NCBI GenBank assembly: GCA_024704765.1
Contig: JAKMXF010000233.1
Coordinates: 558,001-622,000 of the forward strand
Source: Oopsacas minuta
Lineage: Eukaryota; Animalia; Porifera
DNA length: 64,000 nucleotides
Direction: 5' to 3'
The notes under the pieces were generated by a model. The model was not told the origin of the DNA. It ran no database searches and worked only from the letters and a program-made list of their open reading frames with translations. Below are positions 1-64,000 of the stretch, in pieces. The number at the start of each line of letters is the position of its first letter. Position 1 is the stretch's first letter. The translations under genes and the position numbers were made by a program.

Positions 1-96
1 GGTCACACACACATACACAGTGGAACCTCTTTAAGACTAATTTCCTTGATAAAGAGATTTGACCATCCGTTGGTGTTACACTGTATTCATTTGTAG

Positions 97-908
97 TCTA
101 ACTAATGATCAGCTCAGCACGATAGTTCAGGGTCTACCAGTACTGGTAATAGAGTATAATTGTGGTGTAACAGATGAAGTAAGTGAGCGTGTTGTTATAG
201 CACTACTGATTACGTCAAAAGTTGTCATTCTTGTGGTTGCTATGGTGATAGCGTTTGATACAAGATCTCTGAAGTTTAGGAAACACAGGGAAAATGTTTG
301 GGTTGGCATTTCTATCTATACTGTAGCTATTCTGGGTATTGTTGGTATTATTTGTTACCAATTCATACTTAGACAGGTTTGTATGTTTGTTTGTTGTAAA
401 TATATAGTTACATACAAGTATTTCCACAAGTAATGCATTCAAATTTTTTACGTTAACTTTCAAAATTTGAATGCAAAATCAAAAATTACAATCTGTGCCG
501 ACAGCTTAGTATTTAATCACTATTAATTGGAGGCACTAAAATATTTCATGTTTATTTTAGGCTGATTTGAGATTCGGATTGGTGGTTTTGTGTATGATAA
601 TTGCAGTTGCGTCAGCAACAAACATAATTTTCATACCAATCCTATTTCTACTGATCCAGGACCGTGAGGGGAAGGGAGAATACGGGGTCCAACTGCTGAC
701 CAAATCGAAACTAGAAGACGGTGATTTTGTTAGCCAATACAAGAACAGAATTGCGATTCTTGAAGGGGAAAACAGGAAATTGAGCGTTTCAATGCAGGAG
801 GAATTTGCAGAATTAAAAAGACTTACATCGCACTCCCAACTACTGCCGACTGATGAAGAACCCATGAGTGTAATTAAGAACATCCATAAAAGTGTAAGTG
901 TTCTATAG
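97..908 (+). CDS. 3' part of class C (GABA-B-like) GPCR, paralogue 1: exons 97-376 (ECL2-TM5-TM6) and 561-908 (TM7, coiled coil, C-terminal ...SVL); 5' part lies outside the window
   Basis: SKVVILVVAMVIAFDTRSLKFRKHRENVWVGISIYTV resembles GABA-B TM5/TM6; canonical AG/GT boundaries; paralogous to 4470-5344. Confidence 0.85.
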
Positions 909-1655
909 GATTGAATACCTATTGAATTGAATGGTAACTAAGATAAATTTTGAGTACTATTTGTTTGAATTTTATTTATTTTGGAGATATTCAAATAAAT
1001 ACCTATTGTATCAAATGGCAACTAGGGTATGAAAATCTCCATAATTATCTGAGAATAGGTTACAAAAGTGTCGACCTATCAGATTTGATGTGTAAGCTGA
1101 TGGTTAATTGATTGTGTACATTTCATAGTGGCATGACATATTTGTAACACCTATCTTAGACTGTAAGTTGATTGGCCTACCATTATCTTAATAAATATAA
1201 TGATTGTGAATATGATTAACGTAATATAATATTTTGTAGAGTGACAGCATAATAGGCTTTCAGTATACATTTAATAGTCCGTTAAAGTTTGTACTTGTAC
1301 TCGTGTATATATTGAGAAATGCATTGTATTTCCTTAACGGCCACTTTCCATAGCTGCCACTTCTCTATAAATGATACTTTTGGCCACCCCCCTTTAGTGG
1401 CAGTTATAGAATGGTTTCAGATTGCTACCGCAAAGTTAGGACTCCGCTGAATAGGATCACAACGGTACCAGGCCTATTTGTCCCGATTAACCAGAGTAAT
1501 TATTTGTATGGTTCTGTTTCTGGACAAGTGACTGAATTAACAGGAGTCTACTGTACATATTAAACCCCTAATTTATAGAAATTATGTACATAGCAACCAA
1601 TACGACGAAAGGTATTTAATTACATTCCTTATAATTATTATTTTAAAATAGCTAG

Positions 1656-4600
1656 ATGCATATTTCAGTGGCATTCTTGTTGCTAACGGCAATCATCATA
1701 AACCCCACTAATGGTCAACGGGAAACGATAAATTTTGCATTTTTCTACCCATTCAATTCAAATGAGATCTCACATCCAGAATCCTATAATATAACAGAAG
1801 TAATTAACTATGGAATAGAGAAATTCAATCAGACAGAACTCGGAGAAAAGTACCAGTTACAAATGAATGTGTATAACTCTAATTGCGATGCTAGAGATGC
1901 GATTAGAGCTTATATTGAAATGCTCCAAGATCCGTACTTCTATCCTTTTATCGTTGGTAAGGTATTTTGAATGTTTTAGTTAAGTAAGTGGTTCCAAACA
2001 TGGACCTTAGTGGTCCATGGACAACAGCAGAGGGTCCACACGATGTCAAAATTTGTATTACAGTATCTGGGAGAGGTCCACAGGATGTCAAAATTAGCAT
2101 AGGGGGTCCAAGAGTGAACAAGTTTGGGAGTCACTCAGTTAAGTCCAGCGTACTTCGTGCTAGATTTTTGAATTTTCCAAATTAACACACAAATGACGAA
2201 TTTCAACTTTATAGCTCTTACAAGTTCCTCAAAAAATCCACCTATATCTCATAAATAATTAGCAAAAATGGTGTGAAAATATGTATATAGCGTATTTATA
2301 ACATTACCCATTAATAGGTCCCGGTTGTTCTCTCGCAGCAGAACCTATAGGTCTGGACTTAACTTCAACAAACATCCTAGCGATCTCCTACTACGCCTCG
2401 TCCCCTCAATTCGAAAACAATACCCTATTTCCGAACTTTTTCAGACTTTTCCCTTCAGAGCTTACTCTATTAAATGCCAGGGTGAATTTTATAAATGATC
2501 AAGGCTGGAATCGAATAGCTATTATCATGCAAAGTATTTCCTTGTTCGCGTCCTCCATTCAAGAGCTACAAGCAGACCTACAGGCGTCAAATATAGAATT
2601 TGATATATTTCTCATTTACGACGAAGAAGGGATAGGGGAGACTTTGAGAGACGTGTTAAATGACCAGTATAATATATTTATTGCACTGTTCTACCCTGAT
2701 TTTGCTGTATCAGTCTTGTGTAATTTTTACAATCAACCGAAGAGTGATGAAGCACCGTATGTATGGTTATTAGATGGATGGTAGGTTAATGAATAAACAA
2801 ATGAGTTAATTAATAAACAAACAAACAAACAAATAAACAAACAAACAAACAAACAAACAAATAAACAAACATACAAACATACAAACAAATAAACCAGTAA
2901 ACAACAAACAAACAAATAAATAACAATAAACACCATTTTAGGTTACCAGTGGATTTTTACACTAAAGTTGGTATTTCAGGGTGTCAGGTAGAAAATATCA
3001 TAAACATTCTAGAATATTCTTTATATTTCACAAATGATTTTCTTACAAACAACCAAACTGCACCAACAGTTCTTGGTCCGAGCTACTTAGAATATGAAAA
3101 TGCCTTCAATTCTACAATCATAGAGGACAATTTGGTATTCGACAGCTTTTCAACTATGATAGCAGCTTTAGAGAAATACGATGATTTGTATAATGACACT
3201 TGTGACAGTGAATCAACATGCTTGAAGGATTTTGACTATAATCAACCAGTAATTACGGATAGGTTGAGGCAAATACTGTATGGATTAGATATTCAAGGTA
3301 AGTGTCGGGTCTATAATTCGACTCTTAACTGGAATTAACACATTCATATACTGCTTTTGACCAATAAGATTAAGACTAATGTTCTATTTATAGGCATAAC
3401 CGGCCTAATAAACTTCACACAGACTGGAGGGCGATTAGGTGATGTGTTTATAGAACAGTCATTCAATGGGGTGAGGTATAGAGTTGGTAACAGTTCTGGG
3501 TACACAAATGAGATATTTGTGGACAATGCCACTTGGCTCGGGGGTGTGACACCAGCTGATGGGTCTACTGTGAGGTTTAGTTACATAACTTTAGCTCAAT
3601 TTATCGTGTTTACCTGTTTTGCTGTTATTGGTATTGTTTCCTCTATTGTGTATATTGTTATTATGCTTATAAAGTGGAAGCATGGAGCTATCAGTTCTAA
3701 CACTCCTTTATTGACACTAACTACACTCATTGGTGAGTTGTGTTGTTTGTTTGTTTACTTGCTAGTTTGTTTGTATGTTTGTCTGTTTGTTTGTATATTT
3801 GTTTGTTTACCAAATAACCCAGCTTTCACACCTTTTTAGGTTCCATAACACTATACTCTGGAACTATTCTCCTACAAATCCCCAACCTGGAGGATTATGT
3901 AATTAATGACTTGATCGGAACCGCTTTCGTGTGTAATATCATTAATTGGGTACTAACACTTGGTTTCACAGTTACATATTACCCCTTGTTCCTCAAAATG
4001 TTGTACGCGTTTTACATCAAAGAATACAAACTGAAGAATGTGGGACGAAGGAAGAAGAAGTTCCAATTTGAGGAGTGGCACTTGTTGATTATTTTAGGAA
4101 TATTTCTTGCTTTTGATGTGTTGTATCTATTGTTGTGGTCTGCTATCCCACAGATACGATTTGGGTAAGTTTGAATATATACAGCGGTTACCAGCCTGTG
4201 GTCCACGGACGACAGGAGGGCGGTATTCACAGTATTTCAACAATAATTTTTCCGAAAATTCGAGGCCACCACTAGTATATTTATGTTTCTTGATGCTGTA
4301 TACAGTCAACTCCTGTTATATCTTAGCTGAAGGGACCGTGATAATTACTTAGATATAACCGAGGGAATATTTGTTACTTTGACGGTTTGGGACCATATTT
4401 GTACAATTTCAAACTTCCATATAAGCGGGTATTTCTATATGACAGGAGTTTGACTGTATTCATTTGTAGTCTAACTAATGATCAGCTCAGCACGATAGTT
4501 CAGGGTCTACCAGTACTGGTAATAGAGTATAATTGTGGTGTAACAGATGAAGTAAGTGAGCGTGTTGTTATAGCACTACTGATTACGTCAAAAGTTGTCA

Positions 4601-5344
4601 TTCTTGTGGTTGCTATGGTGATAGCGTTTGATACAAGATCTCTGAAGTTTAGGAAACACAGGGAAAATGTTTGGGTTGGCATTTCTATCTATACTGTAGC
4701 TATTCTGGGGTTTATTGGCATTATTTGTTACCAATTCATACTTAGACAGGTTTGTTTGTTTTTATTTACTGTTATTTATATATTTGTATATCAATTTATA
4801 CCAATAGAAAATCAGCATAGTAATCCTCAAATCTGATCGGAGATACACATTTGGCACATTTCTCAGCGATATGTAAATACTTTGTCGAAAATTTGGATAA
4901 TCTTATAACCGACATATTCTTATAACCGGAATATTCTTATAACCGGCATGTTCTTATAACCGGTATGGTGTTCATATTTTCGGTACCCAATTACCCATTG
5001 TATTTATCTAGGCTGACTTGAGGTTCGGACTGGTTGTAATGTGTGTGTTAGTTGGGGTCGCATCAACAACAAACATAATTTTCATACCAATCCTGGTCTT
5101 ACTGATCCAGGACCGTGATGGGAAGGGAGAATACGGGGTAGAACTATGCCTCAAATCGAATCTAGAGGATAATGATTTTGTCAACCAATACAAGAATAGA
5201 ATTCAAATTCTAGAAGCGGAACTACAAAGAACAAGGGGGTCATTATCTAAGGAAAAAAAGAGGACCACCTCGGATGCCAACCTAATAGTTAATGAGGAAG
5301 ATCTAAGTTCTATAAATAGAAGTAAAAGGGAAAGTATTTTGTAA
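1656..5344 (+). CDS. Class C GABA-B-like GPCR, paralogue 2 (signal peptide, Venus-flytrap domain, 7TM, coiled coil); exons 1656-1956, 2318-2780, 2942-3297, 3394-3732, 3840-4164, 4470-4749, 5012-5344
   Basis: Signal peptide MHISVAFLLLTAII; NSNCDARDA, GPGCSLAAEP, YVWLLDGW and QGITGLINF..GGRLG motifs of the ANF-receptor domain; seven hydrophobic segments; GT-AG junctions; junction codons read through sensibly. Confidence 0.88.
1987..2135. mobile_element. hAT-like MITE in GPCR intron 1
   Basis: Imperfect terminal inverted repeats agtggttccaaac (1987) / gtttgggagtcact (2122-2135) and internal ggtccac repeats; related fragments near 22430-22575, 30640-30740, 37810-37895, 48395-48445 and 61660-61710. 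Confidence 0.55.
4303..4456. mobile_element. Tc1/mariner-type MITE (about 155 bp), TA target duplication
   Basis: TA|cagtcaactcctgttata ... tatgacaggagtttgactg|TA; homologous copies at about 11535-11680, 21955-22106 (inverted), 41159-41312 and a fragment at 36545-36580. Confidence 0.75.
4901..4963. repeat. 17-bp tandem repeat (core tcttataaccg) x4, intronic
   Basis: Core at 4901, 4918, 4935, 4952. Confidence 0.85.
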
Positions 5345-6112
5345 AGTTTTCATCACGGATTTGTGTAAATAGAAGTTTTAGATATTTGTTGCTCCGTTGT
5401 CGTTTATGCTGGATTGTTTACTGTTCAGTTGTTGACAATATTTGTGTATATATAATGGAACTATCAACCAATTCTTACGTCAATCGGGCACAGTCAAATT
5501 CGGGGGTATTGCAATAATTCGTCCAGATATATTAGAGCTTAGGATTAAAATGGAACTGAAACTATAAAATCATTGCATTTTGTACTTGTGAATAGAAAAA
5601 TGTGGCGAAAGTGTAATTGATGGCTTAAACGCTAATATTTACACCAAAATGATTACCAAATAGTAATCTTTACAACTTTTCAATAACAAAAATGAATTGT
5701 TAATTACGTAATTAAATCTACTAAAATAGGAAAAATTGGAATTTACAAAATAATGAATTGTGTAAGAGATCAGATTGCAAGTAGGCAGAAGTATATATGG
5801 AACTTAACTCTATTTGATTGGATAAAGTGGATAATCTGGCGCCAAATATATGATATTATAATATTTATCTTGTAAACAACTAAAAGACAACAACAAACAA
5901 CCATCAGGTCTGTTAATAAATGGGTAGTTTGATAATTACGTTATTATTAATAAAACCTGAATCATTTATAAACGGCCAAATATGTGAATATTTTGTATTT
6001 AAAATGTGGACAAAAAATTGAGCATAGCTACTCGATTGGACTCAATTCCACCCTCGAAAAGGTTTGAAAATATGAACCTATTCCTTAATTAATTTATACA
6101 TTATCTAATAGA

Positions 6113-8092
6113 ATGGCAACAAATATTCAAGACATTCTCCAATGCAGAAAATGTAAAAACAGTCAACCTACAAACCTGAAATACCTAGGATGTCTACATG
6201 TTTTCTGTGAAAACTGTCTTGTCGAAATGATAACACCTGATTCGTGTGTAAAATGTAGCGTGTGTAAGGCTAAAACCCGATTGGATAATAATAGTATCAA
6301 CGGGTTGCCAACATGCAAAATTGGCAGATATAGCCATCTTATTAGGGCACTAAATGAACTACAGAGCGACACATTTTGTCATAGCTGTAAATCAAATGAT
6401 CGTCATGCGAGTCTATACTGTTTTGATTGTCAGTTCTTTCTTTGCACTGACTGTCACTTAAAACGCCACCAAGTGTTTCAAGCAAGCCACTTAAAGGTGT
6501 TAACTAAGAGTGACATGAAATGCAAAAGTGTCGATGAACTCTTAGAATTGATTGGCCTGCCTGAATGCGAGGAGCATCCAGGAAATACAGCAACACATTT
6601 CGACACCAACTACAACATTCCAATCTGCCAATTCCATCTTAGTGATCAGTCAGGCGCCATAAAAGAAATTAGTTCCGTTGTCAAGGAGCGTCACAAAACT
6701 ATTCACGATAAAATGAATAAAAGTCTTCAAGTAGCTGAGCTGATGAAAAGTCGTTTGAACGATTTGAGTGCGCTGAAAATTACAATTTTGAAAGACGAGA
6801 CCGAAGCGCTCAATTCCGCCAATGAATACTTTGATAATTTAGTCAGCTGTGTCGAAATTAGGCGCCAAGAGGTGTTAAAAGAAATTAAAAGAAAATCAAA
6901 ACCTAGCCACCAAACAATAAACACAGAAATGGAAAAGCAAGAAACAACTATTGAAAAATATTTTGACGCACAACAATACATTCGATGGAATTTGGACACT
7001 TTGCCAAAAACTTTTCTTATCAAGGACTTTGATGCGATTGATTGGTATTTTGGACATTTTAATGATAAATTAGGTGTGAAAACTGCCACTTTAAAGAATC
7101 TTCATTCACTCGATGTCCCACAATTCATACAAGATGAAAATATAGAAAATATTCTATCAAAAACTGTGTTTATTGAAGGGGAAAATAGTCAAAAACATCT
7201 CCCAAGAGTGGAATCTATACCCAAAATAGCTGTAAGGACACAAATACCTCAAACGCCACCACAAACGCCACCACGAACAAAGCTACCCCAGAAAAAGACT
7301 AGCATTATAAGTTTAACAGAAACAAACGGGAAACTTATCCAACCTTCGGAAATTGTGTCGGATTTTGACAAATATTACATACTAGACAGAAATACAAATA
7401 ATGTCCACGTGGCAGATAGAAACGGACACATTTTTGACACCTTAACAATCCACCTACTCCATGCCAGAAGCACTTGGGGTCTGGCTTATAAAAGTGGCAG
7501 ACTATTCGTGTCAGACATTCACTATAAGCATGTGGTAATGATGGACACTAAGGGACAAGTCCTCTCAATAATCCACAAGACTGATCGGCGGACATTTGGC
7601 CATCCAACTGGTCTCGTGGTTAACAACATCGAAAATTGTGTTGCTATTGTTGACACTCATCTAAAGAGTCTCCACATATTCACTTTAACACCTCGGTATA
7701 AGACAACCCTTGGTTCTGATTGGTTGGAGAATCCAACAGCTGTCTGCGTCGACAATTTGGGGAATTTTATCGTTTTGGACAGTTCGGATCCTCTCAAATT
7801 TGTGGTACTAAATATCTCACAGAATTTTGTTAAACACATTTACCCACCTTTTGAAGAAATAGCCATTGGCCTGCCACAAAGCATAATCGTGAATTCCAAT
7901 GGGTTTCTATGTTGGAGTGATATTTCTACACATTCCATTGTGGTTGTTAGGGAAGATGGGAGTTTGGTAGATATTTATGGAGCAGGCAGAGAGGGTGGAG
8001 TAACCTTTAAGAGCCCTGCTGGTATTTGCTTGGATTTTAGAGAGAATTTGGTTGTTTGTGACACATTGAGTAATTGTCTAGTTGTTTTGTAA
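6113..8092 (+). CDS. TRIM-NHL E3 ligase (RING, B-box, degenerate second B-box, coiled coil, NHL propeller), single exon, 659 aa
   Basis: CRKC...CLHVFCENC...CSVC RING; CHSC...YCFDCQFFLCTDC..RH...H B-box; NHL motifs FGHPTGLVVN, LENPTAVCVD, FKSPAGICLD. Confidence 0.9.
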   Translation: MATNIQDILQCRKCKNSQPTNLKYLGCLHVFCENCLVEMITPDSCVKCSVCKAKTRLDNNSINGLPTCKIGRYSHLIRALNELQSDTFCHSCKSNDRHASLYCFDCQFFLCTDCHLKRHQVFQASHLKVLTKSDMKCKSVDELLELIGLPECEEHPGNTATHFDTNYNIPICQFHLSDQSGAIKEISSVVKERHKTIHDKMNKSLQVAELMKSRLNDLSALKITILKDETEALNSANEYFDNLVSCVEIRRQEVLKEIKRKSKPSHQTINTEMEKQETTIEKYFDAQQYIRWNLDTLPKTFLIKDFDAIDWYFGHFNDKLGVKTATLKNLHSLDVPQFIQDENIENILSKTVFIEGENSQKHLPRVESIPKIAVRTQIPQTPPQTPPRTKLPQKKTSIISLTETNGKLIQPSEIVSDFDKYYILDRNTNNVHVADRNGHIFDTLTIHLLHARSTWGLAYKSGRLFVSDIHYKHVVMMDTKGQVLSIIHKTDRRTFGHPTGLVVNNIENCVAIVDTHLKSLHIFTLTPRYKTTLGSDWLENPTAVCVDNLGNFIVLDSSDPLKFVVLNISQNFVKHIYPPFEEIAIGLPQSIIVNSNGFLCWSDISTHSIVVVREDGSLVDIYGAGREGGVTFKSPAGICLDFRENLVVCDTLSNCLVVL

Positions 8093-8405
8093 ACAAATTT
8101 CTTGTCCATGTTTGTGTATTTATAAATTAATCTGCTCATTAGTAAACATATCCATTATTATTATGAAAATAAAGGAATACATATTTCCAAACACCTTGCT
8201 TCATAACAGCGTTTCCTAAGCATTTTCACACAGTAGGGGAGGGCTGGCCGAAAAATGCAGTGAATTCCCAAACGGTTGTCAGGTTTGATACAGAGGCGGC
8301 GACGCTAGCCAGCCGCCTCTGGTCTGATAATACCTATATTTTCTCGAATACATCATTACCTTATTTATATGTATCAAATATTTTCACGATTAGTAAACAA
8401 AATAA

Positions 8406-9522
8406 ATGGCAAAATCAAGGACGGATAATACTGGTAATCTCCCGATTGACACTGAAACAGAATCTCCTACAAAAAGGAAGATAATTCAAGATAGAAATGA
8501 TGAGCCTAATAACGAAAACTCTAACTTAGAGGATAAGTTTGTCACCTCCAAACTTGAGTCGCTCGAGGTTCCATCAGATCCATTGACTAAAAAGACAGAA
8601 ACTTTGTGTAAGTTCTTTAATCTCGCCAACAACCACGGGGGTGGCGAAGAAGCCCGAACAATAGTTCGGAAAAGATAGGCAAAGGTTTAAATTGGAACTC
8701 AAAACATCATAGTTCCAATTTAAACCTCAATAAATACTTATAGGCATTTTTTTGCTTCTAGATGATTTCAATTATCCGATGGAAGCGAAGGGCAGAGGCA
8801 TCATTATAATTAACGAACATTTCAGTCCTGACAGTGGACTGACTGAGAGAAAGGGTGCTAAGAAGGACCTGGAGTACTTGGAAAATATTTACAATAAATT
8901 GGATATAGATTACACAGAAAACATACACCGCGATATTAAGGAACATCAAATGTTTGATCATATACGGACTTTTGCCAAAGCAATTGTGAAGCCGTGTTCG
9001 GTTATTTTTGTATCAATCTCTTCACATGAGAGGAATAATGGAGAAGTTATGGGCTCGGAGGGGAGAGGGATTACCGTCGGAGAGCTGGTTGAGATTTTCC
9101 AAAAACAACCGAGTTTACTAGGCATACCGAAGGTTTTCCTTATTCAAGCTTGCAAGGGAGGCGGTTACGAGGAAAGACATTGCCAAACGGATTCTACAAC
9201 CGTCATTTCGCCGATACTTGGATTCACTACCAACCAATCTGATACCCTTATTGCTTATTCTACGTCTGAGGGGTCAGTGTCTTACAGACATAAGACTGAA
9301 GGCTCGTGGTTCTTTCATGAACTTCATGATTGCATATTCAAACAAAAATATGAAAACCTACATTTTGTAGAAATATTGACAGTGGTTACAGCGACTATAG
9401 TGGAAGAATGTGTTATTAATAAAGAGGATAAGAAACTGACAGAAACACCATTTTATGCTTCCTCTCTCAGACTTTTTCTGCGATTCAAAAAAAGGCAAAC
9501 CGTCAAAAGGTTTAGCTCCTAA
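8406..9522 (+). CDS. Caspase with short prodomain; exons 8406-8607 and 8762-9522
   Basis: GRGIIIINEHF, ERKGAKKD, SSH, FLIQACKG, QTD|S linker, SYR and GSWF motifs; phase-1 intron with gtaagt donor and cttctag acceptor. Confidence 0.9.
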
Positions 9523-9604
9523 AGAGCTAAACCTTTAAATATGAATATACATGTATATCACTTCCATATTAGGTATTCACATTTATTAATATACTCAAAA
9601 ATTT

Positions 9605-9700
9605 GTTATCTAATATCCATAGTGTATTATTAGTTATCTAATATCCATAGTGTATTATTAGTTATCTAATATCCATAGTGTATTATTAGTTATCTAATAT
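9605..9700. repeat. 28-bp tandem repeat gttatctaatatccatagtgtattatta x3.4
   Basis: Units start at 9605, 9633, 9661; partial unit at 9689. Confidence 0.9.
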
Positions 9701-10094
9701 TAATGTAACACATCAATATCAGGACAACAAACATCAATGGTTTGTGTACGAAATAAATTGCGGAATTGTTCTAGAATATTCTATATTATTAGACCATTTA
9801 CAGCAAAGAAATTAGTCAAAAATATTAGCACAATTAAAGTACAATTTTGATCCTCTTTACTTGCCTCTTGGACCAATTTGGACCCACTAAATATAATTAT
9901 ACATGTTCACACATAATTTAACACCATTTGTTTACTCGTAAACAAACCCTAGAGAAATAACTGGCAGCAAATTTGTTTATTTATTTGTTTATTTATTTCA
10001 TTCACCTATCCAAAGCAATATAAACTAACAACACCCTAACAACCAATAAGATTTGATTCTAATAATAGCTACATTATAATCTCTACTAATCTAA

Positions 10095-13000
10095 TTATAG
10101 AACAGATAGTAACATCCTCATCTGATTGGTTAACTCTTCTCTTTCACGGGTCAACTTGTCCTCTTGGGATTGGATGTTTGATATCTTGGCGGGTCTGTCG
10201 AACAGGGAGACAGTTTGTTCCAAATTCTGTTTGAGGAGATTGTCTTTTTGGGAGAGTTCAGCCATCTAAAAGGTGTGAAAATATGAATATACAGTGGGAG
10301 AGCGTTAATACGAATATCTGGATAAAGCGTACACATTTGACTGAAGGGCTTCGCATTATCAGTTGTCAGAGATTATCTGGAATTATTATATTTTCACAAA
10401 CTTCAAGTCAAGATGAGAAATAAACAAACAAACAAACAAACAAACAAACAAATAAACAAACAAACAAACCTTAGAGGCTATATCAGGAGGAAATTTATTT
10501 TCCTTTTCTATTACAGCTATTTTATTGTTTATGTGTTTACGATCTGTTTCTAATTGATTCTTAACACTCTTAAAGGCTTGTCTGTCTTTATTGGCTCTGA
10601 ACTTGTCAATATTTGTTATTATTTTCTTTGATAAACTCAATTTCTTCTCAAATAAATAACAATAATCTTCTCTGACAGCTTTCAGTTGCATTTTAGCAAG
10701 GGCATCTTGATCCTAAATATTTATATCTGTTAAATAGTTGGTGTTAAGATGGTTGCTATGATAATATATCAATTTAATATATTACAAATAAATGGAATGT
10801 TTGTTTGTTTGTTTGTACAAAATATAATAAGGAATTGGTAAGAGTAGCGAGATATTTATGATATATTTGAAATGTGATTAACCCACAAATATTTACAAAT
10901 ATATAATCAATCTAATCGGTGACAAAAATGCACAAACAAACAACAAACCTCCACAATTGAGAAATCCAATCTGACACTAATAATAACAACAACAAACACC
11001 AGAAAGAATGCAGTAAACAACAACAAAGGTTCTTGTAACAACATAATAGAATTGAATGAATAACTGATGGTAAAGTCTTCTATATGATTCTCGACCAAAT
11101 TTCTCTTTGTTATTGTCAAAAGTGGCCTCCCAATTGTGTCCAGATATGTGTAGTGTAAGGAGGTTGATTCGCTGTCCACGGGGTATGGGGGATCAAATTT
11201 GATGTCTCTAGAGGAATATTAATAAATTGGACTGTTTTGTAACAATTGAGAGGATGATACGAATAGGTGTTAGTGGAGGTTACACTGTACACAGATGTTT
11301 ATCTTTGCAAACAAACAAACAAACAAACTTACTGAGAGCCTTCTGGCAAAACAATAGAAAGGACTATCTCATCAACAAACTGGTTATCATACACGTGGTC
11401 CATGAATCTCATCTTTAAGGCATACTGACTACCTAACTGGTATAAGTACTCATAGGAGGGCAGATTGTACCCTATCGTGTATCTGGTCTGCCAACCTCCG
11501 AATAGAGGGAAACGAGGCCTAAACAGATGTGTAGCTAAAGTCAATTCTCCCATTATATCTAAGCTCAAGGGACCCCGATAATTACTTAGATATATCCGAT
11601 GATACATATGTTATTTTAATGGCCATTACCATATTTATACAATTTCACACTTCGGTATAGAGGAGGGTTCGATAATTTCACTAAAATAGGCGCCTATAAT
11701 CTGATGATAAAAGTATGAATCATTCACACCTTTTTGACAGCCAATCAGAATTCCAGCATTTCAATATTACAAATTCAGGTTTAAAAGTGTAAATATTCTA
11801 CCTATGATTAATCATATTTTCACACCTTATATGTATATTTATGACACCTACCTAATCTCAACTTCCACAGATTCCTGTAGTTCCTGTAGATGACTGGTAG
11901 AAATATTACCTATTTCATCTCTATAGTACACATCAGTAGCAGAAGCAGGGAGAACTGTCCTGAAGGATCGGATTGCTGACGGACTACCTCCGTATGGGTT
12001 CTTCTGGTATTCATATCTGTTGTGTGAAGTTGTAAATAAATAAACAAGTAAACAAACATAATAACAGACAAACTGGGAAACAAACAAATAAACACACCTA
12101 GAGAATGATCCTTTGAGTATAGCACCTGTGTGCTGTATATGTAGCTTCTCTTCTACAGCTATATTACCCCAATGTGATACCTCTATCCATCTGTCTAATC
12201 TCCAGGTAGTAAGAAAAGGAGAATTATTCTCAAAATGTAATGAAAACTTTTGTTTCTTGTAAGGTGATAAATCTATTAATAGAACAGATATGTGATACAG
12301 TAGACTCCGCATAACAGAGCCATCACTTGTCCAGAAACAGAACTATACAAATTAACACCTCTGCAGAATGTGATACATTTATTGGCATAGATTGGATGAT
12401 TTTGAAGTATGTACAAGATGTATATATTCATATTTTAACACTAATCTGAGACTGGAAATTAATGGGGATAGAGCATTAGTTCCAAGAACGTACTACTAAT
12501 ATGGAACTGAAACTATAATATGTATATAAAAGTACCAATAATTACCATTGAAGGGTCCATATGTGATTGTATCCTCATTAACATTAACAGGTCTTATCTG
12601 TGAATAACTTTCCACATTCTTAGAAGCAACCTTTATCGTAACAACAGCTGAGGTAGTATGGTATGGAGTGTAATGGTATAGGTTAGCTGTATACTTAACT
12701 AATTGATTATCATCTTGTTGTACTTGTTTGGGTAGGGGAGACATGGAATCTGAGTAGACTGTCTCTACAACTATCGTGATTGTAGCACGCGGTTTTAGCG
12801 GTTTTGAGAAATTTATCCGGTAAAACTTGGCGTCTCTAAAGAACGGTACAATGTAACTCCACAAACAAGGTGTCAGGAATGCTATTCCGTTTGTGGAGGT
12901 TCATTGTATGGGGCTATGAATTCAGTACATTTATTCTGTTTCTAGAATCTCTGTTTCCACAGACCCCTTTGGTGTGAGGTCACATTGTAGTGTTATAAAT

Positions 13001-13621
13001 ATGATTATACAACTAATACATAAAGTTGTATAAGTGGCAGGATATGTGACATATTTCACACCTTTTTAGGTGAATAATAAACAAACTTTAGAACTCAAAG
13101 GCTGTTGGCTGTAGGAATATAATTTATATTTCAACTTACTTGTGTTCATTGTCTATTGTTGTTCCTTCCACATTAAGAACAGCTATATCTGTATCATCCT
13201 CAACTTCCTATCAATAAACAAATAAACAAATAAACAAATAAAACTGAATCTTGGACCAGTTAATCGGGTCAATTAGAGAAACAATTAGTCCAAAGGTGTT
13301 AAAAGCTCCTCTAAATTGGGCCAAAGGGGTCAAGCACCCTGATCCAGGAGTGACCCAATTTCGGGGTGTTAAGTGACTTACTTTGGCGCCTATAAATGAT
13401 AATTTGGAACTAATATAAGGGTCCAGTGCAAAATGGAACGCTTGTGGTGAGTGAATACCCTCATTAGTAAGTTTTATTGTAGAAGTTATTTGTGCGAGAT
13501 GACTAGTCAAATCCACAAACACGTCTATATCCACATTCTTGATATCAGAATCTAGAGTATCGGTTGCTAAGGAGAGCTTGACAACCATGAAGACGTAGAG
13601 GAATGTGATAAGTAACCGCAT
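10095..13621 (-). CDS. RPN1: Ribophorin I (oligosaccharyltransferase subunit), about 9 exons
   Basis: Signal peptide then [10 protein letters not shown]; [74 protein letters not shown]; last exon 10265-10095 ends ...MLLSVL*. Confidence 0.95.
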
Positions 13622-13727
13622 GGCTTATTGCTAGAGAAAACAACAAAAAGACTTTTAAGGTAGAAAACGAAATAATTCTGGCAAAATGTGATAAGGAAAT
13701 AAATATGAAAACGTCAACAACAACAAA

Positions 13728-14774
13728 TTAAGCAATTACAGAATGTGGCCTTGAGAACGGGGTATTTGTTTGGAATGCATTTCCTTTCAAAGAATTGTGT
13801 TGAGTAACTCGAAAGGTGTCAAAAGTTGGTTTCATAGCATTGGAGAGGCCAAATCTGCGAATGCCGGTGCGTCCAATTAGATTCTTTCGTTTGTTGTCAC
13901 CTTGTGGTAGAGAGGGTAGAGGGATTATTAATTTAATTTGTCGAGGGTAATCGGAACTAACTTTAGGTTCCTGTTCCATTTTAAGATCAATTTTATTCAG
14001 ATTCAAACTTTGTAAAGTTTCACTTTTCGGAATTTTCGATTTTGGCGGTGAATTAATTTGTTCCTTCTTGGTGATGTTATCTAACGTTTGGAATGTCTTT
14101 TGTGGCGCCTTTTGGTCAGAATTTTCTGTCTCTTCATTTGTCTTGAATTCTTTCTTATGACCGATTAGTACAAAATCCATGGTCCGTCTGTTTGCTTGTT
14201 TTCCTAGGAGATTTTCAGGTCGTATAGAGCGTAGAGAATGTTCTTGAAGTTGGTACTCCTTAGTAACGTCAGGAATGAACCGATAAGAATCTATGCTTGG
14301 TTCTGGTTCCGGTTTGTGAATAATATTAGGTGTTCTATTTTTGGAACGTGGTGAATAATTGACTGGGTTGCCCTTTAAGCCTAAATCCAATTTTGGGCGG
14401 GGTTTCTCTTCAAAATAAATTTCTATTGGTTCATCTGCCCATTCACTACATTCCGATATGATAGATCGGTAGCCAAGGAGACAGTCCTCTCCAAAATATG
14501 TGTTTTCGAAGGCTGGAGTGTTGAGAGGAATTTGTTGTCGAAAAAGTGCCGATTGTGGCCGGTTTTGTCCGTTCAAATTTTTCTTTGAACTGGTTGCCAT
14601 GGGCAACGGAGTAGGCGGACAGGAATGTGAGGATTTTATTTTGATATTAGTATGTATTGACGGTGCAACTAATAATGGCAGTAATCCGCCACATATCAAC
14701 CGTGGTTGGTAGTTGGAATGTTTATAGTCTATTCGTGGTGATTCTGTGTGAAATGATATGTTGCATGATCTCAT
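13728..14774 (-). CDS. Uncharacterised single-exon protein (about 290-348 aa; start either 14774 or MATSS at about 14600)
   Basis: Stop-free 1 kb ORF in AT-rich DNA, low-complexity K/P/E/S composition; no family recognised. Confidence 0.6.
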   Translation of the reverse strand: MRSCNISFHTESPRIDYKHSNYQPRLICGGLLPLLVAPSIHTNIKIKSSHSCPPTPLPMATSSKKNLNGQNRPQSALFRQQIPLNTPAFENTYFGEDCLLGYRSIISECSEWADEPIEIYFEEKPRPKLDLGLKGNPVNYSPRSKNRTPNIIHKPEPEPSIDSYRFIPDVTKEYQLQEHSLRSIRPENLLGKQANRRTMDFVLIGHKKEFKTNEETENSDQKAPQKTFQTLDNITKKEQINSPPKSKIPKSETLQSLNLNKIDLKMEQEPKVSSDYPRQIKLIIPLPSLPQGDNKRKNLIGRTGIRRFGLSNAMKPTFDTFRVTQHNSLKGNAFQTNTPFSRPHSVIA

Positions 14775-15430
14775 TTGTTTGCTTTTAGAAACATAAACAA
14801 ATGATAAGTAATTATGATAGGCTCAACATATTCTTAACTAGTAGAGGGTATATTGGATTGGTCCTGTTGTCCAATTGGACGACACTAAAGTTGCATAGAT
14901 GTAAAGTCTTCAAGTGAGCCCCACATATTCGAACACAATAACATTAGCAATTCTCCTTGGATTTCTCGTTTTCTCCCATAATACAACGGAAAATATCAAG
15001 AAGTATTGCAAAAATAGCAAATCTCCCCTAGAATTTCAAAGATCTCCCTTCCCTCCTGGTAAGAAGTACAAGTCCTTTACAACATGCCTAATATTTGTTA
15101 TTCTTGATTTAGCGCGTATATTTCACGCGCCAGAAAACATTCCTTATGATAGCGCCTTCAGCCAAAGAATGACACAAAAGCGCGCTTTAATTCGAACTAA
15201 TAAGTTATCCAATCAGAATCGTATATTCACGGAAGAATCATTACATAGTTTTTCCATCAAACACAACAACAAACAAATATTATCTATGAATTTGTTTATT
15301 ATTAGAAACCATTCTAAAAGGCATCTGTTTTATAAAGTGGCATGGATTCCAGCCAATTTGTAGGCCATCTCATTCAGTTGTTTATAATAGGTTGAGTGGC
15401 AGATTAATAAATTTGAATAAAGTGCTAAAA

Positions 15431-16834
15431 ATGGATAATTCAAAAGATGATCTGTTTACAGATGTTGTAGATGAATTGATGCTAATCAGTATAAACGGTG
15501 AATACTCAGGATATAAAACACATTATTTCAATTTTGAGAATTCAAGAGCTAGTCTCTCGCAATTATTCATTTGCCTAATTTGTAGCGGAGTGTTTGTTGA
15601 CCCTCTCCAAATCCACGACTGTGGTCATATTTTTTGTAAATCCTGTATCGACAAACTTGAAGTGTGTCCGTTGGACAAAACGATCATTCAGAAAGAAACG
15701 CTGTATCGTGATAAATTTATCGAAGCGAAAATCAACGAAATGGAAATAAAGTGTCCGCTCTACTCAAGGGGGTGCACTTGGATTGGACCATTGGTCTCCG
15801 GGAGGGAACATCTTGAGACCTGTGGGTTTGTGAATGTGAAATGCCGGCTAGGATGCGAAAAGATTATGATGCGTAAAATACTAGACAACCATGAAATCGA
15901 AGATTGTGGATTTTTCAAAATTATTTGTGAGTTTTGTAAGGAATCTTGCAAGCGGATTCATATGGAAGAGCACCGGTCACTGAACTGTACTAATTTCCCG
16001 ATAAAGTGTCCGAACGCCTGCCACGTGGATGCGATAGCACGTAGTCAAATACCGACACATTTAGAAGAGGAATGTCCACTTAGTCTGGTGAGGTGTTGCT
16101 ATGAGGGTTTAGGGTGTCAGGCTCTTGTTGAAAGGCAAAATGTGAGGGATCATATGCAGAACGATCAAATGCTCCATCTCCAATTGGTGACGGACAAAGT
16201 GAGAGTTTTGACCACAGTTGTCGAGAAGATGACAGGAGAGAACGACAAGTTGTCCGAAACAGTAGCACACTTGGACGCTAATCTAGAGGAAGCGAATGCT
16301 TTAATGACTTCACAGAAAAATACCCTTGAGAAACGTCTACTACCAGAGGATACGATCGCAGTGAACGGACGGTTCGTCTGGAAAATTACAAATGTCAAAG
16401 AGAAAATCAAGAAAAATATTATTCTATTCAGCAAACCATTCTACACGAGTACGAAAGGGTATAAATTTTGCATACAGATGTATATGAATGGAAATTCAGG
16501 CGGGAAGAGCAACCACGTGTCCGTCTATCTATATCTCCAGAGGGGGAACTACGATTCGGACCTAGAGTGGCCCTTTAGAGGAACTGTGAAGTTCACATTG
16601 TTGAACCAAAACTCTGATTCAGACCATTATATTGTTAGCTCGTTCAATACAGAGGAAAACGAGAAAAAGTTCATGTCTAGCGAACAGGGGATCAATAATT
16701 CGGGTTACGGGTACCCAAAATTCATCAGTCATTCCAAACTATTGACTGAAAAGAGTAAATATTATAAAGATAATTGTTTGTATATAAAAATAGATATACA
16801 ACCAAAATATCTGCTTCATCACTTCGTTAGTTAA
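15431..16834 (+). CDS. TRAF family protein (RING, TRAF zinc fingers, coiled coil, MATH), single exon
   Basis: CLICSGVFVDP..CGHIFCKSCI..CPLD RING; CPLYSRGCTWIG..HLETC fingers; FVWKI, FYTSTKGYKFC, HVSVYL, LEWPFRGTVKFTLLNQ, GYPKFISH MATH motifs. Confidence 0.93.
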   Translation: MDNSKDDLFTDVVDELMLISINGEYSGYKTHYFNFENSRASLSQLFICLICSGVFVDPLQIHDCGHIFCKSCIDKLEVCPLDKTIIQKETLYRDKFIEAKINEMEIKCPLYSRGCTWIGPLVSGREHLETCGFVNVKCRLGCEKIMMRKILDNHEIEDCGFFKIICEFCKESCKRIHMEEHRSLNCTNFPIKCPNACHVDAIARSQIPTHLEEECPLSLVRCCYEGLGCQALVERQNVRDHMQNDQMLHLQLVTDKVRVLTTVVEKMTGENDKLSETVAHLDANLEEANALMTSQKNTLEKRLLPEDTIAVNGRFVWKITNVKEKIKKNIILFSKPFYTSTKGYKFCIQMYMNGNSGGKSNHVSVYLYLQRGNYDSDLEWPFRGTVKFTLLNQNSDSDHYIVSSFNTEENEKKFMSSEQGINNSGYGYPKFISHSKLLTEKSKYYKDNCLYIKIDIQPKYLLHHFVS

Positions 16835-17686
16835 TTTGTTTGTTTATTGGTATTTATCTTTTCGTGATAATTGAATTGTTTCCCCAAATTTGTATTCGTA
16901 AATATATTATTATTATATTGTGTATTAGAATTGTTGTTTTTATAATTATAAAGTAAATAAACGTGTTAATAATAGATGGAACAAACAAACAAACAAACAA
17001 GAAGTGATTTTAATTGACAATAGCTCAGGAATTTGTCAACAATTAAACTCAATTAAAATAGACAGCGGACACATTTTTGTCACCTATTATCACTATTTGT
17101 TTATCAATAAAACAAAGAAAACAACAAATAACAAAATTTATTAATTATCAAACAGCTGGGAGATAAAATATTCGAATTCAAAAGGAGACAGCTGGGAATA
17201 TTTAAAAGTGTATTCATAACTGGAACTAACTGTAAATGTCATTATATGGAAATTGGAGAGGTTTGTATTTACAGCAAATAATATCAAATTCTTCTTGGAA
17301 ACGTTCCGTAAACTTTGGAATGTTCCAAATACTTAAATTTCCTAAAAAACTCACTTCGAGACATATTTGGGCAAAAAATATTTTTAAAATGAACCCGCGT
17401 GTATTTAGAAAATCCCGGTTTCCGCGCCTAAATTCTTCTGTAATATATGATATAATTATTTGCGCGCCTAAACATATATTGAAATTACGCGCCAGGATTT
17501 ACCCTCCAAACATATATTAATCATATATGGCGCAATAAAGATGACTTAATCCTCAATAACAGGCTTCTAACACAAAAAGTATGCATGAAATTAGCCAATG
17601 AATTCGGAGAGAAATTGAATTTTGGCTGGTGGCTCATTAGGCTTATAATACGCACATTTTGATTGGTTGCAATCACAGTTATAATT

Positions 17687-20600
17687 ATGAAATTATTGGG
17701 TATAATTATTGTGCTATTTTTAGTAACAGAAGGTTAGTTGTAGTGAAATCGACACTCTTGGCGAGTAATAGGTGTTAGGTTGATTAATCATATACCATAT
17801 AGGCCTGTCTCAAACAGTTGGATGGGGGAAGTGGTCAGAATGGAGTCAATGTACAGGGTGTGATGGGACTGAAAATATTACCGCACAATGCACAGTGGTT
17901 GGAGGCACTGGATGTTCCTTAGGGTCTAGAAGGTGGAGGACAAGAGGCTGTGGTGGAGCATGTCCAGGTAGATCAGATGTATCCCTTATTTATACACCAG
18001 GGTACAGTTTCTCACACCTGTGGTCTTATGACCAAAACTTGGACACAGAGATAATTATGTCATTTTTTGGTCAAGTTGATCCTCTATGGCCAAACTGGAA
18101 CCAACAAGTTAACCCGAGCGTGGTTATGATACAAAAAATTATACAAACTGTGGTTATGTCATATCCAGAATTATTGATATATATCATGTTACTACAGATG
18201 TCACTATTGTACGCAAATATTTCAGAACGGCCGCACGAACCCAAGAAGTTTCCAATTGACATGAAAATTGGTCAAAGGGTGCATTTTTGTGCTGTAGGTG
18301 AACACCTGTATTCTGAGAACCAATAGTTGCATATTTTGACACCTTTTAAGCGCTTAATGTTTGACCAATGTGATTGTAAGGTACAGAATGTTTGTTTACA
18401 TAAGTAGCTAATTAATATAAAGTCTTCAAAGTGCTTCTTTGAAGATCTATAGTTCCAATTGGAACTAAGAACCCATTTCCTAGCAGAAACCACTTTTAGG
18501 TGAAGGCATAATGTAATTGTTTATGAAGGTGTTTATTGTTTGATCTTTTATTAGTTTGTACGAATAATGTGGTGGAAGATGGTGAGGAATGTGATTGTGG
18601 CAGACAAGAGGTAACCCCCCCTGTTAATGATAAATTAGTTACAGTTCCACATGATTTCTAAATTGTCTCATTTTTAGACCTGTGAGGACAATTGTTGTGA
18701 TGCATCAAGGTGTAAATGGAAAAGTGGCATTGAATGCCACTCTGGAGAATGTTGTGACAGAACAACATGTCAAGTAAGACACCCTTAACTTCAAATGATA
18801 GTATGTTTATAATGGTGTATTTTAGTATAGATCAGCTGTTAATATATGCAGAGAAGGTGTTGATGAGTGTGATTATAACGAATACTGTACAGGGACTTCA
18901 GAAAATGTGAGAAAACAGTGTAACCTCGTATTAACGAAGTTACACTTTAGTTCCATATTGTAACACCTCTGAATAATATAGGGACACTCTTAATAGCCTA
19001 ATTTTGTTTACTAGTGTCCTTATGATGTTTACAAAACAAATAAGACAAGCTGTAACAACAATGAGGTTTGTATGTTGTATGTTATAGCCAATCAGATGAG
19101 ATAGTTATTATTAATAGTTTTAGAATTATTGCTTCAATGGAAGGTGTCAGAATAGTGATACATTATGTCAATATCTTTATGGAGAAGGTAAGAAAATAAC
19201 AATAAATAATTACACAAACAAACAAGTAAATACACAAACAAACAAACAAACAATTACACATATATTAGATGCAATGGATGGATCTTCAGACTGCTATGAC
19301 TATAATAGAGGAGGCAATTTGTATGGAAACTGCGGGGAGACAGGACCTCTAGGGGGCAAGATATACAGCCCCTGTGATAGAGAGTAAGCCACATCATATA
19401 TACATATCTGTACCAGGGGTTAATCATATTTTCACACCTTTTATGGGTATATCACAAATGACAATTATGTTCCAACAGGGAAATCGTGTGAAAATCGATT
19501 GACAATTTTGTCTTGGGATAAATGCATGCATTCCTGAGTATATTATGCGTTGCTAGGGACGTGAGATGTGGTGTATTACAGTGTATCAATGCAGATGATT
19601 TACTTCACATTCCAGAATACAGTTACGTTAGCAACAGATGGATTAGAATAACTACAGAGGAATTCACCACAATTGTCTGCAGGTATTTAATGTATTAGTG
19701 GACTATGGATAATAATCAAAATTGATAGAACAGGGTAGAATACACTCTTTTGGCGGTATTTAAATTACTTCACACCAATAATTATCAACCTGTTAAGATA
19801 ATATCCAGAGGTTTAGTTGCCTGAATTTCCAGGTTTTACATTCATAAGTACCAATTTCTGGCTAGAAATTCGGGCCAAATTATTGTTGTTGATGTGTATA
19901 ATTGCTGTATTTACTTACCTAACACCTAATTAAACTATATCCATGGTTCAGTAACACATTAAAAATACACTAATTAATACACGTAATATATATGTTTGAT
20001 AAAAAGTGATATACGTTTTGAATTATTAAATCTATCTAAGGAATTATAGTTCAGTATCTATAGTTCCAGTTCCACTTGTGGTTCCAATTAGCTCAGCTAG
20101 GTTCTGGATAACTTCATGAGGAGGTGTAGTATAGGGGTGTGGATCGTTACATTCCTGCGTTTCCATGGTTACGATCTCATTCTCGTCTAGAGCTGTGGTT
20201 ACTATGTTGACACCTTTTAAATCATTGAAATGTTCCATGAAATCGGAACTATGAGTTGGTATTAGTTCCGTATCTGAATCGATTTCTGTGATCAACTTCT
20301 TAGTTCCAATTTGAACAGAATTTGAATCTGTTTCTACCTCAGCAACTGGATCGGAACTATGGAATGTTTGAGAAATTTCGTCATCACATTCTTCAATCAA
20401 AAATGGTCGTTTAGGTACTTTTGACGCGCTTTTAGCATTTGATTGGTCAAAATCAAACATAAGTGGATTGTTTGGCGCCAAATTGGAACTATTGTCGCCA
20501 AAAATAGAACAATTTGGTTTGCAAGTTTGTGTCAAATCAATTTCTTCGATTGAATTTTCAGATGGCAATTCTGTGATTAGAAAGGGCTCAGATGTGTCGG

Positions 20601-23600
20601 GAAGTGGATCAGGTGGCACAACGTGGTACTCAGTGTTATCACCTATTGGATTGTTTAAGGACAAAACACGTGGGGTTTCCTGACATTCCATTTCACCATT
20701 TGTATCACTATCGTTGTCACTAATATCGCCGTTATCAGATTGGGTAGTTCCCTGGATACAAATATTCCGCGCACGAATGTTCCTTAGCGCGTCAACACTC
20801 GCTAAAATCCTATCTTGTTCCATCTTGGCCCATTTTTTCCGGTCCTCTTGTTCCGCTTTCAAGCCCCCCCTCTGCCAAGCGAGGGCTGCGGAACGGTCCT
20901 TATCGAAAACGGGGCGATCGTCCAAATACTTCAAACTCGAAATAGCGCAAATCATATTTTTCCGATAATATTTTATTTTATTTATGAATGGATTTCCTTG
21001 GACAGTTAAGACCCCTAATCTCGGCATCTGACTGAATATATCGACAACACTGGGGTCATCTATCCGGTTATGCTGTAGGTCAAGTATACCTATGTTCACA
21101 CATAGTTTCAGTTCCATAATATCATCAGCTGATTTGAAATAATTATGGGATAGCTGGAGAGTATGTAGTTTTGAAAGGACAGATAAATTTTGTATTTTTG
21201 TGAGGGAATTATTGGCGAGATTAAGAGTGTCGAGCTCAGTTAACTTCTCCAAATTTTCGATTTCTTCAATTAAATTTTGCTGTAAATACAAACATTTTAG
21301 GCCTGTAAGGTTACACAAATTTTCTATTTTGGATATTCCATTGCTTTCGAGCCATAAACACTTCAATCCGGTATATTCATCCAAATTCTCTATTTTTGAA
21401 AAACCTTGGAAATGCAGGTATAATATGTCGTTGAGTTCAGGTGTTAAGTATTGTTCATGTTTCTTACAAATGGCGCGTAGCGATTTTTTGGTCATTTTAG
21501 GATAATTTTCTTCTTTCGTAGTAGACAACATTTCTCGAATATTTGTTGTTTATTTGTTGTTTACAGGAGTGTTTATGCTATAAACAGAATAACAGATGAT
21601 ATTGTTGGTTATGCAAATGATGGAACAATTTGTGGCAACGAAAAGGTATTTTTACTCAAATTGTGGCATGAATTGTGGCATGAATTGTGGCATGAATTGC
21701 CGCTCAAACTATTGACCATTAAAGTGGAATATTTTACACATTTTGCGTAATTCTGGTTGCTATGTTATAAATATTTGGCCAGGTTTGTCAACAAAAACGA
21801 TGTGTAAGTCTATCAAGCATTTCAACACCTGCTTGTCCAATTGGAACTAATGGAGAAGTTTGTTCCGGTCAAGGTTCTTGTAATCAGAATCAAGAATGTG
21901 TATGTGATACTAGATACAGTGGAACCACATGTGAAATCACAGGTCAGAAATATTCAGTCACCTCCTGTTATATATAGAAATATCCGCTTATATAGAAGTG
22001 TGAATTGTACAAATATGGTCCCAAACCGTCAAAGTAACATATGTTTTATCGGTTATATCGAATGATTATCACGGTCCCTCGAGCTAAGATATGACAGGTG
22101 TTAACTTAATAATATAATATACAGATATTCATGTGTGTAGCTATTGATGGTGCTTGGGGTGAATGGGAGAATTGGGGGACATGTTCCCAATCGTGTTTAA
22201 GTGGCACAAGGTCAAGATACAGAAATTGTGACAGTCCAACACCTTCCACTGGTGGCAGTTATTGTATCGGTTCTTATACTGAAAGTGGAACATGTGATGA
22301 AGGCTCTTGTCTGGAACCAGGTTAGTTAGTATTTCCAAAACTTATTTTGCCCTGTGCGGATCACAAACACTGGAATCTGATTGGTGAATAATACCCTTAT
22401 TGGCATAAACCCTCTAATATGATAGGTCAAGACATTTTTGGACCCCTATACCAATTCTAACACAAAATGTGGACCCTTCCCATAGAATGTAATACAAATT
22501 TTGAGATCCTGTCGGCCCCTACTGCCTCCTGTGGATCACCAAGGGGTACAAGGACCCCAGGTTGGTAACCACTAGCTCTGATATTAGAAAATCTGTCTAG
22601 CTGCAAATTCCAATATATTATCACGGGATAGAAATTTGAGTCATAATAAGGTTCTACTTTTAGTTAATGGTGGCTGGGGTGCATGGACCTCTTTCACACC
22701 TTGCTCTATGACATGTGGAGGAGGTAGCATGTTACTGTACAGATCATGTGACAGTCCAGAACCTCAGAATGGTGGAATAAATTGCGTAGGACAACCAAAC
22801 AAGGTGGACAACTGTAATACTCAAGATTGTCCGCCAATAGGTCAGTTTGTGGTTAATATACAAATGACATAATTTTTTGATATATATTAGATGGCGGATG
22901 GGGATTATGGGGGCTGTGGTCAGGTTGTACTCAGGAATGTGGAAATGGAACAAGAACTAGGAGTAGAGAATGTGATACACCAATACCTGCTAATGACGGG
23001 AATAATTGTATTGGAGATTATAGTAAAAGCGAGGATTGTAATACACATGAGTGTGCTGGTAAGTGTTTGTTTGTTTGTTTGTTTGTTTGTTTGTTTGTTT
23101 ATCTGTTTGTTTGTTTGTATATAGTACCAGTAGATGGTATGTGGGGGGAGTGGAATGATTGGTCAAGCTGTACAGCTACATGTGGGGATGGTACTATAAC
23201 AAGAAATAGAGAATGTAATAACCCAGCACCTAGTCATGGAGGTGTTGATTGTGTCGGAATGAATACATCAGTACAATCCTGCAATGAAAGGAATTGTCCA
23301 AGTAAGTTATGAAAAATCAATTTACAATATCAGAAAGGTGTGAAAATTCGCTAGAAACCATTCTAAACATACGTCACACAATTTAAGCGTGTCCTTATCA
23401 CCACAACTCCAAGTGGCGTCTGAACCTAACCTAATTTATCCCCAATAGTTAACGGTGGTTGGGGTACTTGGGGTGCCTGGGGGTCATGTTCCTCTATTTG
23501 TGGTACAAGTGATAGATACAGATACAGACAATGTGACACACCTGCACCACTTTATGAAGGTGACAATTGTGTCGGAGATGAGTATGAAGGTGAAACATGT

Positions 23601-26266
23601 AATGGCCCTCCATGTACAGGTAATTTCTAGTTATATACTCCTTAGTAACGAGTTTGTCAGATGGAATGTACGATTCGTAAACCTGTGACCTCCACAAACG
23701 GGAAATGGCAGAATCAGAATCGAATTTATTATAGAATTTATTCTAGTACCAGTAGATGGTATGTGGGGGGAGTGGAATGATTGGTCAAGCTGTACAGCTA
23801 CATGTGGAGATGGTATAATTACAAGATATAGAGAATGTGACAGTCCAGCACCTAGTCATGGAGGTGTTGATTGTGTCGGAGTGGCTAATGAAACTGAAGA
23901 CTGCAATATTATTGGCTGTTCAGGTAGTAAATATATCCATGTGTAAGTTGTTGATAGAAATAAAAGTAAACAAATGCGGCTTATGAATATTAGTTCCAAT
24001 TTATTGTTCTTCGGGAAGAGGACACTCTGACTTAGATTTTTGTAATTTTGAGCATTTAAATCAGACTTATAACTTTCAAGAAATGGCAATACAAAGTGGT
24101 TAAGCCACATACAATAGTGGCATAAATGGCGGACTGTTAAGTTACTGTGTTTATAGTGGAAATACAATGGAATGCGTGGACATCTTGGACACTTTGTGAC
24201 GTAACGTGTGGAATTTCCTTAGAGACGAGAAAGAGAGAAAGGAATTGTGAAGTATTCACAGATTGTCTTGAACAAGAGTCTAGGATGTGTAACAGAATCC
24301 CTTGTGTAGTTGGTAAGTTATAATTAGGTGGGTAAATAACAACAAATGATTGGTATAATACAATAACACAAACAAATATATGAAAGAGAATAACATGAGT
24401 TATCAATAAGCCTATTAACCTAATCAACCAATCAATCTTCAGGTGTGTAGTCCTCTGGTTGTTTACGTATCAGCTGAGCATGTTTACGAGTTGCGAAGTA
24501 ATATATTAGATACCCACATACCATAGGGGGAACGGCATAGGGAGCTTCATCCATGACCCGTCGAAAGATATTTATAGGTCCTTGTGTGAAAAATCCAGCC
24601 AACGCCCTCTGTTCGAAGGGACTGATCGAGTAAGTGATTATGTTACGTGCGTAGATTAGGTTACCCCATGATCTATGGCCTGTCATTGTGCTAAAAGCTA
24701 AGTAATGGTATATATATATATAGTGGAACCGGCATAATCCGACACTTATTTGAATATTTTGCGGGAGATTAGCCACGACACATGTCCGAAAAAGCGAGAC
24801 AGTTAGGACTTGGCAAGTATGGAGAATTGGGGATAGAGGAAAGTGTCAGATTATGGCAGTTAATAAGTAACCTCTATAATAGTTAGAAAGAATGATTAGA
24901 AATTGGCGGAAATGACAACATATAGTTATCTCTGAGGATGGTTGAAAAGCGACTATAATTCCTTTTATGGAAGTAGCCATAAGTTGTTAGGCGCCATATT
25001 TATGATATTATCAATAGTACAAGCGGGAGGCTGGGGTGAGTGGACGGAGTGGATCGGGTGCTACCAAAGCTGTGACAACGAACAGAGGACACGAACGAGA
25101 GAATGTGACAACCCACCAAAAGGAGTTCTAGGTCCAGACTGTGAAGGGAATGGTACTGAAACTCAAGCATGTTACTGCGGTGGAGGTAAGGAATTTTATG
25201 AACCAGCGGAGCCTCTGGTATAAATGCTTAGTTTCTAATTATCCATAGATATAGATGGGAACTGGGGAGAATGGGGCAGTTGGTCTTATTGCTCCTTACC
25301 ATGTGATGGAATTGAAACTAGAACTAGAAGGTGTGATAATCCAGAACCTACAGGAAGTGGTTCTAATTGTTCAGGAATAAATTCGGAAAGTCAACCATGT
25401 AACCAAGAAAATTGTCCTGGTGAGTATAATAGTAAATAAAGTGAGCCAGTATTGAAATTGGTGTCTATTTCCTCGTAGACTGTGTACAGCTGAAACCTTA
25501 TTGCTACAGGGATAATTACCCTCAGGTGTGGGCTGTCTGTCACGATTTTTTATTTGACACCTTATGCCACTTTTAACCACATTATTGACACTTAATTTTC
25601 ATAGATTTTTTGGCAGATTTACATGCAAAAATAGCTAGAGAATCTTTACGGTATATTGTTATTGTTGTTTATTGTTTACAGTTGACGGGGGATGGGGGAA
25701 CTGGAGCGGATTCGGGGACTGTACCCAGGGATGTGGGGGAGGTGTAAGGAGCAGGAGCAGAGAATGTAATAATCCTAGACAAGCTAATGGAGGCCTGGAA
25801 TGTGAAGGTGATGAATTAGATTTGGAGGATTGCAATCAACAAGCTTGTGGTGAGTAAATAATATGAGTAATCATATTATCACACCTTTATTTACAAAATG
25901 TGTTCAGTTGATGGATCTTGGAGTGAATGGTCTGATTGGTCAGTATGTGGCCAATCATGTAACACCACAGAAGAACAAACACGTACCAGAACTTGTGACA
26001 ATGTGGAACCAAGTGGAAATGGTAGTTCCTGTTTAGGAGAAGACACTGAAACACAACCATGCAACCTGAATGGTTGTCAGGAATGTGTAATATCCAATTA
26101 TAGAGTTGTCAGCACATGTTCTCTGCCGTGTGGCTCAGATAGTGGCATAGCATATTTTGCCAGATGTGTTATAAGTGGAGATATTAATAATTGTAATAAA
26201 CGTATGTATATTGATAGAGCTTGTAGAAGCAGATGGTGTGTAGAACAGAAAAACTTGGATCTGTAA
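17687..26266 (+). CDS. Secreted ADAM-like protein without metalloprotease domain: signal peptide, TSP1-like repeat, disintegrin, ADAM Cys-rich, EGF, 11 TSP1 repeats, Cys-containing tail
   Basis: Exons read by eye: 17687-17732 ([16 protein letters not shown]), 17803-17967 ([10 protein letters not shown]), 18555-18610 ([10 protein letters not shown]), 18678-18773, 18826-18906 (CREGVDEC), Cys-rich exons (GNCG, CGVLQC, DGTICG), EGF about 21783-21943, TSP1 exons starting near 22141, 22663, 22890, 23124, 23448, 23747, 24157, 25018, 25249, 25681, 25909; stop at 26266; no TM segment seen. Confidence 0.8.
20044..21531 (-). CDS. DNAAF1: Dynein axonemal assembly factor 1 (LRRC50), intronless, nested antisense in intron 19683-21566 of the ADAM-TSP1 gene
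   Basis: [39 protein letters not shown]...[24 protein letters not shown] is the LRRC50 signature. Confidence 0.93.
24432..24686 (-). CDS. UQCRQ: Cytochrome bc1 subunit 8 (QCR8), 84 aa, intronless CDS, nested antisense in intron 24313-25017 of the ADAM-TSP1 gene
   Basis: [28 protein letters not shown]...K.P..Y matches the QCR8 pattern. Confidence 0.92.
   Translation of the reverse strand: MTGHRSWGNLIYARNIITYSISPFEQRALAGFFTQGPINIFRRVMDEAPYAVPPMVCGYLIYYFATRKHAQLIRKQPEDYTPED
24720..24862. mobile_element. MITE relic just upstream of UQCRQ
   Basis: Imperfect inverted repeats ggcataatccgacactt / aagtgtcagattatggc; CAGT-like end (tagtggaacc). Confidence 0.5.
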
Positions 26267-27046
26267 GTTATAACAATTGGGTGCTCTGATAGCGGATAAT
26301 ATTGGGATCATTTCTATAGGTGCCGTTGGGCAGAAATTTTGCGGGGAAAGTTGAATTTTGGCGGTAAGGAAATTTGGGTCTAAGAACGAAAAAGCGGGAA
26401 ATACACTCAAAATGTCTGAAACAACCCAAAATGGTACAGTTGTATAGTTTATAATCGTTCCTGTGAAAATTGGACAATACTAAACTGGAGTCTAATATGC
26501 AACTACAATACATGTTTGATCCACATTGTGACGCAAACACCAACATTATATTTACAGTTCTAACCATTTCCAATTATTTAGGTCAAGTCAATGTTTCATC
26601 TGGTTGAATTTAGAGACATTGGAACCTCAATGTGGAACTGAAACTGATATGACGACTAGTATAGATCGAAAGCTATATTGTACACAATCTAGGTTATTTG
26701 AACTATCAACCAGAGACTTTGACCTATCAAATATTGACTTTAGTTGCATACTACATTCAGGGAATTGTATCAAACAGTACAATTAATTGGATTTGGAACC
26801 ATGACTTCTCTTTTATAAATATATAAATGGAACTATGTATTTAATATATGCTATACCCTAGATTTTGATTTGACAGTTATTCAATGAATATTCAGAGTGA
26901 CAACCCAACATTATCCTGTCTGTACTACACATTCAAAATTCCCGCCTAAATATCAATTTCCCGCGTGATGATAGTATTACCCGCCAAAAATACAAATTCC
27001 TGCGTAGTCCATAATTAAGCGCCTAACTCTTAAGAAATTATATAAT

Positions 27047-27229
27047 TCACATGTCAAATCCTAATTTCCTAAGACACTCTATGTGATCACTAATAACTTT
27101 GGCGCAATTTTCTTGTCCATTCTGTACTATGCATTGGTCCCTCAATTCTCTGGTGTCAGGACAAGCACAGCATATTTTAAGTTTCTTCCCCTCTGGTGTA
27201 ACTATGACATTCTTCTGAGTCGTATCCAT
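27047..27229 (-). CDS. COX17: Cytochrome c oxidase copper chaperone, 60 aa
   Basis: KLKICCACPDTRELRDQCI...C..VI..HIECLRKLGF: CC copper site plus twin CX9C. Confidence 0.95.
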   Translation of the reverse strand: MDTTQKNVIVTPEGKKLKICCACPDTRELRDQCIVQNGQENCAKVISDHIECLRKLGFDM

Positions 27230-27452
27230 CGCTAAGTAAAGTCTAAATTGTCCAAAGATACATTGACAAAACAAATTAATTCAATAATATAAATATGATA
27301 AATACATGGTTGCGTGAACTGAATAATGGAATGAATCTCAATACGTTCAAATATATACAGTCCAGATTAAAATACACAAATACCACATGTGCAAACAAAC
27401 AAACAAACAAACAAACAAACAAACAATATGCGAATGGTGTTTGTAGAACAAC

Positions 27453-30406
27453 TTAATTATCATCTTCAATTTTTTTAAACTCTTGCTCTACCTCAGGGGA
27501 TACAGGTTGTACCGATTCCCAATATTCCTTATTAGATGACAAGTGGTCGAGCATGATTGTGGCATGTGGGTACACTAATTCCGACCATGACTCCCAGAGT
27601 GGCAACGCAACGAACATAAGGAATGTAAATTGATTCTTCTCAAATATTGGATTGCGTCGGTCACACATGTGGCTAATTTCTAGCCCCATGTTCCGCTCTT
27701 CGTCCCCCTGTTGGTAGCACTCCTCCTCTATATTCCGGGACCATTGTATCGCGATCTCCAAGGGCTTAGCCGGGTTAGCGAGGTCGGCACAGTGCAAAAG
27801 TGCGTGTAAGATATCAGAAAAATGTGATGAACTCAGTTCCAATTCTTCACTCTCCTTAAATTTAAAGGATTCTATAGTTGTCTTCAATTTACCGATAATT
27901 ACCAGATGTTTACTCATATCGGTTGCGAGCACAAGATCGATTATCAATCGCCGTGTCATGCCATATGCCTTGGAGTTGAAATTAGCGAATATGTTATTTT
28001 TAGATTCTTTCAATAGTTTAAAACCTGTCGCACAGTGATGATTCTCTAAAACTGACTCATCATTGTAAGTGAGAGCCAAATCGTTCTTGGTGTTAATCAG
28101 GAATTTATTGTTCCTTCCAGGATGGTCACAATCATGAATCGCCGCAGCGATGATAAGTCCTAGAATCATCCAATCCTGTAGAGCACCTTGAAAAGTTTCG
28201 CAGGAGAGAAGGTAGTTAGCGTTGAAGACAACATCTGCCGCGTGGATACCGTTATGATAGGGGTTATCACGGTACGCGTTCTCCACCTCAGCTATATAGT
28301 TTATAAAAGTAGTCTCATCGATCTTACACTTTTTGAACAAATCATGTGATTCTAAGATGACGTAAGTAGTGGCAGCTAGAGGGTAACCATCTGCCAAGGT
28401 GTTAACTTTGAATATATTGATATCCCAGTCATTGATATTACTTCTAAGGAATGTTAATAGCTCTGTGTTATGACGAATATCGGATTTATTCGACATCTGT
28501 TTTGGGATTGAAGTTGGTCGCTTAAAATTATCGATACTTGGAGCGCTAATTGAGTTAGCTAAACCAGACATTTTACGCGGTTTTTCAAGAGGGCAAACTT
28601 GGAACATATTTGAGTCTAATTCAAAAGTGTTAGACACAAAGTTATTCATATCGTTGTCCTGTTCTACGAATTCTGAGACTACCCACTCGGCTACCCTGGC
28701 ATTAGCTGGACTTGTACCCATTGTTTGGAGTTCCATTTGAAGGATTTGACGAAACTTATCACCTAGAAGGAGTACAGGATTAAATTGTGTTGTTTGTTTG
28801 TTTGTTTATTCAATTGCGAAGTTGAGTATTGTCAACAACTATTCAAACAACTCACTAGCAGATTCTCCAATACTCTTCCCAGATTCTAAGGACTCTACTA
28901 TTTCCATACAATCTTCCATATCTTGAATACAGCTATGTAATAACATTAAATTTTGGACTTGCATCCTGTTGTTTACCTCCACACTGTTGTTGTTTACATT
29001 TTTATCAAAACTAACATTAGTCTCCAGTGCGTGTAAGTTGTCCTTAACATGCTTCATATATACTAACACGCGGGCAAATGGTGTTAAAAAGTTGTCATAT
29101 AAAGCAGATTGGAATGAAGAATTTGAAATTAGTGATTGTGACCTAGATTTGACGTCATCTGCCCCCTGTGGTTTGTAGAGGAATGACATCCTCTTTTTGT
29201 TTAGCTGAGGTGACACTTTTATTGATATGTGAGGATGTTCTATAAATAGAAATAATAATACAGAAGAATTCACTCTCCGCTAACCCAAACCCTGTTTGTG
29301 TATTAATCAGAGCCTTTTGTGTTTAGTTTATGAAAAGGGAGCATTTTTGACACCTTGATGCAAAATATTTCAAACATGAATATCCTAACAACCACCTGGA
29401 TAATTGGAATTCATCTCCTCTTGAGAACAAATATTATTAATTTCAAACATTAGAAAAAATAGAAAATTTTGGGAAAAATTCTATTTATATGAATCTGAGA
29501 TTTTGTACATTTTCAGCAACCAATCAAATTCAATACTGATGAATCCCTGTGTATTCTATACATTGAATATATAGATCTGGAACCAATTATAGTTACGTTA
29601 TATTCATATGATTAATTCTATTATATATATATAAACGGAACTAACACGATATCCATTTAATTTATCATAAATGGAAACTTTCGAGGAATTTGATAAAATA
29701 GAAATATTCATATCAACCAAGAGGAATAAAGGAATGTTTAGGCGCCAAATAATGATGAAAATACATTCAAAATGTGTCCCAAGTGAGACACATTATAGTC
29801 CTAAAAATAACGATTCTAAAATATTGGCTAATCTCCCGTTATGTCATTGCTCTTGAGAGAGAGGGGAACACGGGACGTAAAGCGGTCAACTCACCAACTT
29901 TTTTCTTGTACTTGGAACTATCCCCCATAGTCTGTGACCTCGGGGGCGGTTTGTACCGAAAGTTCCTCTTCTCAGAAACACTCAGCGGTCTCCCTCTCTG
30001 CTGAAAAGTTAGGCTATCCTGCGACATATAACCATACTGCATGTCTGGAGAAAGTGATCTAATCATAAATGGATCTTCTGTAACACTAATGGTTGGATAT
30101 ATTACAGGGGTCTCTGGATCCTCTGTACCTGTTACTTCTATCTCGTCAAAATCCTAGATATTGATTGGATAACAATTACATTACATACACAGTGTAGTCT
30201 CCCAAAACGGACACTCCGAGAATCAGACAACCCCCTAGAACTGACAGATACCATGTCCCCAATCTATTTTAGGCGTACTGATAAATTTGAGCGCTAATTC
30301 TTGCTTTAGGCGCGAAATTAAGATTGAACCTAATATTCCTATTTCATTATTAACTTACCATCGCAGAATCGAAGGAGCTTGAAATTCGCATACCATTCTC
30401 GACCAT
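27453..30406 (-). CDS. PDE4: cAMP phosphodiesterase, long-form PDE4 type (UCR1, UCR2, catalytic domain); exons 30406-30359, 30153-29895, 29239-28856, 28762-27453
   Basis: KRMSFLY (UCR1), TPFARVL, DKFRQILQMEL (UCR2), YHNGIHAADV, HDCDHPGRNN, VLENHH, ATDMSKH, HCADLANP; exon phases consistent; 5'-most exon less certain. Confidence 0.9.
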
Positions 30407-30975
30407 AGTTACAGTTCCAGTTTGAGTATAAGGAATTCTCTTATAATAATGCTAGAGATAAGCCTACACAGCAATCTTAGAAGGCTATAACCTGACTGAG
30501 CCTCAGTTACGTGTAAACTGATACTCATGATACCCATAGTACCAATAATGACATATTGGTTACATATTATGACCTTAATATGGATTCATAGAAAACCATA
30601 AATTCCTAGTTAGCTGAATGAAGATATAAAGCCACCAGTTCCCAAACCATTAACACCCTATGTCAATTAAACATATTCTGTGGACCCCTCCCATAAACTG
30701 TAAAACAATTCTGTGATCCTATAGCCTGTATACCCCCTGCCGTCGTTCGAATGCTACGTAACGTTACCTAGGGGATCAGAGCGTGACACTGGGAGGGAAA
30801 GGTGACAAAATTTAGGGAATTGTAGGTTACTTAAGATTCAAACGACCCCCCTTTGTGTGTTATGGGTACACATTATTGAGACCGGAAGTACAAAAATAGG
30901 GCAAATTCTCGAGTAACAAACAAATATTCTAGATACGCCTACTTACCATAGGAATTCAAACCTAAACTAGCTAAA

Positions 30976-33900
30976 ATGTCAAATGAGAAAGAACACATTT
31001 TGTGCACTGAATGTGGTGGAACTGAATTCGAACTTAGTTCTGGTTTGTATTACTGCAACCAATGTCAAACCCAGTCACAAAATGTACAGGATTTTTACAT
31101 GGATAATTTTGAAGTAATTGGCGCCAAAATGTACAAGAAAAAGAAAACAGGCGGGAAAAAGAAAGTGGAAAAATTAACCGCCAAATCTACAGAACATTCA
31201 AAACTTGTTATAACAGAGAAATGTACTATTATGCAAGCACTGTTGAGAGAGCAAATTGATTGGCTCGAGTCAGAGGGTCACATTCCTAAGACGACACATT
31301 ATAGCGACACTTTTAGGCAAATGTGTCGCGAAATATGGTTTCGACTATTGGAAACACAAAAAATTTACAATTCAGATTATTCAAAATGGACCAGTCAAAT
31401 AGAGCCAAAATTTCTACCAGCAATTCTATATTTGGCTGGTGTATATTCGGGAAATTCCATTTGTATGTTTCAGTTGTCAAAGTGGATTAAAAGTGGCACA
31501 ATGCCATTTTTTAGAGAATTCTATGCCAAACGGACAATTACACTTTGTAACTTTATAACATTTGGTAAGAAAATATTTGTATTAATTAGTGAATAACTGG
31601 AATTTCGGTTTCGGTCGTTCACCAGTATTAATGGTAAACAACAAACAAACAAACAAATAAACAAATATTTATACTTTAGGTAACACCCTTCCTTACTTCC
31701 TTAACACAACAGTTAACCAGCTGATGGGTCTACTCAAGATACCTGTCCCCAAATTGACTCCGCATCCCGTACCCATCATTAACGCCCTCTTAGATCACCT
31801 CCACCTCCCCATGTGCTTACAAAAATATGTAGAAAAGTTACTAAAAATAGTATACAGGAATAATAAATCTTATTTGTCACCTATCTGTCACGATTACGCT
31901 CACACAAATGAATCCCAGATGTTATCATTAATTATTTGTTTATTAAGAATTCTATATTGTTTTGATGGTGAGGAAGAAAATACGATGGAGCGTTGCTGGG
32001 ATACCAATATGGAGGTTAGGTATTTGGAGAACGTAGATGAGGAATGTGATTATATTTATTTATGGAATGACTGGATGAAATTGTATACCTTAGATGTCTT
32101 ATTACGGAATGGTAAGTTACATTTATAAACATTTAAATACACTTAGTGCCTAGGAATAGAGCACTTTGGTGGTTTGCACAGGTTGTGATTATTGTTCGAA
32201 TTTATTGAGGAAATTGTAAGAGCTACAAAAATGAAATTTGGCGTATATTAATATGTTCAGGTATCAAAGGGATATCTCCCATAATCACTGAGAAAAGGTG
32301 TCAAATGTGCCTGACCTATCAGATTAGTGGGTTTAACCTTATATTATCTTATTGATGAAATTGAATGTAAATTATATGTAGCAGGTTGTATACTATTTAA
32401 CACCTATCTGAGAGGATAAATTGATTGGATTAAAAACAACAACAATGTATATATAATAGACATAAAAAGCATCTATCAATCCGATCCAACAAACAAACAA
32501 ACAAATATCAAAAGTTCTAAATGTACACATGCAATTAATCAAAAATCCTTGGCAACAAGACTTGGCTGTTGGTATGTATAGAATGAGTATAATTAATCAT
32601 AGGAATAGTCTCGCATGTCAAATTTGTAGAGTTCGGGGGATTACTTTCTGTATGGACAATTTGTAATATTGTTAGGACAGTGGTAGTGGCAATACTCACA
32701 ATACCCAGAAGTAACAAAACAATGTGGAATGCATTCCTAAAGATATTTGTTTGGTTTCGTAGTAAAAGGAAATGGAAAAGAGGCGGCCAAATGAAGGCGA
32801 GAAGTGTCGTAGCAAATCCACCCACTAGCGCTGCCATAAATTGGAAGTATGGCACACCGATTGCTAACCCGAAACTTACCAAAACCAATCCGAATCTGAC
32901 AATTACTATAATTAGATATTTTAAGCGGGGAATTATCCTGACTATGTAATTCTCAACTATTTGAGAGGCTGGTTTAAAAACGAGCGGGAAAGATAAAGTC
33001 AATTCGGCGCTTAACATTAGTCTGACAATGTTATTAAATATTCCACTGGGAAGATTATCAAATATGACGCCTTGGGTGTCAGATCCAAATAGGAGATATC
33101 CATATATGGCAAATGGTAGGTTGACAACGACAACAACACTTCCAGCGATCAACAAAACAATATTCATTTGTGTTGGCTTAACCATTTCCATCTCAACTGG
33201 TATCACCATAGAATGGACGCAGAATAGGAACGCCGTAACACCATAGAACAATGGGAAGCCTCCGATATTGAAATACACAATATTTTCTAAGTTAAACCCA
33301 GAATATATTCCGTAATAATACACAGTGCACATTGCTACAGCCAGGAATACCCAACCAACCATGGATGCGTACGCTAGGAAACGGAAAGAAGGTATCAGAG
33401 TTAGCAGAAGTAAAATTGGAATTAAGATCGCGTACGTCAGCCAGATAGAAGTAGGATATCCCAACCAACAATGGAGTGGGATACGAAGGTTCCCACCGAT
33501 AAATACCATGTATCCGGCACAAACACCAAGATTACAAATCAACACTGATATATCTACCAAAACTCTTCCAGCAATTCCCATACAAATCTTACCAATACTG
33601 GAAAAGTCTAAATTTTTATTATTCGTCAGTTTCTGACACCCTCGTTTGATTTCAACTATCAGTAACATCGTGTATAAACTTAACGCGCCAATTACTAACA
33701 TTCCGATGGCGCCTAAAATAATGCCAGCTTGTGCCATACCCCATGAAAGGGTGAATGAACCGGAACCTACTGAAGCTTTCGCGAAGTTAAAAATAGCACC
33801 GAAAGTGCTAGATCCGTTTTTATTAGTTTCAGTTTCAGTTTGAGGGGGTGGGAAGCTCTTGGGCCCCTTCACAGGAGTCCCTACTGTCATTAATGTTGAC

Positions 33901-34641
33901 AACTTCTCTGAACTGTTGGTGTTTATGTTGTTGTTGTCTTGAAGTAGAGGTTGTTTCTCATCTTGGTATGGGTTTGTATCCATTTCTAGTAATACTAAAA
34001 ATATGATAAAAATGTTACTTGTTTGTTTGTTTGTTTGTTTGTTTGTTTATCTGTCTGTTTATTTGTGTGTAGTGTATATTTGTCGTTATCTATTTACAGA
34101 TTTCAAATCATCAACAGAAGTATCAATATTCCCACAATTAAGTAAACAAACACCTGTCTTATCAACAAGTGAAAATATGCTTAAACACTATTTAGCAACA
34201 GAACTGGCTACATATTCAATCAAATCTAAGAGGGAAGCTATTAGCATTGATCTTATTGATATTTACTGGAAAGCAGTCGATAACCATAAAAAGCGCGCCA
34301 AAACCACCTCGTCAGCTGTTTGTGCAACTCATGGAGACATAGATGGGACAGTACTATCAATAATAAAAGATGTACAAGACAATTTCACACCTAGAGGTGT
34401 GAAAATTGACAAATATTTCAAGGACAAATTATCGAATCAGGAATTCACTATTCTAATATATAAAATAAAGAATTTATCGGTGTTAGATTGGGATATGGTA
34501 CCAGACAGTTTCAGTTTCATATTAGATGTGTGTAGCGAGATGATGGGTGTGTTAAACTATCAGCTGTTTGAAATTGTGGCAGAGACTATGGCGTCAATAA
34601 TAGAGGCGACGAATACAGTTTTAGTAAACAATCCTGTTTAG
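30976..34641 (+). CDS. TAF1B: RNA polymerase I initiation factor TAF1B/Rrn7; exons 30976-31564, 31680-32111, 34100-34641
   Basis: N-terminal zinc ribbon CTECG..F....GLYYCNQC; Q.LLREQIDWL; both introns phase 1; last exon assigned by phase and lack of its own start. Confidence 0.78.
32535..33983 (-). CDS. AAAP/SLC36-SLC38-like amino-acid transporter, intronless, nested antisense in TAF1B intron 2
   Basis: About 11 hydrophobic segments; STFGAIFNFAKASVGSG, FLFCVHSMVIPVEMEM..P, YGYLLFG..T; N-terminal EKQPLL acidic dileucine motif. Confidence 0.88.
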   Translation of the reverse strand: MDTNPYQDEKQPLLQDNNNINTNSSEKLSTLMTVGTPVKGPKSFPPPQTETETNKNGSSTFGAIFNFAKASVGSGSFTLSWGMAQAGIILGAIGMLVIGALSLYTMLLIVEIKRGCQKLTNNKNLDFSSIGKICMGIAGRVLVDISVLICNLGVCAGYMVFIGGNLRIPLHCWLGYPTSIWLTYAILIPILLLLTLIPSFRFLAYASMVGWVFLAVAMCTVYYYGIYSGFNLENIVYFNIGGFPLFYGVTAFLFCVHSMVIPVEMEMVKPTQMNIVLLIAGSVVVVVNLPFAIYGYLLFGSDTQGVIFDNLPSGIFNNIVRLMLSAELTLSFPLVFKPASQIVENYIVRIIPRLKYLIIVIVRFGLVLVSFGLAIGVPYFQFMAALVGGFATTLLAFIWPPLFHFLLLRNQTNIFRNAFHIVLLLLGIVSIATTTVLTILQIVHTESNPPNSTNLTCETIPMINYTHSIHTNSQVLLPRIFD

Positions 34642-34750
34642 AAGTTTATTTGCTTGTTTACAAATAAACTTATTTGTTGTTTAGTAAATAAATAAATTCT
34701 AGCTAATTTGAAAGATAAATCATATTTGGAACTATAACTGGAACTAACAC

Positions 34751-35601
34751 CTATACAAGTAACACAGCATTAATACAACCATCATTTTCAGGACAATTAG
34801 TAACCTGAGCATACTTACCCCACACCACCTTACCCCCTTGGGTAACGAGACCCAATTCACTGACATTAACCTCTATAACTGTACCCTTAGTGATAACACC
34901 TAGCTGTGTGAAGAGACCTGAGTTAGGATTCTTCTTGACACCAATAATGGATAGATGGAATGTTGTTTTCAACTCTGGATGTGTCACGTGTGCCATTTTA
35001 AACCGTAGAGCCATTGGTCGTATGAATCTCTCGAACTTAGGCGGCTTTCTTGTGAAGTTGTCGTTCACCCAACATACCTTTGTTACCATTCGTTTCCAAG
35101 ATTTCTTTTTCCGTTTACCAGTTTTTAACACCTTGAGGGCTTCCTCCTCTCCAATGGATCGCACCTTTGGGATTGGAACAGTCCATTTGCCCGCCTTTTC
35201 TTTGCGTTTCTGTTTTACCATGTTTGTTAGGACTTTAGATCTGTAAATATAAATTTGTTTGTTTGTTTGTTTGTTTGTTTGTTTATTTGTTACTTGTTTG
35301 CTAACCTATTTTGCTTCTCCCTATCTAACAAATAAGGTGGAACAGCTCCCTCAGGTATAGTTCCAGTATCATTCTTGGTTCCAGATCCCTTCTTCTGATG
35401 TAATCTGATACTCTTCTGCATTTGTATTTTCTCTTTATATCTCTGTCTGTTATAAATCTTAGCTTTGAGGCCTGTCAGTTTCTTGGCGTATTGGGAGCGT
35501 ATCTTTGGGAGTCTGGCTTCTCTCTTGCGTTTCTTTTCGAAGTAATCGAATCGGCGTCCGTGACGCTTCCTGAATAGTTCTATGTGTTCGTTTTGTGGCA
35601 T
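34751..35601 (-). CDS. NSA2: Ribosome biogenesis protein NSA2; exons 35601-35306, 35240-34751
   Basis: MPQNEHIE...[11 protein letters not shown]; [13 protein letters not shown]...[17 protein letters not shown]...[22 protein letters not shown]. Confidence 0.97.
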
Positions 35602-35848
35602 TATATGTATATGCTAATATTAGTGATAAACAAATAAACAGAGTACAGTATAACCGGATTATATGAGAACCGGTATCCAGAGGTGGTGATTATAACCGGT
35701 AAAAATATTCCTTGGAAATCCAACTGGTTAGTTTTAAAATTTGCTAGCATTTACCCGCCCAAACTATCATTTATGTGGTGTGAAAATATATACCTAAAAT
35801 TAATACTAATTCCTACAAATATCTAATACGCTAACAAACTGAATAATT

Positions 35849-36639
<791 letters not shown>

Positions 36640-36774
36640 AACACCTCTGTCCTGCTGTAATTATGTGTATAATTATAAGCTAATAATGATATAATAGTAA
36701 TGTGTGATATAATTATTAACCCTAAACTGCAGTCTTATAAGTATATGCAAACTATATTAAGTTTCATATATAGA

Positions 36775-37728
36775 ATGGCAACAAACTTTGGAAATAATCC
36801 TTGTATGGTTACAAATGCATCCTTCCCGCCTTTCAATTATGGACACTATGGGACAATGAGTGATAACATTCCACGCTCATATTCTGCTACTTCAATTGTC
36901 ACACCTAGCGACACAATCGAAAGTGACACAATATTTAATACACAGGATGATGAACGTGGTGATTGTGAGAAATATGATTCGACAATTCGTGTGAAAAGCA
37001 AGCCAATGACAACAGGTTTACCAGAACTAAGAGGATTCAAACCGGAACTAACAAGTTCGGAGGCGGGAGAATATGATTCAGAACAGGAACCAAGTGATTC
37101 TGAACCAGAACTATCCGAAATTGAACCAGAACCAACCAAATTACACAATGTTAATAAAAGATTTTCAAAATCTGAACCGTCAATGAACTTTGGAAATTCT
37201 GAAAAAACTAAAAACCCCAAAAAAAGACACAAAAGTGTAATTTTCGCGGATTCTGAAGGAATGGAACTAACAAAAGTATTCTATTTTACACCATTCAACA
37301 TTCTTTCAACCTCAGATGGTAACCAAGATAATTACGAAGTGTTCACAAACTTTGAAGTAAACAAACAAATAAAACACACAACAAACTTCCAAAAAGATCC
37401 CAAATTCATTTCCAAGCTTCAGGACAACAACGTAGCCTTGGAAACGCTATCGGTTGATAGGAATTTCATCAAAGGATCGGTACGTGTTCTAAATATAGAT
37501 TATCATAAGAAGGTGACTGTAGTCTGGACACAGAATGAATGGGTAAATACAAACATGATTCCAGCTGTTTATGAATATTCGTTAAAAAGTGTGTTCGTTG
37601 ATGTTTTTGCTTTCAAGATTCCTGTGAAAATGTGCCGCACTGAATTCGCGATTTCTTACACAACGAAAGGCCAAGAATTTTGGGACAATAATTCCGGAAT
37701 AAATTATAAAGTGAATTGCTATTTTTAG
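36775..37728 (+). CDS. PPP1R3: PP1 glycogen-targeting subunit (RVxF motif plus CBM21), single exon; start 36775 preferred over 36700
   Basis: KSVIFADSEGMEL; KGSVRVLNIDYHKKV.V.WT..EW; FAISY...EFWDNNSGINY. Confidence 0.88.
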   Translation: MATNFGNNPCMVTNASFPPFNYGHYGTMSDNIPRSYSATSIVTPSDTIESDTIFNTQDDERGDCEKYDSTIRVKSKPMTTGLPELRGFKPELTSSEAGEYDSEQEPSDSEPELSEIEPEPTKLHNVNKRFSKSEPSMNFGNSEKTKNPKKRHKSVIFADSEGMELTKVFYFTPFNILSTSDGNQDNYEVFTNFEVNKQIKHTTNFQKDPKFISKLQDNNVALETLSVDRNFIKGSVRVLNIDYHKKVTVVWTQNEWVNTNMIPAVYEYSLKSVFVDVFAFKIPVKMCRTEFAISYTTKGQEFWDNNSGINYKVNCYF

Positions 37729-37938
37729 AATTAATAAAATCTATAAAGTGTGAATTATAAGTATAAATTGTCAGAGACAATGGGTACAAATCTACACCTT
37801 AAATAGACCCATGCACCTATCTTGATCCCCATAGGACATATAGCTCCCCTGCTGTCGCCCGTGGACCACAAGGGACCCGAGGTTGGGAGGAACCATTTCC
37901 CATTAAAATACAAACAAACAATACTAATATACTAATAA

Positions 37939-38241
37939 CTATTTCTTAAGAATAACACTCCAATGTAATCCTGGAACATCAATACACCTTTTGTGATGAA
38001 TTAACACCTTAGAGTTAAGGGGAATCTTAGTCCCCTCTCCAGGAACATAAGCGTTGATACGTTTAGATCCACATAGTAACGTGACTGTTCTTCTCTGTGC
38101 AGAATTCGGTTTTCGCGGTCTGCTAAAAAATTCCTTTATAACGACACCTCTTTTCTGAGGTGGGAGTGGTTTTGGCGGGTGTTTTATGAAACTTGGTATG
38201 AACCTTCCTCTCTTGAGGATGTGATATAAACTTTGTGGCAT
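37939..38241 (-). CDS. MRPS12: Divergent, C-terminally short mitochondrial-type ribosomal protein uS12 (100 aa from first ATG)
   Basis: PQKRGV...PRKPNSAQRR...AYVPGEG...VLI...R..DVPG is colinear with bacterial S12. Confidence 0.75.
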   Translation of the reverse strand: MPQSLYHILKRGRFIPSFIKHPPKPLPPQKRGVVIKEFFSRPRKPNSAQRRTVTLLCGSKRINAYVPGEGTKIPLNSKVLIHHKRCIDVPGLHWSVILKK

Positions 38242-38360
38242 GTTAATATGAAACTTTAAGGTATTAGTACCGGTTTGAAAGCTAACTAATTGTGATAATG
38301 TAACAATTTGTAAATATGAAGATATCGGAACTAAGAATTTAATTAACAAACAAAATACAA

Positions 38361-41300
38361 TTATTCTAATATTCTAGGATCGATCAGCTGACTCAAATTC
38401 AAAGTATCCTAAACAAAACATAAACTGGAACTATAAATACAGTTAAAATTCGGTGTCTCGAATGTCCTGTTAACTCAAACTTTCATTACCTCAAAAGAAT
38501 TCTCATTTTTCCTCGTTTGAAACCCGATAAATTGAAAAACCGTTCGCTAACAGATCGTAACCACTTCCCTCAAATATTTAACACCTGCCTTAGTCCAAAA
38601 CCGGTCTGAAAACCGAACCGGTACTATGAACTTCCGGTCTAACACCTGCAAATATGGGATAATTATACATACAGTGGAACCTACATAAACCGGGACAATA
38701 TCGGCTCGACTGCTGTATTCACAGATTTTGATTTCCCCTGAAGGTTAGAGCTAACTGTTTATTCATATATAACACTTACAGATGATTGTGTGACACAATC
38801 AAGGTCTTCTAAGCCAAATTTTCCCTCATTTAACTCAGATAAAGTCTGGTTGATACTATTAATAGTATCACTAACATATTCCATTCTCACCATCTGGTTG
38901 TTAGGGTCATAACTTAGCACTTTAGCTCTCCTGTAATCTGATTGGACAGGAGAATAGTCACTGTTCATTTCAATTATCTAAAATTAGAGGATTTGTCAAA
39001 ACAGACCGGAAATGGAGGCCAGCAGAGGTGTGAAAATATGATAAATCATAAAATAGGCAGACTCTAGCAGGCACTATTGGACATCCCAAGATACTGAAGA
39101 ACGATGTTACATATTAGTTTAATTCATTAATGTAAATAAACAAACAAACAAACTAGCAATAAATTTGTAGACAGTAGTTACTATTATATGACACACTAAC
39201 TAATCTCCCGTTTGGAGTTATAGCTATTCCTTGGGGGTAACATAACATTCCTTGTTGGTGTCCCTCTGTTCCTACCGTGTGTAGGAGATTGCCTTCTGGA
39301 GAGAATACCCGAATTGAATGAGAGCGTCTATCGCTAATAACAAAGTTGTTAAGTGGATCTAGACAGAAGGAGAAAGGGTATAACACATCCATTCCTTGTC
39401 CACAGGTAATGAGGGAGTGTATCTTGTCTCCCTCTAGGGTTAGCACGTGCATACACGGGTTGTTAGATGGACACAGCACGTACACGCGGTTACGTGACAC
39501 TTTAACATCATATGGTTCACTCATTGACTGATGAGTAATGTTACGGAGATGGTTCAAGTCTGTGTCGTGTACGCTGATTCTGCTGTTACCTCTATCTGCT
39601 ATAAACACGTGACCAATGGGATCTGTTGTTAGTTGACAAGGAAAGTTGAATTGTCCGTTGTTTGATCCCCTACCTCCTATCTTCCTAACAAGACTCATGT
39701 CAGTTAGTGTGAATTGGCTTACAGTGTTATCTCCCCAGCAGCTGACATACACATTCTCTCTGTGTATAGCTATACCCCATGGACAAATCAGCTGTCCTAC
39801 ACCCAGCTGATTGAGGTATTCTCCTGTATCAGAGAATATCTCTACTCTTTGATTGAGATGATTAGCTACGAATATTTGGTGTGTATCTTCATGTATAGCT
39901 ATACCTGATGGACAAATCAACTCACCAGGATCTGAACCTGTCTTTCCAGTAGCAACAGTGGACGTTTGGAATGTAGCATAATCTGGTACTCCTACTGGTA
40001 CCTGTACGATCTCTCCTAAACGGGAAATGCTCATTTCTAGGTCACGTGTGTCACACTGCCACTGTAATCGGGTCTCTACGGGAATGTTGTTTCGTAGGTC
40101 TCGCATTTTGTCCTCCATTTCTTGGACAATTCTCTCCCTCATGGACTGGAGGGGATTTTCTCTTAATGTTTCTTGGAGTTGTGCTTGTGCCTCGTTCAGT
40201 TGGTCGATCATTTGTTGTCGAGCGATCTTTGCGGCTCTCTTCTCCTCCCGTGTATTGCGGACTAGCTCCAGTAGCTGAACTCTACGGACATTCAGTAGCC
40301 CTATGAGACCATCTATTGTGTGATTGATGTGTGTCTCTATGGGGTCTACGACTTGAGGGGCGATTGCGTAACGTTCTGCCATTTTGATAATTGTAGAATA
40401 GTTGAGTTATGAATTGGTTGCTAGGGATAATCTTGTGTATTTATAGCTGTAATATTAATGTGTGAATAACAAGTAAACAAACAACAATAATCAGATGATG
40501 TGAGTATATTTCTTGTTAGAATAAACACGAGGTTATGCAGGTGTTTGTTATTGTGTCTCGTTGCTAGGATACTGTAAGGAATGTGATTGAAAGTTCTCTT
40601 AGTAAACTTATTTTGTATATTTGCAATAACAAAATATCAAATTTCCTATTTTAATTATTTCCCAAATTAGAATTACTTTAAATTCGAATTTACTGATTTT
40701 GTAAATATTTGTTGTTTGTTGTTCTATTGGGAGATTTATTTCTGTAGATTTCACACCTTTAATTAATTATTTACTCAATAAGATTATCTCTCTGGCTTCT
40801 ATGAAGTGGAACAATAAATACGATTTTGACACCTTTTTCGACACTAAATCTAAACATATCCAAAACTAATCACATTCCTAAGACCTCCTCAGGTTGTAAA
40901 TAAATGAATTATAAATTTACAATTAAAGAGATTAATAATATTTTCACACCTTTCTATAGTTTGTTGTTTATTAATAGTAAGGGTAATTATGTATTTGTTT
41001 ACCTTGAATATTATTACGTCACCAATTTTAGGCGGGAGAGCTGAAGTCACAGCTTGGAGATGAGAATAGCTAGATGGAATGTTATCCAATAACTCAGCTG
41101 ATTTCTAAAATAGAATATAATAAAATACCTATTGACAACAGTGGTAACTAGGCGAATACAGTTAACTTCAGTTATATCTAACACGGATATATACAAATAC
41201 CCGCTTATATCGAGGTGTGAAATTGTACAAATATGGTGTTAAAGTAACATATATATATCACCGGTTATAGTAATTCTCACGGTCCATTGAGCGTAGATAC

Positions 41301-43121
41301 AACGACGTGAAGAAAAGGTGTTAAGATTGGATATTAGCTACATGCCATATGTGTATATTTATCATAGATATGTAATATCCATTTTGTAATAGAATTTGGA
41401 CAACAGGGCAGCTTCCATAAACGGGGAACAGGGTAGCTTGGAGGTTATACTGTTATCCAACGGTTCACCCATATGGACCCACTGCAGTCTTCCGTGGACT
41501 ATCAAGGAGACCAGGTTTGAAACCACAGCTGTTAATCATACCTTAACTTCTGGTTTGTTAACAAATATTGTATTTTTAGTTTTCAACTTGTCAGTATCAG
41601 CTGTTACAACCTTTCCCCGCCCAACAGGGGGAGGTGGTCCCATCCGATTGGACAATTCAGGCGGGATTCTACCAAATGCTCTCCCTCGTCCACGAGGTCT
41701 CAAGTTGATTGGCTGTTTGGATTGTTTAGAAAATCTCACGTGTTTGTCACCTAAAATACAATAATAAATAGAATTATATGAATCTAATGTAATTACTACA
41801 TACCTCTTAACACATACTGTAGACTAATATCAGCTTCAGAACTGGAACTAGAACTAGAACTATGATTCATAGGTTTTTGATTAGGTGCTGTTATAGCTGA
41901 AGATTGATTGGAGGGATTTTTGGCGCCAGGAACTTGTCTGGGTATAAATAGGACGGATTCTGTTTTTGTAGATTTATCTGTATTAAATAATTAATTAAAA
42001 GAGATCTCCTTAATGAGGTCAATTCGGGACCATACTTAATAGGAACTAAGTAACAGCTACCCTGGAATATCCCAGGATTTACAAGAAATCAGGGGATATC
42101 TTAGCACCTTATCGATTTCTGTCTGTCCTTACAACAAATCCATGGTCTTTCCATAGAAAACTAATACAAATTCCACGATTTTGATAGTTGCCAGGTTATG
42201 AGCCAAGTTATGAGCCAGGTTATGAGGAAAATATATTCGAGATAAATATCAGGGAAATAGTTAGAAATGTATAGAAATTCCCTAATAGACTGGAAGATAT
42301 GTGACCTCTGTCCATCCGTCCGAAATGTACCAATTGGTACATGGGTACAGTCCGGGGTGGATCTGCACCTGGGGTATGCATTTTAAAAGTGTATTCTGAC
42401 ACCTTTCTGGTGAATACATGAAGTTTACTGCATATCACTTACTGTTATCTGATTGGTCAGACGAATCACTAGAACTTGAATCTGACTGAGGTGGATACTC
42501 GTTTCTGATTGGTTGGGTTCTGTTTGGAAATTTAGGCGGGGAACCTACTACAGCTGTTTTTCTCTTTGCAGTATTGGAATTGATTGGTTGAGTAAATTTA
42601 ACCTTTTTATTAGCGTTAATTCCTAAAATAAACAATAAACAAACAAACAAACAAATAAATAAAATCCAAATTCGACACCTACCTTGTTGACTCGGCTTTG
42701 TATGTGAAGTGATATTGACCCTAAATATAATATATAAAACATAGCCTCTAAAAGGTGTGAAAATATGTAACTAACATTATTGTATCTTCATCTCTGAATA
42801 TTTGTGATTTCTCACTTTTGAGTATAATCGCATCTTTCATGGATAAAGTTACAAAAGAATTTTTTGAAAGTGGAAATCTGAATTTTATCTGCTCCACTAT
42901 ATCTGCCACTAATGGAGTTTTATTAAATTCCAGAAGATGCCATGTGTCTCCAGGCAACTGAATTTTCTCATTGGAATGGAATGATAGTTTTACACGGATC
43001 ACTGGTGGAGGAATAGTTACAAAGTTCTAGAAATAGAATATTGTAAATTTTGTAATGGTTTATATACACATTTTAACACCATTATTAATAAATAACTAAC
43101 TTGATTAGCTAACAGCGTCAT
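38361..43121 (-). CDS. COIL: Coilin; N-terminal domain, RG box, C-terminal Tudor-like domain; about 9 exons, with intron 40998-38978 hosting an NHL gene
   Basis: IRVKLSF...WHLL...VADI..QIKFRF; PRGRGRAFGR; PKIGDVIIFK|IIEMNSDYSPVQSDYR; EGKFGL; terminal exon 38408-38361 gives SQLIDPRILE* (coilin LIDPR motif); first 8-nt exon tentative. Confidence 0.85.
39153..40382 (-). CDS. RING-less coiled-coil + 6xNHL protein, copy A (409 aa, intronless), nested on the same strand in a coilin intron
   Basis: TRIM-type coiled coil (LLNVRRVQLLELV...ISRLGEI) and NHL blades (P.GIAI, GQFNFP, FIAD..N.RI); near-identical to 53430-54659 and 56170-57399. Confidence 0.92.
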   Translation of the reverse strand: MAERYAIAPQVVDPIETHINHTIDGLIGLLNVRRVQLLELVRNTREEKRAAKIARQQMIDQLNEAQAQLQETLRENPLQSMRERIVQEMEDKMRDLRNNIPVETRLQWQCDTRDLEMSISRLGEIVQVPVGVPDYATFQTSTVATGKTGSDPGELICPSGIAIHEDTHQIFVANHLNQRVEIFSDTGEYLNQLGVGQLICPWGIAIHRENVYVSCWGDNTVSQFTLTDMSLVRKIGGRGSNNGQFNFPCQLTTDPIGHVFIADRGNSRISVHDTDLNHLRNITHQSMSEPYDVKVSRNRVYVLCPSNNPCMHVLTLEGDKIHSLITCGQGMDVLYPFSFCLDPLNNFVISDRRSHSIRVFSPEGNLLHTVGTEGHQQGMLCYPQGIAITPNGRLVSVSYNSNYCLQIYC

Positions 43122-43314
43122 AATAGAATATATTGACAGTTATCTAAAACAACAAAACAAGAAGTAAACAAATAATAGCATTTTGTTGATAACAACACAT
43201 AACACCAATAAACAACCAAAAATGAAATTCCAAAAATAGTAACATTTGAATGTATTTTAAAGAAAGTAATTAATATACACAAATTATTGTATAACTGTTT
43301 GACTAGTCGTTTAA

Positions 43315-44269
43315 TCATGTAGGACAACAAATAGACGGCGAGTTCTCATCGAGGGCTTTTTGTTCCTCAGGGGCCAGATCCGTCCTCTCATCCAAATTGA
43401 GTCGAATAGATTTATGAACCTCTTCGCCTGTGTCGGGATTATGTAGAGAGGGGAACACTTTATCCAAGAGGTTCTGAACCATCATAATCATCACCTGTTC
43501 TACGTTCTCACTCTGCTGGGCACTAGCTCGCATAAATCTTAGGTTATGCTCGTCAGCGAATTCATCGATTGATTCTTGTGGGACTACCTAGAGGTGTTAA
43601 ATATTGTGTCACATGAATAGTGATTGTTTGTCTGTTTGTTTATTTGTTTGTTTATTATCCATAATATCTCTAAATCGGTATGATGAAGCATATTAGTAGA
43701 GGTGTTACCATAATATGGTACACATGACCAACAACACCTCTACAACTATAAGATGGAGACACACGTACCTGTTCGAGGTCACATTTGTTCCCTATAATGA
43801 CCTTAGAGCAACCTTGGTCAGCAAGGTATTTGCATAAGTCTGGATACCATTTCTCCTTTAATCTATCGAATGATTTCTTACTGCTAAGATCGAATACAAG
43901 GAAAGCTCCGTGCATATCTCTGTAATAGGTGTTAGTTAGGGAATAGAATCTCTCCTGGCCTCCTAGAAGTAAATGTAAATAATAATAAGGGTGTTATGTA
44001 AATAAATAGATAATAAATGAAAGATAGACAGAGAGACGAAATAAATAACAAACAAACAAACAAACAAACAACATACCAGTATCCCATATTTGTAATTTTA
44101 CAGTTTTTCCATTACATTCCACATCTCTGACATGGAAATCTATACCAATAGTTGGTGTAGTGCTTTCTAGCCAATTACCCGTCAGGAATCTGTGTACTAG
44201 TGAGCTCTTACCAACACCTGATTCCCCTATTAAGACCACTTTAGCTAAGGTGTCATATGTCTGTGCCAT
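43315..44269 (-). CDS. Divergent Rab GTPase; exons 44269-44077, 43962-43769, 43588-43315
   Basis: GESGVGKSS, PTIGIDF, WDTGGQERF, YYRDMHG, GNKCD, C-terminal CCPT prenylation motif. Confidence 0.92.
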
Positions 44270-46620
44270 TTGTTGACAAGTTATGTGTATATAAATGTTC
44301 TAAATCAATACTTTATATCGTAAGAATGGAAGCTCTATCAGTTATAGTAAGTAAATAGCGGGCAAGGATATATTCTGGCGGGAAGTAGCAAACTTGCTTA
44401 ATTCGTATAGTTTATGAAAACGCGGGGAAATTCACACTTTTGGCGGCAATGACACGAAATGTCAAAACAAGCGCCAAATATGTGACAGTTGGCAAAATGT
44501 AAAATGAGACAAATAGAAATAAGATAAGTGTGGCGCGTAAAAAATTAATATAAATGGAACTAAGCATATTTGTATTCAAAATGGTTGTCAAGTGTCCTTG
44601 GTGATTACAAATTGAATATCCACAGTGCAGGAATTCAATTTATAAACATTCGTAAATCAAAATTGGCAATTTATAGAAAATAAACAAGTTGTTTGTATTT
44701 ACTAGAATGAGAAAAATGTGTGAAAATATGTGTATAATATATTTGAAGAGGAATGGTTGAATACAGAGCAAATGAGGTGATGGAATGTGAAAATTAAAAG
44801 GTAAACAATCATTAGATTATATTAGTAAACAACTTTTTAGAATTTTCACAAAAACATAAACGAATAAATAAAATAATATATCGTAAATAAATTGGTAAAT
44901 AACAACAAATTAACTCGTAAACTCAACAACAAATAATCACGAAAATTGACAAAATGGAATATTTTAGGCGTTACCATGGAAACGAAAACGGAATTCACAG
45001 ATTTTTCAAAAAAATAATCCACAAAATTCCCAATATTTTTTCATATGCATATATTATTGTAAAAGTGCGCCATTTTGATTAGGAATAATAATCAAACATT
45101 CCTAATACATATCTATGTGCATACTTCCAATAGTAACTAAGCTATATACATCATAGTAATGATAGAGTCAATTGAATATTATCTAATACAAACCAATCAA
45201 ATACAATTCTACAACCCTAAACGCATAATATACGCGTCAAAAGGTAGTTCACACTTGAAGTGTTTTCTGAATTTTTCATATTTTATGATATCTAAAATAA
45301 TTGAAGAGTAACCTCGTCAATCAAAAGTGGAACTAAAATTCGTACGTTCTTTGGGTTCTCTCGACTTTTGTCCGTTCTTTGGGTACACACCAGTGCGGAC
45401 TCACGTTTTTCGACTTTAAGTTGTCCGTTAAAGCCAAAACTTCGGATAATCATAACTGTATGTATACACACACTTTATCCTTGATGCTACTTAGGAAACA
45501 AATCGATATTATCGTGTTTATTTACAAATTATATTGTTGTTGGATATTTGTTTGTTTGCTTTTGAAGGTAATTATGGTTTAGAAGACATTTGTTGGTATA
45601 TTTTAACTGTAAACAAGATGGTAAACAAACTATTTGTTTACCATCTACTCTTGACAAAATATTACACATTATTGGGTAGAAAGAGATGATTTATCAAGTA
45701 TTGATTTTGAATATGATATTTTGGAACTGAAATTTTAAACATTTTTGTTTGTAAAGACAAAATAAACAACAACAACAACAACAATATGATTAATGATAGA
45801 ATATTTGATGATTATCTAAAAATTTTTGAGTGACGAATTGTTTTTACATATTTGAGCTAAATTATACTAAAAAAATCAAAAATATTGATATAAATAACTC
45901 AGAAAATACACAAAAATATTGTTGTTATTTACATACCATTATATGCACCGTCTGGTGTTTGTTTGTGTTGACATTTTTGGGAAAAATTAGTTCCAAATGA
46001 ACTAAAGATAATTCAATAATTTTGCATTAGAATTGCTATCAAGTAAAAATCACTGTTACAATTTAACCCCAAGTGATTAACATATAACCCGCCATAGATA
46101 TATGATACCATCGCCCCCCGCGCCTAAAAATAGGACCCATACATAGAGGAGAATCCTGGCAACATGAAAAATTTATTTTGACAACATTCCATACATTCTT
46201 TCCTTAGAAATCGTTGCGTTAAAATTGCGTAAAATTTAATCATTTTACCCCATGACTTCCATTCATGAATTGGATAGGCTTACTACATACAAATGCATAA
46301 TGAAATCCATTCATGCAATACCCAATCAGATTGTATGGTTTGTCTACGTATATGTGTATTATGTTGCATTGAAAGTAATTGTGGCTTCGTGGCTTGTAAA
46401 ATCTGTTTTTGTGAATCTCTTTAGTTCCAATTCGTAATTAGATAAAGTTCCATTAGTTTAATATCTTACAACTTAGTTCAATAGTTCAATAACTTAAATT
46501 TAACAGTTTAGGCGCCATATGCAAATTTCAGGCGCCAAAATCAGAATTTACCAGCTTTTCCTTTTAGAATTTTGCGAAGTTGCAAATTGTTTGTGATAAT
46601 AACTTGGAATTCTATTTTAG

Positions 46621-49600
46621 ATGTCACTCCCATTCGAGAGAAGTATGGGACAAGATAACATTCATCAAATTCCTAAGCTACAAGACCCTAGAAACCAGAT
46701 TGGTAGATGGGAATGCACTCAATGTAAACATGAATACATTGTTCCTCCTTTGCAGGTTACTGAAAAAAATAAACAAATAAATACAAACAATTAGCAATAA
46801 TTTATATAATTATATCATTTTAGGGAGTTTGTACACTCTGCCACTGTGAAGTTGTTCGACTAATGGATGCATTCCAGAGACATGGTGAGATAAACTGGCG
46901 CCAAAAGGTGTCAAAACTGTAGTTACATATTTCTAAATTTAGGTCAGCCACGGTTCAATCTCTATACACCAACTGCACCACAAGTAATCCCGCCTAATCC
47001 ACACATCAACTCACAACCTGATAGGTCAATATCTGGCCATCTCCATAACATTCCTAACTTGTGTTACATAACAACGGTGGCAGCTCCTGATGAGTGTTAT
47101 GACATGGTTAGTAAACATAAATAACAACAAACAACACATTGTATTATTTAGTTATATTTGTAGCTATCCGCAAGCTGGCTAAACTATCAATTATTAATTT
47201 TGCTAAGAACTGAGACAGACCCACTTGTCTCCTATAAAGAGTTTGGAGCCCTTTTGAAAGGTGTGAAAGGAACACTTTTGAAAGATATTCTATCTTCCAT
47301 GAGAGAGAGGGCTGTTTGTCTGCATGACTACCATCTGGAATGTTTTAGAAGGGTAAGTATATTTGTTTGTTTACTTGTTTGTTTACTTGTGTGTTTATTT
47401 GTTTGTTAGTTTGCTTGTGTGTTGTTTACATTAAACTCCAGTTATAACTATTACAATACAATATGTGTATATAGGAATTACACTTTAACAGAATAAAGAC
47501 CAGCTTTATAACACTTCGTATATTCTTAAGAATATGTGCTAAAATGGAACTAACACCTTTAGAATATATGAAACACTTACTATATATAAATACAGACGAT
47601 CAGTTGGTATATACCCTCCCAGTATATGATGATAATCAACCAGTCATCAGGGATCCAATTATGACAGTTCCAAATGGAACTATGCAGCCTATACATGTAA
47701 GTAAATACCATAGACTCCTTAGCGATAGTTGTTATGTAATGGAATGTTCATTGAATGTATTGAACTGGAATTATAAAGTGTACCCAAGGGGTAAACTGCC
47801 CCTCTTAATAACTTTTGCAAATATTATAAATATACGAATTCTTATAGCCATCAAATTTCCTACCTCCAACGATGCCACAATTTCACATGTCGACACTACG
47901 CCACAAACCACCTATGCCATATGTACATTCACACCACAAACAAGTGCTCTCACCTCGTAAACCCAAACTCAACATTCCACAGAATATAAACAACTTCACA
48001 GCTAAAACTGTCAATAACGACAACAATATTATTGGTCCCAACTGCAGTGATATTTCCCCAGAATTACAAATTTGTAATCCAATTGGTGAAGATTTGTATA
48101 AACACCCTCTTCCTAGAGGTATATTATCGTTTTATTATTGTTTATATGGTTGTTTACTATTAATGTTATTTGATTAACAGGTTGTGCAACTGTGAAAACA
48201 CAGATACATGACATACCAACATCATCAGATGGTTGCCAGGGACCTATTACACCAGACACTCCTAGTATAGAGAGATTAGACTCAGTGAGTACTCCTAGTC
48301 CTGCTCCATTGACTCCAGGAGCAGAAATTATGGACACAAATGGTAAACAATAACAAAATGGTGTAAACATGTAAATAAGAACAACAGCAGGAGTCCACAG
48401 GATCTCAAAATGTGTATGGGGGGTCCAAGAGTTGGGTCCCCCTGTCCTATTGTATGAATTTATTTGTTATATTTATAGAAGCACTACCAGATGCTCGTAT
48501 ACTCCGATTGTTAGATGGTCAGGACATTATCCTCCTTATGAAGGGAGGAGAGCCGCATCTAGCAACACCTCTGCTATATATTGTATTCCCTCAGCTCAAA
48601 CGACATCATATCGATTGTACAAAGTTTGTTGTTATTTGTATAAGAACACTGTAGGCAATCCGTTTTCATGAATTTCTAACACCTCCGTGTTTACATAGGA
48701 GACACCAATTTGGAAATTTGCAAATAAGTATTATTTCGAATAATTATCCGCTAAACATAAACAACAACAAACACTGTTCATTAATTAGTTCCAATAGGAA
48801 CAGACAAGACCTGAACTTACATCCTAAAAATAGTACACAACTAGAAGTAAGAATGTTAAGAGAGTTTGGTATGGTAGGAAGGAAGACATTCAGATGTTTG
48901 TTATTCAGCCTAAGTGACGTTGTGAAAATGGTTAAGAAAGTGGATGTACCAATTCCTGAGTGTATACAGCGGGTAATCAACGGAGAGGTTAGTATACATA
49001 CATACGGTCTATTCTGGGGGGGGGGGGATTTATCGGTTTCAAGCCTGCATTTTCATATTTTACAACACTTTGCATAAGACTTAACACCTCGGGAAATAAT
49101 AATTAGTAGGTGTTAAGCCGAGTACTACTGTATTGTAACTGATTTTATTTACTAAATCACCAGATTTCGGAATTTTCCCTGGAATTCTTGTAACACCTGG
49201 CATAATACAGGATTCCCGTGAGGGCAATTATGCATATTGTCCGGATTAAACTGAGAATTCCATAATTGATTCTATGAAACTCTAATTGTTATTCTTTCAA
49301 TCGCAGACCCCAGGAAATTCTAGGCACTGGTTTGTATATTTTGACATCTGTCAGAAATTGGAGTGTATAATTGATGTTGATTTTAGATCCCAGAGGAGCG
49401 GGCATCACTTCTGACACCTGTGAGGTTAGGAAATGGATTCATAAACAAACCTGTTGGAAATCCTGATAAACAAAAACACAAACAAAATTCAACTGATAAA
49501 GTGAATGACAACAACTCAATACTTGATTGGCCAATGGAAGATAATGATATGAAATATAGCTCTAACGTAAATACAAATATTTGTGACAACAATAAGGTGA

Positions 49601-52600
49601 CTAATATATTAATAAACTAATATCTGGGGTTATATAAGGTGTGAAAATATGATTAATATAGATTTGTCTATAGCGTATAACACCATTTCTTCCTACATCT
49701 CAATCAGCTGTTCAGAGTATTCTGCAAAATAGTAACAAAGATGGACTCACTATTGATTCTGTTGTTTTAAATAATGTAAGTAGTAAACAAATACAAATAC
49801 AATAATAAACAAACAAGCAATTTATATACATATTCTCTCTCATAGCAAGACCTCTCCTGTCTCCCAAAATTCATAGACCTGCCCCCTATCTTACCAGAGG
49901 GCCTAGAGGAACTTGGTCCTGAGTTCTACTCAGCTTCAGAGGGACAATTCTACTCAGCACTAACAACAGAAATGGGTAGAGTAGCATTATTAGCACTTTC
50001 TTTCAAAGGATTCATGATATGCCTGAAGGAGCTGTATCTTAATTATTTGAGCCATGCAGGTAACAGACATACTATGAAGTTTAAGATGAGAAAGTTAGTT
50101 CAGTTCCATAATATGATTTGTATTTTTATTCTGTAAATAATAGTGCATTTTAATACTTACACAAACACACTTAGTGCCTTCAAATATAGTGCCTACAAAT
50201 ATAGTGCCTTCAAATATAGTGCCTCCAAATATAGTGCCTTCAAATATAGTGCCTACAAATATAGTGCCTTCAAATATAGTGCCTCCAAATATAGTGCCTC
50301 CAAATATAGTGCCTCCAAATATAGTGCCTTCAAATATAGTGCCTCCAAATATAGTGCCTCCAAATATAGTGCCTTCAAATATAGTGCCTACAAATATAGT
50401 GCCTTCAAATATAGTGCCTCCAAATATAGTGCCTTCAAATATAGTGCCTCCAAATATAGTGCCTCCAAATATAGTGCCTCCAAATATAGTGCCTCCAAAT
50501 ATAGTGCCTCCAAATATAGTGCCTCCAAATATAGTGCCTCCAAATATAGTGCCTCCAAATATAGTGCCTTCAAATATAGTGCCTTCATATTCAGCTGTTG
50601 GCACAGTTGATAATTTTCGGTTTTGCTATATTTATTGATATATGTTATGGAACTTGAACCTTGAGGTCCGGGAAATGTCCGATTGACATCACAATTGGTA
50701 CATGGGTACATTTTAGGTGTTAATGTGTACCTAAATTTTGCAATTTCTGAGTTAGTATTTTCACACCTTTTTGACGATTAATCATATTCCAAATTATTTT
50801 CCTAAAATAAACAACGTGTAGTGGGAATTTTTATGATGTTAAGTAACAGATACAAATTGTGATTAATCATATTTTAACACCTCTCCAGATTAGGTATAAC
50901 AAGCATGAAAGCGACCAGTTGGCAAAGACATAAATTAGTGGACCTAAAAGCTCTTCCTAGTCTCTGTTCCATTTGTGGATTAATAACATTATCAGAAGCT
51001 AAGAGATTATGCTCTGCTTATAAGTTCTCATTTCCTAACACCTTAGATAATCTAATTAGTCTTACAGATAAGAAATGTAAAAATAGATTATTTGTGTCAA
51101 TACCTCTCAGTGTTTTGGAGGTTAAACCAAAATCTCCTTCAGGTTTGTTTGTTTGTTTGCTTGCTTGTTCGTTTATGTAATTTGTTTGCTTGTTTGCTTG
51201 ATTGTTTACTTACTTGATTGTATATTTGTTTGTTTATTTAGAAAACACAGTCAAATCTGAAATATCAAGTGGAGATGAGAGCGAGACAAGAATTACTAAC
51301 GGACAATATCAAAGTGTCAAAAAAATCACATATGCTAAAGAAGAGGTAAACAAAATACGTCATAATGTTCTCTCCATTTTAACAATTTTAACCAATAGAA
51401 TGCTAAAGTTATGAAGATGTATCTTGCCCAACAACCACTTAACAACTTTGCTACGCCTACTCGCGCGCCTAAAACTACAAAACCTAACCTTAGCAACGCA
51501 ATAGGTACAAAGAAATGCAAAGAATGTGGCCTTGTCCAATCAAGATTTGCTAAGAAATGCTCTCAATGTCATGCCTACCTCCAGGGGTCTCCCTGTCCGA
51601 AGTGTGAAAAATTGAATATAGCGTATTATAGTCACTGCTATTCCTGCTTTACTAAACTTGATAGAAGTAGAAGTGATGACGTAATCAAGCCTAGAGGGTT
51701 AGTTCCAGTTAGATTGCTTCGTATTCTTACCATCCTAATTATATTAAGTGTGAGTATCACATGATTAATCATATTTTCACACCTTTTGGTGAATATTTCA
51801 AAGTTGTCCTAGAGATTAGCTTCCACTGTTAATTAGAGGTAAACAGGGACGGAAAATTAGATTTTGACACTTCCAAATGTCTATCATGAGTATTGACACA
51901 CAATATTAACATTCTTTGCAAAAATAGTTATTGGTTGTTTCCTATAGTCGTATATCAAAGAAGAAGCTTGGAATGTTACCAAACCCTTTAGTTCCAGTTC
52001 TAGTTCCAGATAAACAAAATAGAACTAACACTCCACCAGTTCAAGTTTCATGTATCCGTTGTGGGAAAATAAAAAATACAGGAAAATTCAACTGTCTTAG
52101 ATGTGGAACTATGTTTAAAGTTAGTTCCAGTAAGAAACATGACAACCAAGATGGCCCACAGGAAAGTACTACTATGGAAGATGAATTCTATAATTCTCAT
52201 TCAGGTATGTTATTGCCACAAAAGGTGTGAAAATATGAATATTTAATGCATTTTTTAGATTTGAAGATTGTACTAGAATTATTTGAAAGTTTAAAAGAAC
52301 TGGATTTGGTTTCAGTTCTGGTTCCACTTGTATCTAAAATTAGAACTGAGACCCTGGAAGCAATAGAGAGACAGGAACAGCTGCTTAATGGTATGATTAT
52401 TTACATTTTAACACCCTTGGACAGAGGACATAACATATAATCACATACCACATTCCATGAATCATAGCATTCTATACATGAATATATTCACCAACTCCCT
52501 AACATCCTTCTGTGACGTGAAATGTCCCAGTTTCCATGGTTACCTCGTTGGTATTCGGCTACAACCCTCAGCGAGGGAGGGTATCATTGAAGGGGCTACT

Positions 52601-52896
52601 ATTATGACTTAATTGTTAAATGCTTTCCATATTTTCACACCTTTTTAACAGGTTTGGAAAGTCAAAAGATAACAACTTTGACACAATCAACAGCTGTTAA
52701 TGAAAAAGAAAAATTAGAATCCAAAATCGCAAAATTGAACGAACAACTCTCTGCCACATCTCAAGAAATAGCAATCACAAATCAACAAATACAAACAAAC
52801 AAACAAATTCTGTTACACAAAGACAACAAAATTATTGAGAAAAGACACTGCGTCAATGATTGTGAAAAATTTCTACTCATGCTACCCAGACCGTAA
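46621..52896 (+). CDS. Large multi-exon nuclear-type protein: N-terminal C4 zinc finger, two clear and one possible Ski/Sno/Dach-like domains, zinc ribbons, C-terminal coiled coil
   Basis: WECTQC...CTLC; LDGQDIILLMKGGEPHL...IDCTNTQLEVRMLREFG...RCLLFSLSD (48479-48623 + 48834-48987); ALSFKGFMICLKELY...ATSWQRHKL...ICGLITLSEAKRLC (49846-50093 + 50889 onward); CKEC/CSQC/CPKC/CYSC/CIRC/CLRC; coiled-coil last exon to 52896; some internal junctions uncertain. Confidence 0.65.
50172..50590. repeat. Intronic 15-bp minisatellite tagtgcct(t/c/a)caaata, 27 full units plus one imperfect
   Basis: Exact 15-nt period; one variable position. Confidence 0.97.
51762..51836. repeat. About 75-bp dispersed repeat, inverted copy at 55031-55101
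   Basis: atgattaatcatattttcacaccttttggtgaatatt...gattagcttccactgttaatta in both places, opposite orientation. Confidence 0.8.
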
Positions 52897-53429
52897 ATCA
52901 TCACTTCTATAATAATACATAATATTTATCGCATTTTTAATGTATAATTGGTTGCTATGTCTGCATTAGAGTGTATTTACACATATTTGTTTGTATATTC
53001 GTTGTCAAGCAAGTAATGATTAAATTTATTAATATAATATGAAGTTTAGATTCATCGCGAAAAGGCAATCTTATTGGTTCAATACTGGATTCAAAGGTGT
53101 GAAATCTAAACAAATATAATTCTAAAACAACAAACAACAAATATTAAAGAAATAATTAAAATAGGAAATTTGATATTTTGTTATTGCAAATTATACAAAA
53201 TAAGTTTACTGAGAGAGAACTTTCAATCACATTCCTTACAGTATCCTAGCAACGAGACACAATAACAAACACCTGCATAACCTCGTGTTTATTCTAACAA
53301 GAAATATACTCACATCATCTGATTATTGTTGTTTGTTTACTTGTTATTCACACATTAATATTACAGATATAAGTACACAAGATATCCCTAGCAACCAATT
53401 CATAACTCAACTATTCTACAATTATCAAA

Positions 53430-54659
53430 ATGGCAGAAGGTTACGCAATCGCCCCTCAAGTCGTAGACCCCATAGAGACACACATCAACTACACAATAGA
53501 TGGTCTCATAGAGCTACTGAATGTCCGTAGAGTTCAGCTACTGGAGCTAGTCCGCAATACACGGGAGGAGAAGAGAGCAGCAGAGATCGCTCGACAACAA
53601 ATGATCGACCAACTGAACGAGGCACAAGCACAACTCCAAGGAATATTAAGAGAAAATCCCCTCCAGTCCATGAGGGAGAGAATTGTCCAAGAAATGGAGG
53701 ACAAAATGAGAGACCTACGAAACAACATTCCCGTAGAGACACAATTAAAGTGGCAGTGTGACACACGTGAACTAGAAATGAACATTTCCCGTCTAGGAGA
53801 AATCGTACAGGTACCAGTAGGAGTACCAGATTATGCTACATTCCAAACGTCCACTGTTGCTACTGGGAAAGAAGGTTCAGGTCCTGGCGAGTTGAATTGG
53901 CCATTAGGTGTAGCTATACATGAAGATACACACCAAATATTCGTAGCTAATTATAGCAATCACAGAGTAGAGATATTCTCTGATACAGGAGAGTACCTTA
54001 ATCAGCTGGGTGGAGGACAGCTGTCTTACCCATGGGGTATAGCTATACACAGAGAGAATGTGTATGTCAGCTGCTTGGGAGATCACACTGTAACCCAATT
54101 CACACTAACTGACATGAGTGTTGTTAGGAAGATAGGAGGTAGGGGATCAAACAACGGACAATTCAATAATCATAGACAACTAACAACAGATCCCATCGGT
54201 CACGTGTTTATAGCAGATACCCGTAACAACAGAATCAGCGTACACGACACAGACCTGAACCATCTCCGTAACATTACTCATCAGTCTATGACAAAACCAT
54301 ATGATGTTAAAGTGTCACGTGACCGTGTGTACGTACTGTATCCTGATAACAACCCGTGTATGCACGTGCTAACCCTAGAGGGAGACAAGCTGCACTCCCT
54401 CATTACCTGTGGACAAGGAATGGATGTGTTATGCCCTGTCTTCTTCTGTCTAGATCCACTTAACAACTTTGTTATTAGCGATGAAGGCTCTCACTCAATT
54501 CGGATATTCTCTCCAGAAGGCAATCTCCTACACACGATAGGAACAGAGGGACACCAACAAGGAATGTTATATTACCCCCAAGGAATAGCTATAACTCCAA
54601 ACGGGAGATTAGTTAGTGTGTCAGAGAATGAGAACTACCCTCTACAAATATATTACTAG
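53430..54659 (+). CDS. RING-less coiled-coil + 6xNHL protein, copy B (409 aa, intronless)
   Basis: Same architecture as copies A and C; about 515 bp of upstream DNA shared with copy C. Confidence 0.92.
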   Translation: MAEGYAIAPQVVDPIETHINYTIDGLIELLNVRRVQLLELVRNTREEKRAAEIARQQMIDQLNEAQAQLQGILRENPLQSMRERIVQEMEDKMRDLRNNIPVETQLKWQCDTRELEMNISRLGEIVQVPVGVPDYATFQTSTVATGKEGSGPGELNWPLGVAIHEDTHQIFVANYSNHRVEIFSDTGEYLNQLGGGQLSYPWGIAIHRENVYVSCLGDHTVTQFTLTDMSVVRKIGGRGSNNGQFNNHRQLTTDPIGHVFIADTRNNRISVHDTDLNHLRNITHQSMTKPYDVKVSRDRVYVLYPDNNPCMHVLTLEGDKLHSLITCGQGMDVLCPVFFCLDPLNNFVISDEGSHSIRIFSPEGNLLHTIGTEGHQQGMLYYPQGIAITPNGRLVSVSENENYPLQIYY

Positions 54660-54930
54660 ATTGTTTGTTTGTTTGTTTGTTTGTTTGTTTGTTTATTTGT
54701 TTATTTGTGAATAAAAATTCCGAATTTCAAATTGCTAAAATATATTTATTCAATCCCCGAATAGGTGGCGGGGGCAACTAACACCTCTAATTGAATACTT
54801 GTTTATACATAATAATCTTGCCAAATATACAAACAATAAAATTCAAATATTAGCAATAAATAAATATTCATATTTGGTGATTTGTTGAGGTGTTAATGTT
54901 TAATCGTTTGAATGTTTAACCAATCATTCA

Positions 54931-57900
54931 TCAGGTCATTACAGATGTAATCGCTGTAATCCATTTCTTTGTTTCATCTAAAAATAGAATTATTATGATA
55001 GATATTTGGAAGTGACAAAATAGAATTCTATAATTAACAGTGGAAGCTAATCTGATGTTTTTTGAATATTCACCAAAAGGTGTGAAAATATGATTAATCA
55101 TATTATAATTAGTGTATTTTACTGTATCTAAACTAACAAATCTGATAGGTTGACAATTTGTTATATTTCTATTTTCCTGATTGCTTACGAATATTTGTGT
55201 GATTAATCATATGTACAGTCATGATGATTGTTATAAATATGTGTATATGTATATTTTGACACCTAATTATATACCATTAGCACTTGCAGTGAAGAAATAT
55301 GTCTTAGCTGTTGTAGTGAGTGAAAAGGAGAGCTGACACTCTAAACCATCCTAAAAGATGAGAGAAAATATAAATTAGAAATGGGTCCACAAATCCGTAT
55401 AGAGTACACGAGTGAGAAGGTGTGAACATCTGTTTATATACTCCCTTATGTAACCAGGAAATTCTGGGTGTCCTTCATGGCCGCTAAACTGGCATATTTT
55501 GCGCCAGCCAAGCTAAATACACCTCTGCTAGGTGACAACCCATACATTCTGTGTGTTTAGTATCTATAATGTATACGGAACTAGGATATTGTAGCCACTC
55601 AGTATTCAGACTGACACCTCGTGTATGACTATCAGCTGATTCATACATAATATTTATCGCATTTTTAATGTATAATTGGTTGCTATGTCTGCATTAGAGT
55701 GTATTTACACATATTTGTTGGTATATTCGTTGTCAAGCAAGTAATGACTAAAGTTATTAATATTATTAATAAATTATGAAGTTTAGATTCATCGCGAAAA
55801 GGCAATCTTATTGGTTCAATACTGGATTCAAAGGTGTGAAGTCTAAATAAATATAATTTCTAAAAGAACAACAAACAACAAATATTAAAGAAATAATTAA
55901 AATAGGAAATTTGATATTTTGTTATTGCAAATATACAAAATAAGTTTACTGAGAGAGAACTTTCAACCACATTCCTTACAGTATCCTAGCAACGAGACAC
56001 AATAACAAACACCTGCATAACCTCGTGTTTATTCTAACAAGAAATATACTCACATCATCTGATTATTGTTGTTTGTTTACTTGTTATTCACACATTAATA
56101 TTACAGCTATAAATACACAAGATTATCCCTAGCAACCAATTCATAACTCAACTATTCTACAATTATCAAATGGCAGAACGTTACGCAATCGCCACTCAAG
56201 TCGTAGACCCCATAGAGACACACATCAATCACACAATAGATGGTCTCATAGGGTTACTGAATGTCCGTAGAGTTCAGCTACTGGAGTTAGTCCGCAATAC
56301 ACGGGAGGAGAAGAGAGCAGCAGAGATCGCTCAACGCGAAATGATCGACCAACTGAACGAGGCACAGGCACAACTCCAAGGAATATTAAGAGAAAATCCC
56401 CTCCAGTCCATGAGGGAGAGAATTGTCCAAGAAATGGAGGACAAAATGCGAGACCTACGAAACAACATTCCCGTAGAGACACAATTAAAGTGTCATTGCG
56501 ACATACGTGACCTAGAAATGAGCATTTCCCGTTTAGGAGAGATCGTACAGGTACCAGTAGGAGTGCCAGATTATGCTACATTCCAAACGTCCACTGTTGC
56601 TACTGGGAAAGAAGGTTCAGGTCCTGGTGAGTTGATTGGTCCAGTAGGTGTAGCTATACATGAAGATACACACCAAATATTCGTGGCTAATTTTGGCAAT
56701 AACAGAGTAGAGATATTCTCTGACACAGGAGAGTACCTCAATCAGCTGGGTGTAGGACAGCTGTCTTTCCCATGGGGTATAGCTATACACAGAGAGAATG
56801 TGTATGTCAGCTGCTGTGTAGATCACACTGTAACCCAATTCACACTAACTGACATGAGTGTTGTTAGGAAGATAGGAGGTAGGGGATCAAACAACGGACA
56901 ATTCAACTTTCCTTGTCAACTAACAACAGATCCCATTGGTCACGTGTTTATAGCAGATAGAGGTAACAGCAGAATCAACGTACACGACACAGACTTGAAC
57001 CATCTCCGTAACATTACTCATCAGTCTATGACAAAACCATATGATGTTAAAGTGTCACGTGACCGCGTGTACGTACTGTGTCCTGATAACAACCCGTGTA
57101 TGCACGTGCTAACCCTAGAGGGAGACAAGCTGCACTCCCTCATTACCTGTGGACAAGGAATGGATGAGTTACGCCCTTTCTTCTTCTGTCTAGATCCACT
57201 TAACAACTTTGTTATTAGCGATGAAGGCTCTCACTCAATTCGGATATTCTCTCCAGAAGGCAATCTCCTACACACGATAGGAACAGAGGGACACCAACAA
57301 GGAATGTTATATTACCCCCAAGGAATAGCTATAACTCCAAACGGGAGATTAGTTAGTATATCATGGAATGTGAACTACCCTCTACAAATATATTACTAGT
57401 TTGTTTGTTTGTGAATAAAAATTCCGAATTTCAAATTCCTAAAATATATTTATTCAATCCCCGAATATGTATTGCGTGTACATATTAACATATGGCAGGG
57501 GGTAATACATAATATCAGCTGATTCATACATAATACTGACCAATAGGAAAGTGTTTATTTCTCTTATTTTTATTGTAGGTATTGTTAGCCAAGGTTGATC
57601 TTCCTACACAAAATAAATAAATAAACAGAAAAATAAACAACTAATTTGTTTATGATAGTTTATTAATACCTTTGATTGATATAATTTAAGTGTGAAAAGG
57701 TTAAGAACTGCAAACCAAGTAGACAATTCATTTCTACAAAACAACAACAACAATAATAACATTTGTGAAATATACAAATACAAACAACTCACGTCTTTGG
57801 ATTTCTTTTCCATAATTTTCCTTGACAGACAATATTCTAAAGAGTCAATTAACAGGTGTGAATATTACATATACGCTCTGTACTCCTTGGTTGTCCACGG

Positions 57901-59420
57901 AGGACAGCAAGGAGTACACATTGGTAAAAGTGGACTACTCTAACCTCCAATTCAGGTTTATTTCTTGGCTTGGGTTTAGGTGGAAGATCAGGGCGGGTAA
58001 ATCGCATATGTTTTTTGTTAAATGAAGAAACAGCTGTTAATTTGTTAGTATGCATATCTTTTGCTCCACCAATAGGATTTGGGGGTTGAATTATGTGTTC
58101 TAGTGAATTCCTGTCTGTTTCCATGGTTACTTGGGAAGGATTTATAGTTGTTTTCTTGAAGTTATTTAGAATTGGTAACTAGGAAAATTGCAAAGAATTT
58201 AATTATTTACATACCATACAATTTGCATAGCAACGCATACATACCTTGGGATTTTGTCGCACCGGTAGTGGAGGTGTCATTGGTTCTTTTTTCGCGACAC
58301 CAAACAATTTATCTCCTTGACTACGAGTTCTTAAGTTTGGAATGCTGACATTCAATGTTTCTAAAGTGTAACAAAGATTTTCGTAACATATGACGTCATT
58401 GCTCGAGTATTACTTTATAACACTTACTTGTACTAATTTTAGAACTCTTAGGCATCATAATCGGGTTGTTAGGGTGAAATGCTTGGAATGTTGGTTTAGC
58501 AGGGGGTGGAGGAGGGGGCTTATCGGGACGGGGTACCCTGGGTGGTCCCCTAAAGGATTGAGACCTCCCAGAGTAATTCCTTTGAAAATAAGGTGTTGAG
58601 CTGATTATCTCTAACGACGATAAACACTCATTGGAATTGTGAATACTTTCACATGATAATTTCCTCTCATCACTATGGTGACCAATTCGGTTGTTAGGAA
58701 TGTTCAGGCTGTTAGATGGTGAGTGAGGTGGCAGAGGTGGAGCTTGATTGTGTCCTGATAATGGTTTGGGTCGAATAGGTGGAGGATGGCGTATTGGTGT
58801 TTTTCTATTTGGGACTATCACCTTTTCTGGAACTATGTCATACGTATCTGTCCTATTCTTCTGTGGAATGTTATCAAAGTTTGAAATCTGTTTGATCTTA
58901 AACGGAACTGAAATTGGTTTCAGTTCCGGTTTATGTATAACAGGAACTATATTATTAGAAGAAATATCATGTGTAGATTTAGATTTTAAAATTTCCTCTT
59001 TTTTCCGCTGAGATTTTGGTACAACCTTAGCGTACAGTCTAGGGTGCATATTATACTCCTCTTGGTCCAATTCTTTAGATGAATATGTTCTTATTTTAGA
59101 GTAAACAGTTGGTTGTGTTACGGTATGTAATGAAATTCTATAATTAGTATCATTACATTCCATTCTATTCATTTTAGAGAAATCTAAGTCAGCATAGGTG
59201 CTTACCATCCTTGGGTCACGGTCTGTGGTACTATGTCTCCTCATGAATGGGACTTTTATGTCCGCATAATTTGCACGAGAGAAATTGTCCTGGTGTATTT
59301 TATCTGTGTGGTTTGTTTGACTGAAATCTATGAGTAGATATGTGCCCTCTGTCTCCATATGCTTGACACCTCTGATATCAGAGTAAGTTGATTGGTTGAA
59401 CAAGGAAGAATGGATTTCCT
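54931..59420 (-). CDS. Tyr/Pro-rich adaptor with C-terminal PH domain; 5' end unresolved
   Basis: Large exon about 59420-58420; PH domain assembled in phase from exons 57836-57793, 57733-57670, 57603-57541, 55350-55275, 54977-54931: NIVCQGKLWKRNPKTNELSTWFAVLNLFTLKLYQSKEDQPWLTIPTIKIREINTFLLDGLECQLSFSLTTTAKTYFFTASANDETKKWITAITSVMT*. Confidence 0.8.
55630..57535 (+). mobile_element. 1.86-kb inserted NHL gene cassette (55653-57512) flanked by an exact 23-bp direct repeat
   Basis: tatcagctgattcatacataata at 55630-55652 and 57513-57535; removing the insert leaves a 307-bp intron in the PH gene. Confidence 0.75.
56170..57399 (+). CDS. RING-less coiled-coil + 6xNHL protein, copy C (409 aa, intronless), nested antisense in intron 57540-55351 of the PH adaptor gene
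   Basis: Same architecture as copies A and B; AATAAA at about 57414. Confidence 0.92.
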   Translation: MAERYAIATQVVDPIETHINHTIDGLIGLLNVRRVQLLELVRNTREEKRAAEIAQREMIDQLNEAQAQLQGILRENPLQSMRERIVQEMEDKMRDLRNNIPVETQLKCHCDIRDLEMSISRLGEIVQVPVGVPDYATFQTSTVATGKEGSGPGELIGPVGVAIHEDTHQIFVANFGNNRVEIFSDTGEYLNQLGVGQLSFPWGIAIHRENVYVSCCVDHTVTQFTLTDMSVVRKIGGRGSNNGQFNFPCQLTTDPIGHVFIADRGNSRINVHDTDLNHLRNITHQSMTKPYDVKVSRDRVYVLCPDNNPCMHVLTLEGDKLHSLITCGQGMDELRPFFFCLDPLNNFVISDEGSHSIRIFSPEGNLLHTIGTEGHQQGMLYYPQGIAITPNGRLVSISWNVNYPLQIYY

Positions 59421-60487
59421 ACAAATATACAAAGTTATAAATAATGTAAACAACAACAAATAACAGAAATTTAGTAAGATTGAATATACATTTTTGGTGA
59501 AAAGTCTAGTGTCAAATATTTGTAGACAAGATCCGTATAATATGAATATAAAATGTGACACAATGAACCACCAAATTATCCAATATTTTTATTACAAACA
59601 ATCCTCTATAACCATTCCCTGATTATCATATCAAATATCCCCGCGCGTTTTTACAGAAATCTCCCGCTCGTTTTTATAGAAATTACGTAGATTCACCAAT
59701 GAAATTCAACCGCCAATTATCAGAAAACACCCGCCAAATACTCATAAAATAATTACAAGTACATAATTGGCGCGATTTTCTAAATGGCGCTTAAATATGT
59801 ATGCCTATAACTTACTGAGCTGTTCATTGGCGCCAAATTAATTTGTGCATATCCGTTCTCCATCAAAAGACTTTATATAGTCTTTCTTTGTGACTAATTA
59901 GATTAGCGATTGGCACTTATTAGCTTCTCCAAGCTGAGAACCTAGAAGCCAATTGGTCAATCAAATCCTTTGTTCTATAATGCAACGAATTCTAGGAGAA
60001 TCAAAGTCCGAGTGGCACCAATGTGTCACAAATTAAGGCTTTTCAACATTTACGATAATTAGAACATACTGTTTATTAGATTGATAGTAATATGAGTGTA
60101 TTTTCAACCTTTTAAGAGAAGATTTTTTCACAGGACACATTCTAACACCTTTTCATACGTCATGATTATATTCATAATTGTCCCATTGTACAATGAACCC
60201 AGTTCTTATAGAACCAATTACCCCCTTTATATTACTGCCGATTTCACACCTTTTTAGAATATATTATTATAACTCGTATTTTCATATTATTTATATGTGC
60301 ATATTATTTAAAATTTCCTAATAACATAAGCTAGTGTAATATGGAACTATAATTAGAATTGTGTCATAACTGACATGGACATGGTTTCAGCCATAAACAG
60401 AACTGTCAAAAAATGGCCACTATCCCCCTTTTATTGTTTAGTTATATTCGTAATTAGTGTACATTCCACATTCCATATTCCGTTGTC

Positions 60488-63400
60488 ATGACAGACCTAG
60501 GAGAGAATCTAGCAATGAGACCAACTCCCTCTCCAATTTCTTCTGAGAAGATATTTATTAGATTACACAAACAGGAATATGCAGCTGGTGATGTCATATA
60601 TGGGTAAGGTATATTCACACAAATATTTGTTTGTTTACTCGGTTTTATTTCGTAAACAAAAATTGATAAATATAAACAAATATTCACTGATTTACACATT
60701 CCTTTCTAGACTTGTGTATCTATGGGTGAGTGCGCCAGTTGCGTCACAACTTCTAAAAATATCTATTCAAGGATTCGAGGAATGTGAGTTACCATGGCAA
60801 CCATCCCTCTACGGAATTCTCACCATAGTTACGTATAGGTACATTTGAAATGTGGGAGAGTGAACCGAATCCTGATGACGTCAAGAACCCTATTAAGCGT
60901 AGAGTAGAGAGACACAATAAACGAGACACTATTCCCAAATTTGAGGAACAGCTGGCTTCCTATCCACGTGAGTTATATTTATAATGACAACAGATTGTTG
61001 TTGTTATTCTTTGTTGTTGTTTATAGGTGGATTTCCTTTGGGTTATTTTTATTATCCGTTCAAATATGAGTTGCCTCAGGTGATGCCAGGTTGTTTGTTT
61101 GTTTGTTTGTTTGTTTGTTTATTTGTTTGTTTGTTTGTTTGTTTGTTTGTTTACATGTTTATTTGTTAGGCAGCTTCTTCTGTAAACTAGGAGAGTCTGG
61201 CGGTCTCAAATGGAATGGAATGGTTAGATACATAATAAGAGCTTTTATCGACATTCCAGGAGCACACCATGATCTCTGGGTAACATATATATCTTTATAA
61301 ATATCAACAGACTTGTTTACGTGTTTATTACTTATAAACTATTGAATTGGTGCCTGTGAGCATGCTTAGATATACACCATGTGTAGGTGTTACTAATTTA
61401 ATTGATCTGGAAGTATGACTGTTGCTATTATAGGTAGAAGAAGAACTGTTAATCAGAGAGGCTAAGCCTAGTATCAGTGCTCTGTCTAAATCAGTAATGA
61501 ATACACAGGTACAATCTTGCTTCTGTATACCCAGGGGAATGATTGAGGTGTCTGCATGGTGAGTATCTAGTTCTTGTTGTTATTTATTTGTTTGTTCGTT
61601 ATTTGTGGGTGTTTGTAAGAGCTATAGCAGCTGTTCCCCCTTGTACCTGTTGTAACACCATTCTGTGGACCCCTCTGTCCTCCATGTACCACCAAGAGGT
61701 CCATAGGGTCAGGTTATTGTTGTTGTTATTATTAGGCTAGATAAGAATGTATACAGACCAGAAGAGAAGCTAACAGTACACTACACTATTCGTAACACCT
61801 CAGCTGTTGATGTACAGTATCTGCTAATTAAGGTTAGTATCATATTTTCACAAGCTTGTGTATATGTACATGTTTCTGGGCATACCTTTATAGACATATT
61901 TTCACACCTTTTAGCTAGTGCGTGTGATTAAACTGAGTGGTAATGAACCAAATAGACACAAACCCTTCATTCAATCTATGTCCTCATCTTCTAAGGGATT
62001 GCTACACGGTATTAATTATGACGTCACGACGTTACCACATACAAAGGATACCTCTACAAATATGCAAGTGTTATTTACACTATCACAAAACGGATGTAGA
62101 CATAACCAGAGTGTTAATAGGTAACTAAGGAGTGATTAAGGACAGTAACTCCCCGTTATAACAAAGTGACCCTCTGTAGCAGAGGTTCCCATTCTCTCTA
62201 CCCAGATACCTCAGGGTATACGTGGTTTACTGTATGGTATTTAAGAGGTGTCCTTCGCAACCGAGCGGTGACTTAAGAATGTTAAATATCCAAATATAAT
62301 TACTAAACTTGTTTCTGTTTTAGAGATGCTAATACTACTCTAACACCTGATTCTGGCGGTCAAACTATATACCCTACAACACATGCTTATAATATAAAGG
62401 TAGTTAGCACTTCACACCTTTATTCATGTTATTATTTGTGTTTATTAGTGTACATATGTGCTAGACATAGAAGTAAGAGCTAAATGGTCTGCGAGTATAA
62501 TACTTACATTACCAATACTGGTTATGCATTCACTGGATCAACAGGTTAGCTGTTTGTTTGTTTGTTTGTTTGTTGTTTGTTTACTTGTTTGTTGTTATTA
62601 TTATTTACTTACCAGTGGATGGATTGGAATGCTCCTATCTGGAGTAAGAAGTGTTCTATAGTACAGGTACCAGGAGAATATGGAGTTACTAATTCAGAAA
62701 GTATGTTACTATAATAAGATTTATAGTTCCATATGCAGTAGACTCCGCTTAATCGGGTCAAAATGGTTTGGTACCGATGTGACACTATTAAGCTGAGTCT
62801 CTGGATAGTTCCAGTTACAATTATTCTAATAAACAACAACAAATTTAATGAATTAAGCCAGCTGTTCCCAACCTGCGTTGAATTAAGCGATATAATTCAA
62901 ATTGGAACCAAGTTTCCGGATAGTTTCAATTTCAGTTGCTAATTAAGTTATTTATTCTATTTTAGTAACAGAACATTTCTCAGGGAACCCAGGTGTTAAA
63001 ATATGAATAATTCTTGTAAATTTGTTTATTTGTATTTTTAAGATGTTTGATATTTTATTATTTGTTGTTTCTAATAAATCTAATTAGCAATTTGTTTGTA
63101 TTTACTACACATACACAGATTATTCACGCTATTTCATAATTATTTTTATTTATTTTGATTATTTGTCCTCCTATCTGTATGTATATTAGTTACTTAACCA
63201 TGGATGGCGAATTTGTATATTATAATATAAGAAATTCACCATCCATGGTTTTAGAACTAATAAGCATACTGGCTGTCATTATCTTTAGGTTTTCCTCTCT
63301 TTTGAGTTCTTCTCGACACAATATGTCACTATATCTAAGTAATATATATATATTATTGGCTGACTTATTATCCATGGTCCAGTAGACTAAACAGTGTAAT

Positions 63401-64000
63401 CTCCTTAAGCAGAGTACTAAGGACATCGAATAATGCTAATCTGTTTGTGGAGATTAATTTGTATGGGGCTAGTATATTTTCAATCCATTTCCACAGACCT
63501 CTTTTGTGGAGGTTCACTGTATCCAATTGTCTCTATAATATCCCTAGTCTACCCCTTAAGGGTTGTACTGTGGGTACCTGTCTTCGTATCCATGGCCCAA
63601 TATAATCCCATCAAGTTGTCATATAATTGAACTAACTCCTTGTTGTTAATTAGCTGTATGGATTTTGGTTCCCAACACGTATATGATTACGCCTGTAGTG
63701 ATGATGAGGTGATAGCTGAGGATGACTTTTCTAACCCTCTATACGCCAGGTTAGTATATTCACATCTTTATTTGTGCCCCTTATAATTGTGTCGGTTGTG
63801 TAGTGATGATGAGGACGATTATGATCTACCTGCTCCACCACCACCACCACCACCTGTCAGTTTGGCAGAAACTGATTATTTAGCTAATATTGCTGGTGAG
63901 TTATTTGTATATTTGTTTGTTTGTTTATTTATTTATTTATTTATTTGTTTATTTGTTTACTAACAGCTCCACCAACCGGTCGTTCAGTATCACCACCAGC
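60488..64000 (+). CDS. Arrestin-domain (alpha-arrestin-like) protein, multi-exon, probably continuing past the window
   Basis: IFIRLHKQEYAAGDVIYG; GFPLGYFYYPFKYELPQVMPGSF; GMVRYIIRAFIDIPG; CFCIPRGMIEVSAWLDKNVYRPEE..V...IRNTS; CTYVLDIEV...LTLPILV; assignment of exons after 62700 is less certain. Confidence 0.75.

Follow-up and report, generated by a model that had tools for sequence, protein, structure and literature searches.

FoSTeS/MMBIR and synthesis-dependent repair are the processes that most resemble the gene duplication considered here, in that they use a local template in the same orientation, with microhomology at both junctions. FoSTeS/MMBIR, known above all from copy-number variants in humans and from experimental systems, also resembles it in the short target duplication that arises where a strand returns behind its departure point, in an irregular junction tail and in a palindromic target. 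Irregular junction tails that bear palindromes can be read as typical of template switching. Other systems offer partial likenesses. Host genes are moved without a transposase of their own in Pack-MULEs and Helitron captures, and Cryptons are flanked by short direct repeats since the circle and its target hold a common core. Templated sequence insertions, in which a break site receives a copy of a donor that stays in place, have been sorted in human genomes into class 1, with a target site duplication (TSD), a poly(A) tail and a TTTT/A target, and class 2, with microhomology and no TSD (PMC5110952). Glass-sponge genomes are compact and rich in intron-nested single-exon genes. In Aphrocallistes vastus 2432 nested genes have been counted, and many single-exon genes occur in both glass sponges (PMC10282587); neither that paper nor the one on the Oopsacas minuta genome (PMC10280926) mentions the NHL family described below or the origin of nested genes. 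Like the nested genes of A. vastus, the gene that we describe is intronless and lies inside the intron of another, but here one nesting can be read at base resolution: a promoter-bearing gene copied over 2.7 kb to a position 6 nt from a splice donor, with the host unharmed. Its junctions point to short-homology copying and not to a transposase, and the copy looks like something made once, in the course of repair or replication, and not like a transposon whose ends are fixed.

The locus lies in a window of 64,000 nucleotides of the O. minuta assembly (contig JAKMXF010000233.1, positions 558,001 to 622,000), whose numbering we use throughout. The gene in question belongs to a very large family encoding proteins of 405-409 aa with a coiled-coil and an NHL domain, four copies of which (A to D) sit within 27 kb, while others lie on different contigs or belong to a second species; copy D falls just past the window edge, a correction to the earlier account. 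What the copies other than B and C have in common is a core of ~1.55 kb, which runs from about -290 (-280 to -300) relative to the ATG to a (TTTG)n tract after the stop codon. Its conserved upstream block (53149-53429 in B, plus strand) is 98-100% identical among A-D, contains two CCTAGCAAC motifs and a TATAAATA, and can be aligned even to a copy from the second species. Copy A (39134-40661, minus strand) has this core, and nothing beyond it, in common with the other three. A and D match B as closely as C does but have other ends, namely the (TTTG)n after the stop and a boundary ~280-300 bp upstream of the ATG. Between the left flank of B and the DNA upstream of A, homology beyond 53060 is not significant (p=0.5).

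Copies B and C (coding sequences 53430-54659 and 56170-57399, both plus strand, intronless and of 409 aa, that of C intact) share considerably more. Their alignment (52915-54766 with 55643-57470, 93% identity) begins precisely at a decamer, ATACATAATA, outside which the DNA around the two copies is unrelated, and among the copies compared a 235-bp left flank, a right flank of ~100 bp and the decamer are common to B and C only. The B unit runs from decamer to decamer (52915-54814, plus strand), with its left end at 52915-52924 and its right end at 54805-54814, or from -515 relative to the ATG to +155, and occupies the gap between the stops of two convergent genes, one Ski/Sno-like (52896) and one encoding a PH domain (54931). 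The decamer occurs six times in the window (52915, 54805, 55643, 57505, 57526 and 61228) against 0.66 expected, and once in ~110 kb of other loci, not beside an NHL gene; because it is so rare elsewhere (~1 per 100 kb), its presence at the insertion site of C is not due to chance. Ahead of the right decamer, the final 35-39 nt (54767-54804 in B, 57471-57504 in C) cannot be aligned between the two copies (p=0.32), a further correction to the earlier account; the tail of C carries a small palindrome (ATATGTA..TACATAT) between CCCC and GGGGG, and a search of the window and the other loci found no template for either tail.

The insert that constitutes copy C (55653-57512, plus strand) comprises 517 bp of upstream region, the NHL gene and 113 bp of downstream DNA, and is bracketed by an exact direct repeat of 23 bp, TATCAGCTGATTCATACATAATA. 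The left repeat (55630-55652) is the target sequence, its last 10 nt being the decamer, and overlaps a quasi-palindrome (TGTATGA CT ATCAGCTGAT TCATACA; 55622-55647, z=-2.2); the right repeat (57513-57535) overlaps by 2 nt the decamer at the right end of C (57505-57514). The host is the PH-domain gene, which lies on the minus strand, so that C is nested antisense, which again corrects the earlier account. Its spliced model has exons at 57836-57793 and 57733-57670, PH-domain exons at 57541-57603 (upstream of the intron that bears C) and 55275-55350 (downstream of it), and a last exon at 54931-54977 that includes the stop codon. It encodes a full-length PH domain (PF00169, E=2.7e-5), recovered from the spliced model and missed when Pfam was run on the exons one by one, and the exons around C are intact. 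The intron measures 2190 nt (55351-57540), and taking out the 1883-bp period leaves 307 nt; its donor, GTCAGT, occupies 57540-57535, so the last base of the right repeat is intron position +6. On the following points the first-pass annotation had read the letters correctly: the repeat and its start at +6, the 307-nt intron restored by removal of the insert, the decamer at both ends of B and of C and within the target, and a unit with about 515 bp 5' of the ATG, an intronless coding sequence and DNA past the AATAAA. The B-C alignment likewise takes in 515 bp 5' of the ATG, an intact open reading frame (ORF) of 409 codons and DNA past the AATAAA.

Terminal inverted repeats (TIRs), Helitron ends, a poly(A) tail and mobile-element genes nearby were not found for the insert. 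The best inverted match between the ends of B is no better than chance (p=0.20), and the sole match between those of C is the palindrome inside the target 23-mer. The TSDs of TIR DNA transposons are fixed for each superfamily and range from 2 to 11 bp, so a 23-bp TSD matches no TIR superfamily. Helitron ends are likewise missing: where a Helitron would have 5'-TC and 3'-CTRR, the insert opens with TTTATC and closes with ...CATAA, it does not lie between an A and a T, the 3' hairpins are no better than those of shuffled sequences (z=-0.35 and -0.60), and a 23-bp duplication is present. There is no A or T run or simple-repeat tail at either junction, and no transposase, reverse transcriptase (RT) or Rep is encoded by the long ORFs of the window (>=200 aa) or by the genes called 5-10 kb either side of eight family members outside it. 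These searches of ends, ORFs and neighbors agree with the first-pass annotation, which had reported neither TIRs, Helitron ends, a poly(A) tail, a transposase nor an RT. Two further candidates were rejected: AGGTGTGAAAATAT as the TIR of an NHL-carrying element, since it occurs 29 times in the window, at the starts and ends of introns in unrelated genes, and a CRESS-type Rep nick site across the left junction, which lacks a stem-loop and where the boundary misses such a site by 2 nt.

The explanation that we favor, with about half of our confidence behind it, is that C arose once, from a DNA template, as an insertional duplicate of its neighbor B and has become fixed, and that it is not a transposon. 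What the sequence shows is the copy, its two junctions, the homologies and the undamaged host exons; the order of steps, and DNA as template in place of RNA, are inferred. That C was copied at the DNA level is supported by the promoter carried along, the missing poly(A) tail and the unrelated flanks; that the decamer served as junction homology is supported by the exact start of B-C homology at this sequence and by its presence in the target. The direction from B to C is assumed, the one hint being that the left junction of B is covered by a single low-depth contig from another organism. The event would have begun at the quasi-palindromic site 6 nt inside the PH-gene intron, which already held ATACATAATA, when break repair or a stalled replication fork freed a 3' end that switched template to B, 2.7 kb off on the same strand; B would then have been copied from decamer to decamer, with re-entry into the intron by way of the decamer's 10 nt of homology. 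One possible order of steps is that a leftward-growing strand left the intron at 55630, joined B at the outer boundary of its right decamer through 2 nt (TA) of homology, copied B leftwards up to its left decamer and re-annealed to the decamer in the intron; as this lies 23 nt behind the place where the strand had left, those 23 nt would be copied twice and the 23-bp repeat would arise. This path reproduces the present sequence exactly, and a staggered break with 23-nt 3' overhangs would give the same product. The homology at the junctions (10 nt left, 2 nt right), the short distance and same orientation of template and target and the retention of donor B intact correspond to what FoSTeS/MMBIR would leave, and the divergence of the B and C flanks (3-4%, with dS 0.07) fits an old, fixed event. 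C departs from FoSTeS/MMBIR in being a complete gene with its promoter, which has become fixed in the population and sits undamaged within an intron, and from the human templated insertions in combining a TSD with microhomology but no poly(A), so that it belongs to neither class (PMC5110952), as well as in its template 2.7 kb away and its included promoter. Two features tell against a one-off copy: C ends exactly at the second decamer of B (54805), which a template switch neither requires nor predicts, and the landing at this right decamer would have relied on 2 nt of homology. An end at this point hints that the unit is set by the decamer pair itself, which might mark a circle, act as a recombination site or be the 10-bp TSD of B. 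Since C is a single event, its mechanism cannot be generalized.

A rival reading, that of a non-autonomous mobile cassette, was also that of the first-pass annotation, and it is unlikely. The decamer pair would here be a terminal repeat or recombination core, and a circle formed from B (decamer plus body) would either integrate at a decamer in the genome or be copied there once round, with a recombinase or Rep supplied in trans. Speaking for it are the decamers, which occupy every one of the four unit ends as well as the target, compared with ~1 per 100 kb elsewhere, and the dispersal of family members singly among unrelated genes, several of them antisense between host exons; moreover, if a circle bearing the decamer were copied once round from a start at the target decamer, this would explain the exact decamer-to-decamer extent. 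Circle integration of the Crypton kind would place one short core beside every copy and in the target; B and C have such a core, and by read depth and the loci examined they are the only two copies that do. No tyrosine recombinase or Rep was found in the window's ORFs of >=200 aa or among genes called around the eight loci. From Pack-MULEs, Helitrons and Cryptons taken together C differs in having no TIR, no 5'-TC/3'-CTRR, no A-T insertion, no recombinase found and two copies only. The copy number comes from public reads (contigs of two runs, most likely from the same sample as the assembly), in which flanks specific to B and C have a depth of ~155 summed over both copies against ~100 for unique DNA, that is, single-copy, while the family core reaches 1000-4300. 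Decamer and TSD are absent at A, D and nine other copies examined, no decamer stands beside the eight family members outside the cluster, and around the other NHL copies no flanking repeat rises above the 9-13-nt chance background. B itself has no TSD beyond the decamer, no recombinase, Rep, RT or transposase was found within 10 kb, there is neither a TIR nor a significant terminal hairpin, and a staggered cut or a pre-existing 21-bp tandem would be needed to explain the extra 11 nt and decamer on the right side of C. A circular intermediate is possible, and no evidence for one was found: its joint would read right tail, decamer and then TTTATCGC, and no joint from 54814 to 52915, as in a circle or tandem, is among those listed from the read contigs, which drop rare forms. 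Of the earlier proposal, then, copying between B and C by a DNA route stands, borne out by the promoter, the lack of poly(A) and the unrelated flanks, as do the flanking duplication within an intron and the decamer as junction homology; a mobile unit with defined ends is not supported, given the single-copy flanks and the different ends of the other copies. The empty 307-bp allele that it suggested looking for did not appear, as no joint skipping 55653-57535 is among those listed and the unitig is unbranched at the left junction; reads of two other organisms gave no coverage of the host intron.

The same annotation had argued that simple tandem duplication does not account for C, rightly, as 54815-55629 has no second copy after it. 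A quite unlikely two-step variant would restore such a duplication: through unequal exchange or slippage, the decamers at 52915 and 55643 would give rise to a 2728-bp tandem duplication of B and the last PH exons, and an 817-bp deletion would then remove the second exon copy, leaving 11 nt plus decamer as an apparent TSD. On paper this gives the present sequence exactly, TA at the deletion junction included, and it suits the adjacency and common orientation of B and C; microhomology-mediated tandem duplications and deletions are, besides, common. It invokes two events where one is enough, however, its deletion must hit the outer edge of the right decamer and clear the exons cleanly, and no remnant of a second spacer is seen.

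Quite doubtful, too, is a wider proposition, that the NHL gene with its ~290-bp upstream block is a transposase-free mobile gene of glass sponges, spread by way of a DNA intermediate, perhaps a circle, that short homology allows to be copied into breaks, with C as one recent event whose junctions are still legible. Were it true, the sharply bounded copies, which number in the hundreds across two or more species, would owe their existence to this process, as would some of the unusual load of intron-nested genes in hexactinellid genomes. As microhomology-mediated templated insertion would have it, no ends are fixed across independent events, those of A and D differing from those of B and C, a picture that gene conversion could equally give. 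The sharp edges of the core were rejected as proof of a defined mobile unit, since segment exchange or gene conversion between neighboring copies is evident in the family and would keep the edges alike; gene conversion thus blurs the family-level picture.

A templated origin through RNA is very doubtful. Target-primed insertion by an RT of an unspliced RNA spanning the cassette, for example an antisense or read-through transcript, would start with pairing between the decamer of the nicked target and the RNA 3' end, with the second strand nicked 23 nt away. Long TSDs of variable length, microhomology at the priming site and an irregular far junction make up the geometry of target-primed reverse transcription, which C fits, its exact 23-bp repeat being compatible with the variable TSD lengths of LINE retrocopies; the minus strand also has an ATTAAA, ~12 nt short of the unit's left boundary. 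Loss of introns relative to the parent, another mark of retrocopies, has nothing to act on here, parent B and copy C both being intronless. There is nonetheless no poly(A) or other tail and no TTTT/A-type target, the promoter is included, no RT was found nearby, a template would be required that starts and stops at decamers, and the interspersed repeats of the genome are almost all unclassified or DNA transposons (PMC10280926). Finally, an assembly artifact, in which C or the 23-bp repeat stems from mis-joined near-identical paralogues, is hardly credible even for two copies 93% alike in a many-copy family, because independent contigs of the two runs span both junctions (55079-55672 and 57383-57888) with 0 differences and at the depth of the unique flanks, and C, whose ORF is intact, differs from B at many sites; C is real.

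The NHL-propeller family deserves attention in its own right, as it is large, TRIM-NHL-like and absent from both glass-sponge genome papers. The NHL domain of B is nearest to the propellers of TRIM71, Thin, TRIM2/3 and Brat, and residues ~143-405 match TRIM-NHL proteins with E values from 1e-35 to 1e-14. With TRIM-NHL proteins (TRIM71/LIN-41, Thin/TRIM32, TRIM2/3, Brat) the copies share the propeller and an N-terminal coiled-coil-like region, also present in C; they differ in that Pfam finds no RING or B-box in the 409-aa protein, and in being intronless, very numerous and under a dN/dS of ~1 in the propeller. The NHL domain is fast-evolving and swaps segments with its neighbors, leaving a mosaic among copies, and one might guess at a role in binding variable targets. 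Copy C is probably expressed, as its own upstream block was carried along.

The insertion of copy C (55653-57512), one of four local members (A to D) of an NHL gene family, is genuine: it duplicated the gene cleanly, most likely by short-homology copying, and records one step that can still be read in the expansion of a large family. The 23-mer that brackets it is identical at 55630-55652 and 57513-57535, and this repeat, the decamer at the ends of both C and copy B (52915-54814), and the 307-nt intron left on removal of the insert were all confirmed as described in the first-pass annotation. Its reading of the unit as a mobile cassette fared unevenly: copying at the DNA level by short homology is supported, but a mobile element with fixed ends is not, there being no evidence that this particular unit is one.

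The host, a minus-strand PH-domain gene, is split by public annotation into two minus-strand genes, one on each side of C, of 536 aa (57454-59827) and 82 aa (54931-55648). Joining five minus-strand exons (57836-57793, 57733-57670, 57603-57541, 55350-55275 and 54977-54931) yields a product with a full-length PH domain match (PF00169, E=2.7e-5, scoring at the gathering threshold), and since the joined exons give a whole domain, C lies antisense within a true intron (57540..55351, 2190 nt), from which subtraction of the 1883-bp period leaves 307 nt. The donor, GTCAGT, occupies 57540-57535 on the minus strand, and the duplicated 23-mer therefore leaves intron positions +6 to +28 unaltered beside the exon. 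The domain completed by the five-exon model is C-terminal. A Ski/Sno-like gene (stop codon at 52896) and the PH gene (stop codon at 54931) converge here, and copy B takes up almost the whole 2034-bp interval separating their stops; within the span of the Ski/Sno-like gene, 50052-50680 holds some 30-40 tandem 15-bp units with a consensus close to AATATAGTGCCTCCA.

Independent contig assembly of two public runs, both from a single sample, reproduces 55079-55672 and 57383-57888 without a mismatch; depth there is 102 and 133, against about 100 for unique flanks, and the left contig ends where its 31-mers become common with B, with no branching at 55652. The search for an empty allele proposed earlier was followed in public reads of this one sample, and no joint skipping the insert appears among the joints listed. 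The insertion is thus real, and no empty allele of it is seen in this sample. Reads of two other coded organisms do not cover the host intron and so carry no information on it. One low-depth contig from one of these two reads through B's left junction at about 90% identity, a hint that B predates C.

B (52915-54766) and C (55643-57470) align at 93% identity (flank difference 3-4%, dS 0.07), and their homology begins exactly at the decamer, beyond which the DNA is unrelated. The decamer occurs six times in the window, against 0.66 expected, with five of the six at B and C ends, whereas roughly 110 kb from other loci hold a single occurrence, which does not adjoin an NHL gene; given this rarity, chance is an unlikely reason for finding it at the right end of both copies. 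Immediately 5′ of the right decamer, the final 35-39 nt of B and C do not align, and the tails are reconcilable only if C is assumed to have gained a palindromic stretch of 25 nt and to have lost 28 nt. Because both sides carry the 23-mer, the target must already have held the decamer, and as B-C homology starts at this target-borne decamer, the left junction is a 10-nt microhomology; at the right junction 2 nt (TA) are in common. The exact sequence would follow from a single event in which a strand growing leftwards departs the intron at 55630, starts copying B from the outer border of its right decamer, runs on to the left decamer and re-anneals to the intron's own decamer, 23 nt behind the departure point; staggered cutting that left 3′ overhangs of 23 nt would be equivalent. 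The target (55622-55647) is a quasi-palindrome (z=-2.2), plausibly a stall or break site.

The single-event path leaves its end point, which coincides exactly with the second decamer in B, unexplained, and three routes therefore stand as alternatives: a two-step course, tandem duplication between decamers and then loss of 817 bp, which likewise yields the observed sequence; a circle, or a unit set by the decamer pair; and the decamer as B's own 10-bp target-site duplication (TSD). An RNA route matches the geometry, but the insert includes the promoter and has no A or T tail at either junction. C is a hybrid of the two classes of templated insertion described in human genomes (PMC5110952), combining a TSD and microhomology without a poly(A) tail.

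Terminal inverted repeats are absent in a test of the ends, as the first-pass annotation had held, and its report of no transposase or reverse transcriptase extends, with Rep also lacking, to the gene calls surrounding eight members of the family that lie beyond the window. Helitron-like ends were not found, and hairpins at the termini do no better than shuffled sequence. The long ORFs in the window belong to ordinary host genes. Flanking repeats at nine NHL copies in the same scan are only 9-13 nt, AT-rich background, except C's 23-mer, and four further NHL loci have none of at least 13 nt.

Fixed ends are also contradicted by the remaining copies, which end elsewhere, and by depth: B/C-specific flanks reach about 155 summed over both copies, the family core 1000-4300. 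The local cluster holds four copies in 27 kb, including A (39153-40382, minus) and, just past the window, D (minus; window-equivalent 65526-66755; L006:19357-20586, L007:8001-9230), which is 95% identical to B. Together A and D match B at 93-95%, from about -280/-300 to a (TTTG)n tract directly 3′ of the stop codon, with different flanks beyond. A Sec23-like gene has its called start only 343 bp away from D's ATG, inside D's upstream element. All pairs of 13 copies share only about -210/-300 to +1220/+1290, including 94-96% identical pairs on separate contigs and a second-species pair, the two exceptions being B-C and a 230-bp upstream extension common to D and the copies at loci L001 and L003. 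Such sharp, recurring edges could denote a defined mobile unit; gene conversion plus selection on promoter and ORF would give the same edges. The copies are mosaics, with incompatible site patterns (AD/BC at 24 sites, AC/BD at 19), identical runs of up to 410 nt, far above expected, and an upstream block in which A equals C over 217 nt (100% identity).

In a protein search, the nearest relatives of the window's 409-aa NHL proteins are O. minuta proteins. In each, roughly 140 aa at the N terminus precede NHL repeats (Pfam PF01436, E=9e-23) whose propeller most resembles those of TRIM71, Thin, TRIM2/3 and Brat, with no RING or B-box by Pfam. The family is very large, the search yielding 929 proteins at E<=0.001, almost all of 405-409 aa, with 18 O. 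minuta members at 73-91% identity and many from a second organism (ENA assembly ERZ25766962) at 64-69%. All four local copies keep intact 409-codon ORFs, with dN/dS at 0.85-1.4 over the propeller and at 0.4-0.5 over the N-terminal region. The Oopsacas minuta and Aphrocallistes vastus genome papers mention no such family, the latter counting 2432 nested genes along with numerous genes of a single exon (PMC10282587). Another O. minuta member apparently lies antisense between exons of a USP32-like gene. In the second organism, two copies (L008:10001-11230 and 19242-20471) are 96% identical, 8 kb apart and oppositely oriented, and share a 410-nt run without any difference; one is apparently antisense between myosin exons.

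The upstream block carries, in B at 53233-53262 and 53383-53400, two CCTAGCAAC motifs, which resemble RFX half-sites, and one TATAAATA about 60 nt 5′ of the ATG, with equivalents in all copies; conservation of the block exceeds that of synonymous sites, and it aligns across both species. The (TTTG)n tract after the stop codon, the 3′ edge of homology in every NHL copy, is of a kind very frequent window-wide (for example 3746-3811, 23062-23119, 47354-47419, 61090-61163 and 63905-63957), often directly after a GTAAGT/GTGAGT donor. Another motif, AGGTGTGAAAATAT, with its palindromic full form (AGGTGTGAAAATATGATTAATCATATTTTCACACCT), occurs 29 times in the window against 1.4 expected (52222-52236, 52629-52642, 55078-55103 and 26 others), often exactly at intron starts (AG/GTGTGAAAATAT) or, inverted, just 5′ of intron ends; depth at 55065-55108 is 100-1900x the single-copy level in three coded organisms, and the motif may be an introner-like miniature element. 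Other ORFs in the window include a longer NHL-repeat ORF (659 aa, 6113-8092), a caspase-domain ORF (8752-9522) and a TRAF-type RING/MATH gene (15392-16834).
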